The notes beneath the pieces were generated by a model that ran no database searches, was not told the origin of the DNA, and saw only the letters and a program-made list of their open reading frames with translations. This document shows, piece after piece, positions 1-64,000 of a DNA stretch of 64,000 bases (the stretch's first letter is position 1; every line of letters begins with the position of its first letter). Both the position numbers and the translations under genes were made by a program. Source of the DNA: Candidatus Versatilivorator sp. (GTDB lineage Bacteria; Acidobacteriota; Terriglobia; Versatilivoradales; Versatilivoraceae); assembly GCA_965207735.1 (NCBI GenBank), contig OZ242296.1:662723-726722 (forward strand), given 5' to 3'.

Positions 1-445
1 CGATGAGCTGCGTCGGATGGCTCGAGCAGATCACGGTTGACAGCACCACCACGTAATTGCGGGTGCCGACGCCCCCCCATTCCCTCCGGTAGCCCTGAAA
101 GCAGGGGACCTCGCTGGAGGGGCGAAACCGCACCGGCTTGGGATTGATTCGGGTCGACTTGCGGTGGGCGCTGGTGTCTGGGGCCATATTGTGATTGTGG
201 ACCGTGCTGCCCTCGGGAATGGGACGGGTTGCAAGGCCGATGACTTCCCCGTAACGGAGGACGGTCTCGCCGGAGGCGATCCCTCGCAATGCAATCTTGT
301 GACCCGGTTGCACCGTTTGGGTGACCAAGAGGCGAGTGCCGTTGGAGCTCAAGAGAGTTCCCTTGCCGATGGTGGCCTTGGCCACGGCCACGTTGTCTTC
401 GGGATGAATGACGATCGCTTTATCCGCCAGGCTGGCTTCGCTCAT
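1..445 (-). CDS. uxaA: Altronate/galactarate dehydratase (UxaA family), N-terminal SAF-domain part; gene continues beyond the window edge
   Basis: Minus-strand translation from ATG at 445 gives MSEASLADKAIVIHPEDNVAVAK...GHKIALRGIASGETVLRYGEVIGLATRPIPEGSTVHNHN...TRNYVVVLSTVIC, matching the UxaA N-terminal SAF-domain motifs (GHK.AL.DIA.G..V.KYG..IG, HxHN, LPTVGC). No stop before position 1, so absent from the ORF track. Confidence 0.55.
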   Translation of the reverse strand, partial: MSEASLADKAIVIHPEDNVAVAKATIGKGTLLSSNGTRLLVTQTVQPGHKIALRGIASGETVLRYGEVIGLATRPIPEGSTVHNHNMAPDTSAHRKSTRINPKPVRFRPSSEVPCFQGYRREWGGVGTRNYVVVLSTVICSSHPTQLI

Positions 446-655
446 GGAGATGCATCCTTATGGGCAATGGCACTCGAACTATTGAGGCATTGCATTGCAG
501 ACAGGGGGGTTATCCGATTCAGGGGTCTGACGGCCCGCCCTGATCCCGGGGCGGGCATGATATCAGATGGACTCTGGCTCAGGGGAGTGAAATCGCTTGC
601 GATTCCGGCGGGGTGACCGCGCTGCAGGAGGCCTTGAGTTCGCAAGGCCTTCCAT

Positions 656-1468
656 TCATCCGGGCGATCCCGGATCGTCAGCCGAATAACGGAGCAACCC
701 CTTGACTTCTTCGGGTAAGCGTTCGAATACGGACGCCGGCAGGGAAGGCACCTCGGCGTTGGCCCCGCCGGTGGCATCGACGATATCCCGACGATCGACG
801 GTGCCCGGGCGGAGAGGGTCGAGGTTCAGCCACCAGGGCGCGTAGCGCACAATGACCGCAACCCGGTCCCGATCGGTTCGATTGGTGGCCACGGCATGCC
901 AAAGGCGGGCATCGCAGACGGCAACGGTTCCGGCGGGACCCAGCAGACGGCACTCGTGGGGGTGGGGATCGTAGGGATCGACGCCCCCTCCTTTCCTGGG
1001 GTGGTTGGGCTTGCGGTGGCTGCCGGGGACCACAACGGTGGCGCCGTTCTCCTCGGTGAAATCGGTCAGCATCCAGAAGGTCACCAGATGCATGAGCAGA
1101 TCGGGGTAGGGAGCCGGAATGCAAGCAGCGCTATCCTGGTTGTAGGGCCAGTCGGCGTGGAATGCTCCCCGCGGGATTCCCGGACCGTTGACCGAACCCG
1201 TCAGCATGGAAATGCGAACATGGGGACCCAGCAGAGATTGAGCCAGCCCCAGGACCCGAGGATGGGCCAGGAAGGGAGCCAAGGCCTGATTCACTCTCAA
1301 GAATCCGGGGACATGCCCGACGGGCATGGGCATGTCGGTGTGGGTCCTGACGTCTCTGGCCACGCTCCGGCGCAGGTCATCCAGTTCCCCTGGCGGAAGC
1401 ACCCCCGGAATGAGGCAGTAGCCTCGCTCGGCCAGTTGGGAAGCCAGTGCCGTGTGGTTTGAGTTCAC
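656..1468 (-). CDS. Phytanoyl-CoA dioxygenase (PhyH) family Fe(II)/2-oxoglutarate oxygenase
   Basis: 270-aa ORF with the PhyH-like HxD...H facial triad context (FHADWPY...WHAVATNRTDRDRVAVIV). Clean ORF whose stop lies about 80 nt before the convergent upstream gene. Confidence 0.7.
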   Translation of the reverse strand: MNSNHTALASQLAERGYCLIPGVLPPGELDDLRRSVARDVRTHTDMPMPVGHVPGFLRVNQALAPFLAHPRVLGLAQSLLGPHVRISMLTGSVNGPGIPRGAFHADWPYNQDSAACIPAPYPDLLMHLVTFWMLTDFTEENGATVVVPGSHRKPNHPRKGGGVDPYDPHPHECRLLGPAGTVAVCDARLWHAVATNRTDRDRVAVIVRYAPWWLNLDPLRPGTVDRRDIVDATGGANAEVPSLPASVFERLPEEVKGLLRYSADDPGSPG

Positions 1469-1547
1469 CTCTACCTCTTACAAGTTACAGACGCGGCTCC
1501 GGATATCCGGTTGTCGAGTGAAAGAAAAAAGCGTGGAGATATGCGGG

Positions 1548-3527
1548 TTAGACCCGCTGGGTGGTCTTGATGGCTTCCAGAACGTCTCGATCTTTCTCCA
1601 GGATGGCAGGGTTGTCGTTGCAGCAACTACCGGACGCGGCTGAGTCCTGTATCACCGGCAGTGTCAGGCGGTGCTGGGTTGTCTCAAGGGGAACTTTCTT
1701 GCCCTTGGCGAAGATGTCATGTCTCCCCCGGGTCTTGTGCCATTCCGCCAGGCTGGCCGTTTGGTGCATGTTTTCGATGATCTGCCTCCAGCCGACCCCG
1801 GTGTTGTAGGCGCAGAAGGAAATCTCTCCCTCCTGGGTGCCGTAGGGAATGACGCACATCTCGGTGCGGCGGAAATCGTAGGTCCACAGATCCTGAAACC
1901 ACATACCCTCCACGCACAATACCCGCCAGTCATCCAAGTCGCTACGGGTCTTCATGCGGTCGTTGCGGTCGCTGTCCGACCTCGCCGAGCTTGGCTTGAA
2001 CAGGTTGACGATTTGAGAGATCGGAAAACCCCGGGGAGCCAGGTCGGCTTTGAAATTGCGCAGAATGGCCAGAGCCAATTGGGCTCCGGTCAAGGCCTTT
2101 CCGCGAGCGGTGTCGGTAATGACCGCCACGTCCCGGATGAACTGCTCGTAGTCAAAGAACTTGAACAGGGGCGTCCATTCGCGGGTACGGCGGTTGACCA
2201 CCAGCAGGCTGAAGATACCGCAGTTGGGGTGGCAGTTGCAGGCGCTCCATCCCCAGGAGGCGTCCGCCCCTTGCAGCAGATCCATCACGCTGGTGAAGGC
2301 GCTGTAGGAAGACAGGGGAAACCAGTCTCTCAGGGGCTGCCAGTCGGCGGACAACTGGCCCTTGAGGTCCTGGGTCATTTGAGACAGGGTGTAGCGTTGG
2401 GCGTATCGCGTGCTGTCTTCGACGTCTTCATCCCGACCGGTGAAGGACACGGGTTGGAAGGCGATGGTTTGAATCTTGTCGACGTTGCGGGCTGCAAAAT
2501 CGACGATGGACCCGATTCCCTGGTTGTTGACGCCGTTGACGATGGTGGTCACCAAAGTGGTTTTCATGCCCACCTTGGCCATGTTCTCGATGGACTGCAA
2601 CTTGACGTCGAACAGATTGCCGACGCCGCGGTGACTGTTACTCTCTTCGCAGGTGCCGTCGAACTGCAGGTAGGCTCCGTGAAGTCCCGCCTCATGGGCC
2701 TGCCGGGTGAACTCCTCGCTCTGTGCGAAGCGAATCCCGTTGGTGGCCGCCAGAACCCGATAGAATCCGATCTTCTTGGCGTAGGCGACGGCTTCGATGA
2801 AGAATGGGGAGAGGGTGGGTTCTCCTCCGGAGAAAAGGATGATCACCTGACGACGTGGCTTGTAGGAGACGGCACGGTCCAGAATGGCCTTGATGTCTTC
2901 AAACTCCGGTTGATGAACATAGCCAACCTGATTGGCATCCATGAAGCAGGGATTGCACATCATGTTGCATCGGTTGGTCAAATCCACCGTCAGCACAGCG
3001 CCGCGTCCGAACTTGATGCTGGAGTTCCCATGGCGATGGACGTGGTCATCTTCGGAGCAACGGAAATCCCGCCCGAAGAAGAGGCCTTCGATTCGACGGG
3101 TAAATTCGGGGTCGGTGGAGAGCACATCTTCGAAAGGCCCGTGCTTGTCGCACACCTTGCGCATGATCACCTTGCCGCCCTCTTCCAGAATCTGGGCCTT
3201 GATTTCACCCGGGTGCCCGGACATCAGGGTGGAGAGGTCGGCTTCGCCGTTAATGATGGCATTGCGAACCTCGGGCACGCAGCGCGGACACAAGGAGTCG
3301 GTGGTCCTGGGGAATCCCAGGGTAGGAGCCGAGCGTTCGTGGCTCTTGAGCATCTTGCCTGGAGCCCAGCTGGGAGTCGGGAGCTTTCCCTCCGGGAAGC
3401 TTCGATTGACGGCCTGGAAAGTCTTCCAGGTCAGATCGGCTACACCAGAGAGAAAAGACGAACCCGAAAACTGGTGCCACCAGCTTCGGTTGCGACCATC
3501 TCTAAACATGTGGTCTGTGTACATCAA
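1548..3527 (-). CDS. Radical SAM protein, 659 aa, with Cys-rich N- and C-terminal extensions; candidate tetraether-lipid-synthase (Tes/GDGT-MAS)-like enzyme
   Basis: Canonical CxxxCxxC (TNRCNMMCNPCF) at about aa 186 followed by a GGEPTL SAM-binding motif. N-terminal CPRC and C-terminal CNCHPNC...C...C...CC clusters suggest auxiliary Fe-S sites. No B12-binding domain. Confidence 0.75.
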   Translation of the reverse strand: MMYTDHMFRDGRNRSWWHQFSGSSFLSGVADLTWKTFQAVNRSFPEGKLPTPSWAPGKMLKSHERSAPTLGFPRTTDSLCPRCVPEVRNAIINGEADLSTLMSGHPGEIKAQILEEGGKVIMRKVCDKHGPFEDVLSTDPEFTRRIEGLFFGRDFRCSEDDHVHRHGNSSIKFGRGAVLTVDLTNRCNMMCNPCFMDANQVGYVHQPEFEDIKAILDRAVSYKPRRQVIILFSGGEPTLSPFFIEAVAYAKKIGFYRVLAATNGIRFAQSEEFTRQAHEAGLHGAYLQFDGTCEESNSHRGVGNLFDVKLQSIENMAKVGMKTTLVTTIVNGVNNQGIGSIVDFAARNVDKIQTIAFQPVSFTGRDEDVEDSTRYAQRYTLSQMTQDLKGQLSADWQPLRDWFPLSSYSAFTSVMDLLQGADASWGWSACNCHPNCGIFSLLVVNRRTREWTPLFKFFDYEQFIRDVAVITDTARGKALTGAQLALAILRNFKADLAPRGFPISQIVNLFKPSSARSDSDRNDRMKTRSDLDDWRVLCVEGMWFQDLWTYDFRRTEMCVIPYGTQEGEISFCAYNTGVGWRQIIENMHQTASLAEWHKTRGRHDIFAKGKKVPLETTQHRLTLPVIQDSAASGSCCNDNPAILEKDRDVLEAIKTTQRV

Positions 3528-3735
3528 TGCCTCCGAGACTGAGGGAATTGAGACCGCACACTACCAAGGCAGGATGGTAAGGGCCGTAACCGAATCACAG
3601 GCCTTTGGTTACCCGCCTCAAGGTACCAATTTCAGGGTGGCGGTGTCCAGGAAAAACTGTCTACGGAAAACTCCCCCGGGGAAGCCCGCAAGGCCACGGC
3701 GGGATTGCAGGTTGCCTGGTTGCGATTCTTGGGAG

Positions 3736-3811
3736 TGGAGCCGACGAGCGGGATTGAACCGCTGACCTGTCGATTACGAATCGACCGCTCTACCAGCTGA
3801 GCTACGTCGGC
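3736..3811 (-). tRNA. tRNA-Thr (anticodon CGT), CCA encoded
   Basis: Reverse complement GCCGACGTAGCTCAGCTGGTAGAGCGGTCGATTCGTAATCGACAGGTCAGCGGTTCAATCCCGCTCGTCGGCTCCA folds as a cloverleaf with a GTTCAATCC T-arm. Anticodon loop is TTCGTAA. Confidence 0.85.
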
Positions 3812-3837
3812 CTGAGCCGTCAGCGCTCGCCAACACA

Positions 3838-3872
3838 AGAAAATGCCCATCCCGGGGGATGGGCATTTCAAA
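3838..3872 (-). terminator. Perfect 12-13 bp hairpin AAATGCCCATCCC-GGGGGATGGGCATTT followed on the minus strand by TTTTCTTGT; intrinsic-terminator-like
   Basis: Inverted repeat read directly. A U-tract is present only in the minus-strand sense. No obvious upstream minus-strand gene, so its function is uncertain. Confidence 0.3.
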
Positions 3873-4073
3873 GAGGAGAGGGTTGACAAAAGAGTCAATA
3901 CCCACCGTATCGGCTACTATAGTGAGGTGGCCGCTGACTGTCAAGCCGATTTTCGAAATAAATGGATGGAGCGCGGAACCGAAGAATATTTTTAGGTCAC
4001 GTATTGTTGTCTATGGTTTAAATGGCTTAGTGGAGGCCAGCATTCAGTTATCTTGCGCTATGAAGATTGAGTC

Positions 4074-4652
4074 ATGACCCGGTTCGAGCAGGAAAAGTGG
4101 CAAGCCAGGTACGCCTCATTGCCCTCCGGCCCACTGCCCCTTAAACCTGCGGCTCGCTGGCTTCACCGGTGGGAAGGGGTCATTCCGCCAGGACGGGTAG
4201 TCGATCTGGCCGTTGGCCTGGGAGGGAACGCCTTTCACCTGGCGGGCCGGGGGGCCTCGGTGCTGGGGATCGATGTCTCGGAAAGGGCGGCCAGGGCACT
4301 GCGCCGGACGGCCTTGGACCGTGGCTTAAGGCTTGAGTTGCTCGTCGCCGATTTGGATGTTTTCCCGCTGCCGCCGAACCGCTTTGATGCGATCCTTTGC
4401 TTTTTCTATCTCAATCGACGGCTCTTTCCCCAAATCAGGAGCAGCCTCAACCCTGGGGGTGTCCTGCTGATGGAGGCTTTCGTGACCGATCCGCAACGGC
4501 CGGAAAAGGATCAACCCGGCTACCGGCTGGCCGAGAGGGAACTGCTGGCGGCCTTCGATGATTGGGAAATTCTCGACTATGCCGAGGGCATCCAGCGGGG
4601 AGTTGGCCCCTCGCAGGTGGCTACCGCCCGCATTTGCGCCAGGAAACCCTAG
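4074..4652 (+). CDS. Class I SAM-dependent methyltransferase (TehB-like fold)
   Basis: VVDLAVGLGGNAFHLAGRGASVLGIDVS (motif I) plus a DAILCFFYL motif. Its TAG stop codon is the CTAG abutting the IS1182-like element. Confidence 0.65.
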   Translation: MTRFEQEKWQARYASLPSGPLPLKPAARWLHRWEGVIPPGRVVDLAVGLGGNAFHLAGRGASVLGIDVSERAARALRRTALDRGLRLELLVADLDVFPLPPNRFDAILCFFYLNRRLFPQIRSSLNPGGVLLMEAFVTDPQRPEKDQPGYRLAERELLAAFDDWEILDYAEGIQRGVGPSQVATARICARKP

Positions 4653-6232
4653 GAGTCTGCGCCGCAGAAAACCCAGGCAGGGCTGAATGATAGAATAACG
4701 GGCTTAGAGAGATCATGGGAGGTGGTGAATGGGGACGAGGTTTCGCCCGTATGAACCGAAGCAGTTGTTGATGCTGCCGCCGGACCTGCGGGAGTGGGTA
4801 CCGGAAGGACACTTGGCGCATCAGGTGAGCGAGTTGGTGGATGGGCTGGAGTTGGGAGCGTTCTACCGGCGGTATGAAGAGGACGGGAGGCGCAACTCGC
4901 CCTATGAGCCGGGGATGATGGTGAAGGTATTGATCTACGCCTATGCGACGGGGGTGTTCTCGTCGCGCAAGATTGCCAGGAAGCTGGAGGAGGACGTGGC
5001 GTTTCGGATGCTGGCGGCGGGGAACTTTCCGCAGCATCGGACGCTGTGCGAGTTTCGCCGGCGGCACTTGAAGGACTTCAAGCGGCTGTTGGTGCAAGTG
5101 GTGCGTTTGGCGCGGGAGATGGGGATGGTGGGGTTGGGGCGATTGGGGATCGACGGGACGAAGGTGCGGGCGAACGCGAGCCGGCGCAAGGCGATGAGCT
5201 ATGGTCGGATGAAGGAGCGGGAGCGGCAACTGAAGGCAGAGATCCATGAGTTGTTGAAGAAGGCGCGGCGGGAGGACCGGGAGGAAGATGAGCGGTACGG
5301 GGAAGACCGGCGTGGGGATGAGTTGCCCGAGGAGTTGCGGCGGCGGGAGGACCGGCTGGCGGCGATCGAGGCGGCCAAGCAGCGGCTGGAGGCGGCCCAG
5401 CGGGAGGCCGATGAGGAGCGGGGGCGCAAACCGGGACAGGACCGCAACCCGAAAGCACGACGGCCCTACAAGCGGGCCTACGGAGAACCGGAGGAGAAGG
5501 CGCAGAGTAATTTCACCGATCCGGAAAGCCGGATCATGAAGACTTCCACCGAGGGGTTCCAGCAATGCTACAACGCGCAGGTGGCGGTGGACGGAGAGCA
5601 CCAGATCATTGTGGCCACCGAGGTAACGGCGCAGGCGAGCGATCAGGGGCAGATGATGGAGTTGCTGGAGGAGGTGGAGGAGAGCTTCCAGGAGATACCG
5701 AAACAGGTGCTGGCGGATGCGGGCTACTGCAATGAGGCGGACTTGCAGGCCCTGGAAGAGAGAGGAGTGGACGGTTATGTTGCGCTGGGGCGCGAGGGGA
5801 AGCGGGCGGTAGAGATCGATCCCAGGAAGCATCCGGCCAAGAGTCGTATGAGGAAGAAGCTGGCCAGCCTAGCCGGTCAGGTGGAGTATCGGCGGAGGAA
5901 GTGGATTGCCGAAGCCCCTCATGGGTGGATCAAGGAGGGGCTGGGATTCCGACGGTTCAGTCTGCGGGGCTTGCAATCAGTGCAGGGGGAGTGGGACTTG
6001 GTGTGTCTGGCCCTCAACATCAAGAGGATGAGTGCGCTGATGGCAGCCTGAAGCAAGGGATTTCCACCCAATACCCAGGACCACGGAGGTCCTCAACCGC
6101 CCATTGTGGGAGCCCACAGGGCCCTTGAGACTCTATCAACGCCCAAGCGGCTCCCAAGCACTCCTTGGAACCGGCCTTGCGCAGTAGCCTCTCGCTCTTG
6201 AACTTTCCGAAATCGTCCTGCGGCGCAGACTC
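4653..6232 (+). mobile_element. IS1182-like (IS5 superfamily) insertion sequence, copy 1, with 15-bp perfect TIR GAGTCTGCGCCGCAG and flanked by CTAG on both sides
   Basis: The terminal inverted repeat is read at both ends. The internal sequence is nearly identical to the inverted copy at 12905-14474. CTAG sits at 4649-4652 and 6233-6236. Confidence 0.8.
4729..6051 (+). CDS. IS1182-family DDE transposase (440 aa)
   Basis: N-terminal MGTRFRPYEPKQLLMLPPDLREWVPEGHLA signature of IS1182-group transposases, a coiled-coil Arg/Glu-rich linker and a C-terminal DDE region (VLADAGY). A second copy at 13086-14408 differs by a few residues. Confidence 0.85.
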   Translation: MGTRFRPYEPKQLLMLPPDLREWVPEGHLAHQVSELVDGLELGAFYRRYEEDGRRNSPYEPGMMVKVLIYAYATGVFSSRKIARKLEEDVAFRMLAAGNFPQHRTLCEFRRRHLKDFKRLLVQVVRLAREMGMVGLGRLGIDGTKVRANASRRKAMSYGRMKERERQLKAEIHELLKKARREDREEDERYGEDRRGDELPEELRRREDRLAAIEAAKQRLEAAQREADEERGRKPGQDRNPKARRPYKRAYGEPEEKAQSNFTDPESRIMKTSTEGFQQCYNAQVAVDGEHQIIVATEVTAQASDQGQMMELLEEVEESFQEIPKQVLADAGYCNEADLQALEERGVDGYVALGREGKRAVEIDPRKHPAKSRMRKKLASLAGQVEYRRRKWIAEAPHGWIKEGLGFRRFSLRGLQSVQGEWDLVCLALNIKRMSALMAA

Positions 6233-6236
6233 CTAG

Positions 6237-6490
6237 CCCGCATTTTTCACCAGGGGGCATGATCATGGCGCAGGGTTTTTCCCTTCGACGCGTGCTCGCG
6301 ACCGAAGAGCGTAGCGGTCACTACGCGCGAGGGAGCATGTGCGCGCTGAAGGGAAAAAGACAAGCCAGGGCATGCCCAGCGCCGTCTGTTACCCACAAGC
6401 CCTTACAATGGAGCCAATCAACGTACTGAAGACGTACTGAAGATAAACTGCTTTTCGGCATGGCAACAGCGACCTGGTGAGAAATGCGGG
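6237..6490. repeat. 254-bp transposase-less derivative of the IS1380-family element with TIR CCCGCATTT(C/T)TCACCAGG, flanked by CTAG
   Basis: Left end CCCGCATTTTTCACCAGG and right end CAGCGACCTGGTGAGAAATGCGGG. The subterminal 120 bp match the 3' part of the element at 14479-15488 and of 60221-60341. Confidence 0.7.
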
Positions 6491-6540
6491 CTAGCCCGAT
6501 GCCGTCGGGCCTTTGACGATGCGCGGGACTTTGGGGGTGG

Positions 6541-6927
6541 TCAAAGCAGTTGGATCGGCCCTGGGTAGCGCGCGACGACTTCGTCCGCCGTCAAAAGCGT
6601 AAGCCCTTCGATCTGGGCCTGCGCGATCAAGATGCGGTCGAACGGGTCCTTATGTATGGGTGGAAGCAGATCCACGGCCGCCGCGTGAGCGCCGCTTACC
6701 GGCAATTCCACATAACCGTTCTCCAGCAACCCCCGGCGCAGCAGGCGCGGGTCGGCCCTGAACTCCTCTCGCCCGAGCCCCCTCTTGATGGCTACCTCCC
6801 AAATCGAAGCGGCGCTATAGACCAACTCGTTCTCCGGATCTTCTATCAGCGCACGCGCATCGGCCGACAATTGACGCGACGCGCCCGCTGCCCAAAGTAA
6901 AACATGTGTGTCGAGAAGGAGATTCAA
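6541..6927 (-). CDS. vapC: PIN-domain ribonuclease toxin VapC
   Basis: MNLLLDTHVLLWAAG...ASIWEVAIKRGLGR...LLTAD has the PIN acidic residues. Overlaps the upstream antitoxin by 4 nt (ATGA). Confidence 0.8.
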   Translation of the reverse strand: MNLLLDTHVLLWAAGASRQLSADARALIEDPENELVYSAASIWEVAIKRGLGREEFRADPRLLRRGLLENGYVELPVSGAHAAAVDLLPPIHKDPFDRILIAQAQIEGLTLLTADEVVARYPGPIQLL

Positions 6928-7169
6928 CCGTCACCTTCGAACAGGGCTTCGATCTCTTCGGAGCCCATGCGGTCGAAATCCTTGGGCACCGAGATTTTTC
7001 CGGCCATGAATCCGACCCGACGGGTGGCCCCGGGCCCCGGCGCTTCCACGGCGACGACTTTGACGACGGGCTTGCCCGCGCGCGCAATAATGAACGGCTC
7101 GCCATTTGCGGCTGCCTCGACGAGACGTGAGAGATGGGTCTTGGCTTCGTGCATGTTGAATGTACGCAT
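6924..7169 (-). CDS. Phd/YefM-family antitoxin (VapB-type partner)
   Basis: 81 aa starting MRTFNMHEAKTHLSRLVEAAANGEPFIIARAGKPVVKVV, typical of Phd/YefM. Translationally coupled to vapC. Confidence 0.75.
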   Translation of the reverse strand: MRTFNMHEAKTHLSRLVEAAANGEPFIIARAGKPVVKVVAVEAPGPGATRRVGFMAGKISVPKDFDRMGSEEIEALFEGDG

Positions 7170-7389
7170 GACCTGACTCCTTGAGCTTAGTCTATATAAC
7201 TTAGTTCATCATGACAAGCTCCCACAACCGCCGTCTTGGATTGTCAATGAACACGAATAGGGATGGTAAGGTGGAGCGTATCCGGCGGGCAACTTCTCTG
7301 AAAGCCGACCAGCGCCTTTTGGGAAACTCCCGTTTGTCCGCTTTCTTGATTTCGAGTCTTGACGATCCGGAGTTGATCCCCCTGGCGTC

Positions 7390-8300
7390 GCGTTGACCGG
7401 ATGTAGGCAGATAGCGCGGAACTTGTGCGACACGTTCGGGAGTCAACGCCTTGCAGGCTTTCAGTGTTCTGCTCTTTTTGTGTTTTTGTGCCTTTTGTGG
7501 CCATTCCCGGCAAGGGTCCCGCTGCTGAATTTTGCAAAAGGCTCGAGAGTGAAACAATCGGAAATCGACAATCCCTTCGTGAACTTGGAACCCCGTCGCG
7601 GCCAACCTCAGCGCCTTAGTGGCCCTTCGTCGTTCTTCGTGCCCCTTCGTGGATAAGTCTTTTGTCTTTTTTAGGTTGTTTCAGACAAGTCCCGCCTCCG
7701 CCGTGCCAGGCGGATCATTCAGAGGAGAAACAGCCAGCTGTTTGCGTTTTGGAAAGAGACAGGATTAATAGGACCAGAGGCCGCTGCACGGGACGCTGAC
7801 TGGGAATCGGGGCGTTGGGCACGGCCAAGGCCCGCCACGGGGAAGATCAATCGAGAAGGACTAAGAATTGAACATGGATGCACAGAATGCACAGGATTGA
7901 CAGGACGAGAGCTTCCTGCACCAGAAGCCAACTCGGGCCATGATCCGGTGCGGATTTGCGGATTCCCGGCAGTAGAAGCCAGCCGTTTCCTGAAGAATCC
8001 TGCGAATCCTGTGCATCGATGTTAATGATCTCCTTAAATCACGATGGGGTCGGAAGCCCCCCACTGGCTCGGCCGCGGTCCTTGTTGCTTCTTCGCGGAC
8101 AAATCCTCTTTGTCCCTTGTGTCCTTTGTTGACCCCCTTGCCGACCTTCGCCCCATCCCTCTTGGGCCTTCTCCAGCGCCTTGGTGTTCCTTCGTCGTTC
8201 TTCGTGCCCCTTCGTGGAAATGTCTTTTTCTTTTGTCTTTTTAGGTTGTTTCAGACAAGCCTCTTCCACAGAGGCCTTCCGATGCGATATTTTGAGGCGG
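7390..8300. repeat. Composite non-coding repeat cluster 1: sub-repeats A (CTTTTTGTGTTTTTGTGCCTTTTGTGG), B (GAGTGAAACAATCGGAAATCGAC...CCTTCGTCGTTCTTCGTGCCCCTTCGTGGA...TTTTGTCTTTTTTAGGTTGTTTCAGACAAG, present twice) and C (about 170-bp unit with TIR-like ends GAACATGGATGCACAGAAT...ATCCTGTGCATCGATGTTAAT)
   Basis: All three sub-repeats recur in the same combination at 57850-58900, with A inverted there. The ORF-track 'proteins' across them (..PSSFFVPLRG..) are repeat translations. Confidence 0.6.
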
Positions 8301-8353
8301 AGCGGCAACCGCGGCGCGGCCGGTCCGGATTCCGGAACGGGGGAAGGGAAGCG

Positions 8354-8644
8354 ATGGCTCTGGTTGAAATTGTGCTGAACGGGGAGGCCAGAAAGCTGAA
8401 GGCCGGAACCACGGTGGAGGATCTGGTCCGGGACCTGGGCTTGGTTCCGGGCCGTCTGGCGGTCGAATACAACCTCCAAATCCTCAAAAGGAAGCGTTGG
8501 GCGGCCACTGCACTGAACCAAGGGGATCGACTTGAGATTGTTCACTTTGTAGGTGGAGGCGCAAGCACCGGTCCGCGGTTGCAACGGCAGCTTCATCAGG
8601 TCGGTCCCAACCAGCGAGAGGCATCGTCACATGCAATGGATTGA
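8354..8644 (+). CDS. thiS: ThiS/MoaD-like sulfur-carrier protein with a 27-aa extension after the Gly-Gly motif
   Basis: MALVEIVLNGEARKLKAGTTVEDLVRDLGL...NQGDRLEIVHFVGGG is a canonical ThiS fold and GG tail. The ORF has no stop until 8644. Confidence 0.5.
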   Translation: MALVEIVLNGEARKLKAGTTVEDLVRDLGLVPGRLAVEYNLQILKRKRWAATALNQGDRLEIVHFVGGGASTGPRLQRQLHQVGPNQREASSHAMD

Positions 8645-8972
8645 AGTACTCGGCAAACAGGAATTTTCCTCTGAGAAAATGAAGAAGGTCAGCCTTTTCG
8701 ACACGGCCAACCTTTTTTGCGATCTCTATTGTCTTCGCCCCGGACAGTCTCAGAAGCCCCATACCCATCAGGGCGCCGACAAGATCTATTTCGTTCTTCA
8801 GGGACGGGGCACGTTCTTGGTTGGAGAGGAAGAGAAGGTGCTTGAGGCCGGAGAGATCGTGCTGGCTCCTTCCGGAGCTGTCCACGGAGTGACCAACAAC
8901 TCCCCGCAGGCCCTCAACCTGCTGGTGGTGATGGCTCCCAACCCGAACCGGCAACCCGGACGTGCCCGGTAG
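8631..8972 (+). CDS. Cupin-domain protein
   Basis: MQWIEVL...HTHQGADKIYFVLQGRGTFLVGEEEKVLEAGEIVLAPSGAVHGV has the cupin motifs G(X)5HXH...G and GxxxxPxGxxH. Confidence 0.55.
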   Translation: MQWIEVLGKQEFSSEKMKKVSLFDTANLFCDLYCLRPGQSQKPHTHQGADKIYFVLQGRGTFLVGEEEKVLEAGEIVLAPSGAVHGVTNNSPQALNLLVVMAPNPNRQPGRAR

Positions 8973-9044
8973 ACGAGGGACCACTGGCTATTTGCATTGA
9001 TCAAGCCTGTTGACAGCAGCACCCGGGGATGACCACGATTTACC

Positions 9045-10634
9045 TCATTTCGACCGCAATCTTCTCCTGATCGACTCCAGCGCCTGGTCCAGCTCCGGCA
9101 CCCCGATGAGCCTGCAGCAGAGCCCGTAGATTGAGACTCCGGCCGCTATCGAGAGGGCAAGGATCAGGGCTTTTCCGACAAAGGCGACCGGCAGGAATAC
9201 GGCGGCCATCCACTGGTAGAGAGCGAACGTACCCAGCGCCATCACCAGAGAAGCTCCCAGGACCTTCAGGAAAGTGTTCAGAATCTTTGCCGACTGCAGG
9301 GCCCCGGCGGTCTTCTGCAGCCAGTGGTAGAGAAGAATAGCGTTGAGTAGGGCTGCCAGGGAGGTGACCAGCGCCAGCACCCGGTAGCCCATGCCCACGC
9401 GCTCGATGAGCAACAAATTGGCGGTGACGCTCAGGGCCAGGGTTGCGGCGCTTATCAGAACCGGGATGCGGGGCCTGTCGAGCGCATAGAAGGCGGGCAC
9501 CATGAGCTTGATCACCGAGTAGGCAGCCAGCCCCAGAGCGTAGTAGATGAGCACCCATCCGGTCTCCAGGGTGTCCGCGGCGGTGAATCGTCCTCGTTCA
9601 TAGATCAGGGCCACCACCGGATGGCTGAGGCAGATGAGTCCCAGGGATGCCGGCACGTTGAAGAACAGAGAGAGACGTAGAGACGTGGAAAGAGTGTCGC
9701 GAAGTTGCCGGTTCCGATGGTGTGCGGCGTGGGCGGAGAGGGTGGGCAGAGCTGCCGAAGCGATGGCCACGCCGAAGATGCCAATGGGCAAATACATCAG
9801 ACGAAAGGCGGCGTTGAGCCAGCTTACGGCTCCCTCCTGCTGGTAGCTTGCCAGCCAGGTGTTCACCAGGAGATTGACCTGGGTAACCGCCAGGCCAAAG
9901 GTTCCCGGACCCATCAGCAGCAGGATCTTCTTGAGGCCCGGATGTTCGAAGGAAACCCCCATGGTGTACTGAAATCCGAGTTTGGAGAGGGAAGGGAACT
10001 GGACCGCCACTTGCAGAGCCCCGCCGACGATCACCCCGACGGCCATTCCAACCACCGGATCGACGCCATAGGCCGGCAGAAGCCAGTACAGAGATAGGGC
10101 CACCACAATGGATCCCAGGTTGAAAGTGGCCGGCGCCAGGGCCGGAATGAAGAATTTGCCGTGGCAATTCAGCACTCCCATGGCGACGGCGGCCAGGGCC
10201 ACCAGCAGCAGGAAGGGCAACATGATCCGGGTCAACAGGACGGTGAGCTCGAACTTGCCGGGTTGGTTGCCGAAACCGCCGGCAATGGTTTCCACGATCC
10301 AGGAAGCATTGAAGATTCCCAGCAGGACAATCAAACCCAGCACGACCACCAGGAAGTTGATGACCAGGGAGGCCAGACGCCAGGCGGCCTGGGGCCCCTG
10401 GCGTTGAAGGGTCTTGGTGAAGGTGGGCACGAAAGCCGCACTCATGGCCCCTTCGGCAAAAAGATCCCTCAGAAGGTTGGGGATTCTGAATGCGACGTAG
10501 AAGGCGTCGGTTTGAAGGCGGGTGAACAGGGCCAGCAGAAGGGTTTCCCGCACCAGGCCCAGGATCCTGCTGATGATGGTCGCAAGGCTGATCAGCCCGG
10601 CGGATTTGACTAGCGGAGGGGGCTCATGGGTCAT
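9045..10634 (-). CDS. murJ: Lipid II flippase MurJ (MviN)
   Basis: 529 aa with 14 predicted TM segments. N-terminal ISRILGLVRE...AFYVAFRIPNLLRDLFAEGAMSAAFVPTF is a MurJ hallmark. Confidence 0.85.
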   Translation of the reverse strand: MTHEPPPLVKSAGLISLATIISRILGLVRETLLLALFTRLQTDAFYVAFRIPNLLRDLFAEGAMSAAFVPTFTKTLQRQGPQAAWRLASLVINFLVVVLGLIVLLGIFNASWIVETIAGGFGNQPGKFELTVLLTRIMLPFLLLVALAAVAMGVLNCHGKFFIPALAPATFNLGSIVVALSLYWLLPAYGVDPVVGMAVGVIVGGALQVAVQFPSLSKLGFQYTMGVSFEHPGLKKILLLMGPGTFGLAVTQVNLLVNTWLASYQQEGAVSWLNAAFRLMYLPIGIFGVAIASAALPTLSAHAAHHRNRQLRDTLSTSLRLSLFFNVPASLGLICLSHPVVALIYERGRFTAADTLETGWVLIYYALGLAAYSVIKLMVPAFYALDRPRIPVLISAATLALSVTANLLLIERVGMGYRVLALVTSLAALLNAILLYHWLQKTAGALQSAKILNTFLKVLGASLVMALGTFALYQWMAAVFLPVAFVGKALILALSIAAGVSIYGLCCRLIGVPELDQALESIRRRLRSK

Positions 10635-10663
10635 CAGGGCAACCGCCGGGGGTTGAGTGCAAG

Positions 10664-11710
10664 TTACTTCATCAGGTCTTCAACTTTTCGTTGAAGTTGT
10701 CTGAGAGACTTGTTCATTTCCGGCAGCTTGGCGAAGAGCGCCGAACACTTCAACCAAAGTCGGTTGTCAATGGCGGGATAGCCCGAGACCAGTTTGCCTG
10801 GTGCGACGTCGGAGGGGATTCCAGTCTGGGCGGTCGCGATGGCGCCGTCGCCAATTCGGCAATGGCCGGCCACCCCGACCTGACCGGTCAAGATCACGTT
10901 GTCGCCGACATCGGTGCTTCCGGCCAGACCGACCTGGGCACAAAGAAGGGTGTCCCGGCCCACCTTCGATCCGTGCCCTACCTGGACGAGATTGTCGACC
11001 TTGGCGCCCTTGCGGATGCGGGTCTCGCCAACAGCGGCCCGGTCCACGGTGGCGTTGGCCTGGACCTCCACCTCATCTTCCAGAACCACGGCTCCGGCCT
11101 GAGTGATCTTGGCGTAGCTTCCGTCCTCCCGCTTGGCAAAGCCATAGCCGTCGGCGCCGATGACGACGCCATTCTGCAGGATCACCCCGTTGCCAATGGA
11201 GCAGTTCTCGCGAACGCAAGCGTGGGAGTGCGCCGTGAAATCGTGGCCGATAGTGACCCCGGAATAGATCACGACATGAGGATGCAGAACGACGTTGTCC
11301 CCGATGACCGCATCCCTGTCGACAATGACATAGGGGCCGATCGAAGGATTGCTGCCGATCACCGCGTTGTCGGCAATGACTGCCGTCCCGTGGATGCCCC
11401 GCGGCGCAACCGGGGGACTGTAGAACAGATCGATCGATTGGGCAAAACTCAAATAGGGGTCTCTGGAGCGGAGCGTGCTGATGGTCAAGGGCGGAAAGTC
11501 CCTGGACACGATGATGGCCGAAGCCTGGGTGGAGCGAAGTTTCTTCTGGTACTTGCGATTCGCGAGGAAGGTCAGCTCGCCGGGCCGGGCTTCGTCAATG
11601 GGGGCGACGCCGCTGATCAGCAGATCGCCGTCCCCCTCGAGGTCGCAGTTCAGAGCCTTGGCAATCTCGGCTAGAGTCATGGTGGGCAGGCTCAGGGACG
11701 CTTCCGGCAA
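10664..11710 (-). CDS. lpxD: UDP-3-O-acylglucosamine N-acyltransferase LpxD
   Basis: N-terminal LpxD domain followed by left-handed beta-helix hexapeptide repeats (IGDNVVLHPHVVIYSGVTIGHD...). Confidence 0.85.
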   Translation of the reverse strand: MPEASLSLPTMTLAEIAKALNCDLEGDGDLLISGVAPIDEARPGELTFLANRKYQKKLRSTQASAIIVSRDFPPLTISTLRSRDPYLSFAQSIDLFYSPPVAPRGIHGTAVIADNAVIGSNPSIGPYVIVDRDAVIGDNVVLHPHVVIYSGVTIGHDFTAHSHACVRENCSIGNGVILQNGVVIGADGYGFAKREDGSYAKITQAGAVVLEDEVEVQANATVDRAAVGETRIRKGAKVDNLVQVGHGSKVGRDTLLCAQVGLAGSTDVGDNVILTGQVGVAGHCRIGDGAIATAQTGIPSDVAPGKLVSGYPAIDNRLWLKCSALFAKLPEMNKSLRQLQRKVEDLMK

Positions 11711-11761
11711 AGGCTGAAATTATATTACGATAACAGTGGCGTCAAGGAAACGGGTGCTTCA

Positions 11762-12904
11762 ATGTTCAGCGAAATTTCGGGATTCATCAACTACCTTACG
11801 GTTGAAAAAGGACTTTCCAGAAACACCTTGGCCGCCTACAAGTCGGATTTGGCAAAGCTCCAGCAATTTCTGGAAAAGCGGAAACTCTCGTTGGCATCTT
11901 TGACTCCGAGCCAGCTGCAGGATTTTGTTCAGACACTTCAGCAGGACGCCGGCTCCGCTTCAAGAGTTCTGTCCGAGCTCCAGAAATATCTGAAGAAGCG
12001 GAAACTGTCTCCGGCATCTTTGACTCCGAGTCGGCTGCAGGATTTTGTTCAGACACTTCAGCAGGACGCCGGCTCCGCTTCAAGAGTTCTGTCCGAGCTC
12101 CAGAAATATCTGAACAAGCGGAAACTGTCTCTGGCATCTTTGACTCCGAGCCAGCGGCAGGAATTCATCCGGAAGCTTCAACTCGACGCCCGCTCCATTT
12201 CAAGAATTCTGTCGGCGGTTCGCGGCCTTTGCCGTTGGATGGTCCTGGAGGGAAGGCGAACCGAGGACCCGTCCGAGAACCTGGAATTGCCGAAAGTCTG
12301 GAAAAGGCTGCCAGGGGTTCTGTCCTTGAAACAGGTGGAAGCCCTGCTGTCCCAGCCCGACCGAAAGAAGCCCCGCGGCCCCAGAGACAAGGACGTATTA
12401 CTTAGAGACAAAGCCATGCTGGAAGTGCTCTACGCGACGGGTCTGCGTGTTTCGGAGCTGGTGTCTCTGGAAGTCAGGGACCTGCATAGCGATCGCGACC
12501 GGGGGTACCTGCACTGTCAGGGAAAGGGTGGAAAGGTGCGGGCCGTTCCCCTGGGCAACTCAGCCAAGGAGGCATTGGAGCAGTACATGGAGCACGCCCG
12601 GCAGAGTTTGCTCAAGGGGAAGGGTTCTTCCCTGATCTTTGTCACCAACCGAGGGCGGGGGATGACCCGCCAGGGGTTTTGGAAGATGATCCGGCGTTAC
12701 GGAGAACTGGCGGGGATCCGGTCGTCTCTCAAGCCCCATGCCTTGCGCCATTCCTTTGCGACCCATCTCTTGCAGCGGGGGGCCGACCTGCGGGCGGTGC
12801 AGATGATGCTCGGTCACTCCGATCTCTCCACCACCCAGATCTATACCCATGTATTGAAAGAGCGCCTGAAAGGGATCTACCGAGAGCACCACCCCAGGGC
12901 CTAG
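11762..12904 (+). CDS. xerD: Tyrosine recombinase XerD-like, 380 aa, enlarged by an in-frame 120-bp tandem triplication in the N-terminal core-binding domain
   Basis: C-terminal catalytic domain with R...HxxR...Y and the XerD-type tail STTQIYTHVLKERLKGIYREHHPRA. N-terminal LTPSQLQDFVQTLQQDAGSASRVLSELQKYLKKRKLS is repeated. Its TAG stop is the CTAG abutting IS1182 copy 2. Confidence 0.8.
   Translation: MFSEISGFINYLTVEKGLSRNTLAAYKSDLAKLQQFLEKRKLSLASLTPSQLQDFVQTLQQDAGSASRVLSELQKYLKKRKLSPASLTPSRLQDFVQTLQQDAGSASRVLSELQKYLNKRKLSLASLTPSQRQEFIRKLQLDARSISRILSAVRGLCRWMVLEGRRTEDPSENLELPKVWKRLPGVLSLKQVEALLSQPDRKKPRGPRDKDVLLRDKAMLEVLYATGLRVSELVSLEVRDLHSDRDRGYLHCQGKGGKVRAVPLGNSAKEALEQYMEHARQSLLKGKGSSLIFVTNRGRGMTRQGFWKMIRRYGELAGIRSSLKPHALRHSFATHLLQRGADLRAVQMMLGHSDLSTTQIYTHVLKERLKGIYREHHPRA
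11878..12237 (+). repeat. 120-bp tandem repeat, 3 units, inside xerD; units 1-2 differ at 4-5 positions and unit 3 is diverged
   Basis: Period of 120 nt read directly (11881 vs 12001 vs 12121). Units 1 and 2 differ at only 4-5 positions over the 120-nt period. Confidence 0.85.
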
Positions 12905-14474
12905 GAGTCTGCGCCGCAGGACGATTTCGGAAAGTTCAAGAGCGAGAGGCTACTGCGCAAGGCCGGTTCCAAGGAGTGCTTGGGAGCCGCTTGGGCGTTG
13001 ATAGAGTCTCAAGAGCCCTGTGGGCTCCCACAATGGGCGGTTGAGGACCTCCGTGGTCCTGGGTATTGGGTGGAAATCCCTTGCTTCAGGCTGCCATCAG
13101 CGCACTCATCCTCTTGATGTTGAGGGCCAGACACACCAAGTCCCACTCCCCCTGCACTGACTGCAAGCCCCGCAGACTGAACCGTCGGAATCCCAGCCCC
13201 TCCTTGATCCACCCATGAGGGGCTTCGGCAATCCACTTCCTCCGCCGATACTCCACCTGACCGGCTAGGCTGGCCAGCTTCTTCCTCATACGACTCTTGG
13301 CCGGATGCTTCCTGGGATCGATCTCTACCGCCCGCTTCCCCTCGCGCCCCAGCGCAACATAACCGTCCACTCCTCTCTCTTCCAGGGCCTGCAAGTCCGC
13401 CTCATTGCAGTAGCCCGCATCCGCCAGCACCTGTTTCGGTATCTCCTGGAAGCTCTCCTCCACCTCCTCCAGCAACTCCATCATCTGCCCCTGATCGCTC
13501 GCCTGCGCCGTTACCTCGGTGGCCACAATGATCTGGTGCTCTCCGTCCACCGCCACCTGCGCGTTGTAGCATTGCTGGAACCCCTCGGTGGAAGTCTTCA
13601 TGATCCGGCTTTCCGGATCGGTGAAATTACTCTGCGCCTTCTCCTCCGGTTCTCCGTAGGCCCGCTTGTAGGGCCGTCGTGCTTTCGGGTTGCGGTCCTG
13701 TCCCGGTTTGCGCCCCCGCTCCTCATCGGCCTCCCGCTGGGCCGCCTCCAGCCGCTGCTTGGCCGCCTCGATCGCCGCCAGCCGGTCCTCCCGCCGACGC
13801 AACTCCTCGGGCAACTCGTCCCCACGCCGGTCTTCCCCGTAGCGCTCATCTTCCTCCCGGTCCTCCCGCCGCGCCTGCTTCAACAACTCTTCGATCTCTT
13901 CCCTCAGTTGCCGCTCCCGCTCCCGCATCCGACCGTAGCTCATCGCCTTGCGCCGGCTCGCGTTCGCCCGCACCTTCGTCCCGTCGATCCCCAATCGCCC
14001 CAACCCCACCATCCCCATCTCCCGCGCCAAACGCACCACTTGCACCAACAGCCGCTTGAAGTCCTTCAAGTGCCGCCGGCGAAACTCGCACAGCGTCCGA
14101 TGCTGCGGAAAGTTCCCCGCCGCCAGCATCCGAAACGCCACGTCCTCCTCCAGCTTCCTGGCAATCTTGCGCGACGAGAACACCCCCGTCGCATAGGCGT
14201 AGATCAATACCTTCACCATCATCCCCGGCTCATAGGGCGAGTTGCGCCTCCCGTCCTCTTCATACCGCCGGTAGAACGCTCCCAACTCCAGCCCATCCAC
14301 CAACTCGCTCACCTGATGCGCCAAGTGTCCTTCCGGTACCCACTCCCGCAGGTCCGGCGGCAGCATCAACAACTGCTTCGGTTCATACGGGCGAAACCTC
14401 GTCCCCATTCACCACCTCCCATGATCTCTCTAAGCCCGTTATTCTATCATTCAGCCCTGCCTGGGTTTTCTGCG
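12905..14474 (-). mobile_element. IS1182-like insertion sequence, copy 2 (inverted relative to copy 1), flanked by CTAG on both sides
   Basis: Reverse complement is nearly identical to 4653-6232 and carries the same TIR GAGTCTGCGCCGCAG. CTAG at 12901-12904 and 14475-14478. Confidence 0.8.
13086..14408 (-). CDS. IS1182-family DDE transposase (440 aa), copy 2
   Basis: Identical to the 4729-6051 product except for about 5 substitutions in the coiled-coil linker (MRERERQLREEIEELLKQ vs MKERERQLKAEIHELLKK). Confidence 0.85.
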   Translation of the reverse strand: MGTRFRPYEPKQLLMLPPDLREWVPEGHLAHQVSELVDGLELGAFYRRYEEDGRRNSPYEPGMMVKVLIYAYATGVFSSRKIARKLEEDVAFRMLAAGNFPQHRTLCEFRRRHLKDFKRLLVQVVRLAREMGMVGLGRLGIDGTKVRANASRRKAMSYGRMRERERQLREEIEELLKQARREDREEDERYGEDRRGDELPEELRRREDRLAAIEAAKQRLEAAQREADEERGRKPGQDRNPKARRPYKRAYGEPEEKAQSNFTDPESRIMKTSTEGFQQCYNAQVAVDGEHQIIVATEVTAQASDQGQMMELLEEVEESFQEIPKQVLADAGYCNEADLQALEERGVDGYVALGREGKRAVEIDPRKHPAKSRMRKKLASLAGQVEYRRRKWIAEAPHGWIKEGLGFRRFSLRGLQSVQGEWDLVCLALNIKRMSALMAA

Positions 14475-14478
14475 GCGC

Positions 14479-15488
14479 AGACTCCTAGCCCGCATTTCTC
14501 AGTGCGCCATGGAAAGGCGCCTTCTTCCAACGGGTGCGAAACCCGTCCAACAACTGTCGCTCCGGTTGGTAGCAGCCAGGGCGGATCATGGAGGTAACGA
14601 TATGGTCTGAAGCCCTCTGGTGTCAAAGGGCCGCTTAAGGCGGTTCAGCGAGCATGCGGGCCGGAACGCGAGTGAACGTCGAGCAGGCCTCGAAACGGGC
14701 AATGCGGGGGCCGACCCACCTGAGAAATGGGGAAGGCCGAAGACGGAGGGGGAAGCGAGCGACGCGGGCACCCCTTTGGACCCGCCGGGGTAGTGGCGCT
14801 GGCACGCATGGAAGGGGAAGAAGGCAGCAACATGGGAAGCCCTGTGGGTGGTGAGGCACGCACCGAACCGGAAGCTCGCGAGAGTCAGTCTAGGCCGACA
14901 GGGTGGCGGAGAGGCCTGTAGTACCGGAGAAGCCGGGTAATACCGGTGGAGGGAAGGGGCCTCAGGTGAGGAGCGGTGACCGAAGGGGGAAGGGTCCCGG
15001 GAGTGGCGAAAGCCTGAAACCCCGACCAAAAAAGGGCCGGAGACTCCGGAAGCATCACATGCAAAAGTGAAAGGGTCGTCGGAGGAGGACGGCGTCGTCA
15101 GGGCATCAACAGGCCTGGCGGCAACCCGGGAGCGGAAGTGGATGGAGTGGGGGACGGGTGCCAATCCCATAGGAGTCGTCCACGGATGCGAGCGGGGACC
15201 TGTGTGCGAGACGCATGATCCCACTGGAGAGCCGAGATGCGGGAAAACCGCACGTCCGGTTCGGAGAGCGGGGACTGGAAACGTGATAAGGGAGCCGGAC
15301 TGAGGCCCGAAGCGAAAGCGACGGAATAGCCACCGGACCCTATAGTCAACGCGCCAGTCCTCGACTCTACCCAAGGGGCATGCCCAGAGCTGTCTGTTAC
15401 CCGCAAGCCCTTACCAGAGAGCCAATCAAAGTACTGAAGATAAACTACTTTTCGTCATGGCACCAGCGACCTGGCGAGAAATGCGGGC
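14479..15488. repeat. IS1380-type transposase-less element (same TIRs as 6237-6490) carrying an ORF-less group II intron inserted in its left TIR
   Basis: Left TIR CCCGCATTTCTCA is interrupted, then continues CCAAGGGGCATGCCCAG. The right 120 bp match the short element at 6237-6490 and end ...CAGCGACCTGGCGAGAAATGCGGG. Confidence 0.7.
14492..15371 (+). ncRNA. ORF-less group II intron (about 880 nt), copy 1
   Basis: 5' end GUGCG lies immediately after the exon sequence ...CCCGCATTTCTCA. ATGCGGG (14701-14707) and TGAGAAATG (14720-14728) are exact complements of IBS2 CCCGCAT and IBS1 CATTTCTCA. Domain V GAGCCGAGAUGCGGGAAAACCGCACGUCCGGUUC (about 15247-15280) has the AGC triad, G-U wobble, AC bulge and GAAA loop. 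The 3' end is ...CUCUAC and is followed by a CCA exon. No ORF spans more than a few dozen codons on this strand. Confidence 0.75.
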
Positions 15489-16972
15489 TAAGCGGGCCCG
15501 TGTCCCGCGGGCAGGCTGGATCCAGCCAGGGGAATCGAGACCAGAAAAGATGTTCCTCGGCCAACCTGGCTTTCCACGGCAATGGTGCCCGCGTGGTCGT
15601 CGATGATCTTTTTGGTAATCGACATTCCCAAGCCGAACCCCGTCGGCTTGCCTTGGGTGAAGAAGGGCTGGAAGAGGGTGGCTTGAGCGTGGGCGGGAAT
15701 GCCGCCGCCATTGTCGGTGAGCCGGATGCAGGCTTGATCCTCCCGGGTTTCGGTGCGAATCGAGAAGGTGCCTCCACCCTTGAGCGCATCCTTGGCATTG
15801 ACCGCGATATTCAGCAGAGCCCGCCTGAATTTGTCCTTGTCGACGGTGACCCGGGCATCGCAGTTGAACTCCCGAACAAAACGGGTGCCCTTGCCTTGGA
15901 ACAGGGCCTGGATCTCAATGCAGCAATTCTTCAGAACCTGATCGAGGCTGCAGGTTTCCGGCGACATGCAGGTCTTCTTGTCGTTGGCGAACTGCAGGAT
16001 CTCGTCCAGCATCCGTTCCATGCGCTCGACCTCGAAGTGGATGAATGCCAGGCATTCCTGCTTTTTGTCAGCCGACAGGTCGAAGTCACTCATGACGGAA
16101 GCAAAACCCTTGATGACGGTGATGGGCGTTCGGCAGTCGTGGACGATGGTATTGACCATGGTGCCGACCGCCGCCAGCTTTTCCGTCTTGATTCGTTCCT
16201 CCTGACTCTGCCTGATGCGGTCCATCATGTGGTTGAAGTGGTTGGCCAGTCCCTCCAGCTCGTCACCCGTCTTGACTTGAATTCGGTGAGAAAGGTCGCC
16301 CGCGGAGGCCTTCAAGGCTCCGCCGACTATGGTGGAAACGGGGACTGTGATCCGGTTGGCCAAGATACAGGCGCCCACAATTCCCGTCACCGCGGCCGCC
16401 AGGCCCACCTGCAGGATGACGAGCTGTATTTCCCATACCTGCTGATTCATGCCGTCGGTCGAGAAGCCCAGGCGGACCGTTCCCCAACGTCCCGGAGACT
16501 CGGGCGACAGAACCGGGACCGTGAAATCCAAGACCGGGTCGAAAGAAGAAACCTTGCTTGGGGCGAATCGGAGTCGACGAATGAGGGGTTTGCGGGCCTG
16601 CAGGGATTGCCGGGCCTCGGCTCCCGTTGGATGGGTGTCGATCAGGGAACTGTCTTCGGAATGGGCTGCCACCTTGCCTTCCTTGTCATAGACGATGACA
16701 TAGAGGAGGTCGCTTTCCCCTCGAGCCAGCCGTGCGTTGACTTGGAGCATGCGGTAGTTGTAGGTCTGCAGATGGGTCAAGTTTGCTCCGCTGGCGAAGA
16801 TTCGGGCGATGGCGATCCCGCGCTGCCGGGTGTGGTCGCGAATGACTTGGTGCATGCGGTGACTCAGCAAACCAATTGCCGGCAGGAGGACCGAAGCAAG
16901 TAAGAGGACCGTAGCCGATATCAACTTCGTCCTCAGGTTGATTCGGGAAAAAGCGCGCATGTAGGCCTCCAA
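15488..16972 (-). CDS. Sensor histidine kinase (HAMP-HisKA-HATPase_c)
   Basis: Two TM segments with a periplasmic region, HAMP, H-box IVHDCRTPITVIKGF and N/G1/G2 boxes (NAKDAL, DNGGGIP, GFGLGM). Its TAG stop lies in the terminal CTAAGC of the adjacent IS1380-type repeat element. Confidence 0.8.
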   Translation of the reverse strand: MEAYMRAFSRINLRTKLISATVLLLASVLLPAIGLLSHRMHQVIRDHTRQRGIAIARIFASGANLTHLQTYNYRMLQVNARLARGESDLLYVIVYDKEGKVAAHSEDSSLIDTHPTGAEARQSLQARKPLIRRLRFAPSKVSSFDPVLDFTVPVLSPESPGRWGTVRLGFSTDGMNQQVWEIQLVILQVGLAAAVTGIVGACILANRITVPVSTIVGGALKASAGDLSHRIQVKTGDELEGLANHFNHMMDRIRQSQEERIKTEKLAAVGTMVNTIVHDCRTPITVIKGFASVMSDFDLSADKKQECLAFIHFEVERMERMLDEILQFANDKKTCMSPETCSLDQVLKNCCIEIQALFQGKGTRFVREFNCDARVTVDKDKFRRALLNIAVNAKDALKGGGTFSIRTETREDQACIRLTDNGGGIPAHAQATLFQPFFTQGKPTGFGLGMSITKKIIDDHAGTIAVESQVGRGTSFLVSIPLAGSSLPAGHGPA

Positions 16973-17264
16973 CGGAGGGAGTCCTGTATGGCGATGCTGC
17001 TGGAAGGTGTCGGGGAGGGGGGTATCCTAACACCGCCCATGAAGCCGGTCAACCACTCCGACACCACTCCGATGCCTCAGCGAACCCCTGCTGGCGGAGC
17101 TGCGGGGTCTGTTTGGTTTCCGGAGATTGTGTGATACTTTGGGGCGCTTATCTGCCCGGTGGCAGGAGTCACCGGGCAGACGAAGCAGCGGCCGGCAGGG
17201 CTGTCGGCGACCCCTCTGATGCGAGTGTCGAGGCGTCGACACCCGACCGGCGGTTGGAAGCCCG

Positions 17265-18020
17265 ATGGGGATTCTGAGCAGTGAAGCCATCATCCTGCGG
17301 ACCTATCCGCTCAGGGAAACTGACAAGCTGGTGGTGGCCTATACTCGAAAGTACGGCAAAGTGCGCGGGGTGGCTCGTGGAAGCCGTCGGATCAGAAGCC
17401 GCTTTTCCGGCCGGCTGGAACCCTTGTCCTGGGTGGAGCTGGTTGCCTTCGAAGGGCGTAGTCCGGAGCTGGTGTCTATCGACAAGGTGGAGTTGCTGAA
17501 GGGTTATGGCCTGGCGATGCAGGACTACCAGGCCTACCTGCGTTCCTCCTATTTGTTGGAGCTCCTGATGGAAACGGTTCCTGAACATGAAGCCAACGAC
17601 TCTCTATTTCGCCTGTTGTTGCATGTGCTACCGTTGCTGGGGAATAGTCACGACTCCCGGCTGGCCTCCGTCTATTTCCAGATCTGGCACTTGAAACTGG
17701 CAGGGTTGCTGCCCAGCCTTGACGCATGCAGTCGTTGCGGTGCGGCATTGGGCCGTAGTACGGGAGCCTGGTGCCGATTGGAAGTTCTGGGACTTTTCTG
17801 CCAGGAATGCCGACAAGGTGCGGGACATCGGGTATTCGGGGAGGTCCTGGAGTTGGCTGGTCAGGTGGTGAAGAAGTCTTTGCCGGATCTGGCCCGCGGG
17901 CAATTAGCAAACAAGACCGTTTCCGCGCTTAACGCGGTAGCGGAGGAGATGGTGCAGACCGGCTTTGAGCGGAAGTTCGATTCGCTGTCGCTGCTGCGGC
18001 AGGAGTCCGGGAATCGGTAG
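17265..18020 (+). CDS. recO: DNA repair protein RecO
   Basis: OB-fold N-terminus (EAIILRTYPLRETDKLVVAYT) and a C-terminal Cys4 zinc motif (CSRCG...CQEC). Confidence 0.8.
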   Translation: MGILSSEAIILRTYPLRETDKLVVAYTRKYGKVRGVARGSRRIRSRFSGRLEPLSWVELVAFEGRSPELVSIDKVELLKGYGLAMQDYQAYLRSSYLLELLMETVPEHEANDSLFRLLLHVLPLLGNSHDSRLASVYFQIWHLKLAGLLPSLDACSRCGAALGRSTGAWCRLEVLGLFCQECRQGAGHRVFGEVLELAGQVVKKSLPDLARGQLANKTVSALNAVAEEMVQTGFERKFDSLSLLRQESGNR

Positions 18021-18023
18021 ATC

Positions 18024-18872
18024 ATGTGGTTCCAACGACTATTCATGGAATTGCTGACGTTCTGGGCAGAGCAAGGCTGTGTCATCCACTTGCCCTATGA
18101 CGTGGAAAAAGGGGCGGGAACCATGAATCCGGAGACCTTTTTCCGGGTTCTGGGGCCTGATTCCTATCGGGTGGCCTATCTGGAGCCCAGCCGGCGTCCC
18201 GCAGACGGCCGATATGGCGAGAATCCCAACCGGGTCCAAAAGCACCACCAGCTTCAAGTCGTCCTGAAGCCCGGCCCGCCGGATGTGCAGGCTCTCTATC
18301 TGGAGAGTTTGGAGAAGATCGGCATTCAGTTGCGAGCCCACGATATTCGATTTGAAGAGGACAATTGGGAATCGCCCACCCTCGGGGCTTGGGGCGCCGG
18401 CTGGCAGGTGCTGCTGGACGGGCTGGAGATCACCCAGTTTACCTATTTTCAGCAGGCCGGAGGACTGGAGCTGAATCCGGTTTCGGTGGAAATTACCTAC
18501 GGGTTGGAACGAATCGGAATGTTCCTGAACCACTTGTCGGATGTGTTCGATCTGGACTGGAATGCCGGGGTCAGTTATCGGGACCTCAGGCACGAGGACG
18601 AAGTCCAGTTTTCCCGTTACAATTTCGAAGTTGCCGATGTCGACCGGCACTTCGACTGGTTCACCGGCTATGAAAAGGAAGCCGACCGCCTGATAGAGAT
18701 GGGGTTGATCCTGCCGGCCTACGATTACTGTCTCAAATGCTCGCACACCTTCAATGTTCTGGATGCCAGGGGCGCCATCAGCGTCTCGGAACGCACCCAG
18801 TTGATTCAGCGGGTGCGCACCCTTGCCTGCCGCGTCGCTCAACGATATCTGGCCGGCCGGGACCAACTGTAG
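18024..18872 (+). CDS. glyQ: Glycine--tRNA ligase alpha subunit
   Basis: Highly conserved GlyQ sequence (FWAEQGC...[18 protein letters not shown]...[11 protein letters not shown]). Confidence 0.9.
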
Positions 18873-18949
18873 CCCGCTCGGGGACCCAATCTGGACCAAG
18901 AGGGGCGATTCACCCTGAAGTTTCCGATTAGACTTCCCCACTTAAATCA

Positions 18950-21040
18950 ATGAGATCAGAGTTCTTATTGGAATTAGGCTGTGAAGAGATACCGGCACGC
19001 TTCCTGCCGGCATCCTCCCAGCAGTTGAAACAGAATATTGAACGGATTCTGTCGGTCAATTCTCTGGATCATGACCGAATCGACGCCTATTCCACGCCGC
19101 GACGCTTGATTGTGCACGCTGCCGGCGTGGCGACCACCCAGCCGGACCAGAGCCGGCTGATCACCGGCCCTCCCTGGACCATCGCTTTTGACCAGGACGG
19201 CCGTCCCACCGCCGCCGCCCTGGGATTCGCCCGCAAGAACCAGGTCGAGGTGGAGGCTCTCTCGGAGGCAAAGACCAGGAAGGGCAGTTATCTGTCCTAT
19301 CAGAGGCAGGTTCCCGGCCGCGAAGCCGTCCGGATCTTGGAGGAGGAGGTTCCCAACGCCATCAAGGAACTGGAATTGCCCAAGAGCATGAGATGGGAGT
19401 CGAGCCGCTTTCTCTTTCTGCGCCCCATACGGTGGATTCTTTGCCTCTTTGACGGGCAGGTGATACCCATTCAACTGGCTTCCATCCGGGCCGGCGACCG
19501 CACTTTCGGGCACCGAATTCTGGCCGGCAACCGTGAAGCGGTGGTGAGGAGTTTTGACGAGTATCGGCAGAAACTTCGAGAGGCTCAGGTGGAAATCGAT
19601 CCGATGACGCGGTTGCGTCGGATCCAGGCAGGTCTGGAGTCAGCAGCGGTTGAGCAGGGCGGCGGCCTGGTCGAGGACCGAACGCTGCTGCAAACGGTGG
19701 CCCACCTGAGCGAGCATCCCGGCGTGGTGTGCGGGAACTTCGACCGGGAGTTCCTGAAGCTCCCGCGGGAGGTCCTCATCACGGTGATGCGCGAGCATCA
19801 GAAGTATTTTTCGCTTCATGACCGCAAGGGGAAATTGCTCCCCAAATTCCTGGCGGTGGTGGATTCGGACGGGACCCATTCCCGACAAATTCAGGCCGGA
19901 CACGAGCGGGTGCTCAGGGCCCGCCTGTCGGACGCTGTCTTTTTTTGGGAGTCCGACCTGAAGGTCCCCGTGCAGGACCGCATCGGATTGCTGAAACAGA
20001 TTACCTATCAGAGAAATCTCGGCACGTTGTTTCATAAGACTCTTAGAATAAAGGCTTTATCAAAGTTTGTCGTCAAGTCGATTCGACACCCCGAGCTCCT
20101 GTCGCAGGTGGAGCAGGCCGCCGAGTTGTGCAAGACCGATCTGACCACCGAGATGGTCCGGGAATTCAGCAATCTGCAGGGAGTCATGGGGGGTCTCTAC
20201 GCCCGCGTCCAGGGCATCGAGGCAGGAGTATCGGAGGCCATATACGATCACTACCTGCCGGTTAGCGCGGAAGACCGTGTGCCGCGCGGGCTGGCCGGGG
20301 CGATTGTTGCCATGGCCGACAAACTGGACACGTTGGCTGGCGCCTTCTGTCTGGGCCTGATTCCCACGGGATCGCGGGACCCCCTGGGGTTGCGCCGCCA
20401 GGCCCTGGGGGTGATCCGCATCCTGCTGGCAAAAGAACTGGACCTTTCCTGTGAAAGAATGCTGCGCCAGGCCTACCGGGGAGTTCGCAGGTTTGCCGAT
20501 CGATCGTGGGAGGAAACCTCTCTGAGTTTCCGGAACTTCCTGAAGGACCGACTGCGTTTCCTATTCCGGGGGCAGGGGTTTCGCTACGACGAGGTCAACG
20601 CGGTGGTGGAGGTGTGTTGGGACAATCCGGTGGAATGCCGGAAGCGGTTGGGCGCCATTGCCGGCATGCGGGAAAGCTCCGATTTCCGGTCTCTGGCGAC
20701 CAGTTTCAAGCGTATCAAGAACATTCTGCTGAAAGCCGAAGTGGATCCGCAAGCAGCCTGCGCCATCGATCCGGCACTGTTTTCAACGCCGGAGGAGGGC
20801 CTGCTCCACGGCCAGGTCGTTTCGCTTGACCGCGGGATTTCCAAGGCTATTCGTGCAGGAAGGCACGAGGCGGCTCTGGGAATGATGGCCTCGCTGAGAC
20901 CCGCGGTGGACTGCTTCTTTGACCAGGTGCTGGTGATGGACAAGGATCCGTCGGTGCGGAGAAACCGTCTGGCGCTGCTGACATTTCTCTTGCAGACGTT
21001 TCTGAGGGTCGCCGACGTTTCCGAGATGGTGGCGACCTGA
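18950..21040 (+). CDS. glyS: Glycine--tRNA ligase beta subunit
   Basis: 696 aa. N-terminal [13 protein letters not shown] is typical of GlyS and lies immediately downstream of glyQ. Confidence 0.85.
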
Positions 21041-21123
21041 TGGCAGATGTCGGCGCGTCGACATTGCCTTATTCGAGAGTTGCCCGGGACAGGAGTCCTG
21101 GCGAGTTGAATCGGAGAGCGACA

Positions 21124-23883
21124 ATGGCTGAACAGTCGGTTTACTTTTTTGGCGACGGCAGGGCCGACGGTCGGGCTGACATGAAGAGCCTGCTGGGCGG
21201 GAAGGGAGCCAATCTGGCGGAGATGACCAACCTGGGACTGCCGGTCCCCCCCGGGTTCACCATCTCGACCGAGGTCTGCGACCACTATTACAGGGAAAAG
21301 GAGCAATATCCCATCGGCCTGTCCGATGAGGTTTCCCAAGCGCTCCATGAAATGGAAGAGCTTATGGAAATGCGGTTCGGCGATGCCCAAAATCCCTTGC
21401 TGGTTTCGGTGCGCTCAGGGGCCCGGGCCTCGATGCCTGGCATGATGGACACTGTCCTGAACCTGGGATTGAACGACAGCACGGTTGAGGGACTGGCCCT
21501 GCGAACCGGCAATGCGAGGTTTGCCTGGGATTCGTATCGCCGGTTCGTACAAATGTACGGAAACGTCGTACTTGGAATGAAGCCAATCCGCAAGGACGAA
21601 GTCGATCCCTTCGAGCGCATGATCGAGGCGAAGAAGGAAACACGCGGGCTGGTCCTGGATACGGAATTCACAACGACCGATCTCCAGGATCTGGTGATTC
21701 TCTTCAAGCGTGAAATCAGACAGCGGGTAGGAGTGGACTTTCCCGACGATCCCCATCAACAGCTATGGGGCGCCATCGGAGCCGTGTTCGGTTCCTGGAT
21801 GAACCCGCGTGCCGAAGAGTATCGAAGGCTCAACGCAATTCCTTCCAGTTGGGGAACGGCCGTCAACGTGCAGGCCATGGTGTTCGGGAACATGGGATCC
21901 GACTCGGGTTCCGGGGTGGCCTTCACCAGGGACGCCGCAACCGGGGAAAACGTGCTCTACGGGGAGTACCTTGGAAACGCTCAGGGGGAGGATGTGGTGT
22001 CGGGGGCCCGAACCCCCGCCGCCATTGCCGAACTGGCTCGCGAGAGACCGGAGTTGTATGGCCAGTTGGATCGAGCCCGCGGGATCTTGGAGAAGCACTA
22101 TCGGGACATGCTGGATATCGAGTTCACCATCCAGCAGGGGACGTTCTACCTGTTGCAGTGTCGGGTCGGGAAGCGAACTGCATTCGCCGCCATCAGGATT
22201 GCCGTCGACATGGTGGATGAAGGGCTGATCACTCCCGAGGAAGCGCTGCTGAGAGTGGAGCCGGATCAACTGAACCAGCTCTTGAGGCCCGTATTCGATC
22301 CGGCGGAGAAGGCGGCGGCCATCGAGCAGGGCCGTTTACTGGCCAAGGGTCTCAACGCCGGCCCTGGCGCCGCCGTCGGCCGAGTGGTCTTCAACGCACC
22401 GGACGCAGAAGAGTGGAAGAGTCGTGGGGAACGGGTCATTCTGACCCGCATCGAGACTTCGCCTGAGGATATCAAGGGAATGAACGCGGCCGAGGGGATC
22501 CTGACGGCTCGGGGAGGCACGACCTCCCATGCGGCTCTGGTCGCCAGGCAAATGGGCAAGGTGTGCGTTGCCGGCTGCAGCGCCTTGGCCATCGATTACT
22601 CTCAACGCCACATGAGAGTCAACGGACGGGTCATCCGGGAGGGTGATTTCCTGTCATTGGACGGAACCACCGGCGAGGTGATCCAGGGGCCCATTGCGGC
22701 ACGAGATTCGGAGGTTCTACAAGTTCTCCTGCACGAGGTATCTGAAAAGCAGGAGGCCCAGGTTTATCGGCAGTATCGGAAACTGATGGAATGGGCGGAC
22801 CGGGTTCGTACGCTGGCCATCCGCGCCAACGCGGATCAGGCGGACCAGGCAGCTGCCGCCATCGCGTTCGGGGCTGAGGGGATCGGTTTGTGCCGAACCG
22901 AGCACATGTTCTTCGGCGAGGGAGAGATCGGCCCGATGCGGGAAATGATCCTGGCCTCGACTCCGGAAATGCGGGAACGCGCCTTGTCCAAGCTCCTGCC
23001 GCTCCAGCGGGAGGATTTCGAGCACATTTTCGAAGTGATGGAAGGCAGGCCGGTCACCATCCGAACCCTTGATCCGCCTCTTCACGAGTTCCTGCCTCAC
23101 GAGGCGTCGGCTCAGAGAGAGTTGGCTTCGGACATGGGCGTTTCCTTTGAGGCGGTCAAGGCGAAAGTGGATTCATTTCACGAGTTCAATCCCATGATCG
23201 GTTTTCGCGGCTGCCGCCTGGGAATCGTCTATCCCGAAATCACCCGGATGCAGGCGCAGGCGATCTTCGAGGCGGCCGCCAACGTCATCGGTCGAGGAAT
23301 GAAAGCCGTGCCGGAGGTCATGATCCCCCTGGTCGGTAACGTCAAGGAACTGGAAGATCAGGCTAAGATCGTGCGGCAAGTGGCAAGACAGGTGATGGAT
23401 TCCCGAAAACTGGAGATCGAGTTTCAGGTGGGCACCATGATCGAGGTTCCCAGGGGGGCTCTCACCGCGGACGAAATTGCGCGTTCGGCGGACTTCTTCA
23501 GCTTCGGAACCAATGACTTGACTCAAACCACCTTGGCTTTGAGCCGAGATGATGCCGACCGGTTCCTGGTGCCCTATCTGCAGCAGGACATTTATCCCAG
23601 GGATCCATTCCAGTCCCTTGACGTGGCTGGAGTTGGAGAGTTGATGAGGATTGCGGTGGTGAAGGGGCGGTCCACCCGGCCTGAAATCAAGATCGGGATT
23701 TGCGGTGAACATGGGGGCGATCCCGCCAGCATCGAGTTCTGCCATCAACTGGAGCAGGACTATGTCAGTTGTTCCCCGTATCGGGTTCCCATTGCCCGTC
23801 TGGCCGCAGCCCAAGCGGCGATCAAGCTCTCTCAGCCAGCTCCCGAGACGTCCGAAAAAGTCAGGGCCACCGCACGCGGGTGA
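21124..23883 (+). CDS. ppdK: Pyruvate, phosphate dikinase
   Basis: PEP-utilising enzyme motifs ([29 protein letters not shown] with catalytic His, CRTEHMF PEP-binding TIM barrel). Start taken at ATG 21124 (MAEQSVYFF). Confidence 0.85.
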
Positions 23884-24153
23884 AACCCGGCGGTCATCCC
23901 TGCGTCATTGCGGAGCACACGACTCTCACCTGGTGAGCCGTGCGCATTGAAATCCTGACGGGGGGAGACGGTCCCGGACTGAATCCCTGCATCGAGCGAG
24001 ACCACTATCGCCCCAGGGTCCCCCAGGTGGACGGAAAGCCGATGTTTCTTTACCAACTCGGAGATTGGGTCTATAATGATTATATAGTACCACTAGAAAA
24101 AGACGCAAAACCAACGTTTGTCGATTCCGAAGGTCTTTCCGAGGAGCAATGCC

Positions 24154-25179
24154 ATGCTGCAACCGAAAGCGTACCTTGGGCTCGTCGTCCTGCTGTTTAC
24201 CGACATTGGGGCGGTGAACGCCAACGAAACGGCCGCATACTTCATCTCGGCCAAGTCGGGCATGATCAACTACGTGGAGGGTGAGCCTACGGTGAGTAAT
24301 CCCGAGCTTTCTCAGCCACGGCCGGTCGGGCCCCGGCACCAGCTCGCCAAGGGGGATGTGCTGCAGACGACGGGGGACCAGAGGGTGGAAATGCTGCTCA
24401 ACCCGGGAACCTATCTGCGAGTGGCGGAAAACAGCCGGGTTCGGGTTCTGGCGACTGCCTTCGACGACATGCGTTTTGCCCTGGAAGAAGGCATCGCAAT
24501 CGTGGAATCGCTGAGCCTGCGGCGCAAGGTCCACCGGCTTCAGGTCCTGACGCCGTCCGGAGAACTGAGAGTGCTCAAAAAGGGTTTGTATCGCTTCGCT
24601 GTCGATGCGGCCGGCCAGGTTCAGGTGACGGTATTCAAAGGCAAGCTGAAGTGGACCAGAGATCAGGTCAAGATCGCGGCTCTGAAATCGGGAAAGACCT
24701 TCAATCTCAACCGTTCCGCAAGAGGACGATTGCGCTACAGCAAGGTGGGAGAAGATTTCTTCGACGATACCGATCGCTGGAGCCGAGAACGGGCGGTTGC
24801 GTTGATCGCCGCCAACTCCAAGATTCCCTCCTGGATGTCTCGGTCGGCCCTGTCCAGGTATGGCTTCCGGTCGAGTGGGGGTTGGGTCTATGACCCGTTT
24901 TCCCGGATGCATACCTTCATCCCGTTCCATTCCCTGCTGAGGTCGCCCTACGGCTTGGCCTACGGCAACTATTGCCCCACCTGGCGTTCCTACGGTCCCG
25001 TCTACGCATCCAGAGGCTACGGCGGTTCCAGTCTTGGCAGGTCGAGTTCTACCTATATACCGGCCACAACCAGCGTGCACCGGTCTTCGGCAGCCACTTC
25101 CACCTCCAGCAGTATTGCCGCCGGTTCAGGGGCTCAACAGAGCCGCGCCGCAGCCAGCAGCAGCGTTCGCGGGAGGTAA
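24154..25179 (+). CDS. Secreted FecR-like domain protein with Ser-rich C-terminal tail
   Basis: Signal peptide (LGLVVLLFTDIGAVNA) and a beta-rich FecR-like segment (GDVLQTTGDQRVEMLLNPGTYLRVAENSRVRV). RBS GAGGAG lies 8 nt upstream of ATG 24154. The overlapping minus-strand ORF is rejected. Confidence 0.5.
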   Translation: MLQPKAYLGLVVLLFTDIGAVNANETAAYFISAKSGMINYVEGEPTVSNPELSQPRPVGPRHQLAKGDVLQTTGDQRVEMLLNPGTYLRVAENSRVRVLATAFDDMRFALEEGIAIVESLSLRRKVHRLQVLTPSGELRVLKKGLYRFAVDAAGQVQVTVFKGKLKWTRDQVKIAALKSGKTFNLNRSARGRLRYSKVGEDFFDDTDRWSRERAVALIAANSKIPSWMSRSALSRYGFRSSGGWVYDPFSRMHTFIPFHSLLRSPYGLAYGNYCPTWRSYGPVYASRGYGGSSLGRSSSTYIPATTSVHRSSAATSTSSSIAAGSGAQQSRAAASSSVRGR

Positions 25180-25258
25180 CTTCCCGGCCCGCTGACTCAG
25201 CCTGACCGTTCCGCACGAGACTAGGCTTCTTTCGGCATCCCCGAATTGTCGGTATAAT

Positions 25259-26494
25259 TTGGGAAAAACCCGTGGGAGAAGCATCGTGGCACTTTCGAAC
25301 CGTTGCGCGCTGGGCGGCCTGCTGCTGGTCATTCTTGTCGGAGCACCCCTGAACCTGTTGACGGCCGAGGGGCCTATCAGCCGGGAGGAACTTCTGGCCC
25401 TGGTCACCACCGCCCGCATGGGAGCGGTGACTCCCCAACAGGTGGTGGAGTTGATCGGGGAGCGGGGGATCGGCTTTCGAGTCAAGGACATTCTCCTGCA
25501 GGAACTGAAAGCTCGCCAGGCCGATCCTGCCATCATCCGGGCAGTGCAGGAAAACGGCCGCACTCAACCGGGTGCATCGCCCCTGAGACCCCCGCCGGGA
25601 GTTGCGCCTCCACCGCTGGTCTTTATCCCACCTCCTGATGAACCGGTGGCAACCGAGCCGCCGGCAGCGGGTTCTCCGGCAAGTCCCGAGCCGCCAGCAC
25701 CGGGTTCGGTGGCAACTCCCGCGCCGTCAGCAACCGCGGCTCCGGCTGCAACGCCCGTGCGCTCCGGATTGCCGGACCGGGAGTCCTGGCCGAAATTCCT
25801 GGAAGACGTGCGCAGAACAGCAATGGCCTATACCGACAACCTGCCGAATTTCATCTGTACCCAGATCACCCAGCGTTATTTGCGCCGCCTTCCCAAGACG
25901 GGTTGGGTGCGGATGGACAACTTCGTGGCGGAGTTGTCCTACTACGACAAACAAGAGCACTATAAGCTGGTGTCGGTCGGGAATCGCTCGGCGGCCTCCA
26001 ATGCCACGCTGGAATCGCTCAAGGGAACAACCTCGACAGGCGAGTTCGGATCCTCCTTGAATTTCCTGTTCGATCCCGCAACCCGGACCTTTTTCCGCTT
26101 TGAGGGGATCGACCACAGCCGTGGCGCGCCCACCGTGCGTGTCGGTTTTCGAGTGCCTAAGGACACCTCCAAGAGAAGTATCATATTCAGGGACGGGACC
26201 ACCGAACTGGGCGTAGTCACGCCTTATCGGGGGCGATGCTGGATTGATCCGGACTCGATGCAGGTCGTCCAGATCAAGGAGCGGGCTTATAGAATCCCCG
26301 ATACCTTCCCCATAACACGCTCGGAGGGTTCCACCGAGTACAACCAGGTGGATATCGCGGGGCAGCAACACTGGCTTCCGGTCCGGGCGGAGGTCCTGAT
26401 GGAGAATGGCACGGCCAGGCTCCACACCAGGAATGTCATCCAGTTCAAGCAGTACCGCAAGTTCGGCAGCGAGGTGAAGTTCCTGTCCGACTGA
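25259..26494 (+). CDS. Hypothetical secreted protein with Pro/Ala-rich linker
   Basis: N-terminal hydrophobic signal, then a PAPGSVATPAPSATAAPAATP low-complexity linker and a roughly 240-aa C-terminal domain of unknown family. Start (TTG or GTG) uncertain. Confidence 0.45.
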   Translation: MGKTRGRSIVALSNRCALGGLLLVILVGAPLNLLTAEGPISREELLALVTTARMGAVTPQQVVELIGERGIGFRVKDILLQELKARQADPAIIRAVQENGRTQPGASPLRPPPGVAPPPLVFIPPPDEPVATEPPAAGSPASPEPPAPGSVATPAPSATAAPAATPVRSGLPDRESWPKFLEDVRRTAMAYTDNLPNFICTQITQRYLRRLPKTGWVRMDNFVAELSYYDKQEHYKLVSVGNRSAASNATLESLKGTTSTGEFGSSLNFLFDPATRTFFRFEGIDHSRGAPTVRVGFRVPKDTSKRSIIFRDGTTELGVVTPYRGRCWIDPDSMQVVQIKERAYRIPDTFPITRSEGSTEYNQVDIAGQQHWLPVRAEVLMENGTARLHTRNVIQFKQYRKFGSEVKFLSD

Positions 26495-26603
26495 GGGGCA
26501 GGCCACCGATCGCTGTCGGCTCTTCAGCTAGCCCGCAATCGTCGCCTTCGATTGCTAGCCACGACCACCGGCCACGCCCTACTGCGTACTCAAAGTCACT
26601 CCT

Positions 26604-27613
26604 TTATCGATTAAACCGTGACGATTGCCCTGCTTCCTCCAGGAAGGTGGCGGTGCGCAGGTAGTTTCCGTCGCTACGGATGGTGACGGCCCCCTGTCGG
26701 TCGGTGCGGAACAATTGCACGGGAAGTGTCTTCAAACGGCGAACCACCTCGGGGTGAGGATGGCCGAAGGGGTTGACCTTACCCGCCGAAATAACGGCAA
26801 GCACCGGATTGACCCGGTTCAGGAAGAGTAAGGAGGATGAGGTCCAGCTTCCATGGTGGGCTACCTTCAAGACATCGGCTTGGAGGCCACGTCCGAGGGC
26901 TGCCAGGCATTCCTCGACCGGCTCCTCGATATCACCGGTCAACAAGAAGGACCTGCGCCCGAAGGTCATTCTCAAAACCAGGGAATCGTTGTTGAGATTT
27001 CCGTCGGAGGGGCCGCAACCCGGATTGAGAAATTCCAGTCCGGCCCCATGAACATTGAGCGTGTCCCCGGCTTGAAAAGCTCGGATCCTGAGGCCGCGTG
27101 CTTCCGCCTTTTTGAGCAGTGCGAGCAGATCGGGGGAAACGGGGCCGTTTCCAAGCCAGAATTCCTTGACCTCGAAGTTGTCCAGAATAAACCCCAGACC
27201 TCCCATATGGTCCTGGTGGGCATGGGTCAGGATCACCGCTTCCAGCGATCGGACGCCGCGGCTCCGGAGATAAGGCGCGACCACCTGCTCACCGACGTCA
27301 AAAGCGGACCCCACGATCTCGGATCGGTGGCCGGCCCCGGACCAACTGCCACCGCCATCGACCAGAGTGTGCCCGCCGTTCGGCCAGCCTACCAGGATGC
27401 TGTCTCCTTGCCGCACATCCAGAAACGTCAAACTCATCTCCTGCGATCCGGATTTGACCCCTTGTCCGCCTGAAAGCAGGACCGTCAGGGATGCCAGCCA
27501 GATGACGGCGCCGGACAGCCTCAGGAGGCGAGGGACTCTTGTGGCGACCCACAGGGCCAGGGAGCCGTAGTAGGCCAACACCCAGGCCAGGGGAACCTGG
27601 GGCAGGGAAAAGC
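26604..27613 (-). pseudogene. comEC: comEC, C-terminal metallo-beta-lactamase fragment; gene split by IS insertion
   Basis: HAHQDHMGG MBL motif in a ComEC/Rec2-type domain. The ORF-track N-terminus (MLPTSGEKCGLGFS) is read from the IS terminal repeat. After removing the insertion (27618-30188, 2571 bp, a multiple of 3), the reading frame is continuous with 30189-31787. Confidence 0.7.
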
Positions 27614-27712
27614 CTAGCCCGCATTTCTCACCAGAGGTAGGAAGCATCGGTTCTCGGAATCTGGTAAAATACTCTTGTCTAAGGAGTTAACCAGATTCTT
27701 AAAGGAGAACCG

Positions 27713-29080
27713 ATGCCGACACAGTGTAACACCAAACCCCTGGAGTTTGAACCCCACGGCCGCCGCCGCGTGGTGGCTGATTTCGACGGCGGTCCCATCA
27801 CTTCCGATGCCGGCTCCCTGCTGTTGCGCCGGGTGGATCGGGGCTTATCTCTCTCCGACCAGGTGGCCGACTGTTTCACCGATCACCGCGACCCCAAGCG
27901 GACCCAATACAGCCTGCGCACCCTCATCGCTCAGCGCATCCGTGGCATCGCCCTCGGCTACGAGGATCTCATCGACCACGACCAACTCCGTCACGATCCC
28001 CTCATGGCCTTGTTTTCAGAGAAAGGCCGTCGTGGCGACTCGCCTCCCCTGGCAGGCAAGAGCACCCTCAACCGACTCGAACACGCCCCCACCCAAGGCC
28101 CCACCCGCTACCACAAGATTGACCACGACCCCGAGGCCTTGCAAGCCCTCCTGGTGAAACTGTTTCTGCAAGCCCATCCCCAACCCCCCGATGAGATCAT
28201 CCTCGACCTCGACGCCACTGACGATCCCCTCCACGGGGAACAAGAGGACCGCTTCTTCCACGGCTACTACCGAGGCTACTGCTACCTGCCCCTCTACATC
28301 TTCTCGGGCCGCCATCTGCTCTCGGCCCTGCTCAGACCCGCCAACATCGATGCCTCCGCCGGCGCTCTGGAGCAGGTCCAGCGCATCGTCTCCCGCCTAC
28401 GGCGTGTCTGGCCTCAGGTCAAGATCCTGCTGCGGGCCGACTCCGGCTTTGCCCGTGAGGAGCTGATGGGGTGGTGTGAGCAGCATCAGGTCGACTATCT
28501 CTTCGGCCTGGCCCGCAACTCCCGCCTCCAAGACGCCATCGCCCCCGAGTTGGCTCAGGCCCAGGCCCTCTCAGACCAGCAACAGCAGCCCGCCCGGATC
28601 TTCACCGACCTCTCCTACCGCACTCACAAGAGCTGGTCCCACGAGCGCCGCCTGGTCGCCAAAGCCGAGGTCCTGCCCCGCGGCCCCAACCCCCGCTTCG
28701 TCGTCACCTCTCTGTCGGTCCAGGACTACCCCGCCCAGTTCCTCTATGAGAAGATCTACTGTGCCCGCGGTGAGATGGAAAACCGCATCAAGGAGCAGCA
28801 ACTCGACCTGTTTGCCGATCGCACCTCCACCCACTCCTTCCGGGCGAATCAGCTCCGGCTCCTGATGACCTCTTTCGCCTATGTGCTGGTGGAGGGCTTG
28901 CGCCGGCGGGCGCTGCAATCCACCTGCCTGGCCCGGGCCACCGTCGGTTCCATCAGACTCAAACTGCTCAAGATCGGCGCTCAGGTCACCATCTCGGTCC
29001 GTCGCATCAAGGTCGCCATGGCTTCCGGATGTCCTTACCAGAGGGAGTTCCGCATCGCTTGGGCTCACCTGCCGCCCTGA
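27713..29080 (+). CDS. IS1380-family DDE transposase (455 aa)
   Basis: Typical IS1380 architecture and motifs (ILDLDATDDPLHGEQE...LRADSGFA...CARGEMENRIKE...IRLKLLKIGAQV). Confidence 0.85.
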   Translation: MPTQCNTKPLEFEPHGRRRVVADFDGGPITSDAGSLLLRRVDRGLSLSDQVADCFTDHRDPKRTQYSLRTLIAQRIRGIALGYEDLIDHDQLRHDPLMALFSEKGRRGDSPPLAGKSTLNRLEHAPTQGPTRYHKIDHDPEALQALLVKLFLQAHPQPPDEIILDLDATDDPLHGEQEDRFFHGYYRGYCYLPLYIFSGRHLLSALLRPANIDASAGALEQVQRIVSRLRRVWPQVKILLRADSGFAREELMGWCEQHQVDYLFGLARNSRLQDAIAPELAQAQALSDQQQQPARIFTDLSYRTHKSWSHERRLVAKAEVLPRGPNPRFVVTSLSVQDYPAQFLYEKIYCARGEMENRIKEQQLDLFADRTSTHSFRANQLRLLMTSFAYVLVEGLRRRALQSTCLARATVGSIRLKLLKIGAQVTISVRRIKVAMASGCPYQREFRIAWAHLPP

Positions 29081-29302
29081 GGTGCCCTGACCCGACCGTC
29101 ACTCCTGGCCCTTGAAGACGCGGCCACCAGGCCCGATGGCAGAGGTGTCGCTGTTTTCGAGGGAAAATGCCGCCTGAGGTTCCTCGGAGAGCCTCAGAAG
29201 CCTCCGCTGTTGGCCTTTGCCTACCGATCCAGCCACCAACGTTGTTAAACTCGGCCTCAAATGCCTCCATGGCCCCTTTTACCGCTCCTGTGCGAACTCT
29301 GG

Positions 29303-30171
29303 GTAGAGTCGAGGACTGGCGCGTTGACTATAGGGTCCGGTGGCTATTCCGTCGCTTTCGCTTCGGGCCTCAGTCCGGCTCCCTTATCACGTTTCCAGTC
29401 CCCGCTCTCCGAACCGGACGTGCGGTTTTCCCGCATCTCGGCTCTCCAGTGGGATCATGCGTCTCGCACACAGGTCCCCGCTCGCATCCGTGGACGACTC
29501 CTATGGGATTGGCACCCGTCCCCCACTCCATCCACTTCCGCTCCCGGGTTGCCGCCAGGCCTGTTGATGCCCTGACGACGCCGTCCTCCTCCGACGACCC
29601 TTTCACTTTTGCATGTGATGCTTCCGGAGTCTCCGGCCCTTTTTTGGTCGGGGTTTCAGGCTTTCGCCACTCCCGGGACCCTTCCCCCTTCGGTCACCGC
29701 TCCTCACCTGAGGCCCCTTCCCTCCACCGGTATTACCCGGCTTCTCCGGTACTACAGGCCTCTCCGCCACCCTGTCGGCCTAGACTGACTCTCGCGAGCT
29801 TCCGGTTCGGTGCGTGCCTCACCACCCACAGGGCTTCCCATGTTGCTGCCTTCTTCCCCTTCCATGCGTGCCAGCGCCACTACCCCGGCGGGTCCAAAGG
29901 GGTGCCCGCGTCGCTCGCTTCCCCCTCCGTCTTCGGCCTTCCCCATTTCTCAGGTGGGTCGGCCCCCGCATTGCCCGTTTCGAGGCCTGCTCGACGTTCA
30001 CTCGCGTTCCGGCCCGCATGCTCGCTGAACCGCCTTAAGCGGCCCTTTGACACCAGAGGGCTTCAGACCATATCGTTACCTCCATGATCCGCCCTGGCTG
30101 CTACCAACCGGAGCGACAGTTGTTGGACGGGTTTCGCACCCGTTGGAAGAAGGCGCCTTTCCATGGCGCAC
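29303..30171 (-). ncRNA. ORF-less group II intron, copy 2, inserted in the right TIR of the IS1380-family IS
   Basis: Reverse complement is nearly identical to 14492-15371. The 5' exon ...CTAGCCCGCATTTCTCA|GUGCG is the same, and the 3' exon CCAGAGTTCGCACAGG is the IS terminal-repeat continuation. The proline-rich ORFs 29167-30087 (+) and 14586-15374 (-) are antisense artefacts of this element. Confidence 0.75.
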
Positions 30172-30188
30172 TGAGAAATGCGGGCTAG

Positions 30189-31787
30189 CCAGGGGATTGC
30201 GGAAAAAGCGCGGTTGAGGCTCAGAAGACCTTCAGCCAACAGGCCGGAGGTCCAACCGAGCAGCCAGGCGGTCTGCGGGGACAGACCGGCCCAGGCCAGA
30301 TAGGAAAATCCCAAGGGTATGATCATGGCGACCAGGGGAATGACCAGCACATTGAGGAAGATCACGGGCAGCACCACCCGGTGGAAATAGACCGTTAGCG
30401 GAATCAGGAGCACCGCCTGAATGGCGATGGAAACCAGGAAAATATCCACAAGGCCCAAGGCGAGCTTGTAGGGCCAGGCAATCAGACCGAGGCGGATGGC
30501 CGGTCGAGTAATGCCCACAAACTCCCCCAATCTGGAGCCGCGGAGTCGCAAGCCAACCCGCCAGGCGGCCAGTCGGGGGGGGAAGTTGCGATCCAGATGG
30601 ACGGATTCCAAAGACCCGAGAGCCTCCTTGTAAGGCTGAGTGGTGCGGCGCAGCAGAGGAAGGCCCATCGCGGCGATCGCCAGCGCGGCCGAGAAGGAGA
30701 GCTGGAACCCCGAGTCGTGCAGCCATCCGGGATTTTTCAGGAGAATCCACCAGGCCGCCAGGCACAAAGAGTGAAGCAGGTTGCGGTCCCGGTCGAAATA
30801 GAGAGCCGTCAGGAACAGACAACCCATGACCGAGGCTCGTTCAATGGCAACCTGTCCCTCGGCCACCAGGTTGTAAAGGGCGATCGCTCCCATGGTCAAG
30901 GTCAGGACCAACCAGCGTGGAAGCCCCAGTCGTTTGAGCAAGGCAAAGACCATGGCAATCATCATCCCGACATGCAGTCCCGAAACCACCAGTACGTGGT
31001 AGAGTCCGTTCAGTCGAAAACGGGACTCGGTTTCCTCCCCAAGGTCGCTGTCGTCTCCGAGCAGGACGGCTTTCAGAACGGCCCTGGCCGGGTCGGATGC
31101 CGGAAGCGCATCCAGTGCACGAAAACAGCCTTGTCGCATGCGGTTGCCAAGAGCCTGCCAGGACCATTCCTCTTGCCGGGTGAGACAGGTCAGCAGGAGC
31201 GGATCCTTCAAATTTCCAGTCAGGAAGATGCCCCGAAGTTCCAGGTAGGACCGGTAGTCGAACTGCCCCGGATTGTTGAAATTCTCCGGTCTTCGAAGAT
31301 AGGCAAGGAACTCGACCCGGTCGCCCGCCTGCGGGGGTGGCGAAGAGTCCAGAGCAATGTCCGGCGAGTTGAGGTGAAGCCGGATCTTTCCACGGGTCTC
31401 AAAGCCTGCGAACCGGTTTGCCAGGTGGTGGACTTCCACCTCCAGTCGGATGCCGTGGCCCTTTCCTTCCGAAACTCGAGCGCAAATTCCCCTCACCCGA
31501 CAGGGAGCCGTCAGGTCAAGCGCATCGGATCGGACCAGGGTTCGAAGGTGGTTGGGATCGAACTGGAGTTGGTGGATGGATGTCCAGGCCAATCCCGACA
31601 GGCCAAAGGCCAGGAGCAGGACGATCCGGCAGCTCCAGTCTCTGTCCTTGACCCAGAGAATCCATGAGAGGCACAGCGCCAGAGCACCGGCAGCCCATAG
31701 GAATTCCGGGGAGCTGGTGACCTGGGCATGAGCGGCAACACCCAGGCAGAAAGCCACCGTCGGCAACAGAAGTGGAGTGTGCAACAT
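30189..31787 (-). pseudogene. comEC: comEC, N-terminal fragment (DUF4131 plus competence/ComEC channel domain)
   Basis: Multi-TM protein containing RFRLNGLYHVLVVSGLHVGMM, the ComEC competence-domain signature. The ORF-track C-terminus runs into the IS/intron. Confidence 0.7.
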
Positions 31788-31935
31788 CCCTGAGATTTGC
31801 CGGATCGTGCTGTCTGGGAGAGGGAGGACCCCGGGGGACAGCCGCGAGAGAATTTTGCTATGATCGGCTCAGGCACCGGCAGCCAATCCGGAGGCCCGGC
31901 CGCCCGATCGGTTCGGGTCCAACGAGGGAGGAGGG

Positions 31936-32355
31936 TCTATTTCACACCGAGTCACCAAGCACATCGATTTCTGCTACGGCCACCGCCTGCTCAACTACGA
32001 GGGAAAATGTCGCCATCTCCACGGCCACAACGGCAGAGTTGAAGTGGAGGTTGTCAGCCGGCATCTCGACCACCGCGGCATGGTGGTGGATTTTGGCGAC
32101 ATCAACCAGGTCATCAAGACCTGGATCGATGCCGAACTGGATCACAAGATGCTTCTGCATCGGGAGGATCCCCTGGTCGCCGTGCTTCGCGAGCATCGAC
32201 AACCCTGTTACCTGATGGACGCCAACCCCACTGCCGAGAACATCGCCAAGGTCATCTACGACTATGCGCATACCCAAGGACTGCAGGTGGCGGAAGTCAG
32301 GCTCTGGGAAACGCCCAATTCCTTCGCTTCCTATTTTCGACCGTCGACGCCTTGA
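31936..32355 (+). CDS. queD: 6-carboxy-5,6,7,8-tetrahydropterin synthase QueD
   Basis: ...HIDFCYGHRLLNYEGKCRHLHGHNGRVEVEVV...MVVDFGD has the Cys-His-His zinc ligands and catalytic motif. No in-frame ATG/GTG/TTG after the upstream TGA (31861), so the start coordinate is uncertain. Confidence 0.6.
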   Translation, partial: SISHRVTKHIDFCYGHRLLNYEGKCRHLHGHNGRVEVEVVSRHLDHRGMVVDFGDINQVIKTWIDAELDHKMLLHREDPLVAVLREHRQPCYLMDANPTAENIAKVIYDYAHTQGLQVAEVRLWETPNSFASYFRPSTP

Positions 32356-32417
32356 GGTTGGGGAACTGAACCAATAACACCTTGCCCTTGAATATTCAGT
32401 GACCCGGAGGGTGCGGG

Positions 32418-33710
32418 CTACGGCTGCAGGAGATCGATCTTCGGAAAGAGCACTCCGGAAAAGGCCAGCCAAGCTGCCAGCAGGGTGAGCGCAATGTTCA
32501 GCGTCTGACCGGACCAGTAGAGCAGCAACGGACGGCCCCCGGCCATCTGTCGCGTCAGTGCGCGAAAGTTGGAATCCAGACCGATACAAAGGAATGCCAG
32601 GCAGAACAGCCAGGTACGGATCGCCTTGGATGCCTGCAGGGACCGGTCGACCGGCTCGGATCCCAGCAAGGGTACCAGCACCAGCGAGACCACACAGGAG
32701 GCCGCGATGAAACCCAGGACGAACTTGGGAAACCGATTCCAGATTTCCATTGCTCCGGGTCGCGCTCCCTCATTGGGCTCCACGCGTGTGACCCAGTAGA
32801 GGGCGATCAAGAGGGCTACCAGGCCGATGGAAGCGTTTTGAATCATCTTGATCACCGCGGCCGTCTGCATGGCCTGATCGCCCAACATCTGTCCGGCGGC
32901 CACCACCGCGCCGGTGGAGTCGATGGTCCCACCCAGCCAGGCGCCGGCCACAATCCTGTCCAGGCCCATCCAGCGGCAGACCAGCGGCATGAATACCATC
33001 ATCAGAACGGTGAAGATCAATGTCATGGCCACGGCCAGGGTCAGCTCCTCTTTCTTGGCCTTGCTGGCTCCGGCCGCGGCAATGGCGGCGGAGACTCCAC
33101 AGACTGAAGTGGCCGCGGCGATGGTGACGGTGAAGGACGGCGCCAGTTTCAGTCGGCGGTAACCGAACCAGAACATGGAAATCAGGACGACGGGAGTCAC
33201 TCCCCAGGCTACGATGATCCCGTACCGGCCGAGAGCGAGGATGTTGCCGAAAACGATCTCGGCGCCCAGAATCACCAGCCCGGTCTTGATGAAGAGTTCC
33301 GAGCGCACCGCGGGTTTCAACCAGCCGGGAACTCCCAGCAGATTGCTCCAGGCCAGTCCGATCAGAAGCGCCCACAGGGCATAGCTCAGGCCGTAAGCCG
33401 CCAGGGTACGGTTCCCGGCGACCAGAAAACTGAGAAGGGCCAGGCAGAAGAGGATTGGGAAGCCGACCGCGAAACGGCTGGCTTGGCGGTGGATGGCCCC
33501 CACTGCCAGGAGACTCAATCCTCCAAGCCCAATCATCAAAAGGAGCAATGGCGCCGCCTGTGCCGAGGCCAGGACCTCACCGAGCGTCGACCACTTGGGG
33601 ATTTCGGGAACCCCCGAGACCACTCCCAGAAATACCGACCCCAACAGCAGGAATCCAATCCAGACGGCCCACCAGTCCTCAAGAGTAACCAGCTTTTTCC
33701 AGCTCCCCAT
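32418..33710 (-). CDS. YeiH/UPF0324-family membrane protein (putative sulfate exporter family)
   Basis: 430 aa, about 10-12 TM segments, family-typical Gly-rich helices. Confidence 0.6.
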   Translation of the reverse strand: MGSWKKLVTLEDWWAVWIGFLLLGSVFLGVVSGVPEIPKWSTLGEVLASAQAAPLLLLMIGLGGLSLLAVGAIHRQASRFAVGFPILFCLALLSFLVAGNRTLAAYGLSYALWALLIGLAWSNLLGVPGWLKPAVRSELFIKTGLVILGAEIVFGNILALGRYGIIVAWGVTPVVLISMFWFGYRRLKLAPSFTVTIAAATSVCGVSAAIAAAGASKAKKEELTLAVAMTLIFTVLMMVFMPLVCRWMGLDRIVAGAWLGGTIDSTGAVVAAGQMLGDQAMQTAAVIKMIQNASIGLVALLIALYWVTRVEPNEGARPGAMEIWNRFPKFVLGFIAASCVVSLVLVPLLGSEPVDRSLQASKAIRTWLFCLAFLCIGLDSNFRALTRQMAGGRPLLLYWSGQTLNIALTLLAAWLAFSGVLFPKIDLLQP

Positions 33711-33713
33711 GGG

Positions 33714-34514
33714 TTACTCCATCTTGGGTTTGGGTCCGTAGTGGTTGAAAGAGGGAATCAGCGGACCGGCGGTAATGCCGCCATCGACCGAAATCACCTG
33801 GCCGGTGATCCAATCGGTATCGGGACTGGCCAGAAACACTGCCGTTCTAGCGACGTCGTGGGGTGTCCCGAATCGGCCTAGCGGAGTGTATTGCATCCAG
33901 GCCTTGTAGAGCGCCGAGTCCGTGGCAGGCGGAGGGTCCTTGGGAACCGGGACGGCTCCCGGGGCAATGCAGTTGATCTGGATATTCCATTCGGACAGGT
34001 CAAAGGCTGCCCCTCGGGTAAAGTTGATGATGCCGGCCTTGGTGGCTTCGTAGAGCGATCCCTGATGCGTGCCGCCGAGGCCGTGGACGGAAGACATGGT
34101 CACGATCTTGCCGCGCCCCCGCGCGGCCATGAGCCGGGCTCCTTCTCTGACTGTCAGGTAGGTGCCGATCAGATTGGTCCGAATGACCCGCTCAAAATCG
34201 TCAAGGGTGGAATCGAGCAGTGGTCTGGAAACTCCGATCCCCGCGTTGGCCACCAGGATATCCACACGGCCGAAACGGTCCCGGGTGGCTTCGAACAAGC
34301 TCTTCACCTGGGCTTCGTCCGAGACGTCGGTGCTAACGACTTCGGCCCGGCGGCCCAGGGCGGTCACCTTGGACGCCGTCTTCTCCGCTTCCGCCCGGTC
34401 GCTACGATAGACCACCACGCAGTCTGCGCCCTCGGCGGCGAAAGCCTCGCAGATGCCGGTTCCCAGGCCGCCGGAGGCGCCGGTCACTACAGCCACCTTG
34501 TTCTTGAGTCGCAT
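33714..34514 (-). CDS. SDR-family oxidoreductase (FabG-like)
   Basis: TGASGGLG Rossmann motif, NAG and a YxxxK catalytic motif (YEATK). Confidence 0.8.
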   Translation of the reverse strand: MRLKNKVAVVTGASGGLGTGICEAFAAEGADCVVVYRSDRAEAEKTASKVTALGRRAEVVSTDVSDEAQVKSLFEATRDRFGRVDILVANAGIGVSRPLLDSTLDDFERVIRTNLIGTYLTVREGARLMAARGRGKIVTMSSVHGLGGTHQGSLYEATKAGIINFTRGAAFDLSEWNIQINCIAPGAVPVPKDPPPATDSALYKAWMQYTPLGRFGTPHDVARTAVFLASPDTDWITGQVISVDGGITAGPLIPSFNHYGPKPKME

Positions 34515-34529
34515 CCTGCCTCCTTAAAT

Positions 34530-35432
34530 TCAGGTCTGGCCGATCCAGGAAGCCTCCGCCACCTCTTTCCAGCGCTTGCGGATCGCCACGAATTGACGGG
34601 AGGGCAGGGGACCGGCTTCGAGCAGGGTGGCGTTTTGCCGCCACCGTCCCGGCGTCAGCGTTCCCACGATGGCCGTATGTACGCCCGGGGCGCTCAGGGT
34701 GAAGCGCAGCGCCGTCGAAATGGAAGTATCCAGGGAGTCTTTGATGAAGGGATAGTCCAGCCGCTGCAAGCGATCCCAGTAGGTATGGTGATAGGAATTC
34801 ACCGGCTTCCGTCCGATTCTCCAGGCCGCATTGGCCAGGGGCCGCTTGGCGATTACGCCGAGCGGTTGCTCGCGTGCCAGGGGAAGGGCCAGGTCCAGCG
34901 CTTCCTGATCGGCGATGCTGATGGAAGTCTGCAAGCAATCGAAGGCTCGGCATTGGGCGGCGAAATAGGCTGCCCGGCTGTCGCCGCTATAGCCGATGTA
35001 GCGGCAATAGCCGCGCTCCCGGGCTCGCTGCAAGGTCTCGATCACCGTTCCCTTGAGCAGTTCCTCTTCGGAACAACTGTGCAGCTGGATCAGATCCAGC
35101 CTGTCGGTCCGCAGTCGCCGCAGGCTGCGTTGGATACTGCGCAACAAGGAGTCCGGCCGCCAGTCTTCTTCCGGCATTCCGTCCGGATGGCCGCACTTGG
35201 TGAACAGGTAGAAATCCCGGCGGCGTCCCGAAACGGCCCGTCCGATAAGCTCCTCGCTGGCTCCGTAGCACTCGCCGGTGTCGATCAGATTCAATCCCTC
35301 GTCCAAAGCGGCATTGAGCAGGCGGGTCACCGTGCTCAAGGATGCCCCGGGACCTTCCAGGCCGATTTCGGCGCCCCCGAAACCGAGGATGCTGACCTCC
35401 ATGTCGGTATTGCCCAGTCGTCTGGTTTCCAT
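34530..35432 (-). CDS. Aldo/keto reductase
   Basis: LGFGGAEIG, IDTGECYG and SRLQTDRLDLIQLH are characteristic AKR motifs. Confidence 0.8.
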   Translation of the reverse strand: METRRLGNTDMEVSILGFGGAEIGLEGPGASLSTVTRLLNAALDEGLNLIDTGECYGASEELIGRAVSGRRRDFYLFTKCGHPDGMPEEDWRPDSLLRSIQRSLRRLRTDRLDLIQLHSCSEEELLKGTVIETLQRARERGYCRYIGYSGDSRAAYFAAQCRAFDCLQTSISIADQEALDLALPLAREQPLGVIAKRPLANAAWRIGRKPVNSYHHTYWDRLQRLDYPFIKDSLDTSISTALRFTLSAPGVHTAIVGTLTPGRWRQNATLLEAGPLPSRQFVAIRKRWKEVAEASWIGQT

Positions 35433-35538
35433 TTCCTCTCCTCATCCCGCCAAGGTTTGAATAGGCTATCACAAGGCCCGGAACCCTGAGGATCGGGAAT
35501 TCGGGGTCGTGTGTCCCGGAGAACTCCGTCAGGTCGAC

Positions 35539-37515
35539 TCAGCCGCTGAGCAAAAGCGTTTCTGCCAGCTCCAGCGATTCCGGGGTCCCGTAGAGCACCA
35601 GAACATCGTCTTGCTTCAACACCGTGTCGGCGGTCGGCTGACGCCCGACGATCCCTTGCCGGCGGATTGCGGTGATCAGAACTCCCGAATCGGGCAGGCG
35701 CAGTTCCGACAGCGAGCGATCCACCGCGGCGGCACCCTCCGGGAGGGTCACGGTCTGCAGTTGTTCCCGAAAGGCATGGGACTCGTCCAGCACTTGGGCG
35801 TCTTCCTTGCGGAAGATATTGCGGAGCATGGTATAGCGGTGGCCCCTGATGTTGGCCACTTTGTGCACAATTCGGGAGATGGGCACGTTCAGCAGAAGCA
35901 ATAGGTGGGAAGCCAGCATCAGCGCGGCTTCCAGGGACTCCGGGACGATTTCGGTGGCGCCGGCTTTCTGAAGGCTGTCCAGTTCCGTATCGTCACGTGT
36001 GCGAACCAGGACCGGGACCTCCGGACATCGCTCCTTTGCCGTCCTGACGATCTTGAGAGCGCCCAGGCTGTCGGGGACGCTGATTACCACAACGCTGGCA
36101 TTGACCAGGCCGACGCTCTCCAGGACATCCCGTTGAGAGGCATCGCCATAGTGAACGGGGTCGCCCGCTTGCCGGGCCACGCTCACTCGGTAGGGATCGA
36201 GATCCAGGGCAATGTACTCGAACCCCTCCTGCTCGAGGATGCGGGCCAGGTTCTGGCCCACCCTGCCGTAACCGCAGATAATGACGTGGCGCCGTTTGGC
36301 TACCGCCAGGGTGGCATCGCGTTGGAGGGCCAATCGATGGGGTTCGGAATCTTTTCCGGAAACAAGCCATTCGGCTATGGTCCGATTGTGACGGATCAAC
36401 AGGGGACTCAGGACCATGCTGATGACCACGCCCGCCAGCAGCGCCTGGGCGATGGCCGGGTCCAGCACCTTCTCCTGCAGTGCCAGCGCCAACAGCGCGA
36501 TGCCGAATTCGCCCCCTTGAGCCAGAACCAGTCCCGCCCGAAGCGACGCCTGCCAACTACCGAGGAAAAAACGGGATAACATCATTATAATCAGTCCTTT
36601 TACAAGTCCAAGAGCCAATACCAGCAAGCTCACCAAGGCAACTTGGTCGGCAAGAACTGAAAAATCCAGCAGGGTCCCGATGACGATGAAAAACAAGCCG
36701 AGCAGGACGTCCCGAAAGGGCCGAATGTCGGCTTCAACCTGGTGGCGATACTCGGTCTCGGACAGCATCAGGCCGGCAAGGAATCCTCCGACGGCAAGCG
36801 ACATCCCGACGGCATGCATGAACCATGCCGCTCCCAGTACAATCAACAACAGGGCCAGGGTGAAGAGCTCGGGGCTGCGCCGATGGGCGACTTCGTGGAA
36901 GAGAGGCCGCAGCAACCGGTGGCCCACCGCCAAGACGATGACCAGCGCCGCTATGGCTTCCACCAACGCCAACAGGATCTGGACGGATAATAATTGATCG
37001 CCCTGGGCAGCCAGGGAGATCAGGATGAGGAAGACGATGACCGCCATATCCTGGAACAGGAGAGTAGCTACCGCACAGCGGCCGTGGCTTTGATCCAGCT
37101 CCAGTTGCTCACGGAGTTGCTTGATCACGATCACGGTCGAGGACATGGCCACCGCGCCTCCCAGGATGACTGCCGAGGGCAGTGGGACCGCCGCCCAGGA
37201 GGCCGTCGCCGCGGCCACAAAGGATGTCACCAGAACCTGGGCTCCCCCCAGTCCGACCATTTGCCAGCGCATGGCGGCCAATCGGGGCAAGGAGAATTCG
37301 AGCCCCAGGGTAAAGAGCAGGAAAACGACCCCGAACTCCGCCAGAAAACTCGTTTCGCCAGTAGTGGAAAACAGTCCAAACGCCCGGGGACCCAGGAGCA
37401 TGCCCACCAGGATGTATCCCGGCGCCGGCGGAAGCTCCAGACGCCTGAACACCGTCACCACCAACACGGCCGACGCAAGCAGCAAAAGAATGTTCGCCAG
37501 GCTCAATTCATTCAT
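35539..37515 (-). CDS. CPA2-family monovalent cation:proton antiporter (KefB/KefC-like) with TrkA-N and TrkA-C domains
   Basis: 13-TM Na+/H+-exchanger domain, then a Rossmann TrkA-N (VIICGYGRVGQNLA) and a C-terminal TrkA-C. Confidence 0.8.
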   Translation of the reverse strand: MNELSLANILLLLASAVLVVTVFRRLELPPAPGYILVGMLLGPRAFGLFSTTGETSFLAEFGVVFLLFTLGLEFSLPRLAAMRWQMVGLGGAQVLVTSFVAAATASWAAVPLPSAVILGGAVAMSSTVIVIKQLREQLELDQSHGRCAVATLLFQDMAVIVFLILISLAAQGDQLLSVQILLALVEAIAALVIVLAVGHRLLRPLFHEVAHRRSPELFTLALLLIVLGAAWFMHAVGMSLAVGGFLAGLMLSETEYRHQVEADIRPFRDVLLGLFFIVIGTLLDFSVLADQVALVSLLVLALGLVKGLIIMMLSRFFLGSWQASLRAGLVLAQGGEFGIALLALALQEKVLDPAIAQALLAGVVISMVLSPLLIRHNRTIAEWLVSGKDSEPHRLALQRDATLAVAKRRHVIICGYGRVGQNLARILEQEGFEYIALDLDPYRVSVARQAGDPVHYGDASQRDVLESVGLVNASVVVISVPDSLGALKIVRTAKERCPEVPVLVRTRDDTELDSLQKAGATEIVPESLEAALMLASHLLLLLNVPISRIVHKVANIRGHRYTMLRNIFRKEDAQVLDESHAFREQLQTVTLPEGAAAVDRSLSELRLPDSGVLITAIRRQGIVGRQPTADTVLKQDDVLVLYGTPESLELAETLLLSG

Positions 37516-38335
37516 GGTTCAAGGCGGATTTCGAAATCTGCAGGCATGTGGTCTCGGAGCACAGCCTGGAGCGAGGCCTGCCGGATCCTAGGTCCGCCAA
37601 TCAACGAAGGGGAAAAAGACTCCCACCAAGGGGCACGTAGAAGCGCACAGGAAGACGAAGGGACTGATTGAGGGTTTGACTGTTGGAGGAGTCGGTGGGT
37701 TCAAAGGGACATGACTCGGCATGGCAGGACTCGATCGCCTGCAAAGAATCGCTGCAGCCGGGGGGCGGCCGTCACCAGACTCGATGGGGACAATTTCCTA
37801 ACGGTCCCGGAAACCTGTGGATCGAATGCGTCGAAACACCCAATAGGCGACCAACACCAGCCCTGCTGCCAGAACCCATTCGAAGTGAGCGTGAGGAATG
37901 TCATTGAGCGCGTGCGCCGTTAGAATCAGGGCCTTCATGGTTTGGTTTTCTCCGTTCTTCAAGTGAACCCGACCGAAAACCCATTATATATCGAGTTACA
38001 GTGGAAAGGGTTCATACCATTTTGGGTGGCTGTGAAAGACGCGCTTCAGAAAGAGTGGTCGTTTCCGGTCCTCCAGGCAGAACGGCCGATAAGATATCTT
38101 ATGTAAACTTTTATTAAAACGCGCAGACAGTGGGGTCAGCCGGGGAATTTTCGGGGAATCCGGGTTCCCTGCCGAGCGGGTCAGGTACCTCGCGAGAAGA
38201 TGCTGGAGATTAATCGACTTCGATAATGTATCCATCCACCCGGTGAGAAATGCGGGATAAAATGGAAATGGCTCGAGGTTGGTGGAATGCGCCAGCCGCT
38301 CCGATCAACGTTGAAACTGTTGCCAGGCGTTCGGA

Positions 38336-40678
38336 ATGAGAATTCTCCGACAGTCGATTTTTTTGGAAGTCGCCGGCTCCTTCGGTCTGGGTAGCCTGGT
38401 GTTCAGCGCTGTCCTGCTGACCAACGAAGTGTCTCGACGGCTAATGGAAACCCTGGTTCAGGAGAACATCACCCTGGAGGAGGCCGGTCTCCTCTTCCTC
38501 TGCATCCTGCCCAAGGTGCTCACCTTCTCCATTCCCATGTCGGCCTTGTTGGGCATTCTCATCTGTTTCGGACGCCTTTCGGCCGACAGTGAAATTACCG
38601 CCATGCGATCTTCCGGCATCGGTCTGAGGAACCTGGTGTGGCCGGTATTGGTCTTCTCGGCGGTAGTGGGCACGGTGGCCCTGTTGAATTCCAACCTGTG
38701 GTCTCCCAGGGCCAATCACCGCCTGATATCGATCAAGGATGATATTGCGCTCAAGTCGCTCAACACCGCCGTCCGTAGAGGTGTCTTCGAAGAGCGTTTT
38801 CCCGGTCGGGTGGTCTACATCATGGATACGGCCCCCGACCGGCGCTCCTGGAAGGGGATCTTCCTGGCCGAGGTCACCGAGGCCAATTGGCCCAAGGCTA
38901 CCTTTGCGCGCCAAGGTAGACTGATCAGCCACCTCGGCCGGCGTGAGCTGCAGCTCAACCTTCAGCAGGGTGCGACCTACGAGGTGGTGCCGGGAAAAGA
39001 AGGGACGGTGCGGGTCACTTCCTTTGACGACGCCACCGTTCCCCTCTACAAGGCGATGGGTGCCCCCGCGGAGGCTCCCAAGAACAAATCCATCCTGGAG
39101 ATGGACACGCTTGAGCTCTACGGCAAGGTTTTTTCCGAGGTTCCTGCCGGCAGCGACCTTGATCGCAGAAAGGGGGTCATTGAGCTCAATCGTCGACTGG
39201 CGCTGCCGCTGGCCGTCCTTGTGTTTTGCATTCTCGGGCTTCCGCTGGGCGTTGTCACCAGGAGGGGCGGCAAGTCCTTCGGGTTCGTCGTCAGCCTGGT
39301 CATCTTCCTGGTCTATTTCATTCTTTTTTCCCAGGGTCTGGCTTTTGCGGAAAGCGGCCATATCCCGGCCTTCCTGGGCCCCTGGTTGGCGAACCTGGTG
39401 TTTCTGGCGTTGGGATTGTTTCTCTTGCTGATCTCGGAGAGGCAGTTTTCCTGGGGTCGGCTGTTTCGCCCCCTGGTCAACGCGATCTGGGGCGCGACCC
39501 GGGGACTGCGCAAGGAAGCGGCCGGCGCCGACAATTCCGGCCGGAATCGGAGAAGCGGGGGGAGCGGTGTCTCCCACTTCCCTGCCGGATGGACGCTGGA
39601 CAAGTACATCCTCAGCGGATTCCTGAAAATCCTGGTTCTGGTGCTTGCCGCCTTCATCGTGCTCTTCGTGCTGTTTACCTTCTTTGAACTGCTCAGCGAC
39701 ATCGTCGAGCAAGGCACTTCCGGTTGGGTCGTGTTCGACTACTTCCTCTACCTGATTCCCCACATCCTGGTGCAGATGATTCCCTTCAGCGTCCTGGTAG
39801 CCGCGCTGGTGAGCTTCAGTCTCCTGACCCGGACCTCTCAGATCGTGGCCATGAAATCCTCGGGAATCAGCCTATACCGGCTGTCCTCTTCGGTTCTGCT
39901 GACTGCCTTCCTGTTGAGCGCCGGTTCCTTCATGCTGCAGGAATATGTCCTGCCATCCGCCAACCAGAAGCAGGACGACTTGCGGCGCGTCATCAAGGGA
40001 CGCAATCCTCAGACCATACGTCCCACCCTCAAGTGGATGATGGGCGAGCGGGACCGCATCTTCCACTACAATTTCTTCGATGATCAGCTCAACGTTTTCA
40101 ATCGGATTTCGGTGTTCGACTTCGATCCGCGGACCCTTGCGGTCACCCGGATGGTCTTTGCCGAGAAAGCCTGGTGGGACCCAACCCGCTCGGGATGGGT
40201 TTTCGAGGGGGGCTGGGCTCAGGGTTTCAGCCACGACCGGGCACAGCAGTCCCAGTTTTTAGCGATCGACCGTAAGCTGATCGGGTCCATTGAGGAGCGT
40301 CCCGACTACTTCAAGAAGGAAGTCCGTCAGTCATCCAAGATGAGTTATCGGGAATTGGGCCGCTACATCGACGACTTGAGCCGAAGCGGGTTCGACGTGG
40401 TGAGGCTGAAGGTTGCCTGGTACGGCAAGCTGTCCTTTCCGCTGGTGAGTCTGACCATGGCCATGATCGCCATTCCCTTTGCCTTTTCCACGGGCAAGCG
40501 GGGTTCGCTCTACGGCATTGGCCTCAGCATCGTGGTTGGAATCAGCTTCTGGGTCGTGCAGGGATTCTTCGAGCAGATCGGAAGCGCGGGCAAGCTGGAG
40601 CCGCTGCTGGCCGCCTGGGCCCCCAACCTGGTCTTCGGGGCCGGAGGCCTCTACCTGCTCTTCAACGTGCGGACGTAG
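38336..40678 (+). CDS. lptFG: Fused LptF-LptG lipopolysaccharide export permease (two YjgP/YjgQ domains in one 780-aa ORF)
   Basis: Two consecutive permease units each starting with the family motif (RQSIFLEVAGSFG... and LDKYILSGFLKILVLVLAAF...), each with a periplasmic beta-jellyroll insert. Confidence 0.7.
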   Translation: MRILRQSIFLEVAGSFGLGSLVFSAVLLTNEVSRRLMETLVQENITLEEAGLLFLCILPKVLTFSIPMSALLGILICFGRLSADSEITAMRSSGIGLRNLVWPVLVFSAVVGTVALLNSNLWSPRANHRLISIKDDIALKSLNTAVRRGVFEERFPGRVVYIMDTAPDRRSWKGIFLAEVTEANWPKATFARQGRLISHLGRRELQLNLQQGATYEVVPGKEGTVRVTSFDDATVPLYKAMGAPAEAPKNKSILEMDTLELYGKVFSEVPAGSDLDRRKGVIELNRRLALPLAVLVFCILGLPLGVVTRRGGKSFGFVVSLVIFLVYFILFSQGLAFAESGHIPAFLGPWLANLVFLALGLFLLLISERQFSWGRLFRPLVNAIWGATRGLRKEAAGADNSGRNRRSGGSGVSHFPAGWTLDKYILSGFLKILVLVLAAFIVLFVLFTFFELLSDIVEQGTSGWVVFDYFLYLIPHILVQMIPFSVLVAALVSFSLLTRTSQIVAMKSSGISLYRLSSSVLLTAFLLSAGSFMLQEYVLPSANQKQDDLRRVIKGRNPQTIRPTLKWMMGERDRIFHYNFFDDQLNVFNRISVFDFDPRTLAVTRMVFAEKAWWDPTRSGWVFEGGWAQGFSHDRAQQSQFLAIDRKLIGSIEERPDYFKKEVRQSSKMSYRELGRYIDDLSRSGFDVVRLKVAWYGKLSFPLVSLTMAMIAIPFAFSTGKRGSLYGIGLSIVVGISFWVVQGFFEQIGSAGKLEPLLAAWAPNLVFGAGGLYLLFNVRT

Positions 40679-40693
40679 GTGGGACACCAAGTA

Positions 40694-43510
40694 ATGACCA
40701 TGAATGAAGTCGGATTCGTTAGTCGCCGGTCCAGCGTGGAAAGCAAGATCGCCCTATTCCGTTCGCTGTTTCGGGGACGCGAGGACGTCTATCCGCGCCG
40801 ATTCGAGAGTTTGGCATCCGGTAAGTCGGGTTATGCGCCAGCATGTTCCAACGAGTGGCGGCCGGGCGTGTGCGAAAAGCCAAAGATTAAGTGTGCCGAC
40901 TGCTTCAACCGCCGGTTCCTATCCGTCACCGACCAAGTGGTTCGTTGGCACCTGTCTGGCGCAGACGATAACGGCAAGCCGTTCACCATGGGCGTCTATC
41001 CCATGTCGGTCGATGAAAGCTGTCACTTTCTCGCGGTCGACTTTGACGGCAAGCGGTGGAGTGATGACGCAACAGCCTATCTCGAAATCTGTGCCAGGCG
41101 TGGAGTCCCCGCTGCTCTCGAACGTTCAAGGTCGGGAAACGGAGGACACATTTGGCTGTTCTTCGACGAGGCTGTACCGGCGGGGTTGGCGCGCCGGTTA
41201 GGGGCGTTGCTTCTCACTGAAGCCATGGATGACCGGGCCGATCTCGGTTTTCGTTCTTACGACCGTTTCTTTCCGAGTCAAGACACTTTGCCACGTGGCG
41301 GATTCGGCAACTTGATCGCTTTGCCGCTGCAGCGCGAGCCGCGGAAGGCCGGCAACAGCGTATTTGTCGATGCGGACTTGAATCCGTTTGCCGATCAGTG
41401 GGCACATCTTTCGCAACTCGGCCGAATTCATTCAATGCAGGCAGAGTCCATGGTCGAACAAGCGGAGAAGAAAGGCCGCGTGTTGGGTGTCAGGGCCGTC
41501 ACTCTCGATGACGACCTGTTTGCCGCCGCACCGTGGAACGCACCGCCGTCCCGTAGGCCCGTTGAACCGGCCGTAACCGCACCGGTTCCCGACAATTTGG
41601 AGATCGTGCTCGGTGACCGAGTCTACATCCCAAAGGGGGATTTGCCGCCGAGTATCGTCACCCGCTTGATGCGGCTGGCGGCGTTCCAGAATCCAGAATT
41701 CTACCGCGCGCAGGCCATGCGGTTGCCAACCTACGGCAAGCCCAGGATCGTGGCCTGCGCTGAGAATGGAACCAGGTTTCTCGATGTTCCTCGGGGTTGT
41801 CTGGAAGATGTGGAGAAACTTCTCCGTAGTCTTGGGATCGAGCTTTCGATACAGGACAAACGCTTTTCGGGTCTACCTCTTACGGTGTCCTTCCAAGGCG
41901 TGCTGCGCCCTGAGCAGGAGACGGCGGCGAACGCCATGCTGGCCCATGACACGGGAGTCTTGGCGGCAACGACTGCATTCGGGAAGACGGTCGTGGCCGC
42001 GTGGCTGATCGCTAAACGAAGCGTCAACACACTGATTCTGGTTCATCGCAAACAACTGTTGGAACAGTGGGTCACCCGATTGGGCGAATTACTTGACGTC
42101 GCGGAACGTGACATCGGTCGTTTGGGGGGTGGTCGCAAGAAACTCACTGGCAAGATTGATGTCGCCCTGATTCAGAGCTTGACCAGAAAGGGTCTGGTCT
42201 ACGACCGAATTGCCGATTACGGATTTGTGATTGTCGATGAGTGTCACCACGTACCCGCTTTCAGCTTCGAACTGGCAGTCAGCCGCGCAAAAGCCAAGTA
42301 CCTCACCGGACTCTCGGCAACCGTCGTGCGAAAGGATGGCCACCAGCCGATTGTGTTCATGCAGTGTGGTCCCGTACGGCACCGCGTGGATGCCAGGCGC
42401 CAGGCTGCAAAAAGGCCGTTTTCCCACGTGGTGCTGGCTCGACCGACGGGCTTCCAGATGCAGGGCGAGCCGGAAGGCGATGCGCGCATCGAGTTCCAAC
42501 GCGTTTGCGATCAGTTGATAAGGGACAACAGTCGGAATCAGGCGATATGCTCCGAAGTAGTCCAAAACGTTCAAAACGGTCGGGCGCCACTGGTTATGAC
42601 GGAACGAGTCGACCACTTGGAGACCCTTGCCGATGGGCTCCGGGCCAGCGGTGTTGACATTGTATGCCTACAGGGTGGGATGGGAAACAGGGCACTCAAA
42701 TCGGCTCTGGCTCGGGCTGCCGAGTTCGTACCCGGGCGGGTGTTGTTGGCCACGGGGCGTTTCATTGGGGAGGGATTTGACAACGCGCGGCTCGATAGCT
42801 TGTTCCTGACCATGCCTGTGTCCTGGCGCGGAACCATCTCCCAGTACGTAGGGCGTCTGCATCGTCTTCACGAAAACAAGCGTGAGGTGCTCGTCTACGA
42901 CTACGCTGATCTCGATGTGCCGATGCTTTCGCGCATGTTCGAACGACGATGTCGCGCCTACGAGGCGGCTGGCTATTCCATTTCGCTTCCTGCCAGTGCC
43001 GCTCCTGGCTGGCCTGCCGGCGTCCAGCTTCCCGCCGATGGACCTTGGAAACACCGGTACTCGGCAAGCGTGCGGCGTTTGCTTCGCGATGGGGTTGACG
43101 AAACCCTCGCCGAACTCTTCAGCACCATCAGCGGGCCCGTACCCTTGGACGAGCCAAACACCCCACGGGCACGTAGCGCCAGCGAAGCGTTCCTGTTCCG
43201 GCGCCTGCAAAGTATGCCTGAAACCAAAGATCGATTCCGATTGAACGCCCATTTGCCAATTCCGTTTTGTCAGGAAGGCCACATGGAGGTCGACTTTCTC
43301 GACCCGGCGTCACGATTGGTGGTCGAACTGGATGGATCGCAACACTTGGGGGACCGTGAAGCGTATCGGCGAGACCGTCGCAAGGATGCCCTGCTGCAGG
43401 AGCACGGTTATGTGGTGTTGAGGTTCTTAGCCGAAGATCTGGGCCTTGGACTGGATTCGATTCTCGACGAAATCCTGCGTGCACTTGCCCGAGCAGCCAA
43501 AATTTCATGA
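40694..43510 (+). CDS. PrimPol (archaeo-eukaryotic primase-polymerase)-SF2 DEAH helicase-DUF559 endonuclease fusion protein
   Basis: The N-terminal region has AEP motifs LAVDFDG and SRSGNGGHIWLFF plus a Cys cluster (CSNEWRPGVCEKPKIKCADC). The middle region has Walker A TAFGKT and DECHH with a helicase C-domain. The C-terminal 110 aa match the DUF559/Vsr-like nuclease fold (EVDFLDPASRLVVELDGSQH...VVLRF). A GTG at 40679 overlaps the lptFG stop; the first ATG is at 40694. Confidence 0.7.
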   Translation: MTMNEVGFVSRRSSVESKIALFRSLFRGREDVYPRRFESLASGKSGYAPACSNEWRPGVCEKPKIKCADCFNRRFLSVTDQVVRWHLSGADDNGKPFTMGVYPMSVDESCHFLAVDFDGKRWSDDATAYLEICARRGVPAALERSRSGNGGHIWLFFDEAVPAGLARRLGALLLTEAMDDRADLGFRSYDRFFPSQDTLPRGGFGNLIALPLQREPRKAGNSVFVDADLNPFADQWAHLSQLGRIHSMQAESMVEQAEKKGRVLGVRAVTLDDDLFAAAPWNAPPSRRPVEPAVTAPVPDNLEIVLGDRVYIPKGDLPPSIVTRLMRLAAFQNPEFYRAQAMRLPTYGKPRIVACAENGTRFLDVPRGCLEDVEKLLRSLGIELSIQDKRFSGLPLTVSFQGVLRPEQETAANAMLAHDTGVLAATTAFGKTVVAAWLIAKRSVNTLILVHRKQLLEQWVTRLGELLDVAERDIGRLGGGRKKLTGKIDVALIQSLTRKGLVYDRIADYGFVIVDECHHVPAFSFELAVSRAKAKYLTGLSATVVRKDGHQPIVFMQCGPVRHRVDARRQAAKRPFSHVVLARPTGFQMQGEPEGDARIEFQRVCDQLIRDNSRNQAICSEVVQNVQNGRAPLVMTERVDHLETLADGLRASGVDIVCLQGGMGNRALKSALARAAEFVPGRVLLATGRFIGEGFDNARLDSLFLTMPVSWRGTISQYVGRLHRLHENKREVLVYDYADLDVPMLSRMFERRCRAYEAAGYSISLPASAAPGWPAGVQLPADGPWKHRYSASVRRLLRDGVDETLAELFSTISGPVPLDEPNTPRARSASEAFLFRRLQSMPETKDRFRLNAHLPIPFCQEGHMEVDFLDPASRLVVELDGSQHLGDREAYRRDRRKDALLQEHGYVVLRFLAEDLGLGLDSILDEILRALARAAKIS

Positions 43511-43553
43511 GAAGTAGGTGGTCAGTGCAGATGGCAAACCAAGTCGGCAATAG

Positions 43554-44837
<1,284 letters not shown>

Positions 44838-44989
44838 TTAGAAAGAAAAGAAATCACTGCATGGCGGGGGCACCCTAGCACATTGCCTTCGGTAGGGTCA
44901 AATGGGGAGGGACCAATGACAAGGCTTGAATTGCGGCACAACTGACCGGTCTCGCTCAGAGCGGGCTTGCCGATCCCGTCGGGCGCCGG

Positions 44990-46207
44990 TCATTCGACCA
45001 GTTCCAGGATTCCCGCGGCGCCCATTCCGCCGCCGATGCACAGGGTGACCATTCCGAACTGAACCCCTCGCCGCCGCATCTCGCCAAGCAGGGTCGCCGT
45101 CAGTTTGGCGCCGGTGCAACCCAGCGGGTGGCCCAGGGCGATCGCTCCCCCGTTGACGTTGACCCGGTCCGGATCCAGGCCGGATTGGCGGATGACCGCC
45201 AGCGCTTGAGCCGCGAATGCTTCATTCAATTCAATCAGGCCGATCTGAGAGAGCTCGAGACCCGCCTGCTTCAGAGCCTTGGGAATGGCCTGGACGGGGC
45301 CGAGACCCATCTCCTCGGGCGGCACCCCGGCAGTGGCGAAGGAGAGGAACCGTCCCAGGATCGTCCAACCTCGATCCCTGGCCGTGTTCCGGGAGGCCAG
45401 CACCACGGCGGCAGCGCCGTCACTCATGGGCGAGGAGTTTCCGGCGGTGATGGAACCGCTGGCGTGGAAGGCCGGCTTGAGCTGAGCCAGTGCCGGCAGG
45501 CTCGTGTCCTTGCGCGGACCTTCGTCCCGGTCAAAACGGGTGGGGCCTGTTCCCTTCTCTGCCTGTCCATTGCCATCGCCGCCGAGAGAATCCGGTGCGG
45601 CTCGGCCGAGGCCGTTCGGGGTCAGCTCCAGCGGCACGATCTCATCCCGAAAGCGTCCCTCCTCCATGGCCTGGATCGCTTTGCGATGGCTCCGGAGGGC
45701 AAAGCGGTCCTGTTGCTCGCGGCCGATCTCGTACTTGCGAGCCAGGTTTTCGGCGGTCATTCCCATGTTGAGGTAGACATCCGGATAGGAATCCGCCAGA
45801 TCGGGGTTGGGCGAGAAATGGTGCCCGGCCCTGGGGATCAGGCTCATGCTTTCCGTTCCTCCAGCCAGGATGACCTCGGCCGAGCCGCACCGGATTCTTT
45901 CGGCGGCGAAGGCAATGGACTGCAGTCCCGAGGCGCAGAAGCGGTTGACGGTGACAGCGGAGACCGAAACCGGCAGACCGGCCCTCAAGCCGGCGATGCG
46001 GGCCACGTTCATTCCCTGCTCCGCCTCCGGCATGGCGCACCCCAGGATGACGTCTTCGATTTCCCCGGTCTTCAACCCGGGGACGCGCCGGACGGCTTCC
46101 GAGATGGCGACGGCAGCCAGGTCGTCGGGGCGGGTATGTCTCAGGGCTCCCTTCTTGGCTTTCCCGACGGGAGTCCTGGCGGCGCTGACGATCACAGCCT
46201 CTTTCAT
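44990..46207 (-). CDS. fadA: Acetyl-CoA C-acyltransferase (thiolase)
   Basis: Active-site Cys region ([12 protein letters not shown]) and a C-terminal [15 protein letters not shown] motif. Confidence 0.85.
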
Positions 46208-46230
46208 GGGTCTCTTTCCGGTGGTTCCAA

Positions 46231-48627
46231 TCAGTTCCGCAGCGGCTTGCCTCGCTGCAGCATGGTTTGGATCCTGTCCTGGGACTTGCGTTCTCCACAG
46301 AGACTGAGAAAGGTCTCTCTCTCCAGATCCAAAAAATGCTGTTCGTTGACGTCCCGCGGGCTGCTGCAGTCACCCCCGCAGAGAACAAGAGCCAATTTGC
46401 TGCCCAGATGATAGTCGTAGGGGCTGATGTAGGCTCCCCGCAGCAACTGGTGCATGGCGATCTTGAGAGTGGATAGTGCCGGCCGGCCCAGCGCGGGCAC
46501 CGCCAGCGGTGGATCGGGTTGCTGAAAGCCTTGCCGGACGAGTGTCACAACCCTCTGCTTGGCGTCGGCAATCAGGCGGTCGGGGTTCATGGTGATGGCA
46601 TCGCTGGGCCGAATGAAGCCCAGAGACCGGGCCTCGGCACCGCTGCCGGACACCTTTGCCTCGGCGATGGTCTCGAAGGATGTGCGCAGGCACGGAAACA
46701 GCTCCTGGTCCGGCCGGGACCTCTCCAGGCTCCGCAACACCATTTCCTTGGTGCCTCCCGCTGCCGGAATCAGGCCCACTGCCAACTCGACCAGTCCCAT
46801 GTAAGTCTCGGCCGAGGCCTGCACGGCCGAGGCGTGCAAGGCGACTTCGCAACCCCCTCCCAAGGTGAGCCCGAACGGAGCGACGACTACCGGACAAGGA
46901 GAATACTTGATCTCCATGTTGGCTGTTTGAAACAGCCGAATCATGCTGTCGATCTCCTCCCACTTCCGTTCCCGAGCCTTGCGCAGGATTTGCACCAGGT
47001 CGGCTCCGGCGGAAAACTGGGCGCCCTGATTGCCGATTACCATCCCGGAGAATTCGGATCGCGCCAGTTGAAGCGCTTCTCGGATCATGCGGAGGGTGTC
47101 GTCCCCGATGGTGTTCATCTTGGCGTGGAACTCCAGGCAGAGGACACCGTCGCCAAGGTCGATCAAGCTGGCCCGGGGATTCTTGCGGACGACTCCTCCC
47201 TTTTGCTCCCTGAGTGAGGACAGAAGGACCATTCCGTCGGGAACACCGACGGGGAGATAGTCCCGGGAGGGACAATCGAAGTAGGAGACGATTCCCCGGC
47301 GGCGCCGGTAAAAGCGCTTGCCGGGGGTGTCCAGTACCATCCGCGCCAACTCCGGCACTTTTCTTCCCTCGGACTCCAGGCGCGCCGCCACGGTTTCGAC
47401 ACCCAGAGCATCCCAGGTCTCAAAGGGGCCCATGTCCCAATTGAAGCCCCACTTCATGGCGTTGTCGATGGTGAGGATATCGTCTGAAATCTCCGGGATT
47501 CGATTGGCGGCGTAAACCATCTCTCCGCTGAGCGCTTTCCAGACCAGTTGTCCTGCCGGGTCGTCGGATCGAATCAACGCCCTCAACCTTTCGGAGGTAT
47601 CCGGGATGGCCTTGGCTACCGCCAGCGAGGGATACTCGGCCTTGCGACGGGAGCGATACTCCAGGGATTCAAGATCCAGCGCCAGGATTTCCCCGCTCGG
47701 CATCTTTCGATAAAATCCGCTGCCACTCTTGGCTCCCAGCCAGTTTCGCTCAATCATTCGCCGGATGACTTCAGGGATCTCGAAGAGTTGGTGATGCTCA
47801 TCGCCGGGCGCGCTTTCAAAGAGGGTGGCGGTGACCCGTGCGAAGGTGTCGAGGCCAACGATGTCCAGGGTGCGGAAAGTGGCGCTCTTGGGGCGCCCGA
47901 TCAGCCTGCCGGTCAGCAGGTCGATGTCGTCCACCCCGTAACTCTCCTCCAACACCATGCGAAGGAGTTGCTGGAGGGCAAAGGCCCCCACCCGGTTGGC
48001 CACGAAGTTGGGAGTGTCCTTGGCCAACACGATGCCCTTGCCCAGGCGATAGTGGCCGAGATGAGTGATGGTTTGGACCACCGATTCCAGGGTTTCCGGG
48101 GTGGGAATCAGTTCCAGTAGCTTGAGGTAGCGAGGCGGATTGAAGAAATGGGTTCCCAGCCAGTGTTGCCGAAAGTCATCGCTCAGCCCTTCGGCCAGGC
48201 GGTTGACTGAGATCCCGGAGGTGTTGGAGCTGACAATCGATCCTGGCCGGCGGATCCCATCGAGGTCCTTGAGCAGGCGGGCTTTGATGTCGAAGTCTTC
48301 CGAGACGGCTTCGATGATCCAGTCCACCTCCCCCAGCCAGGAACGGTGGTCCTGCAAATTGCCAAGTTGAATGCGACGGGCGTCCTCCGGAAGAAAGAAA
48401 GCCGGAGGTTTGGTTCGTTCCGCCCTGCGCAGCCCCTGTTGCACCAGCCGCTGCCGAAACCGGGGGTCGGAAGCTGAGCATTCCCCGGATTCCTTTTCGG
48501 AAGTCGGATCTGAAGGAGGGATGTCCAGCAGACAGACCGAAAAGCGGGCGTTGACCAGGTGGGCGGCAATGGCCGCGCCCATCACCCCCGCACCGACCAC
48601 GCCCACCCGTTCAATCCTTTGTTTCAT
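46231..48627 (-). CDS. Bifunctional 3-hydroxyacyl-CoA dehydrogenase / enoyl-CoA hydratase (FadN/FadB-type)
   Basis: N-terminal NAD-binding GVVGAGVMGAAIA, 3HCDH domains and a C-terminal crotonase-fold segment (GNQGAQFSAGADL). Confidence 0.8.
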   Translation of the reverse strand: MKQRIERVGVVGAGVMGAAIAAHLVNARFSVCLLDIPPSDPTSEKESGECSASDPRFRQRLVQQGLRRAERTKPPAFFLPEDARRIQLGNLQDHRSWLGEVDWIIEAVSEDFDIKARLLKDLDGIRRPGSIVSSNTSGISVNRLAEGLSDDFRQHWLGTHFFNPPRYLKLLELIPTPETLESVVQTITHLGHYRLGKGIVLAKDTPNFVANRVGAFALQQLLRMVLEESYGVDDIDLLTGRLIGRPKSATFRTLDIVGLDTFARVTATLFESAPGDEHHQLFEIPEVIRRMIERNWLGAKSGSGFYRKMPSGEILALDLESLEYRSRRKAEYPSLAVAKAIPDTSERLRALIRSDDPAGQLVWKALSGEMVYAANRIPEISDDILTIDNAMKWGFNWDMGPFETWDALGVETVAARLESEGRKVPELARMVLDTPGKRFYRRRRGIVSYFDCPSRDYLPVGVPDGMVLLSSLREQKGGVVRKNPRASLIDLGDGVLCLEFHAKMNTIGDDTLRMIREALQLARSEFSGMVIGNQGAQFSAGADLVQILRKARERKWEEIDSMIRLFQTANMEIKYSPCPVVVAPFGLTLGGGCEVALHASAVQASAETYMGLVELAVGLIPAAGGTKEMVLRSLERSRPDQELFPCLRTSFETIAEAKVSGSGAEARSLGFIRPSDAITMNPDRLIADAKQRVVTLVRQGFQQPDPPLAVPALGRPALSTLKIAMHQLLRGAYISPYDYHLGSKLALVLCGGDCSSPRDVNEQHFLDLERETFLSLCGERKSQDRIQTMLQRGKPLRN

Positions 48628-48643
48628 AGGGCGTGGTTGTTAC

Positions 48644-50449
48644 CTACTCCGGTTTGGATGGGCTCTCCGCGTAGAGGGCTTCAATCTCATTCTTAAATCT
48701 CTTCTCGACAATTCGACGTTTAACTTTCAGTGTAGGAGTCAGTTCCCCGTCCTCGATGGTGAAGTCCTTTTCTACGGGAACGACTTTTTTCACCGTTTCG
48801 AAAGAGGCCAATCCGGCAGTTGATTTTTCGACTGCGTTCATGAGGAATTCTTGAATGGGCGGGCTTTGGAGCAGGTCGCCGTAGCTCTCAAAGGAGAGTC
48901 CCTGTTCACGCGCGTGGTCGGTGATCGTCTCCGGGTTGGGGACCACCAGGGCGCACAGGTAGGGGCGCTTGTCTCCCAACACGACCGCATTGAGCAGCAC
49001 CGGGCTGGCTTTGAGGAGCCTCTCGATCGGCTGGGGGGCGACGTTTTTCCCGCCGGCTGTGACAATCAGGTCCTTCTTGCGATCGGTGATCTTCAGGAAT
49101 CCGTCCGGGTCCAGATGGCCGATGTCCCCGGTGTGGAACCACCCTTCCTTGATCACCTCTCGAGTTTCCTCGGGCCTGTTGTAATAGCCGAGCATCACTG
49201 ACGGCCCCCGGGTCAGGACCTCGCCGTCTTCGGCGATTCTCGCTTCCAGACCGGGCAACGGCTGTCCCACCGTTCCGAACCTGAAGCGGTTCGGCAGGTT
49301 GACCGCGATCACCGGTGAGGTTTCAGTGAGGCCGTAGCCTTCCAGGATCAGGATCCCGGCGCTGAGGAAGAACTCGGCCAGGCTGGGGTCGAGGGGGGCG
49401 CCTCCCGAGATGAAGAATCGCAGCCGACCCCCAAGGCGCTGTTGCAGCTTGGCAAACACGATCTTGGAGGCGAGGAAGCGCTGGAAGGCCAGGCCGGGGG
49501 GCGGGGTGGTGCCCTGGAGAATGTGACGGGTATGGCGCTCCCCTACTCCGAAGGCCCAATCGCTCAGCGCGCGTTTCAGGCCGGTACTGAGTCGCCTGGA
49601 TTCCATGACACGGTCGTGTAACTTCTCGAAGAATCTGGGGACGCAAGCCACCACCGTGGGTTGGACCTCCTGCATGTTGAGCGGTACCTTTTCGATGCTT
49701 TCGGCGTATGCGATGCTCACGCCGCAATTGAACATGAGGTAGTGCGCCACCCGTTCGAAAATATGGCTGAGCGGCAGCAGGGAAAGGACGCTGTCCCTGT
49801 GATCGAAGTCGAATCCCCGGCTGAGTTCCAGGACGTTGGCCACGATGTTGGCATGGGACAGCATGACTCCCTTGGGCGGCCCGGTAGTGCCGGAGGTGTA
49901 GATGATGGTGGCCACGTCTTGCGGACCGATTCCTTGACGGACCTTCAGATATGCGGCAGGGTCGCTCTGCGAAGCCTGTTCCCCCTCCTCCCGCAGGCTG
50001 TTGAAGCTCCGCAGGCTGTCGGATTCGGGTTCTTCCAGGTCCATGACCACCGTGGATTGGAGACTGGGTATCTTCGACTCGATTTCCCGGATCTTCTCCA
50101 GTTGTTCCGTGGTGGACAGGATGATGATCTTGACGCCGGCGTCGTTGAGAAGCCCCTCGATCTGGTTCGCGGGCAACGTCGGATAGACGGGAACGTTGAT
50201 GGCGCCGGCGGAAAGAATGGAGATGTCCGAAACCAGCCATTCGGGCCTGTTTTCCGACAGGAGGGCGATACGGTCGCCGGCCTCCGCTCCCAGGTTCATC
50301 AATCCCGCGACCACGCCCTGGACTTGGCTTCGGACCTCCGCCGAAGACAGCGGGTGAAAGCGGCCCTCCCGCTTGACCATCAAAGCGTCAGGCCGGCTCT
50401 TGTGGGTTACGGCCTCCTCGAAGAGGTCGACAATCGTTTGTGGTGTCAT
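48644..50449 (-). CDS. Long-chain fatty-acid--CoA ligase (AMP-forming, FadD-like)
   Basis: AMP-binding motif IIYTSGTTGPPKGVMLSH and the TGD...GYYNRPEET region. The true start is MTPQTIVDLFE at 50449. The 1065-aa track ORF is a run-on over gcvT antisense. Confidence 0.8.
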   Translation of the reverse strand: MTPQTIVDLFEEAVTHKSRPDALMVKREGRFHPLSSAEVRSQVQGVVAGLMNLGAEAGDRIALLSENRPEWLVSDISILSAGAINVPVYPTLPANQIEGLLNDAGVKIIILSTTEQLEKIREIESKIPSLQSTVVMDLEEPESDSLRSFNSLREEGEQASQSDPAAYLKVRQGIGPQDVATIIYTSGTTGPPKGVMLSHANIVANVLELSRGFDFDHRDSVLSLLPLSHIFERVAHYLMFNCGVSIAYAESIEKVPLNMQEVQPTVVACVPRFFEKLHDRVMESRRLSTGLKRALSDWAFGVGERHTRHILQGTTPPPGLAFQRFLASKIVFAKLQQRLGGRLRFFISGGAPLDPSLAEFFLSAGILILEGYGLTETSPVIAVNLPNRFRFGTVGQPLPGLEARIAEDGEVLTRGPSVMLGYYNRPEETREVIKEGWFHTGDIGHLDPDGFLKITDRKKDLIVTAGGKNVAPQPIERLLKASPVLLNAVVLGDKRPYLCALVVPNPETITDHAREQGLSFESYGDLLQSPPIQEFLMNAVEKSTAGLASFETVKKVVPVEKDFTIEDGELTPTLKVKRRIVEKRFKNEIEALYAESPSKPE

Positions 50450-50704
50450 GGGTTCCCTCGTGCGTTCCGGTTGGTGAAGTTGAGGACCATGCCCGGCTGT
50501 CTTTCCCAAGCTGGAATTTCGGTGATTATAGCAAACTCGGAAACCCTCCGGGCTGCAGGCTGGAACGGTCCCCCTTTGGCGGGATTCAGCTCGCTCTCGA
50601 GGCCTGTCGGAACGCCTCCGGAGCCACCAGCCGATTGGCTTGACGCCTCCTGGTGGGTGTGTTACTTTGCCACGCTTGATGCCTCCTTCCGAGACCGGCA
50701 GCCG

Positions 50705-51853
50705 ATGACGTCCCCGCTGAAAAAGACTTCCCTGCACGCGTTGCATCGAAGGTTGGGATCCAGGATGGGCGCATTTGGCGGCTGGGAAATGCCCATCGAA
50801 TACACGGGAATCGTGGGGGAGCATCTGGCCGTGCGGACCAGGGTGGGTCTGTTCGACGTCAGCCATATGGGAGAGATCGAGATCGATGGACCCGGCAGCC
50901 TGGCTCTGGTGCAGCAGGTCGCCTGCAACGATGCCGGACGTCTCCAGCTCGGTCAGATCCAATACTCCGCCTTGCTCACCGAGCGGGGGACGTTTGTGGA
51001 TGACATTCTGGTCCATCGGCTGGAAGAGAGCCGCTTTCTCCTTTGCGTCAATGCCGGCAACACGGGCAACGATTATCGCCACATATGCCGTCAAAACCGA
51101 TTCGGGGCCCGGGTTACCGACGCCAGCGATCACTATGCGCAGTTGGCCATTCAAGGTCCCGAGGCCGCGCCAGTCCTCCAGTCCCTGGTCGATCTGGACC
51201 TGTCTGAAATCGGCTACTACCGTTTTCGACCCGGGCGGGTCCAGGACGTTCGGGGGCTCATCGCGCGGACCGGCTACACGGGGGAAGATGGCTTTGAGAT
51301 CTATTTTCCGCCCACCGCCGCCGAGGCCGTGTGGGAGGGTCTGAGCCGAGCGGGACGATCGCGGGAGTTGCTTCCGGCAGGACTGGGAGCACGCAATACC
51401 CTGCGCCTGGAGGCCAAAATGGCTCTCTACGGTCACGAGATCGATGGAGAGACAACGCCCTGGGAAGCGGGATTGGGGTGGATGGTTCGCATGGACAAAC
51501 CCGACTTCACGGGAAAGGCCGCCCTGGCCGCCCAACTGGAGGCGGGAGTGCAAAGAAAGCTGGTTGGTTTCGAGATGCGCGGGCCGGGAATCGGCCGGGA
51601 CGGATATGACGTGCTTCGAAACGGCCGGAGGATCGGTTGGGTCACCAGCGGCAGCCCTGCTCCTTTTCTCAAGAAAAACATCGGACTTGCCTATGTGAAC
51701 GCGGGTGAAGCCTTCCTGGGAAACCGGCTCGATATTCAGGTCAGAAAACGCCTGGTGCCCGCCGAAGTCGTGAAGACCCCGTTCTATCGGAGAGAGAGGC
51801 GTCGGCCTGTCGGCCCTCGTCCAAACCCGGAGACCCCCCATGAGGCTTCCTGA
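50705..51853 (+). CDS. gcvT: Glycine cleavage system aminomethyltransferase T
   Basis: LFDVSHMGEIEIDG and typical GcvT domains. Start at ATG 50705 (MTSPLKK). Confidence 0.85.
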   Translation: MTSPLKKTSLHALHRRLGSRMGAFGGWEMPIEYTGIVGEHLAVRTRVGLFDVSHMGEIEIDGPGSLALVQQVACNDAGRLQLGQIQYSALLTERGTFVDDILVHRLEESRFLLCVNAGNTGNDYRHICRQNRFGARVTDASDHYAQLAIQGPEAAPVLQSLVDLDLSEIGYYRFRPGRVQDVRGLIARTGYTGEDGFEIYFPPTAAEAVWEGLSRAGRSRELLPAGLGARNTLRLEAKMALYGHEIDGETTPWEAGLGWMVRMDKPDFTGKAALAAQLEAGVQRKLVGFEMRGPGIGRDGYDVLRNGRRIGWVTSGSPAPFLKKNIGLAYVNAGEAFLGNRLDIQVRKRLVPAEVVKTPFYRRERRRPVGPRPNPETPHEAS

Positions 51854-52232
51854 GGACTGTCGTTACAGCAAACAGCACGAATGGATTCGAGTCGACGGAG
51901 ATGGCGGGACGGTAGGCATCACCGATCACGCCCAGAAGGAGTTGGGGGACGTTGTTTTCGTAGAGTTGCCCGAGATCGGCCAGGTCTGCGCCGCCGACGA
52001 GGTTCTGGCCAACGTGGAATCCGTGAAGGCCGTATCCGAGGTCTACGCTCCGGTGGCGGGAGAGGTGACGGCCGTCAATTCGGCCTTGGTTTCCTCTCCC
52101 GAACTGGTCAACCAGGACCCCCATGGAGAAGCCTGGTTTGTCAGGATCAAGTTGGTCGACTCCAGCGGTCTCGACAATCTTCTTACCGCCGACCAATACC
52201 GAAAATATGTCGAGGAGGAGTCGGCTGGTTAG
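51840..52232 (+). CDS. gcvH: Glycine cleavage system H protein
   Basis: Lipoyl-lysine motif VESVKAVSEVYAPVAGEV. Confidence 0.9.
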   Translation: MRLPEDCRYSKQHEWIRVDGDGGTVGITDHAQKELGDVVFVELPEIGQVCAADEVLANVESVKAVSEVYAPVAGEVTAVNSALVSSPELVNQDPHGEAWFVRIKLVDSSGLDNLLTADQYRKYVEEESAG

Positions 52233-53570
52233 ATGAGATTTCTTTCGACCTCTTCCGAGCAGCAGGCCCTCATGCTGAAGGTCCTGGGACTGCATTCGGT
52301 GGAGGACCTGCTTACCTCCATCCCGGAGGCCATTCGTCTCCGCTCCCCGCTCGATCTTCCTCCCGCCCTGAGCGAACCCGAACTGCTGGCTCGATTTGGA
52401 GAGCTGGAAGCCGGAAACGCCCCCGGAATTCTTTCCTTTCTGGGAGCCGGGGTGAATCAGCATTTCATTCCCCTGGTGATCGACAGTCTCTGTTCCCGGG
52501 GGGAGTTTTTGACTTCCTACACACCCTACCAGGCAGAGATCAGCCAAGGGACCTTGCAGGCCGTCTTTGAGTATCAAACCTTCATTTGCCAACTCACCGG
52601 AATGGATATCTCCAACGCTTCCATGTACGACGGGAGCACGGCCCTGGCGGAGGCGGTCCTGATGGCCAGGCGAATCTCGCGTCGAAGGCGAATCCTGATG
52701 GCCAGAACGGTCCATCCCGAATACCGGGCGGTGGTGGACACGGTTACCCGCCATCAGGACTTGACCATTCAAGCGGTCGAATATGGGGAAGACGGACGCA
52801 TCGATCCGGCGGAGCTGGAGACCCGCCTGGGTGAGGACGTGGCTGCACTGGTGGTCCAGTCGCCGAATTTTCTGGGAAACCTGGAGTCCCTGGACATCCT
52901 TGCGGATCGGTGTCGGCAACTGGGGGTGCTGCTGGTGGTCAACGTCGCGGAGTTGCTCTCGCTGGGAATCGTGCGGTCTCCGGGCTCGGTCGGGGCCGAC
53001 ATTGTGTGCGGCGAAGCTCAGTCACTGGGGGTTTCAACCGGTTACGGCGGCCCTCACGTGGGTTTTCTCGCAACTCGAGAGAAGTTTGTCCGGAATTTGC
53101 CGGGCCGCCTGGTGGGACAGACCGTGGACAGGCACGGACAACGAGGTTACGTGTTGACGCTTGCGACCCGGGAACAGCACATTCGGCGAGAAAAGGCCAC
53201 CTCCAACATCTGCACCAACCAGAACCTGACCGCACTGATGGTGACCCTGTTCTGTTCCCTGCTGGGCAAGACGGGAATCCGGGAGCTGGCCATCCAGAAT
53301 GTCGCCAAGGTCCAATACGGGCTTGCCGCCCTGAGAAAGCGCGGTATCGAAATTCTGTTCGAGGGTCCTCGATTCAATGAGTTCGTATTGCGGTTGAACC
53401 GCCCTTATGAAGAGGCGGCCGAAAGATTCCATGCCGCCGGCGTGGTCCCCGGTCTGCCGCTGAGGGGGTATGAACCTCGGCTGGAGAACGCGCTGCTGGT
53501 TTCGATTACGGAAACAAAGAGCAGACAGGATATCGATCGGCTGGTGGAATTGGTCAAGGCCGCGGCCTGA
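52233..53570 (+). CDS. gcvPA: Glycine dehydrogenase (decarboxylating) subunit 1
   Basis: Conserved GcvPA N-terminal half, positioned in the gcv operon. Confidence 0.85.
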   Translation: MRFLSTSSEQQALMLKVLGLHSVEDLLTSIPEAIRLRSPLDLPPALSEPELLARFGELEAGNAPGILSFLGAGVNQHFIPLVIDSLCSRGEFLTSYTPYQAEISQGTLQAVFEYQTFICQLTGMDISNASMYDGSTALAEAVLMARRISRRRRILMARTVHPEYRAVVDTVTRHQDLTIQAVEYGEDGRIDPAELETRLGEDVAALVVQSPNFLGNLESLDILADRCRQLGVLLVVNVAELLSLGIVRSPGSVGADIVCGEAQSLGVSTGYGGPHVGFLATREKFVRNLPGRLVGQTVDRHGQRGYVLTLATREQHIRREKATSNICTNQNLTALMVTLFCSLLGKTGIRELAIQNVAKVQYGLAALRKRGIEILFEGPRFNEFVLRLNRPYEEAAERFHAAGVVPGLPLRGYEPRLENALLVSITETKSRQDIDRLVELVKAAA

Positions 53571-53616
53571 TGCCGGTCCATCGCGCCGATCCTTGCCTCC
53601 GAATGAGCACCCACCC

Positions 53617-55122
53617 ATGAAACACGACAGAACCGACAGGCACCTCAACCTGAAGGAGGGGCTGATTTTCGAGCGCAGCTCCGCGGGTCGCAAGGGCTAT
53701 GACCTGCCTCGGCTGGACGTTCCTCAGGCAGACCTCGGCGCCGCGTTGGGAACCGACAATCTGAGGGAACCGATCCCCGGTTTCCCGGAGGTCAGCGAGG
53801 TGGATGTGGTGCGGCACTTCACCCGCCTTTCCAGTTGGAATTACAGCATCGATGCCGGCATGTACCCCCTGGGTTCCTGCACCATGAAGTACAATCCGCG
53901 CCTCAACGAGCGGGTAGCGCGGATGGAAGGGCTGGCGACGGCCCATCCTCTGACTCCGGAGTCGCTTGTGCAGGGCAGTCTGGAAATTCTCGGGCAGTTG
54001 GCGGATTGCCTGGCTGAGATCAGTGGCATGGACGCGGTCAGTCTGCAACCGCCTGCCGGCGCCAGCGGAGAGTTGACCGGCATCCTGATGATCCGCGCCT
54101 GTTTGAGCTCACGAGGCAATCCCCGGAGACGGGTTTTGATCCCGGACTCCGCCCACGGAACCAACCCCGCCAGCGCGGTCATTGCCGGCTACGAGGTTCA
54201 ATCCTTGAAATCGGACAACCGTGGATGCATCGATCTCGACGGGCTGGACCGGGCCATGAACGATGAGGTCGCGGCCCTGATGTTGACCAACCCCAACACG
54301 CTGGGAATCTTCGAGCAGGACATCGTGAGCATTGCCCGGATCGTGCACGAACGGGGAGGGCTGGTCTACATGGATGGAGCCAACCTCAACGCCCTGATGG
54401 GAATTACACGTCCGGGGAACTTTGGAGCCGATGTCCTCCACATCAATCTGCACAAGACCTTCTCCACGCCTCACGGAGGCGGCGGGCCGGGCGCCGGCCC
54501 GGTGGCGGTAAAACAGGTGCTGGAACCCTTTCTGCCCGCCCCGACCGTGGAGCGGCGCGATGACGGGCGTTACACTCTTGATCATGACCGTCCGCGCTCC
54601 ATCGGCAGGGTCAAGGCTTTCTACGGAAACTTCCTGACTCTGGTGCGCGCACTGGCCTATATCCTGGCCAACGGGGCCGAAGGACTCAGGGAGGCCAGCC
54701 AGGTGGCGATTTTGCATGCCAACTACATCAAGCACCATTTGCGGGATGTTTACGAGCTGCCCTATGACGAACCCATCCTTCACGAAGTGGTGTTTTCAAG
54801 CAAGCGGCAGACCCGGAACAACATTACGGTGATGGACCTCGCCAAACGCCTGATGGATTATGGCTTCCACCCCCCCACCGTTGCTTTTCCCCTGGTGGTT
54901 CAGGGGGCCCTCATGATCGAGCCGACCGAAACCGAGAGCCGGCAGGAGTTGGATCAGTTTATCCAGGCCATGAGATGTATTGCCGAGGAGGCCGATACCG
55001 ATCCTGACCTTCTCAGACAGGCGCCCCATTCCACCCGAGTCAGCCGTCTGGATGAGGTTCAGGCTGCCCGCCGGCCGGTATTGAGGTGGCTGCCGGAGGA
55101 GACAGGAGGCCAGGAGTCTTGA
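53617..55122 (+). CDS. gcvPB: Glycine dehydrogenase (decarboxylating) subunit 2
   Basis: PLP-binding region (..NLHKTFSTPHGGGGPG..). Start at ATG 53617. Confidence 0.85.
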   Translation: MKHDRTDRHLNLKEGLIFERSSAGRKGYDLPRLDVPQADLGAALGTDNLREPIPGFPEVSEVDVVRHFTRLSSWNYSIDAGMYPLGSCTMKYNPRLNERVARMEGLATAHPLTPESLVQGSLEILGQLADCLAEISGMDAVSLQPPAGASGELTGILMIRACLSSRGNPRRRVLIPDSAHGTNPASAVIAGYEVQSLKSDNRGCIDLDGLDRAMNDEVAALMLTNPNTLGIFEQDIVSIARIVHERGGLVYMDGANLNALMGITRPGNFGADVLHINLHKTFSTPHGGGGPGAGPVAVKQVLEPFLPAPTVERRDDGRYTLDHDRPRSIGRVKAFYGNFLTLVRALAYILANGAEGLREASQVAILHANYIKHHLRDVYELPYDEPILHEVVFSSKRQTRNNITVMDLAKRLMDYGFHPPTVAFPLVVQGALMIEPTETESRQELDQFIQAMRCIAEEADTDPDLLRQAPHSTRVSRLDEVQAARRPVLRWLPEETGGQES

Positions 55123-55273
55123 GTCGAAACAGCTGAATTTCGGATTGTAGATTTCTGATTGTCGATTGGTGAATCACGACAACCGACTGTAACGCGATTC
55201 CAACATGCAATCTAAAATCATCAATCCACAATTCATGTCCTGTTGGTTCGAGGTGCAACCGAGCTAGATTATC

Positions 55274-55340
55274 CTTGACAACCGTCGAGGGTCCTCATTA
55301 TAAAGGATGTGGCTTGGCACTCGATGAATGGGAGTGCTAA
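55274..55340 (+). promoter_or_regulatory. Sigma-70-type promoter (TTGACA, 17-bp spacer, TTATAA) followed by a CIRCE operator TTGGCACTC-N9-GAGTGCTAA (HrcA binding site) upstream of groES
   Basis: -35 hexamer at 55274-55279, -10 hexamer at 55297-55302, CIRCE at 55314-55340, about 40 nt before the groES ATG. Confidence 0.8.
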
Positions 55341-55380
55341 TAACCACGCCTAACTTGCTTATAAATAAGGAGAACACTCT

Positions 55381-55674
55381 ATGAGTCTTAGACCCCTGCA
55401 GGATCGAATCCTAGTCCAGCGCACGGAGGCGGAGGAGACGGTCGGAGGTGGCCTGATCATTCCCGATACAGCCAAGGAGAAGCCACAGGAAGGCATCGTC
55501 AAGGCCGCGGGCAATGGCAAGGTTCTCGAGAACGGCAAGAGATTGGAAATGACACTGAAGTCCGGAGACCGCATCCTGTTCGGCAAGTATTCCGGCTCCG
55601 AGGTGACACTGGATGGCGAGGAGTACCTCATCATGAAGGAAGAGGATGTCCTGGCTGTCCTGGAATCCGAGTGA
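55381..55674 (+). CDS. groES: Co-chaperonin GroES
   Basis: 97 aa, canonical GroES. Confidence 0.95.
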
Positions 55675-55744
55675 GGCCGGCTGTACCGGCAGTAGCGTGA
55701 AGGCTTTGGCTTTAGATTTCGGGCCTGCGGGCCCGTTTGGATGA

Positions 55745-57385
<1,641 letters not shown>

Positions 57386-57401
57386 GCACCCATTTTCCAT
57401 G

Positions 57402-57447
57402 AGAGGCGGTCGCGCCGGGCCTGCCGGGGGGACCGCCTCTTCTTCCC
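57402..57447 (+). terminator. Rho-independent terminator after groEL
   Basis: Stem AGAGGCGGTC...GACCGCCTCT followed by TCTTCCC. Confidence 0.5.
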
Positions 57448-57489
57448 TTCACTCTCGACATCCCAACCCACCTCCCTGCCCTTTTCTCA

Positions 57490-57845
57490 TGAGGTCCTTC
57501 ACCGGAGCGCGACGGACGGTGACATTGACCGTTCTGGCCAGTCTGGGACTGCTGTTGATCCCTTTCTGCGGCATGGCCTTTGGGTGCGGCTGTACCTGGC
57601 TTTGGGATGGAGCCGCCGCTCACTGCAACGTGTTCCGGCCCGGACCTCCCGATTGTCCCTGGTGCGCCCATGGAGCCGTGGCGGGCACGGTAGCCACCTT
57701 GGGAATCGGCGGCTGCCAACTGCTACTGGCGTTTCTGACCTTGAAAAGAACCGGCCGAACCCTTCCGGCCTGTGTGGTCGGGGTGTCAACCCTGGTTCCA
57801 GCCGCAGTGTTCTTCGCCTGGCTGACACGGCTTTTGGGGCTGTAG
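57490..57845 (+). CDS. Small Cys-rich membrane protein (hypothetical)
   Basis: About 119 aa with three hydrophobic helices and a CGCTW...HCNVF...CPWC motif set. Family unknown, start uncertain. Confidence 0.35.
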
Positions 57846-57849
57846 TCCA

Positions 57850-58900
57850 AGGGAGTCGGTTGTTTCAGACAAGCCGGGCCCCCGCCCCCACGACGGGCGG
57901 ATCATACAAGAGTGAAACAATGAGTCTTCATGGCCCGTCGGGAACAAGGGCCCTGTCGTGCCGAACCGGTTTTCTACTGATTGAACATGGATGCACAGGA
58001 TAAACAGGATAAACAGCACGAGAGTCTGTGCCACAGAAGCAGACCCGCTTGATGATCGGGTGGGTGTTGAAAGTGATCCAAGAGCCCGGGAGCGGGTTTT
58101 GGGAAATCCGTGTTGGAACAGAGGCGATGGTTGAACTCAAGACGGTGGAAACTCTCACCCAATAATCCTGTCCATCCTGTGCATCCATGTAAATTAGCCG
58201 TCTGACTATGCTTGACTTTGAACGGATGTTCCGCCACCCGGCACAAGGCGTTGTTTCAAATAAACATCAGAGCCCTTTGCAAAATTCACGAGCGGGACCT
58301 TTGCCGGGAATGGCCACAAAAGGCACAAAAACACAAAAAGAACCATCGGATGGGCAAGTCTCGAAATCAAGAAACTCGTTTTGTGCCTTTTGTGCTTTTT
58401 GTGGTTTCTGTTGTCTCTTGTGCTTATCGTGGTGAATGCTGGAGCCTGCAGCACATCATCCTTGCCGCCTCAATGTCATTCCCGATTGCGATATTTGCAA
58501 AAGGCTCATCCTTGCGTCGGCTTGTGCTTCACTTGGGCTCACCGGCATTTGCTGCCGCCGCCTACGCGGCTCGACACCCATAGGCGACGTTTCCCTGGGC
58601 TGACGCCCACGGCTAAGTGCTGCCGCGGCTTCGCCGCTCTCAAGGAAGCCGGCTAAAGCAGCATATTCTCAGGCAAGTCCGGCCCCCGCCCTGGTGTGCG
58701 GATCATACATAGAGTGAAACAATCGGAAATCGACCAACCCTTCACGACCTTGGTACCCCGTCGCGGTCAACCTCAGCGCCTTAGTGCCCCTTCGTCGTTC
58801 TTCGTGCCCCTTCGTGGATTTCTTTTTTCTTTTGTCTTTTTTCGTTTGTATCAGACAAGTCCGGTTCCACCCTGCCGATGATTCGACGAACACGATCGAT
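57850..58900. repeat. Composite non-coding repeat cluster 2 (same sub-repeats A, B, C as cluster 1, with A inverted)
   Basis: Sub-repeat C at 57975-58195 (TIR-like GAACATGGATGCACAGGAT...ATCCTGTGCATCCATGTAAAT). Sub-repeat A reverse complement at 58290-58400. Sub-repeat B at 58690-58870, ending TTTTGTCTTTTTTCGTTTGTATCAGACAAG. Confidence 0.6.
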
Positions 58901-59019
58901 TGTTGTCCGTCAGCACGTTCCCGGTGAGGAATGCGGGCTCCCGCGTTGTGTTATGATTCGCTGAAGTTTCTGGACGCTGATTAGCCAGAGTTTGACCCCT
59001 TCGAGGTGGAACAGCCGTC

Positions 59020-60210
59020 ATGGCGACTCTTCTGGATGAGTTTCTTGTTGGAGAGCTGGAATCGTTAAGAAGCAGGAAGCTCTACCGGGCTCTCAAGGTT
59101 CTCGAAGGACAACAACTGCCACAGGCTGAGTTCGATGGGCGGTCGGTGGTGAACCTTTCCTCCAACAACTACCTCGGACTGAACACCCATCCCCGCCTGG
59201 TTGAAGCCTCACAGCGAGCCCTTCGGCAGTTCGGTGTGGGGTCGGGTGCGGTGAGGACCATCGCCGGGACCATGCGGATTCACATGGAGTTGGAAGAGAA
59301 GATAGCCCGGTTCAAGCACACTGAGGCCAGCGTCGTCTTTCAATCGGGCTTCACCGCCAACGCCGGCACGGTGTCTTCGATTCTGGGCAAGGGGGACCTG
59401 ATCATCTCGGACGAGCTCAACCACGCCAGCATCATCGATGGTTGCCGGCTGTCCCGCGCACAGATTCGGGTATTTCCCCACAAGAATACCCGGGCGCTGG
59501 AGGATATTCTGGCCGAGGTTCAAACGCTGCCCGGCAGGAAACTGGTGGTCACCGACGGCGTATTCTCAATGGATGGCGATGTGGCGCCGCTTCCCCAAAT
59601 CGTGGAATTGGCGGAAACCTACGGCGCCATGATGATGGTGGACGATGCCCACGCCAGCGGGGTCATGGGCACATGCGGGCGCGGCACGGTGGACCACTTC
59701 GGACTGCACGGACGAGTGGATATTCAGGTGGGGACGCTTTCCAAAGCCGTGGGGGCTCTGGGCGGATACGTCTGCGGGAGCCGCGCTTTGATTGAATACC
59801 TGTATCATCGCGCCCGGCCCTTTCTTTTTTCCACCTCTCATCCTCCGGCGGTAGCGGCCTCCTGCCTGGCGGCCTTCGAGGTCCTGGAAGAGGAGCCCGC
59901 CTTGATCGAACGCTTGTGGCAAAACACGCGCTTGTTCAAGGACGGCTTGAGCCGCCTGGGATTCGACACCGGCGCCAGCGAAACACCCATTACTCCGATC
60001 ATCGTCGGCCAGGGAGAACTGGCAATGAAATTTTCCGACCAGCTCTTCGAGGAGGGTGTGTTCGCTCAGGGCATTGGATATCCGACCGTACCGGAGGAAA
60101 AGTCTCGCATTCGCACCATTGTGACCGCCACCCATACCCGGGAACAGCTGGAGTTCGCCCTGGAGACTCTCGCCAGAGTCGGCCGCCGGCTGGAGATCAT
60201 TCCGGCGTAA
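59020..60210 (+). CDS. kbl: Glycine C-acetyltransferase / 8-amino-7-oxononanoate synthase family PLP enzyme (Kbl/BioF-like)
   Basis: Alpha-oxoamine synthase motifs (SNNYLGL, GFTANAG, DDAHASG, GTLSKAVGALGGY with PLP lysine). Kbl vs BioF assignment is not resolvable from sequence alone. Confidence 0.7.
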   Translation: MATLLDEFLVGELESLRSRKLYRALKVLEGQQLPQAEFDGRSVVNLSSNNYLGLNTHPRLVEASQRALRQFGVGSGAVRTIAGTMRIHMELEEKIARFKHTEASVVFQSGFTANAGTVSSILGKGDLIISDELNHASIIDGCRLSRAQIRVFPHKNTRALEDILAEVQTLPGRKLVVTDGVFSMDGDVAPLPQIVELAETYGAMMMVDDAHASGVMGTCGRGTVDHFGLHGRVDIQVGTLSKAVGALGGYVCGSRALIEYLYHRARPFLFSTSHPPAVAASCLAAFEVLEEEPALIERLWQNTRLFKDGLSRLGFDTGASETPITPIIVGQGELAMKFSDQLFEEGVFAQGIGYPTVPEEKSRIRTIVTATHTREQLEFALETLARVGRRLEIIPA

Positions 60211-60220
60211 CGGAGGCAAG

Positions 60221-60341
60221 CCCGCATTTCTCACAGGAGGGCGCACCCCGTGTAACCGAAAACCGTCCAATTGCACCAACAAGTTGTTGAAAACAAACGG
60301 TGGCTCCACGATTCATCCAGCGACCCGGCGAGAAGTGCGGG
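60221..60341. repeat. 121-bp miniature element with the IS1380-type TIRs (CCCGCATTTCTCACAGG ... CAGCGACCCGGCGAGAAGTGCGGG)
   Basis: Both TIR-like ends and the conserved subterminal CAGCGACC box are read directly. This is the third transposase-less derivative of the IS1380 element seen in the window. Confidence 0.6.
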
Positions 60342-60417
60342 CTATGCTGCTTCCCCGCCCTCCTTTGACCCCATTGACGACTCCTGACCGGTCGATACCC
60401 GGGAAGAAAGGAATGCC

Positions 60418-61602
60418 ATGAAAGAGTTCAATCCCCCGAAGCGCATCCTGATGGGCCCTGGTCCCAGCGACGCCGACCCCCGTGTGCTTCGTGCGCTGTC
60501 CGCCCCGCTGGTGGGTCATTTGGACCCCGCATTCCTGGGAGTTATGGATGAGATCCAGCAGTTGCTGCGGGCGGTTTTCGAGACCGGCAATCGCTTGACG
60601 ATTCCCATTTCCGCCACCGGCAGCGCCGGAATGGAGGCCGCCTTCGTGAACCTGGTCGAGCCGGGCGACGGGGTGGTGGTGTGTGTGAACGGAGTCTTCG
60701 GTGAGCGGATGAGCGATATCGTCACCCGCTGCGGAGGCAAGCTGACTCGGGTGGAAGCCGAATGGGGCCGCGGCCTTGACATGGAGGAAGTCCGGCAAAC
60801 CTTGCAACGAACCCGCCCCAGGATCCTGGCGGCTGTGCAGGCGGAAACCTCTACCGGAGTATTGACCCCGCCAGCCAAGCTGAGAGAGGTGTTGAACGAA
60901 TTCCCTGATACCCTGCTGCTGCTGGACTGTGTCACCTCACTGGGCGGTCATCCCGTGGAAATCGATCGACATGGGGTCGATTTCGCCTACAGTGGCACCC
61001 AGAAGTGCTTGAGCTGTCCCCCGGGCTTGGCTCCCATTACGGTCTCGGACCGGGGCGTGAAAAGGATTCGACAGAGAAAAACCAAGGTGCAGAGTTGGTA
61101 TCTGGATCTGACCATGGTTGAAAAGTACTGGGGTTCAGACCGGACCTATCACCACACGGCCCCGATTTCCATGAACTATGCGCTACGGGAGTCCCTGCGC
61201 CTGGTCGTCGAGGAAGGGCTCCGGAACCGCTTTGATCGCCATCGCTTGAATCATCAAGCCCTGGTAGCCGGGGTGGAAGCCATGGGGTTGGAGATGCTGG
61301 TCCGACCGGAAGACCGTCTATGGGTCTTGAATACCGTCCGGGTGCCCGATGGAGTTTCGGATGCCGCCGTGCGCTCCCGGCTGCTGAGCGATTTCGGTAT
61401 CGAGATCGGTGGTGGGTTGGGGCCGCTGAAGGACAGGGTCTGGCGGGTGGGGTTGATGGGTACCTCTTCCCATCCGAACAACGTGCTGATGTTGCTGAAT
61501 GCCCTGGAGCGCATTCTCAGACAGGAAGGGATCCGGCTGGCCCCGGGCAGCGGTGTGGAGGCTGCTTCGGCGGTCTTCGACCGGCAGGAACCCCCGGTTT
61601 GA
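60418..61602 (+). CDS. Class V aminotransferase (alanine-glyoxylate / serine-pyruvate aminotransferase type)
   Basis: AGXT-like sequence with PLP lysine region ([15 protein letters not shown]). Confidence 0.8.
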
Positions 61603-61632
61603 GAGCGGATCGCCCCGCGGGCTTTATCCAGG

Positions 61633-63334
61633 TCAATCGCCGGCCGGTCCGCGGTGAGTCAGCCTGCCGAAAACACCCGGGTCCAATTCAGGACGCCGAC
61701 GGGACTCTCCCACTTCCCAGACCGTCAGGTAGACCAGTTTCAGGATGCTCTCCAGCTTGCTGAAGTTGATCTTGTCTGCCGTATCGGTGGCTCGATGGTA
61801 GTCGGGATGAAAGCCGGTGAACAGGAATAGCGCAGGAATTCCCCGCTTCAGGAAGGGCCAGTGGTCGCTGCGGCGCATCAAGTCCATGGACTTGGGTTCC
61901 GAGGGAAATCTCAGATCCAGGCCGGTCTTGGCGTTGCTGCGCTCGACGAAGTCCCGCAGCATGGGTGCAACCGATGCTCCGAAGATGTTGAGCGAGTTTC
62001 GGTTGTCCTTTTCTCTTTGGCCGGGGAGGTCACCGACGAGATTGGCCCCGTGCTGGGCATTCCGGCCGATCATGTCCATCTGGAACATGGCCACCGTCTG
62101 TTGGAGCGGCACCGGAGGGCGCCTGACGTAGTCTCGAGAGCCCAGCAGTCCGATTTCTTCCGCGCCCCAAGCCGCCAGCAGAATGCTTCTCCCGGGTTTG
62201 GCCGGGTTTCTTAGAAAGGCTTCCGAAAGTTCTAGTAGCGCCGTAGTGCCGGAAGCGTTGTCGTCGGCTCCCCAAAAGATCCGGCCCTCCTTGTCGACAC
62301 CCATGTGATCGTGATGGGCTCCCAGGATGATGAACTCGTCCTTGAGAACGGGGTCCGATCCCGGAATATGCCCCACCACGTTGTACCCCTGGAATCGCCG
62401 CCTTCTGTAAGAGACCTGGATTCGCACTTGTCCCTGGAGAGAAAAGCTCCGCGGGTGTCCCGTCTCATCGATCCGGTCCTGTAGCTGCCCGAGGGACCTG
62501 GACGGGTTTTCGGGTCCGTCCCCTTGACGCAGAAGTCGTTCTCCGGCCGAGAAAGTCATCCTCACCACCGGAATGGAGAGGGCATCCAGCCGGTCCGACA
62601 GGTAGGCCCTGGCGTGGCGAAAGTTGGAACTCAGAGAAGGAAGTTCCTCTCCCCGGGCCTGAATGAGCACAACGCCGCACGCCCCCCGGGCCGCGGCCCC
62701 AAGGGACTTCTCCACGGGGTCGGAGTAGTCGGTCGGTCCAACCTGGCGAAAGGCAATGTCGGGAGGCACCCCGCTGAGCATGATCGCGACCTTGTCCTGA
62801 AGTTCGATTCCTTGGAAATCGTCATAGTCTAGACCGGGTGCCGTCAGCCCGTATCCCACAAAGGCGGCTTGCTTGCCTTGGACCGTTCCATCCGGTCCCC
62901 AGGAGGCCGGCAGAAAATCCTCACCGGTCTTGAAGGAAACCATCGAGGCGCCGGCGCTTGCGAATTCCAGTAGACCGGACTCTCGCGGAAGCGCCCGGCT
63001 GATCCCAAAGGAGTGTAGGAAGTCAGTGGCATGGGGGGGCCGGGAGCAGGCCATTGGCCTCGAAGACACTGGCGATGTAGGCCGCGGTGAGCTCGGCCTC
63101 GGGGCTGCCGGTTGCCCGGCCCTTGAAATGAGAGGACGCCAGAAACTTCAGCCTGGCCCGGATGCGTTCCTGCCGGATTGATTTCAATCCGGGGGCAATC
63201 TTTTCAAAGGAGACTGCCTCGAGTTGGCCGGGCAGCAGGAGCCCAAGAACGAGGCCGGCCAGCAGCCAGCGAGACGAGATGAGGTAGCGTGATGTGAATT
63301 GCGTGGCGCCCTCCTGTTCTCCTGCGGTCGGCAT
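61633..63334 (-). pseudogene. M28-family peptidase (signal peptide plus PA plus M28 domains) with an apparent frameshift in a G7/C7 homopolymer (63033-63039)
   Basis: The 61633-63069 ORF carries M28 zinc ligands (HHDHMG...DDNASG...EE...H). The signal-peptide N-terminus is in a different frame (63023-63334) and joins at the C7 run. Confidence 0.55.
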
Positions 63335-63336
63335 GG

Positions 63337-63957
63337 CTAGGATGTAGCCGTGCGTGGCTGGATCCAGCGTTGGTAGGCTTCGGGGGTGTCGACGTCAACC
63401 AGGATCTGATCCGATTCCCATTCCAGATGGCAGATTTGTTGACGATGCTGCCTGACCACGGCGACGGCCCCTTCTTCCGGACTGGCGGCCAGCAGTTCGG
63501 GAAAGAGTTCCTTGGCGAACAGGACCGGATGTCCCCGCCTCCTCTGAAAGGAAGGAATCACAATGGGATGGCCTCCCTGGCTGAAGCAGTCCAGCAGCGC
63601 GTCGATCAGGGCGCTGTCGACCAGGGGATGGTCGACCAGGAACAGCATCAATCCGTCGCAGGTCTCCCGATCGAGAGCCCGGATGCCGGTTTGCAGAGAG
63701 GATAGTTGACCCTCCCGGTAGCGGGAGTTGACGACGGTTGCCGCCCTCAGGTCCGGCAGACGGTCGAGGATGGATTCGGGCCGATGGCCCAGCACGATCT
63801 TCAGGTCGACCAGCCGGGAGGCCCGAATCTGATGGACGATATGCTCCAGGAAGGTGGTGCCGAAGATCGGCAGCAAGGCCTTGGGGCGCCCCATGCGTTG
63901 CGATCGACCCGCGGCCAGGATGACGCCGCTGACCCTTTTGTCCCTGGGAGTCGTCAA
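63337..63957 (-). CDS. MobA-like NTP-transferase domain protein (molybdenum cofactor nucleotidyltransferase family)
   Basis: VILAAGRSQRMGRPKALL is a typical MobA/MocA N-terminal glycine-rich motif. Confidence 0.7.
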   Translation of the reverse strand: MTTPRDKRVSGVILAAGRSQRMGRPKALLPIFGTTFLEHIVHQIRASRLVDLKIVLGHRPESILDRLPDLRAATVVNSRYREGQLSSLQTGIRALDRETCDGLMLFLVDHPLVDSALIDALLDCFSQGGHPIVIPSFQRRRGHPVLFAKELFPELLAASPEEGAVAVVRQHRQQICHLEWESDQILVDVDTPEAYQRWIQPRTATS

Positions 63958-64000
63958 TTTCCCGCGGCCTCTTCCGGATCGAGATCGGAGTCGTCCCGGG

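Follow-up and report, generated by a model that had tools for sequence, protein, structure and literature searches.

The 64,000-nucleotide stretch of Candidatus Versatilivorator sp. DNA analysed here (OZ242296.1:662723-726722, referred to throughout as the window) contains two copies of a group II intron, each lodged inside the terminal inverted repeat (TIR) of another mobile element and neither with a reading frame of its own, which raises the question of how an intron that encodes no protein comes to occupy the same position twice. A first-pass annotation had read the locus as an ORF-less group II intron inserted twice, independently, at equivalent TIR positions of an IS1380-type element and a transposase-less derivative, and our analysis supports this core reading. 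Very probably the copies represent an ORF-less intron of an Acidobacteriota lineage (Terriglobia; Candidatus Versatilivoraceae and kin) that homes to TIRs with the reverse transcriptase (RT) supplied in trans. A 7-nt EBS1 in domain I pairs with the UUUCUCA of a TIR common to the IS1380-family element and its MITE derivatives, the excised intron RNA would reverse-splice into DNA between ...CCCGCATTTCTCA and CCAG..., and the inserted intron would then be copied into DNA by an RT/maturase (446-452 aa, no endonuclease domain) acting in trans from a related 2-kb intron.

Both copies begin with GTGCG immediately after CCCGCATTTCTCA and end in CTCTAC followed by CCA, termini that had been recognised correctly from the outset, and in both the sequence preceding GTGCG is TAGCCCGCATTTCTCA. 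Two empty sites in the window, at 6479 (minus strand) and 27615 (plus strand), read TAGCCCGCATTTCTCA/CCAG (the slash marks the insertion point here and below), and because of the comparison with these empty sites the intron boundaries are fixed to the base. The copies are each 869 nt long and 100% identical (Table 1); the coordinates given earlier for copy 2 are exact, and those for copy 1 are displaced, the start being 14502 rather than 14492 and the end 15370 rather than 15371. The termini GUGCG...CUAC match the 5' GUGYG and 3' AY boundaries by which group II membership is tested. An Rfam scan of the whole window, which had been suggested as a check, places both copies above the gathering scores of two group II models, RF02003 (part of domain I; group II D1-D4-4) with 80.8 bits against 49 (E=4e-16), and RF00029 (domains V-VI) with 41.2 bits against 40. 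The spliced junction predicted at both loci is CCCGCAUUUCUCA/CCAG. Judged from their sequence and predicted fold, both copies are structurally intact, non-autonomous (ORF-less) group II introns.

Table 1. Positions of the intron copies, their parts and their host elements, counted from the first base of the window.
Feature	Position	Strand	Basis
ORF-less group II intron copy 1 (869 nt; 5' GUGCG, 3' CUAC)	14502-15370	+	Rfam RF02003, RF00029; empty sites
Domain I (intron 6-334)	14507-14835	+	RNAalifold, covariation
Candidate EBS2 GGGC, asymmetric internal loop (intron 196-199)	14697-14700	+	unbiased scan
EBS1 UGAGAAA, hairpin loop	14721-14727	+	pairs with IBS1; covariation
Domain II (intron 338-403)	14839-14904	+	RNAalifold, covariation
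Domain III (intron 410-462)	14911-14963	+	RNAalifold, covariation
Domain IV, no ORF (intron 464-724)	14965-15225	+	prediction only
Domain V (34 nt, AGC triad; intron 728-761)	15229-15262	+	RF00029 alignment, covariation
Domain VI (104 nt; intron 764-867)	15265-15368	+	RNAalifold, covariation
5' exon of copy 1, outer 13 nt of MITE TIR (CCCGCATTTCTCA)	14489-14501	+	
Candidate IBS2 GCCC (exon -14 to -11)	14488-14491	+	
IBS1 UUUCUCA (bases 7-13 of TIR)	14495-14501	+	
Host MITE of copy 1, whole with intron (130 bp without intron; transposase-less derivative)	14489-15487		
Host MITE remainder, including right TIR (15475-15487)	15371-15487	+	aligns to right half of MITE 6237-6490
Left target-site duplication CTAG of host MITE	14485-14488	.	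read from sequence
Right target-site duplication CTAA of host MITE	15488-15491		
Intron-free 254-bp MITE, kin of copy 1 host	6237-6490	.	both ends are empty targets, one with an IBS1 mismatch
ORF-less group II intron copy 2 (100% identical to copy 1)	30171-29303	-	Rfam, alignment
EBS1 of copy 2	29952-29946	-	
Domain V of copy 2	29444-29411	-	
Branch-point A of copy 2	29309	-	
5' exon of copy 2, outer 13 nt of IS right TIR	30172-30184	-	
IS1380-family insertion sequence in comEC (1698 bp without intron)	27618-30184	+	comEC reconstruction; inverted arms
IS target duplications CTAG	27614-27617 and 30185-30188		
IS inverted arms	27614-27630 and 30172-30188		
IS left TIR (CCCGCATTTCTCACCAGAG), perfect intron target, unoccupied	27618-27636	+	
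IS1380-family transposase, 455 aa	27713-29080	+	PF13701 E=8e-150; NF033539 410.6 bits

The fold was predicted with RNAalifold on 19 ORF-less copies, and covariation in domains I-III was assessed on 12 diverse relatives. Across domains I-III, 24 of the 128 predicted pairs are compensatory and almost none are broken, and across domains V-VI compensatory changes are present at 7 of 35 pairs, three of them in the basal helix of domain VI. The identification had been made to hang on the sequence folding into domains I-VI; all six are predicted, with covariation in I-III and V-VI. The branch-point A is predicted at 15364, bulged and 7 nt from the 3' end, and is unpaired and invariant in all eight diverse relatives. 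A canonical domain V is present, as had been proposed, and it lies 108 nt from the 3' end, not about 90, because domain VI, which holds an invariant GCGAAAGC hairpin, is unusually long. The ribozyme amounts to about 640 nt excluding domain IV.

No sense ORF was found in the intron, the longest stop-free stretch being 107 aa. Antisense ORFs of 262 and 306 aa have no Pfam match and owe their length to the 63% purine content of the intron strand; the introns break IS and MITE ends, and these spurious frames are likely to be annotated as hypothetical proteins. Neither a scan for the YADD motif nor tblastn with the intron-encoded protein (IEP) of a relative (best E=1.5) revealed an RT in the 64-kb window, and tblastn detected no similarity of the intron to the relatives' IEP. 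The earlier statement that this short element carries no ORF and that the window encodes no RT/maturase agrees with these searches.

The element hosting copy 2 interrupts comEC. Deletion of 27618-30188 yields a stop-free 897-aa comEC frame with Competence and metallo-beta-lactamase domains, and because the frame is restored in this way the borders of the IS and its CTAG duplication can be placed as listed in Table 1. Members of the IS1380 family encode a DDE transposase, are about 1.7 kb long, have TIRs starting with CC and generate 4-5-bp target duplications. The comEC element has a transposase recognised by the family model (NF033539, cut-off 180 bits) as well as by PF13701, a length of 1698 bp, a 19-bp TIR (CCCGCATTTCTCACCAGAG) and a CTAG duplication, and the first assignment of the host to this family was thus correct. 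Copy 2 follows base 13 of the right TIR, reads inward and is antisense to the transposase and sense to comEC. Copy 1 occupies the same TIR position, exactly 13 nt inside, in its MITE host.

Allowing up to two mismatches, the window contains 11 occurrences of a 15-nt TIR motif, TAGCCCGCATTTCTC, where 0.11 would be expected by chance. Since the intron's target is part of an inverted repeat, it is present twice in every IS or MITE, once per strand. Only two of the six perfect targets in the window are occupied (four are empty), and 21 of 46 in related loci, which does not fit the idea that the intron hitch-hikes on every new copy of the IS or its derivatives.

The clearest element of target recognition is EBS1. 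When an alignment of domain I was scanned against the exons, one position, intron 220-225, gave 30 of 30 possible pairs over five target classes, with the runner-up at 19 of 30; the EBS1/IBS1 combinations are UGAGAA/UUCUCA, UGUUAA/UUAACA, UGUGUU/AACACA, UGUCUU/AAGACA and UGUAAU/AUUACA. Two more target classes maintain the EBS1-IBS1 pairing with G-U wobbles. Covariation across the five classes confirms the predicted pairing.

For the distal part of the exon the picture is different from that first drawn. Both motifs that had been put forward as exon-binding sites are present, ATGCGGG at 14702-14708 and TGAGAAATG at 14721-14729, separated by 12 rather than 13 nt, and the assignment of the second to EBS1 is borne out. 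The first, AUGCGGG (intron 201-207), is complementary to exon -13 to -7, as proposed, and was rejected as EBS2 on three grounds. Intron 203-207 pairs with 280-284, such that AUGCGGG forms the 5' side of a helix in domain I (partner CCCGC, 14781-14785) that covaries at columns 205:287 (GC six times, AU five) and 209:283 (GC six times, AU six); GCGGG is kept at the helix site in two relatives with unrelated exons (L045 and L046); and AUGCGGG is found at three places within the intron. The complementarity of this heptamer to the exon is probably fortuitous. A second candidate, GAUGGG (intron 246-251), which complements CCCAUC of an IS1634-type exon, was dropped as it also sits in a covarying helix. 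A fixed-register scan found no segment of domain I that covaries with exon -7 to -13. In an unbiased scan, GGGC, GGAU, GGAC or AUUU in the loop at intron 196-199 stand opposite GCCC, AUCC or AAAU in the exon, with an exact complement in six of eight subfamilies (four different loop sequences among them) and in four of eight for the next window. The GGGC loop is thus the best covarying partner of the distal exon and a candidate EBS2, to which we attach moderate confidence. A pairing of this length has a precedent in RmInt2, for which an EBS2 interaction of 4 bp is reported to be sufficient (PMC4615759).

When 185,579 species genomes were scanned with a degenerate domain V pattern, 39 loci came to light in five MAGs of Acidobacteriota (Terriglobia), most of them Candidatus Versatilivoraceae and Versatilivorator, and a metagenome scan with the 5' 25-mer of the intron found a single contig (L043). 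By BLAST, the relatives fall into two forms, about 30 ORF-less copies of 860-916 nt with 89-95% identity to the window intron, and 1998-nt, ORF-containing (ORF+) copies with 85% identity over intron 1-469 plus a match over domain V. One genome has about 13 ORF-less and 10 ORF+ copies, and another about 14 ORF-less copies and no ORF+ copy detected; with the domain V pattern used, ORF-less copies and no ORF+ copy were found in CBDAOQ010000003.1 and OZ253547.1.

The ORF-less copies are almost always preceded by TA[AG]CCCGCATTTCTCA, and their upstream flanks and 3' flanks are diverse. They are hosted by MITE ends of both kinds, by the left end of the full IS (L003 and L036) and, in the window, by its right end; one MITE has introns in both TIRs (L019), and at another locus intron copies are arranged head-to-tail in tandem (L008). 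In OZ240232.1, four introns are 100% identical whereas identity over 200 nt of the MITEs that host them is only 76-90%, which indicates insertions that were recent, independent of one another and not the result of co-transposition; among loaded MITEs generally, no pair has near-identical host sequence. The two window copies, identical introns in different hosts, are probably separate retrohoming events, one at a MITE end and one at the right end of the full IS in comEC, and the earlier conclusion that they are independent insertions stands.

The ORF+ copies are inserted at the same 13-nt depth (CCCATCTTTAACA/), at either end of an IS1634-family element (NF033559, 280 bits). Four of them (L018, L020, L032 and L041) have no transposase or inverted repeat partner downstream and may be at ectopic sites; as these sites give no evidence of an IS, not every member of the clade lies in an IS end.

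The IEP of the 1998-nt relatives is 452 aa long and has RVT_1 and GIIM domains (TIGR04416, 335 bits) but lacks an endonuclease domain, and the RT/maturases of the ~2-kb relatives as a group are 446-452 aa long. Genes for such proteins were found in related genomes and metagenome contigs only. The proposal that the intron is served by a protein encoded elsewhere gains support from IEP-encoding kin in these sources; the window itself has no IEP gene, and we infer that one persists elsewhere in its genome. The most informative relative is a 1997-nt ORF+ intron on contig L044, reached via an 85%-identical IEP. Over domains I-III it matches the ORF-less form at 94-98%, with 94% identity in domain I, its EBS1 is identical, its target (CTAGCCCGCATTTCTCA/CCAGGG) is that of the ORF-less form, and an ORF-less copy lies 1.9 kb downstream. 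IEP-encoding introns and ORF-less copies thus occur together both in OZ240232.1 and on L044. From these sequence relationships, an IEP of the L044 type is the best candidate for a trans-acting helper, and mobilisation in trans by the IEP of a relative is plausible. Domain IV is usually the highest-affinity binding site of IEPs, and the domain IV of the ORF-less form has no similarity to that of the ORF+ introns, which counts against a helper in trans.

The IEP of this lineage was compared with known classes. Its nearest solved structure, the best among the few available, is the GsI-IIC RT (6ar1, E=6.5e-49), and it is only about 30-37% identical to rhizobial plasmid IEPs. Its C-terminus reads ...GLTCLASKPQGFPWAKA and lacks the class D motif LX3AX3PXLF[V/A]HW; with IEP identity of about 30% and no such motif, we do not place the lineage in bacterial class D. 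Membership of group IIC was likewise rejected, given a domain I of about 330 nt, an EBS1 of 6-7 bp and a target within the TIR, 13 nt from the IS terminus.

Simple deletion of the ORF from a larger relative does not explain the ORF-less form, as intron 470-700 resembles none of the ORF+ relatives and domain VI, 96-99% identical among ORF-less copies, shares only about 70% identity with that of any ORF+ intron. All ORF-less copies have a common 3' module (domains IV-VI), and their 5' modules form two groups, each nearest to a different ORF+ lineage; this combination of one 3' module with differing 5' modules indicates module exchange between ORF-less and ORF+ introns. The ORF-less lineage may be 'SINE-like', with constant domains IV-VI that repeatedly acquire new domains I-III through recombination or template switching with autonomous introns. 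A broader reading, which we offer as a tentative possibility and would not rely on, is that an endonuclease-less Acidobacteriota clade has specialised on the outer 13-14 nt of DDE-transposon ends, with an ORF-less lineage that swaps domains I-III and may cripple the TIR. Under such specialisation the ORF-less introns may target IS1380 ends and MITEs, and the ORF+ introns the homologous position of IS1634-family ends; two changes in EBS1 may be enough to retarget between IS1380 and IS1634.

Other explanations have to be set against TIR homing with an RT supplied in trans. The copies could be immobile relics of a single entry that were carried along passively when loaded elements transposed or TIRs recombined, with no current retrohoming. 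Such a history would fit a window without an IEP, perfect targets left empty and the two related genomes in which the domain V probe used found no ORF+ copy. However, it does not account readily for window copies that are 100% identical although their hosts, a MITE and a full IS, are unrelated, or for the OZ240232.1 introns, identical within MITEs that have diverged from one another, and the lack of any loaded MITE pair with near-identical hosts means that there is no sign of loaded-element transposition. Recombination would have only 13 nt and 6-20 nt of flanking homology to work with, presumably too short for efficient homologous exchange. As the main mode, passive carriage with transposing MITEs was rejected because identical introns occupy diverged MITEs, and we regard the relic explanation as a whole as unlikely.

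A self-splicing ribozyme that needs no protein at all would fit the absence of an IEP nearby and the fact that every catalytic element is intact, and there is a precedent in C.te.I1 of Clostridium tetani (PMC4424553), which is, as far as that account goes, the sole reported bacterial ORF-less intron whose genome lacks any related IEP; in other cases bacterial ORF-less introns, described as rare, occur in genomes that have related IEPs (PMC4424553). Splicing of this kind would leave unexplained the dozens of DNA insertions at specific sites, for which a reverse transcriptase is needed, and IEP-encoding kin stand beside ORF-less copies in OZ240232.1 and on L044, so that we consider it very unlikely here. 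Least credible, to the point of being remote, is a recruited function, in which an intron that splits the 19-bp TIR after base 13 disables or regulates recognition by the transposase, or makes the insertion harmless in the manner of an IStron. The TIR is indeed interrupted and later transposition of loaded elements is not evident. Splicing takes out the intron only, however, and because the IS remains and comEC is still disrupted, an IStron-like rescue of comEC is ruled out; partial occupancy, at either end and on either strand, is as expected of a selfish retroelement.

Retrohoming into TIRs with an IEP supplied in trans, and splicing of the intron in vivo, would have counterparts in several known systems. 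Bacterial group II introns generally live in other mobile DNA, to go by the citation of Dai and Zimmerly (2002) in PMC4424553, and the arrangement that the first-pass annotation had called unusual has precedents in RmInt2 in the inverted repeats of ISRm17 (PMC4615759) and in the ORF-less introns of T. elongatus (PMC2882425). RmInt2 of S. meliloti GR4 inserts in both ISRm17 inverted repeats, which, as its authors noted (Toro laboratory, RNA Biol 2014, PMC4615759), doubles its targets and guarantees that one of them is on the lagging-strand template. The likeness extends to a natural target in IS inverted repeats that is present twice in every element, once on each strand, an endonuclease-less IEP, a short EBS2 pairing (about 4 bp), which in the present intron would involve the candidate GGGC loop, and head-to-tail tandem copies, as in the relative at L008. 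In contrast, RmInt2 has its own IEP and belongs to class D, whereas the present intron is ORF-less, is not of class D and resides in an IS1380-family element and MITEs of Acidobacteriota.

RmInt1 in ISRm2011-2 is also an endonuclease-less intron for which a repeated IS serves as a safe, self-renewing homing site, although it is autonomous and lies in the transposase gene rather than in the TIR. Group IIC ribozymes are small, have no EBS2 and a 3-4-bp IBS1, and insert right after a terminator or attC hairpin. They (including the IIC-attC introns) resemble the present lineage in having an IEP without an endonuclease domain and in targeting recombination or structural sites of other mobile elements, and differ from its ribozyme of about 640 nt without domain IV, with a 6-7-bp EBS1 and a site inside a TIR instead of after a stem-loop. 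IStrons, in which a group I intron is joined to an IS200/IS605 element (PMC4227781), similarly nest a self-splicing intron with a DNA transposon, but there intron and IS splice out as one unit, whereas here the intron is separate and the IS is left behind.

A parallel to the ORF-less state is found in the TeI3 introns of T. elongatus, which are mobilised in trans by the IEPs of relatives and have diverged in their EBS sequences (Mohr et al., PLoS Biol 2010, PMC2882425). They too form a multi-copy ORF-less family that outnumbers its ORF-containing kin and retargets through EBS changes, and one of their families, F4, occupies a conserved site of an IS (ISEL1). TeI3 introns are deletion derivatives with ORF remnants, whereas domain IV of the present intron has no ORF remnant and its 3' module (domains IV-VI) is joined to differing 5' modules, each nearest a different ORF+ lineage; moreover, the present target is the TIR itself, MITEs included, in a system known here from sequence alone. 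Dependence on a helper enzyme and homing into TIRs are known properties that are here combined in a new lineage and phylum, and the most original points are the pattern of module exchange and the way in which one non-autonomous element is lodged within another. The lineage adds a second natural system of high copy number, from a different phylum, with clean retargeting through EBS1 and evidence that targeting modules are exchanged between non-autonomous and autonomous introns, and a non-autonomous retroelement inside a MITE lets one ask whether an intron in the TIR blocks transposition.

When the window intron at 14502-15370 was compared with its relatives at five other loci (L012, L013, L040, L044 and L005), the family was seen to be mosaic. 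All ORF-less copies have one 3' module in common (domains IV-VI), yet the 5' modules (domains I-III) ally some of them with one lineage of ORF-containing introns and others with another. This combination implies that recombination or template switching lies behind the mosaic. Domain VI (15265-15368 in the window intron) is 104-120 nt in this lineage, three to four times the usual length, and its distal part has an invariant GCGAAAGC hairpin.

Both window copies are crossed by long antisense ORFs, for which a Pfam search gave no match. They arise as artefacts from the purine richness of the intron strand, and genome annotation will probably list them as hypothetical proteins.

At 15488-15491, the right-hand target duplication (CTAA) of the intron-bearing MITE shares bases with the stop codon (TAG) of a gene for a sensor histidine kinase; a stop codon is present within the CTAG-type target of this IS family. 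An identical 16 nt (CTGCGGCGCAGACTCC) lies upstream of three different MITE copies (window 6218-6233, window 14470-14485, and at the related locus L037), which points to a preferred insertion site or, alternatively, to a longer composite repeat. Another DDE transposase, IS5-like and unrelated to the first, begins about 80 nt away from the MITE that bears intron copy 1, and the region is therefore a cluster of nested mobile elements. In comEC, removal of the IS1380 element in silico restores an open frame of 897 aa. Other ends that resemble this TIR, from the same IS/MITE families or related ones, are located at 1536-1550, 38245-38259, 58926-58940 and 60218-60344; all lack the intron, and two have the perfect 13-nt target. 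An Acido-Lenti-1 small RNA (45.7 bits, 58593-58638, plus strand) fits an Acidobacteriota origin for the window.

Features in the window and at two related loci
Feature	Locus	Coordinates	Strand
tRNA gene	window	3739-3811	-
DDE transposase (DUF772/DDE_Tnp_1, IS5-like)	window	13086-14408	-
Antisense ORF through intron copy 1, 262 aa	window	14586-15374	-
Sensor histidine kinase (HAMP/HisKA/HATPase)	window	15488-16972	-
comEC, competence gene split by IS1380 element	window	26604-27647 and 30063-31787	-
Antisense ORF through intron copy 2, 306 aa	window	29167-30087	+
MITE, 127 bp, intron-free	window	60218-60344	
ORF-containing intron, first of tandem	L008	3437-5434	
ORF-containing intron, second of tandem	L008	5435-7432	
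ORF-less intron, one TIR of MITE	L019	311-1176	+
ORF-less intron, other TIR of MITE	L019	2258-1393	-

Three other arrangements were observed at related loci. An ORF-less copy occupies a non-TIR site, GCCTCCGCTTTCTCA|CGACC, with IBS1 retained (L023:6060-6925 and L038:225-1090, which may be one place viewed in overlapping blocks), and is probably an ectopic retrotransposition event. At L019:298-2271, a single MITE has both terminal inverted repeats occupied by convergent ORF-less introns. Within a single IS1634-type end, two 1998-nt ORF-containing introns are positioned head-to-tail with zero spacer (L008:3437-7432), a tandem arrangement also reported for RmInt2 (PMC4615759).

Follow-up and report, generated by a model that had tools for sequence, protein, structure and literature searches.

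Mobile DNA is a known hiding place of group II introns. In the window, by which we mean the whole 64-kb stretch of DNA that was analysed, elements of very different size end in the same terminal repeat and two of them contain a group II intron, raising the question of how these elements are related to each other and how the intron came to lie in them. We read the region as a set of nested mobile elements, in which an IS1380-family insertion sequence (IS), MITEs and a subclade of group II introns that probably homes on the tips of the terminal repeats can be distinguished, and we put the probability of this reading at about 85%.

Results

Terminal repeats in the window

A search of the window for the 17-mer CCCGCATTTCTCACCAG with up to three mismatches gave eight sites against 0.26 expected by chance, and none of 100 shuffled sequences reached eight (Table 1). 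The original prediction had also listed eight ends of 17–19 bp. Six of those were borne out, but the two at 14489 (earlier given as 14479) and at 30184 on the reverse strand retain the first 13 nt of the repeat only; the very next base begins a group II intron, so that the 17–19-bp sequence is not carried by these two ends. The solitary remnants suspected near 38241 and 58921 proved to be real right-end remnants. The degenerate match that had been proposed at 4626–4648, inside the 3′ end of a methyltransferase gene, consists only of the 9-mer CCCGCATTT and CCAG and does not rise above chance; together with another occurrence of the 9-mer at 22967, it is best regarded as a chance match in coding sequence (two strays against 0.85 expected).

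Table 1 Coordinates of the features in the window. Positions are counted from the first nucleotide of the window.
Feature	Position	Strand	Basis or remark
Sites of the 17-mer CCCGCATTTCTCACCAG	6237(+), 6490(-), 15487(-), 27618(+), 38256(-), 58937(-), 60221(+), 60341(-)		
IS1182-family IS, 1580 bp, repeat GAGTCTGCGCCGCAG, CTAG duplication	4653..6232	+	adjoins left end of 254-bp MITE
Long-form MITE, 254 bp	6237..6490	+	flanks CTAG (6233-6236) / CTAG (6491-6494)
IS1182-family IS, second copy, 99% identical, opposite orientation	12905..14484	-	adjoins left end of intron-bearing MITE
Short-form MITE, 13 + 117 = 130 bp, with intron copy A in left repeat	14489..15487	+	flanks CTAG (14485-14488) / CTAA (15488-15491)
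ORF-less group II intron, copy A, 869 nt (GUGCG...CUAC)	14502..15370	+	Rfam, fold
Probable EBS2 CGGGC, copy A	14696..14700	+	pairs with G of CTAG + CCCG (positions -14 to -10)
EBS1 loop UGAGAAA, copy A	14721..14727	+	complementary to repeat nt 7-13 (UUUCUCA); fold, covariation
Domain 5, copy A	15229..15262	+	RF00029; fold
comEC 3′ part, split by IS	26604..27617	-	ORF restored on excision
Target-site duplication of IS, left CTAG	27614..27617	.	flank sequence
IS1380-family insertion sequence	27618..30184	+	2567 bp as found, 1698 bp minus intron; repeats at both ends, CTAG on both sides
IRL, left terminal inverted repeat, CCCGCATTTCTCACCAGAG, 19 bp	27618..27636	+	sequence
IS1380-family DDE transposase, 455 aa	27713..29080	+	PF13701 E 8e-150; NF033539
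IRR inner 6 nt (CCAGAG), moved 869 bp inward; 3′ exon of intron copy B starts here	29297..29302	-	
ORF-less group II intron, copy B, 869 nt	29303..30171	-	Rfam; convergent with transposase gene
IRR outer 13 nt, 5′ exon of intron copy B	30172..30184	-	sequence
Target-site duplication of IS, right CTAG	30185..30188	.	flank sequence
comEC 5′ part, split by IS	30189..31787	-	transcription direction runs into right repeat and intron copy B
Solo MITE right-end remnant	38240..38256	-	65% identity to MITE right end over 60 nt
Solo repeat-like remnant, 2 mismatches	58921..58937	-	repeat search
Degenerate short-form MITE, 121 bp	60221..60341	+	flanks CAAG/CTAT, no target duplication

The insertion sequence in comEC

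The largest of the elements lies in comEC, and removing it in silico together with one CTAG (2571 = 3 × 857 bp) restored a single ComEC ORF of 870 aa, which proves an insertion with a 4-bp duplication; the CTAG claimed earlier as its target duplication is exact on both flanks. The transposase, whose ORF is intact, scored 410.6 bits with the family profile NF033539 (cut-off 180) and 499 bits with PF13701 (cut-off 34.7), in agreement with the earlier assignment of the stretch to the IS1380 family. Its best relative, found in a genome copy, is 98% identical, and a copy on plasmid pKF715A of Pseudomonas putida KF715 showed 64% identity. According to the ISfinder description, IS1380-family elements are about 1.55–2.07 kb long and have one ORF. 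The present IS at first seems too long for this, but once the 869-nt intron that interrupts its right repeat is taken away, the remaining 1698 bp with one ORF agree well with the family. The 19-bp repeat can then be reconstructed at both ends and begins with CC, as in the IS1380 family, and the duplication of 4 bp fits the 4–5 bp that characterise its members. Judging from the profiles, length, repeats and target, the element is an ordinary new member of the IS1380 family.

The short elements are MITEs of a separate lineage

The sizes previously given for the elements agree with our measurements of 254, 999, 121 and 2567 bp; without its intron, the 999-bp element is a MITE of 130 bp, which is 90% identical to the 254-bp MITE across their common 130 nt. 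Coding capacity is very small, the 254-bp copy having a longest open frame of 63 codons and the 121-bp copy one of 40. A subterminal box, CAGCGACC(T/C)GG(T/C)GAGAA(A/G)TGCGGG, is common to the three short elements and missing from the IS, just as had been noticed before. The CTAG duplications that had been ascribed to all of these elements are exact at the 254-bp MITE, but the 999-bp element is flanked by CTAG/CTAA and the degenerate 121-bp copy has no duplication at all (CAAG/CTAT). Three paired copies and two solo ends lie within the 64 kb, and many more were found in other genomes. A census that covered 118 loci in many phyla showed CTAG beside 172 of the 207 repeat ends, and the 72 pairs of ends, mostly 120–280 bp apart, had CTAG on both sides in 44 cases.

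Next to these MITEs an IS1182-family element was found twice, each time at CTAG. Its transposase scored 385.6 bits with NF033551 (cut-off 270), its repeat is the 15-bp sequence GAGTCTGCGCCGCAG, and CTAG flanks both copies on both sides.

The simplest origin of the short elements would be recent internal deletion of the resident IS, as the shared 17-nt end (17 of 17 nt identical) and the CTAG target would suggest. We consider this unlikely, since beyond nt 17 there is zero similarity to either end of the IS, and the MITE sequence recurs, together with the subterminal box and both the long and the short form, in other genera and in another phylum. The MITEs are homologous end to end with those of other Acidobacteriota (71–87% identity; the 254-bp copy is 86–87% identical to MITEs of Ca. 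Versatilivorator) and of Gammaproteobacteria (65–69%), and long and short forms occur in both groups. The internal hairpin of the long form is moreover maintained by compensatory changes. The same covarying hairpin, and the strong depletion of CTAG elsewhere, could also be taken to mean that the repeats are regulatory palindromes of the host, similar to REP or BIME, with CTAG as a part of the motif and no connection to transposition. Such an origin is extremely improbable, because an IS with a transposase gene, which duplicated CTAG in comEC, has identical ends, and because paired inverted ends flanked by CTAG are seen in unrelated contexts and phyla. Thus, the short elements are ordinary new MITEs with an IS1380-type repeat and a CTAG target, and the comparison strongly supports the earlier view that they form an independent, non-coding, cross-phylum lineage that is not derived from the resident IS.

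A group II intron splits the repeat after nucleotide 13

Both intron copies were recognised by the Rfam models for domains D1–D4 (RF02003, 80.8 bits, gathering threshold 49) and for D5/D6 (RF00029, 41.2 bits, gathering threshold 40). Their ends, 5′ GUGCG and 3′ CUAC, match the consensus GUGYG and AY, and in the fold of D5 and D6 (z = −6.0) the D6 helix has one bulged A close to its 3′ end. Copy A lies in the left end of a MITE and copy B in the right end of the IS; although their hosts differ, the copies are 100% identical over 869 nt, and the identity stops at the common repeat. In both, the first 13 bases of the terminal repeat precede the intron (CCCGCATTTCTCA^CC), the inner part of the repeat (CCAG...) continues directly 3′ of the intron, and the expected junction of the ligated exons is …CTAGCCCGCATTTCTCA|CCAG…. 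The insertion leaves the terminal 12–13 bp of the repeat at the end of the element.

Earlier the intron had been treated as internal cargo. It is true that it lies inside the element boundaries and that the outermost 13 nt are still terminal, as they would be if passenger DNA had made two members of the family larger (about 1 kb and 2.57 kb) with their repeats intact. This can hardly be upheld, because the repeat is split at the same base twice and resumes beyond the 3′ end of the intron, because the introns are identical whereas the elements carrying them are unrelated beyond 17 bp, and because the same junction recurs in many unrelated hosts (at least 120 contigs) with an EBS1 that matches the tip. 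The intron is therefore better regarded as a site-specific invader of the repeat.

Alignment with a full-length intron of 1983 nt covers nt 1–492 and 704–869 of the window introns. A remnant of the N-terminus of the reverse transcriptase (RT) is left at intron nt 432–623 and corresponds to protein residues 2–64 only, the remaining ORF being deleted; an RT/maturase in domain 4 is thus lacking in the window copies, but ORF-less introns are an accepted form of group II intron. No protein-encoding intron was found in the 64-kb window. These alignments indicate that the window introns are internal-deletion derivatives that have lost the RT/maturase ORF, and two identical copies in different hosts point to recent mobility.

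The 9-mer UGAGAAAUG, which lies within a hairpin loop of the predicted fold, contains the presumed EBS1. The EBS1 pairing UGAGAAA : UUUCUCA is accompanied by an EBS2 pairing CGGGC : GCCCG, and the identity of the EBS1 loop is backed by covariation in sister introns. For EBS2 we also considered AUGCGGG (intron nt 201–207), which complements CCCGCAU, yet sister introns whose exons are unrelated conserve it as well, and the intron contains it three times, D5 included; we therefore preferred the covarying CGGGC.

Relatives of the intron and their guide sequences

The same junction was detected in at least 120 metagenome contigs and in one Bryobacterales genome, which includes a MITE with introns in both of its repeats. 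About 60 of the 80 analysable junction loci hold an intron of the same lineage; because the metagenome scan selected on the junction itself, these figures describe prevalence and not the share of repeat ends or introns. The remaining 20 or so hits without an Rfam intron were set aside as 5′ intron stubs or as MITE variants that merely begin with GTGCG. In the genome census, the intron was present in only 2 of about 135 pattern matches. Most of the metagenome introns at the junction are 1.9–2.0 kb long and encode an RT+X protein, the others being ORF-less and 0.7–1.1 kb long, and they reside in MITEs and ISs alike, in the left or the right repeat. The RT+X protein of the full-length relatives scored 355 bits with TIGR04416 (cut-off 300) and matched the GsI-IIC RT at 8e-56; it has no endonuclease domain, and RF02003 is the nearest Rfam model for D1–D4.

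In a test independent of the exon, RT homologues were sampled, giving nine protein clusters, and the exons were inspected. For three of the nine clusters the insertion site is the tip of another IS1380-family repeat (CCCGACTTATTCG, CCCGGATTATTCA and CCCGCTTTATTC), and all positions of their EBS1 loops (CGAAUAA, UGAAUAA-type and GAAUAA) pair with the exon. In five of the six remaining clusters the exons are unrelated and the loop still matches, for example CGUUCUC : GAGAACG and GGUCGUU : AACGACC; in cluster P0252 just 4 nt of the loop pair with the exon, and from cluster P0167 the EBS1 loop was not recovered. The stem of the EBS1 hairpin varies by compensatory changes (CCCA/UGGG, CCCG/CGGG, CCGA/UCGG, CCUG/CAGG). 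The EBS2 segment likewise varies in step with the exon among sister introns (for example GAUCA : UGAUC), and each of the four repeat-homing types has CGGGC here. The P0180-type exon, (C)TAGCG..GAGAACG, was tried as the end of an IS and rejected, since it has no inverted partner and its main site is in a conjugative-element region. Repeat-tip exons were also absent among the relatives from cultured plasmids (Planctomyces, Buttiauxella, Bradyrhizobium, Paraburkholderia), the EBS1 loops of which match their own exons.

The correspondence is not perfect. Some introns in the window-type repeat have an EBS1 with one to three mismatches (for example UGAAUAA, UGAUAAA and UGUUUAA), implying either that pairing is not the whole story or that these copies are ectopic or dead, and in a large sub-group with a GUGAAG loop segment, to which the Bryobacterales introns belong, no convincing EBS2 pairing was seen.

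These relatives also bear on alternatives to retrohoming, namely that a DNA-level event produced the two window copies, either a segmental duplication or an exchange between repeats through recombination or gene conversion. The identity of the copies does extend over CTAG and 13 nt upstream and over 3 nt downstream, so homology for such an exchange is present, though very short. An origin of this kind seems very unlikely to us: homology of just 17 and 3 bp flanks the introns, the breakpoints fall precisely on the canonical ends of the intron (GUGCG...AC), the site is predicted by EBS–IBS complementarity, and diverged introns have been inserted independently at the same base in many organisms. 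Retrohoming of an intron subclade to the repeat tip is the reading that we retain, and the subclade looks undescribed; in the literature searched, mostly non-subscription journals, there was no report tying IS1380 ends or MITEs to group II intron homing.

Discussion

One component of the nested set is an IS1380-family IS whose repeat starts with CCCGCATTTCTCA and which entered comEC at CTAG, duplicating those 4 bp. The MITE lineage is probably old and seems to have spread horizontally in two forms, the long one measuring about 250 bp and the short one about 125 bp; judging from the shared ends, IS1380-family transposases that read the common tip presumably mobilise it in trans. The intron would retrohome into the repeat between nt 13 and nt 14, in every case oriented so that it reads from the tip of the element inward, and its target would be read by base pairing of EBS1 with repeat nt 7–13 and of EBS2 with the last G of CTAG and the adjoining CCCG. 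As the RT/maturase ORF has been lost, splicing and mobilisation of the window introns must have come from the protein of a full-length relative, which we assume to lie elsewhere in the genome. Because the 5′ exon is the tip of the element, transcription of the intron would depend entirely on read-through that starts outside the element, copy B for instance being reached from comEC. The intron belongs to a subclade without endonuclease whose EBS1 has diversified so as to fit the tips of no fewer than four repeats of the IS1380 type. We infer splicing and mobility of the intron, as well as any influence on transposition, from sequence features.

A transposon repeat tip serving as the exon of an intron is a relationship other than that of an intron lodged at some internal point of an IS. 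No other sequence of the transposon is as conserved or as multiplied as this target; the tip is identical in ISs whose transposases are just 56–64% identical, and it stands on every MITE, so that genomes of different phyla would each offer numerous copies of the target, and a horizontal transfer of an IS would always bring it along. Because the tip remains at the end of the element, intron-bearing ISs and MITEs may stay transposable, and in that case the retroelement would also spread by DNA transposition, as a piggy-back of a retroelement on a DNA transposon. Alternatively, the invaded end may be switched off, which would make the intron a parasite that limits its host transposon. The full proposal, namely that an endonuclease-less subclade homes on the outermost 12–13 nt of IS1380-family repeats and the G of CTAG, with its EBS1 co-diversifying, and affects its hosts in one of these two ways, is a tentative one that we think could easily fail. 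The system could be used to test whether a retroelement disables, regulates or rides a DNA transposon, and the four repeat variants with their four matching EBS1 loops provide a natural system for studying how guide sequences track a moving target. In practice, annotation pipelines will take an intron-bearing IS for an oversized or one-ended element. As a candidate structured element, the cross-phylum MITE and its covarying hairpin merit a separate study.

Among known elements, the window IS resembles other members of the IS1380 family (for example IS1380 and ISEcp1) in its single DDE transposase, its size of about 1.65–1.7 kb, its repeats starting with CC and its 4-bp duplication, and the closest annotated copy that we found, the IS of P. 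putida KF715 pKF715A, is 1655 bp long, has the identical tip CCCGCATTTCTCAC and is flanked by CTAG/CTAG; unlike these elements, the window IS has a group II intron inside its right repeat. The MITEs share with Correia elements, ERIC/IRU and RUP their short, non-coding nature, terminal inverted repeats, a fixed target duplication, their occurrence in multiple copies and the ability to fold into a long hairpin, but they differ in having IS1380-family ends and a CTAG target, and in forming one lineage with members of two sizes in both Acidobacteriota and Gammaproteobacteria. The repeat sequence itself was not found in the literature searched, which consisted mainly of journals open without subscription.

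For class C (IIC) introns the recognised features are a DNA hairpin and an IBS1 of very few nucleotides, with insertion downstream of the stem, whereas recognition by the present introns looks like a long pairing of EBS1 (7 nt) and EBS2 (5 nt) and the insertion lies within one arm of the repeat. Both are nevertheless lineages specialised on a recurrent, multi-copy, palindrome-associated DNA motif instead of a gene, the class C motifs being transcription terminators and integron attC sites (PMC4424553, PMC12584367). The ORF-less introns of Thermosynechococcus elongatus and of Trichodesmium dnaN, which are served in trans by the protein of a related intron (PMC2882425, PMC12584367), are like the window introns deletion derivatives that keep the ribozyme domains; the difference is that here no helper was found in the window and the dependence in trans is inferred.

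A further parallel is RmInt1 of Sinorhizobium meliloti (class D/IIB3), which homes into ISRm2011-2 and reads its target from −13 to +1 by EBS1/2/3 pairing (PMC8914252). We did not equate the present clade with RmInt1 or class D, since in the plasmid search its proteins shared less than 56% identity with any cultured match and the best 40 of the 106 hits (E ≤ 1e-60) contained no S. meliloti plasmid, so that by these hits the proteins are not close. Both introns lack an endonuclease and have their natural homing site within a multi-copy insertion sequence, and for RmInt1 the idea has been raised that splicing of the intron could control the host IS (PMC4238363). RmInt1, however, sits inside an IS630-family element and does not use MITEs, whereas the introns described here appear to take the tip of the terminal repeat itself as their exon, in ISs and MITEs alike.

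Element ends and the IS1380-family IS

We scanned the window for the 17-mer CCCGCATTTCTCACCAG with up to three mismatches and found 8 occurrences against 0.26 expected by chance, and the 9-mer CCCGCATTT occurs 10 times (0.85 expected). Inspection of the ends delimited four bounded elements and two solo right ends (see table). The end originally placed at 14479 lies at 14489, and the full repeat claimed there and at 30184 was not borne out, just 13 nt being present at each; the degenerate match at 4627 is inside coding sequence, has no CTAG and is compatible with chance. A match at 22967, likewise in coding sequence without CTAG, is also compatible with chance. Near the 3' end of comEC, in CTAGCCCGCAATCGTC, the repeat's first six bases come right after a CTAG, possibly by chance.

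Coordinates of the features in the window
Feature	Position (strand)	Size	Flanks or copies
Element with the IS	27618-30184	2567 bp	CTAG / CTAG
Transposase ORF	27713-29080		
Long MITE	6237-6490	254 bp	CTAG / CTAG
Internal hairpin of the long MITE	6255-6380		
Intron-bearing MITE	14489-15487	999 bp	CTAG / CTAA
Short degenerate MITE	60221-60341	121 bp	CAAG / CTAT, ends degenerate
Solo right ends of the repeat	38240-38256 and 58921-58937		2
Group II intron, copy A	14502-15370(+)	869 nt	
Group II intron, copy B	29303-30171(-)	869 nt	
IS1182-family IS	4653-6232(+), 12905-14484(-)		2
Methyltransferase gene	4074-4652		
CTAGCCCGCAATCGTC	26528-26543		
Second MITE-like family	7867-8030, 57980-58195		
Intergenic repeats	7473-7694, 8174-8259, 58270-58341, 58711-58859		2-3
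Acido-Lenti-1 small RNA	58593-58638(+)		
Tandem repeat	11856-12215	120-nt unit	3
Inverted repeat	45565-45620 / 45865-45920	56 nt	arms 244 nt apart

The ORF of the IS encodes an IS1380-family transposase (PF13701, E 8e-150; NF033539, 410 bits vs a cut-off of 180). When the element and one CTAG were deleted in silico, the comEC fragments fused into a single 870-aa ORF, which demonstrates the 4-bp CTAG duplication. Taking out the intron leaves an IS of 1698 bp with a 19-bp repeat. Its transposase has thousands of relatives; the closest, at 98% identity, lies on a genome contig of 5.26 Mb. A cultured relative, a 1655-bp IS carried by P. putida pKF715A (transposase identity 64%), shares the tip CCCGCATTTCTCAC and is flanked by CTAG at both ends, and the IS of the window therefore joins a widespread subgroup that was already known. 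Both the IS and the MITEs are new members of kinds already known.

A group II intron splits the terminal repeat

Rfam detected group II domains 1-4 (RF02003, 80.8 bits) and D5/D6 (RF00029) in both intron copies, which are 100% identical; D5 folds well together with a long D6 that has a bulged A (z = -6.0). Each copy begins with GUGCG directly 3' of CCCGCATTTCTCA and ends with CUAC directly 5' of CCAG or CCAA, showing that the break in the terminal repeat falls between nt 13 and 14; the IS is interrupted in its right repeat and a 130-bp MITE in its left. The insertion keeps the 13-nt tip in place and moves the conserved CC (nt 14-15) away from it. Neither copy has an ORF: nt 1-492 and 704-869 align to a 1983-nt full-length relative, and of the reverse transcriptase only residues 2-64 remain, the ORF-less copy being a deletion derivative. 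We found no gene for the intron reverse transcriptase elsewhere within the window, and the ORF-less copies would need a helper protein encoded elsewhere in the genome. The two identical copies probably arose by retrohoming, and the intron would be transcribed solely via read-through from outside the element, comEC presumably reading into copy B.

How the intron reads its target

A domain 1 hairpin with the stem CCCA/UGGG displays the loop CCUGAGAAA, whose UGAGAAA(UG) complements (CA)UUUCUCA, the final 7-9 nt of the 5' exon. We tested whether this loop is the guide segment EBS1 on relatives found by protein, the exon not being used in their selection. Six loops of such relatives again match the exon (loop/exon end: CGAAUAA/UUAUUCG, GAAUAA/UUAUUC, CGUUCUC/GAGAACG, AGGAGGA/UCCUCCU, GGUCGUU/AACGACC and GACAUAA/UUAUGUC), which identifies the loop as EBS1, and the hairpin stem carries compensatory changes among relatives. 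A segment 3' of CGAAA acts like EBS2 (GAUCA/UGAUC; CGGGC/G+CCCG), the CGGGC pairing taking in the final G of the duplicated CTAG. AUGCGGG was ruled out as EBS2 because it is conserved in introns whose exons are unrelated. The guide segments and their exon partners are complementary and covary, and intron insertions in the repeat share one site.

Some introns at the CATTTCTCA tip have an imperfect EBS1, and EBS2 pairing was sought and not found in one large intron sub-group. Our comparison suggests that repeat variants were cross-colonised via a common EBS2 pairing. Introns in the CATTTCTCA tip at L128, L149 and similar loci of other genomes or metagenomes carry the EBS1 UGAAUAA, which is perfect for the variant CCCGGATTATTCA, as at L263.

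Occurrence in other genomes and metagenomes

Scanning one genome per species with CTAG and the 13-mer, followed by the repeat or the intron start, returned at least 118 loci, those among the matches listed being from Gammaproteobacteria, Acidobacteriota (including Ca. Versatilivorator and Bryobacterales), Planctomycetota, Nitrospirota and others. Among these listed matches, CTAG flanks 172 of 207 ends and both sides of 44 of the 72 repeat pairs; the pairs are mainly 120-280 bp long and are thus MITEs. Also among them, at two loci of a Bryobacterales genome the same base is occupied by a diverged intron. One of these MITEs is invaded in both repeats, by an ORF-less intron and by a longer copy whose RT fragments are frameshifted and bear YADD and X-domain motifs.

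In metagenomes the junction AG-CCCGCATTTCTCA-GTGCG was found on at least 120 contigs, a scan that gauges presence and not frequency, and about 60 of the 80 analysable junction loci among the matches listed hold the same intron lineage. Intron lengths at the listed loci cluster at 1.91-2.0 kb and 0.7-1.1 kb; the former introns encode an RT+X protein with no endonuclease domain (TIGR04416, 355 bits), the best solved relative of which is the GsI-IIC RT. Among the matches listed, the introns interrupt the left or right repeat of two kinds of host, MITEs (119-213 bp) and ISs (1646-1725 bp), and although the IS transposases are just 56-62% identical to that of the window, the repeat tip is identical.

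Of nine protein clusters sampled independently of the exon, three lie at tips of other IS1380-family repeats, namely CCCGACTTATTCG (a complete IS, CTAG/CTAG), CCCGGATTATTCA and CCCGCTTTATTC, in each case after nt 12-13 and with a matching EBS1. The others occupy relaxase/conjugative-element sites or other ISs, so that homing to repeat tips is a trait of a subclade and not of the whole clade. A triple nesting was seen at metagenome locus L259 (805-6094), where an IS110-family element interrupts the intron in the right repeat of an IS1380-family IS (tip CCCGACTTATTCG, CTAG/CTAG).

The MITE lineage

The 130-bp and 254-bp MITEs are 90% identical, barring a 113-bp internal module and an 11-bp duplication, and the 121-bp MITE is about 65% identical. 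All three have the subterminal box of the original prediction, and in all of them resemblance to the IS ends at nt 17. Over its full length the 254-bp MITE aligns to Ca. Versatilivorator MITEs at 71-87%, to a Terriglobia MAG at 83% and to Pseudomonadales/Gammaproteobacteria MAGs at 65-69%; both phyla also have short forms that lack the same segment. The long form has a hairpin of ~155 nt in which 19 of 60 pairs show two-sided changes, vs 7.8 ± 1.9 when shuffled; 96% of cells are paired, and slid controls gave at most 4 two-sided pairs. These cross-phylum alignments, shared forms and hairpin covariation uphold the proposal of a separate non-autonomous lineage and support one that is independent, old and horizontally spread, on whose ends the transposase would act in trans.

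In alignment A1 the internal hairpin covaries strongly across Acidobacteriota and Gammaproteobacteria. The G.U pairs of the long-form hairpin are conserved on this strand only, a hint of a strand-specific RNA or single-stranded-DNA structure; the hairpin has no Rfam match.

CTAG sites and other repeats

CTAG is strongly depleted in the window, with 28 sites where base composition predicts 229 and a Markov model 69; 7 of the 28 flank described mobile elements and 4 lie inside them, making the elements a major source of CTAG. The IS1182-family copies, 99% identical and oppositely oriented, are each inserted exactly at the CTAG flanking a MITE's left end, and the stop codons of the methyltransferase gene and of a recombinase gene ending at 12903 lie within those CTAGs. 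In a third case (metagenome locus L161, 1-1543; transposase 56% identical) such an IS adjoins an intron-bearing repeat tip. This siting may reflect a true preference for CTAG beside CCCGC or an effect of CTAG scarcity, and the pair in the window could go back to a single insertion that landed between head-to-head MITEs, with a later inversion between the IS copies.

The inverted ends of the second MITE-like family, AACATGGATGCACAG / CTGTGCATC(C/G)ATGTT, are not related to those of the IS1380 type. Intergenic repeats such as CAGCGCCTTAGTG..CTTCGTGCCCCTTCGTGG.. are also present, one about 60 nt from the solo end at 58921. The Acido-Lenti-1 RNA (RF01687, 45.7 bits) fits an acidobacterial origin. 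The tandem copies are 100/92/81% identical to the first, and the arms of the inverted repeat are 89% complementary.

Comparison with known systems

Introns within ISs are well known. In literature that included few subscription journals, we found no paper in which intron homing is tied to IS1380 ends or to MITEs, nor one that gives the repeat sequence. RmInt1 in ISRm2011-2 reads target positions -13 to +1 (PMC8914252), and according to reviews bacterial introns reside mostly in mobile DNA, class C being specialised on terminators and attC sites (PMC12584367, PMC4424553). A sister intron at L276-L279 (EBS1 GGUCGUU) occupies the conserved site ..TACTACGC.AAGAACGACC^ near the starts of trwC-type relaxase genes, recalling Ll.LtrB in the ltrB relaxase gene. 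The subclade that homes to repeat tips appears to be a new variant among known group II introns.

What the first reader, a model, noticed from the sequence alone, without database searches (positions are those of the whole stretch)
40694..43510. Stand-alone 943-aa PrimPol - SF2 helicase - DUF559 nuclease fusion wedged between lptFG and ahcY
The N-terminus has archaeo-eukaryotic primase-polymerase motifs (hhhDhD = LAVDFDG; SxSGxGxH = SRSGNGGHIWLFF) preceded by a 4-Cys cluster. The centre is a DEAH-box SF2 helicase (TAFGKT, DECHH). The C-terminus is a DUF559/Vsr-like endonuclease fold. A primase-polymerase, helicase and nuclease on one polypeptide is reminiscent of single-protein anti-phage or conflict systems, or of a mobile-element replication initiator. 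It is not part of any replication or repair operon here. A GTG at 40679 overlaps the lptFG stop, so it may be co-transcribed with an LPS-export gene. I do not recognise this exact architecture as a named defence system.
Basis: partly seen in the sequence, partly recalled or inferred. Interest (0 to 1): 0.7.

Follow-up and report, generated by a model that had tools for sequence, protein, structure and literature searches.

The report
Solo primase-helicase-nuclease (AEP-TOTE) gene
This is a real, intact 938-aa gene that fuses a DNA primase-polymerase, an XPB-like DNA-opening motor and a nicking nuclease; it belongs to a very widespread family that is already catalogued but experimentally untested and is predicted to act against phages or plasmids, and here it was inserted long ago, alone, between two housekeeping genes.

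Summary
One ORF (ATG 40694 to TGA 43510, 938 aa; 943 aa from GTG 40679) encodes four modules: a Zn-cluster AEP primase-polymerase, a DRD-like domain, an XPB/UvsW-like SF2 helicase and a DUF559/Vsr-like nuclease. Every catalytic motif is invariant across phyla. The architecture is not unnamed. The N-terminus matches Pfam PF22548 "AEP-TOTE" (E=2.6e-92), and NCBI already uses that name. The family is very large: over 8000 clusters at 50% identity.

New findings:
- The conserved core is AEP + helicase. The C-terminal nuclease is swappable (DUF559, PLD-like or none).
- The DUF559 clade has no conserved partner gene in 81 loci, so it is not a canonical multi-gene TOTE system. No TPR, OB or TBP gene is present.
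- Relatives show empty sites with lptFG directly abutting ahcY. The ORF was therefore gained by insertion, then inherited vertically under purifying selection (dN/dS 0.15, like its flanks).
- It is absent from 50,697 phage genomes and rare in viral contigs. Homolog neighbourhoods are modestly enriched for AbiE, other TA genes and integrases.

Most likely it is an autonomous "open, prime, nick" conflict enzyme (confidence ~0.45). The main rivals are a DNA-repair enzyme and an exapted mobile-element primase-helicase. It is a new member of a catalogued, uncharacterised kind; interest is moderate.

The parts
40694..43510 (+). Complete ORF, 938 aa from ATG plus the TGA stop. An alternative in-frame GTG at 40679 gives 943 aa.
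   Evidence: (P0001, 938 aa, 100% identical)
40677..40682 (+). AGGTGG Shine-Dalgarno-like site overlapping the lptFG TAG stop (40676-40678), 11 nt before ATG 40694. It implies translational and transcriptional coupling to lptFG.
   Evidence: Read directly from the sequence. No promoter or terminator between the genes. The coupling itself is inferred.
40745..41446 (+). AEP primase-polymerase domain, Pfam AEP-TOTE, aa 23-256 in 943-aa numbering. Motif I is D121/D123 (41027-41050), motif II is SRSGNGGH (41126-41164) and motif III is YD(R) (41255-41287).
   Evidence: Pfam E=2.6e-92; PADLOC PrimPol 1.1e-85; PDB CAPP 7nqd 4.6e-8; motif residues invariant in 27 homologs and in 56 distant representatives
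40844..40903 (+). Invariant 4-Cys cluster (C56, C65, C72, C75) inside the AEP domain; presumed Zn-binding knuckle.
   Evidence: Invariant in A1 and at least 90% conserved in A2. Low pLDDT in the model, which has no metal. Zn binding is inferred.
41576..41863 (+). DRD-like alpha/beta domain (aa ~300-395). It resembles the UvsW N-terminal domain, the XPB damage-recognition domain and MutS domain I.
41900..42913 (+). XPB/UvsW-like SF2 helicase/translocase core (aa 408-745). Walker A TAFGKT at 41972-41989, DECHH at 42236-42250, motif III SAT plus an R-K-D 'RED-like' motif at 42311-42343, motif VI QYVGRLHR at 42842-42865.
   Evidence: Pfam ResIII, DEAD and Helicase_C; NCBIfam XPB 7.8e-22; PDB XPBII 1.2e-15; Foldseek top hits TFIIH XPB, archaeal XPB-Bax1 and T4 UvsW; motifs invariant
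42914..43276 (+). Conserved, mostly helical linker (aa 746-866) with no family assignment.
   Evidence: Secondary structure in the model; many invariant residues, e.g. PGWP and RDGVD; no Pfam hit
43277..43486 (+). DUF559/Vsr-like PD-(D/E)xK-type endonuclease domain (aa 867-936). Conserved residues: E870, D872, E883, D885, H889 and the RRDRRKD segment.
   Evidence: Pfam DUF559 1.3e-11 and MTES_1575 1.4e-5; PDB 3hrl 2.8e-4; residues invariant or near-invariant. The catalytic role of these residues is inferred.
38336..40678 (+). Upstream flank: fused LptF-LptG permease gene. It is context and the probable transcriptional driver, not part of the system.
   Evidence: NCBIfam LptG 1.5e-104 and LptF 3.4e-100
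43554..44822 (-). Downstream convergent flank: adenosylhomocysteinase (ahcY). Together with lptFG it defines the insertion site.
   Evidence: NCBIfam ahcY 2.9e-192; empty sites in L103, L104 and L105

Best explanation
The gene encodes an autonomous, single-polypeptide DNA-targeting conflict (defence-type) enzyme of the AEP-TOTE family. An ancestor of this acidobacterial lineage acquired it horizontally as a bare ORF. It has since been kept as a host gene and is probably transcribed with lptFG.

Proposed mechanism:
1. (Inferred) The DRD-like domain and the XPB/UvsW-like ATP motor recognise distorted or branched DNA. Candidates are replication forks, R-loops or D-loops, or ss/ds junctions of an invading phage or plasmid. 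The motor then opens or translocates on that DNA.
2. (Inferred) The Zn-containing AEP primes de novo and extends on the exposed strand. This makes a short hybrid or duplex that marks the target or blocks its replication.
3. (Inferred) The DUF559/Vsr-like domain nicks the duplex, so that replication run-off produces breaks.

Shown by the data:
- All three catalytic centres are intact and invariant.
- AEP + helicase is the obligatory core, and the nuclease is an exchangeable effector (DUF559, PLD-like or none).
- No partner gene is conserved.
- The gene was gained by insertion and is under purifying selection.
For: - Family identity: Pfam PF22548 'TOTE conflict system AEP' at 309 bits. NCBI names relatives 'TOTE conflict system archaeo-eukaryotic primase domain-containing protein'. 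PADLOC's cas-associated PrimPol HMM scores 1.1e-85.
- Catalytic motifs of the AEP, helicase and nuclease are invariant in 27 homologs from many phyla. AEP and helicase motifs are also conserved in 56 distant representatives.
- Architecture census: AEP-TOTE 56/56, ResIII 53/56, PLDc_2 9/56, DUF559 2/56. The C-terminal tails fall into three classes. This is effector swapping, which is typical of conflict systems.
- No neighbour family occurs in more than 6 of 81 loci.
- Neighbours include AbiEii (5), AAA_14-DUF4143/PDC-S01 (4), AbiEi, ParE, IS200 and DpdE/DrmD/BrxH-like helicases among 149 proteins. AbiE, Fic, DUF4276-ATPase and integrase genes are seen.
- Horizontal gain: empty lptFG/ahcY sites in three relatives with no remnant of the gene. 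The nearest relatives outside the genus are Gammaproteobacteria (73%, 65%), not other Acidobacteria (59-62%).
- It is not a phage gene: 0 of 50,697 phage records carry the fusion, and only 33 of 2.9 million viral contigs carry a relative.
- Precedents: a PrimPol domain is essential in the validated DRT7 defence. Helicases with C-terminal Vsr-type nucleases occur in the validated ARMADA system.
Against: - No experiment exists for this family in the searchable literature.
- Conservation is unusually high for a defence gene: about 60-65% identity over 940 aa between phyla, and dN/dS 0.147 with no sign of diversification.
- At this locus the gene sits among housekeeping genes with no defence island.
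- There is no visible self/non-self discriminator such as a methylase or an inhibitor.
- The defence-neighbour enrichment is modest, roughly one locus in five, and I did not measure a background rate.
- Nuclease-less relatives sit in plasmid establishment regions and integrative-element cores. That also fits a mobile-element replication role for the core module.
- The TPR/OB/TBP partners that define TOTE are absent.
Confidence: 0.45

Rival explanations
1. It is a self-contained DNA repair or damage-tolerance enzyme. The Vsr-like domain nicks at a lesion or mismatch, the XPB-like motor with its DRD domain opens or unwinds the damaged tract, and the PrimPol re-primes or fills the gap. This would be a one-protein analogue of XPB-Bax1 plus Prim-Pol gap filling.
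For: - The helicase is XPB-like with a DRD/MutS-domain-I-like module and an R-K-D motif at the XPB RED position.
- Vsr-family nucleases are mismatch nickases (established knowledge).
- Conservation is very strong and dN/dS equals that of the housekeeping flanks.
- The gene is in a housekeeping context and probably co-transcribed with lptFG.
- The PrimPol-RT protein PPRT/DRT7 contributes to oxidative-damage tolerance as well as to defence.
Against: - The distribution is patchy and driven by horizontal transfer, and close relatives have empty sites.
- The nuclease is dispensable or replaced by a PLD-like domain, often degenerate, in most of the family.
- Neighbours elsewhere are TA, Abi and integrase genes, not repair genes.
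- Curators classify the family as a conflict system.
Confidence: 0.2
2. It is a mobile-element primase-helicase that acts in replication or establishment, here left behind or exapted. The XPB-like motor melts an origin or processes incoming ssDNA, and the AEP primes complementary-strand synthesis for an integrative element or conjugative plasmid.
For: - AEP + helicase is the classic mobile-element replicase layout (established knowledge, e.g. pRN1 ORF904).
- 61 plasmid records carry the nuclease-less form next to ParB, ArdC-like DUF1738, DUF736, integrases and TA genes.
- About 20 IMG/VR loci show excisionase-like HTH_17 genes, an HTH-DUF3307-AEP-helicase operon and tandem integrases.
- Integrases lie next to the gene in L081 and L098.
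Against: - At this locus there is no element: no integrase, no repeats and no conserved ends.
- The ORF has nevertheless stayed intact under purifying selection over dS ~0.47.
- The helicase is a monomer-type SF2 XPB/UvsW-like enzyme, not an SF3, SF4 or MCM replicative helicase.
- On plasmids it lies outside the replication module.
- The fusion is absent from 50,697 phage genomes.
- The DUF559 clade was not found on any of 72,556 plasmids.
Confidence: 0.18
3. It is a selfish free-standing 'homing' gene. The nuclease cuts empty alleles, and the helicase and polymerase promote copying of the ORF into the break.
For: The insertion is ORF-only, sits in a short intergenic spacer between conserved genes and carries a nuclease domain.
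Against: - Insertion sites differ in essentially every lineage, and no flank is conserved.
- Inheritance at this site is vertical, with dS matching the flanks.
- Most of the family lacks an active nuclease.
Confidence: 0.03
4. It is a CRISPR adaptation accessory similar to CAPP, converting ssDNA into duplex prespacers.
For: PADLOC labels its best-matching HMM as cas-associated. There is similarity to the CRISPR-associated PrimPol: NCBIfam PrimPol_Msp 1.4e-18 and PDB 7nqd 4.6e-8.
Against: - No cas gene lies within 10 kb on either side.
- None is a conserved neighbour in 81 loci.
- The PrimPol_Msp score of 66.7 is far below the 200-bit cutoff.
Confidence: 0.02

Closest known systems
[quoted passage not shown]
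   Same: The N-terminal AEP domain matches the family model end to end (309 bits). An effector-type nuclease is present. Relatives carry the NCBI 'TOTE conflict system AEP' name.
   Different: TOTE is defined by a TPR-CSD (OB) protein and a TBP protein, and its systems often include RNase H domains. None of these is present here, in 81 related loci, or in sampled loci of the other branches. The linker domain is DRD-like, not a hidden TBP or OB. I could not read the primary TOTE paper.
CRISPR-associated Prim-Pol (CAPP; PDB 7nqd/7nqf; NCBIfam PrimPol_Msp)
   Same: It belongs to a related AEP Prim-Pol catalytic domain.
   Different: It is not associated with cas genes, and the score is far below the equivalog cutoff. 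CAPP is not fused to an XPB-like helicase or to DUF559.
XPB/Rad25 (TFIIH; archaeal XPB-Bax1 helicase-nuclease) and T4 UvsW
   Same: The SF2 core and the N-terminal DRD-like domain have the same fold. An R-x-D motif sits where XPB has RED. Like XPB-Bax1, a DNA-opening motor is paired with a nuclease.
   Different: It is not an ortholog: 77.5 bits against a 610-bit cutoff. The nuclease is fused in cis and is Vsr-type rather than Bax1. An AEP is added. The motif is R-K-D, not R-E-D.
DRT7/UG10 (PPRT): RT + PrimPol defence protein
   Same: It is a single polypeptide in which an AEP/PrimPol domain is required for immunity, and it also has a link to DNA-damage tolerance.
   Different: The partner domain is a reverse transcriptase, not a helicase-nuclease. 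Its output is protein-primed poly(A)/poly(T) DNA. No RT is present here.
Helicase-Vsr/DUF559 defence proteins (ARMADA YprA-Vsr; Hhe of Gao et al. 2020, from memory)
   Same: An SF helicase is fused to a C-terminal Vsr-family nuclease that acts as the effector.
   Different: The helicase families differ (YprA, or SF1 in Hhe), and none of these has an AEP. No PADLOC model for these systems was matched.
Mobile-element primase-helicase replicases (e.g. pRN1 ORF904, P4 alpha, D5-like; from established knowledge)
   Same: The order is AEP followed by helicase in one protein. Relatives occur on plasmids and integrative elements.
   Different: Those replicases use SF3 or other hexameric helicases and sit with an origin in an element. 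Here the helicase is SF2 XPB-like, a nuclease is attached, and no element is present.

Membership tests
AEP (archaeo-eukaryotic primase) superfamily, Prim-Pol type | Catalytic motif I (hhhDhD), motif II (sxH) and motif III (hD) | tested here: met
   FLAVDFDG, SRSGNGGH and SYDR are present. D121, D123, H157 and D195 are invariant.
Pfam PF22548 AEP-TOTE | Score above the curated gathering threshold (27 bits) over the full model | tested here: met
   309 bits, profile positions 2-228 of 230
TOTE conflict system (TPR, OB, TBP, Effector) | An adjacent TPR-OB (cold-shock domain) protein | tested here: not met
   All genes within 10 kb on either side are housekeeping. No TPR or CSD family appears among the listed top neighbour families of 58 loci or in the sampled contexts.
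TOTE conflict system (TPR, OB, TBP, Effector) | An adjacent TATA-binding-protein-like (TBP) protein or domain | tested here: not met
   Same evidence as for the TPR-OB protein. The only unassigned globular linker is DRD/MutS-domain-I-like, not TBP.
TOTE conflict system (TPR, OB, TBP, Effector) | An effector domain such as a nuclease | tested here: met
   DUF559 scores 44.8 bits against a 20.6-bit cutoff, with conserved acidic and His residues.
XPB/Rad25 helicase (NCBIfam NF045503 equivalog) | Equivalog-level sequence score (610 bits) | tested here: not met
   77.5 bits, partial match
XPB/UvsW-like SF2 fold group | SF2 motifs I, II, III and VI, plus an N-terminal DRD-like domain and a RED-position motif | tested here: met
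DUF559 / Vsr-like endonuclease | Pfam score above threshold and conserved catalytic acidic/His residues | tested here: met
   Pfam 1.3e-11. PDB 3hrl 2.8e-4. E870, E883, D885 and H889 are invariant and D872 is at least 90% conserved. Mapping these onto Vsr catalysis is inferred.
CRISPR-associated Prim-Pol (CAPP) | Equivalog score and cas-gene neighbourhood | tested here: not met
   66.7 bits against a 200-bit cutoff. There are no cas neighbours.
Named single-gene defence systems in PADLOC 2.0 (Hhe, Hna-type, etc.) | A match to the system's own HMM | tested here: not met
   Only generic partial helicase and nuclease hits were found, at 1e-8 or weaker (PbeA, mREase_IV, DpdF, BrxH). No system-defining hit appeared.
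Mobile-element replicative primase-helicase | An SF3, SF4 or MCM helicase and a location in an element's replication module | tested here: not met
   The helicase is SF2. This locus holds no element. Plasmid copies lie outside the rep modules.
Anti-phage defence system (functional class) | Experimentally shown protection against phage or plasmid | not testable with these tools
   No experimental paper was found.

The most novel reading that the evidence does not exclude
The DUF559 clade is a fully autonomous one-protein 'open, prime, nick' machine. Its biological output, whether immunity against replicating invaders or a one-enzyme excision/patch repair, depends on de novo primer synthesis on DNA opened by an XPB/UvsW-like motor. 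No characterised system uses this mechanism. It needs none of the TPR, OB or TBP partners that define TOTE. In these Acidobacteria it has been domesticated into the essential lptFG transcription unit.
Probability: 0.3. Interest if true: 0.7.

Novelty: new member of a known kind. Interest (0 to 1): 0.4.

Why it matters
The AEP + XPB-like helicase module is one of the more abundant multi-enzyme proteins that has been named but never tested. It has over 8000 clusters at 50% identity, and the DUF559 form alone occurs in many phyla.

This work shows three things about the DUF559 form: it works without partner genes, its nuclease is an exchangeable add-on, and it can be stably domesticated. Together these give a clean, single-gene construct for experiments.

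If priming is part of an immune or repair mechanism, it would add a new biochemical principle beside the RT-PrimPol system DRT7. It would also give a bacterial counterpart to XPB-nuclease machines.

For annotation, the name 'TOTE conflict system' should not be read as implying a multi-gene TOTE locus here.

Tried and rejected
- Hidden TOTE partners. I looked for TPR, OB/CSD or TBP in the flanks, in 81 related loci, in sampled loci of the other branches and inside the protein's unassigned linker. None was found; the linker is DRD-like.\n- Self-mobile cassette or transposon. The gene has no terminal inverted or direct repeats around it in the window. Flanks are not conserved across 58 loci. The inverted-repeat-bounded sequences beside the L001 copy are separate MITE-like insertions that the window lacks.\n- Recent horizontal acquisition. 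Rejected because GC content is unremarkable and dS matches the flanks. The gain is old.\n- Phage or prophage replicase. No phage record carries the fusion. One prophage-adjacent case (L106) has no phage-like immediate neighbours.\n- Pseudogene remnant in the closest empty site (L103, 964-nt gap). There is no tblastn signal.\n- Primary TOTE paper (Annu Rev Biomed Data Sci 2022). It is not held, so the definition is taken second-hand from the YprA preprint.\n- Literature searches for an experimental study of this fusion returned nothing relevant.\n- look-up of encoding contigs could not locate P0001 itself, so the organism is inferred from L001 (Ca. Versatilivorator).
Full report
OBSERVATION

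The window holds one long ORF at 40679..43510 on the + strand.
- FLAVDFDG, nt 41027-41050
- SRSGNGGHIWLFF, nt 41126-41164
- a C-x8-C-x6-C-x2-C cluster, nt 40844-40903
- TAFGKT, nt 41972-41989
- DECHH, nt 42236-42250
- a DUF559 core HMEVDF..VELDGSQH, nt 43280-43387

Pfam gives AEP-TOTE (PF22548) at E=2.6e-92, ResIII 1.9e-18, DEAD 2.8e-8 and DUF559 1.3e-11. The flanks are a fused LptF-LptG permease and adenosylhomocysteinase. Beyond them lie a KefC-like antiporter and a fatty-acid beta-oxidation cluster.

Two small corrections apply. The probable start is ATG 40694, giving 938 aa. Public gene calls use it (P0001, 100% identical, 938 aa), homologs begin MTMNE, and an AGGTGG Shine-Dalgarno overlapping the lptFG TAG stop precedes it. 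Second, GTG 40679 abuts that stop rather than overlapping it. No promoter-like or terminator-like site separates lptFG from the ORF, so co-transcription is a reasonable inference.

ANATOMY

Sequence and structure searches refine the three-domain picture into five modules.

1. AEP domain (aa 23-256). It is related to the CRISPR-associated Prim-Pol: PDB 7nqd 4.6e-8 and NCBIfam PrimPol_Msp 1.4e-18, far below that model's cutoff.
3. Helicase core. The full-length model (pLDDT 70) has TFIIH XPB, archaeal XPB-Bax1 and UvsW as its best Foldseek matches. After motif III it carries an invariant R-K-D where XPB has its RED motif.
4. Helical linker (aa 746-866). It is conserved and has no family assignment.
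5. DUF559/Vsr-like domain, with conserved acidic and His residues.

In an alignment of 27 homologs from many phyla, the following are all invariant: the four cysteines, AEP motifs I-III, Walker A, DECHH, motif VI and the DUF559 residues E870, E883, D885 and H889. Mean column identity is 68%. All three enzymes therefore look active, and the whole chain, linkers included, is constrained.

HOW COMMON, AND WHAT VARIES

The word-indexed search saturated at 8000 hits. Its 120 best-scoring hits, at 63-100% identity, nearly all show the same three-domain architecture. Sources label them only 'DEAD/DEAH box helicase' or 'SF2 helicase / Vsr endonuclease'. They span Verrucomicrobiota, Planctomycetota, Acidobacteriota, Gammaproteobacteria, Saccharimonadales, Myxococcota and others.

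An exhaustive HMMER search with the AEP region alone found 8056 clusters at 50% identity, 1501 of them at E<=1e-30. A Pfam census of 56 long representatives gave AEP-TOTE 56/56, ResIII 53/56, PLDc_2 9/56 and DUF559 2/56. Inspection of the C-terminal tails shows three classes: DUF559, none (~800 aa), and PLD-like with an HKD motif that is often degenerate. The obligatory core is therefore AEP + XPB-like helicase, and the nuclease is an exchangeable add-on.

NAMED OR NOT

The Pfam family is called 'TOTE conflict system, AEP domain'. NCBI uses that product name for relatives. PADLOC's cas-associated 'PrimPol' HMM matches at 1.1e-85.

TOTE stands for TPR, OB, TBP, Effector (Aravind, Iyer & Burroughs 2022), as quoted in the YprA preprint. 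That preprint describes a TPR-cold-shock-domain fusion and TBP proteins as the shared TOTE genes, and says TOTE systems often include RNase H domains. I could not obtain the primary paper. No experimental study of this fusion was found.

PARTNERS AND NEIGHBOURHOODS

I clustered all ORFs within 10 kb on either side in 81 loci. No neighbour family occurs in more than 6 loci, and only the 88%-identical Ca. Versatilivorator locus (L001) shares synteny with the window. The DUF559 clade therefore works alone and is not a canonical multi-gene TOTE system.

Among 149 proteins within two genes of the ORF in 58 loci, the recurrent families were:
- AbiEii (5)
- AAA_14-DUF4143 / PADLOC candidate PDC-S01 (4)
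- AbiEi, ParE, IS200 transposase and DpdE/DrmD/BrxH-like helicases (2 each)

The rest look like ordinary cellular genes, and no TPR, CSD or TBP family was listed.

Annotated contigs show the same flavour. One has an integrase fragment and an AbiEi/AbiEii pair directly upstream. Another has an AAA_15/21 + DUF4276 pair downstream. For the nuclease-less class, AbiEii, DUF4143-ATPase or Fic genes lie immediately upstream in the same orientation, with integrases nearby. This is a moderate association with defence and mobile-island genes. I did not measure a matched background.

PHAGES, PLASMIDS AND ELEMENTS

None of 50,697 phage genomes carries the fusion. The only matches are to the helicase part at ~27% identity.

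In 72,556 plasmids, 61 records carry the nuclease-less AEP-helicase at 52-57% identity. Most are alphaproteobacterial conjugative megaplasmids. No plasmid carries the DUF559 form. The three records inspected place the gene beside ParB, ArdC-like DUF1738, DUF736, integrases, TA modules and transposases. It is not in the replication module.

Among 2.9 million IMG/VR contigs, only 33 loci have a relative. One, L106, has the DUF559 form. It lies about 6 kb from a terminase, but its immediate neighbours have no phage-family hits. About 20 loci share an integrative-element core:
- two HTH_17 excisionase-like genes
- an HTH -> DUF3307 -> AEP-helicase operon
- tandem tyrosine integrases

The mobile-element association of the non-DUF559 branches is real, however, and keeps that rival alive for the core module.

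HISTORY OF THIS LOCUS

Homologs of the fused LptFG at 77%, 64% and 53% identity sit in the same synteny. In those genomes ahcY converges directly on lptFG, with gaps of 964, 160 and 81 nt and no tblastn trace of the AEP gene. The ORF was therefore inserted into that spacer in the ancestor of the window and L001 lineages.

The insertion is old and has been inherited vertically. Against L001, the gene has dS 0.47 and dN/dS 0.147, within the range of nine flanking genes (dS 0.29-0.56, dN/dS 0.09-0.19). GC content is unremarkable. No repeats bound the gene in the window, and flanks are not conserved across loci. That rules out a recognisable self-mobile cassette.

Horizontal origin is also indicated by the gene's relatives. 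Its nearest relatives outside the genus are gammaproteobacterial (73%, 65%), not other Acidobacteria (59-62%). L001's title and NCBI taxonomy place the host in Acidobacteriota, Terriglobia, Ca. Versatilivoraceae. For the window itself this placement is inferred.

MECHANISM

My preferred model (confidence 0.45) is an autonomous conflict enzyme that opens, primes and nicks. The DRD-like domain and the XPB/UvsW-type motor engage distorted or branched DNA of a replicating or entering invader and expose a single strand. The Zn-containing AEP primes and extends on it. The Vsr-like domain nicks the resulting duplex, turning replication into breakage.

Shown by the data:
- intact, invariant catalytic centres
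- core-plus-exchangeable-effector logic
- independence from partner genes
- gain by horizontal transfer
- purifying selection

Inferred: the substrate, the order of steps and the immune outcome.

Precedents make the parts plausible. The PrimPol domain of DRT7 is required for defence and synthesises DNA during abortive infection. Helicases with C-terminal Vsr-type nucleases occur in the validated ARMADA system. XPB works with the Bax1 nuclease in archaea (PDB 6p4o among the fold hits).

RIVALS

1. One-protein excision or patch repair, or damage tolerance (0.20). This is favoured by the XPB/DRD/MutS-like features, the Vsr ancestry, the extreme conservation and the housekeeping setting. PPRT/DRT7 also shows a dual role in defence and oxidative-damage tolerance. 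It is disfavoured by the patchy horizontal distribution, the dispensable nuclease and the TA/integrase neighbours.
2. An exapted mobile-element primase-helicase for replication or establishment (0.18). This is favoured by the plasmid and integrative-element contexts. It is disfavoured here by the absence of any element, the long solitary persistence under selection and the non-replicative SF2 helicase type.
3. A homing-type selfish gene (0.03) and a CAPP-like CRISPR accessory (0.02). Both are unlikely, for the reasons given in their entries.

VERDICT

It is a new member of a catalogued but experimentally uncharacterised family, not a new architecture. What this analysis adds:
- the DUF559 clade acts solo
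- the linker is identified as DRD-like
- the core-plus-swappable-nuclease rule
- the clean insertion and domestication history at the lptFG/ahcY site

Interest is moderate (0.4). The value lies in the family being a strong, simple, single-gene candidate for experimental work on a possibly priming-dependent immune or repair mechanism.

Noticed in passing
L081-L088, L095-L099 (relatives; not in the window): The AEP-helicase gene often lies immediately downstream of an AbiEii, AAA_14-DUF4143 ATPase or Fic gene in the same orientation, with gaps of 36-131 nt. Tyrosine integrases are often a few genes away. This could be operonic coupling or just shared island residence.
   Followed up: partly
L114-L137 (IMG/VR contigs), e.g. 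L126:5554-13740: A conserved integrative-element core: two HTH_17 excisionase-like genes, then an overlapping operon of an HTH protein (Sigma70_r4-like, ~223 aa), DUF3307 (~230 aa) and an AEP-helicase (~965 aa), followed by tandem tyrosine integrases with Arm-DNA-bind_5 domains.
   Followed up: partly
L001:9613-9886 and L001:12886-13240: Two MITE-like elements bounded by inverted repeats (34-nt and 35-nt arms) sit in the intergenic regions on each side of the L001 copy of the gene. Both are absent from the window, which explains the window's much tighter spacing.
   Followed up: partly
window 27615-27777, 58800-58835, 7635-7669, 8201-8218; L103:9347-10310: A CACGAAGG-rich repeat fills the lptFG/ahcY spacer of the closest empty-site genome. 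It has blastn matches (73-100% identity) at several intergenic places in the window, which suggests a dispersed small repeat family in these Acidobacteria.
   Followed up: no
window 38336-40678: LptF and LptG are fused into one 780-aa permease. The fusion is conserved in 473 homologs (E<=1e-50); those that sources name are from Terriglobia/Acidobacteriota.
   Followed up: partly
window 34526-35444: The aldo/keto-reductase gene (34530-35432) is present in the window and in L103 and L104 but missing from the otherwise collinear L001. It is a lineage-specific deletion in L001.
   Followed up: no
L002:5713-8199: In the 73%-identical gammaproteobacterial locus, the second gene upstream (829 aa, no Pfam hit) has a Cas3-type HD-nuclease-like segment (PADLOC Cas3g 4.6e-28, aa 639-729).
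   Followed up: no
P0158-P0268 (distant representatives): Many AEP-helicase proteins end in a PLD-like domain whose HxK(x)4D motif is lost. This points to an inactivated nuclease kept for binding or regulation.
   Followed up: partly
window 48644-51841 (- strand): The FadD-like acyl-CoA ligase ORF is 1065 aa, but its best family match (FadD11) covers only residues 480-1060. About 450 N-terminal residues are left unassigned.
   Followed up: no
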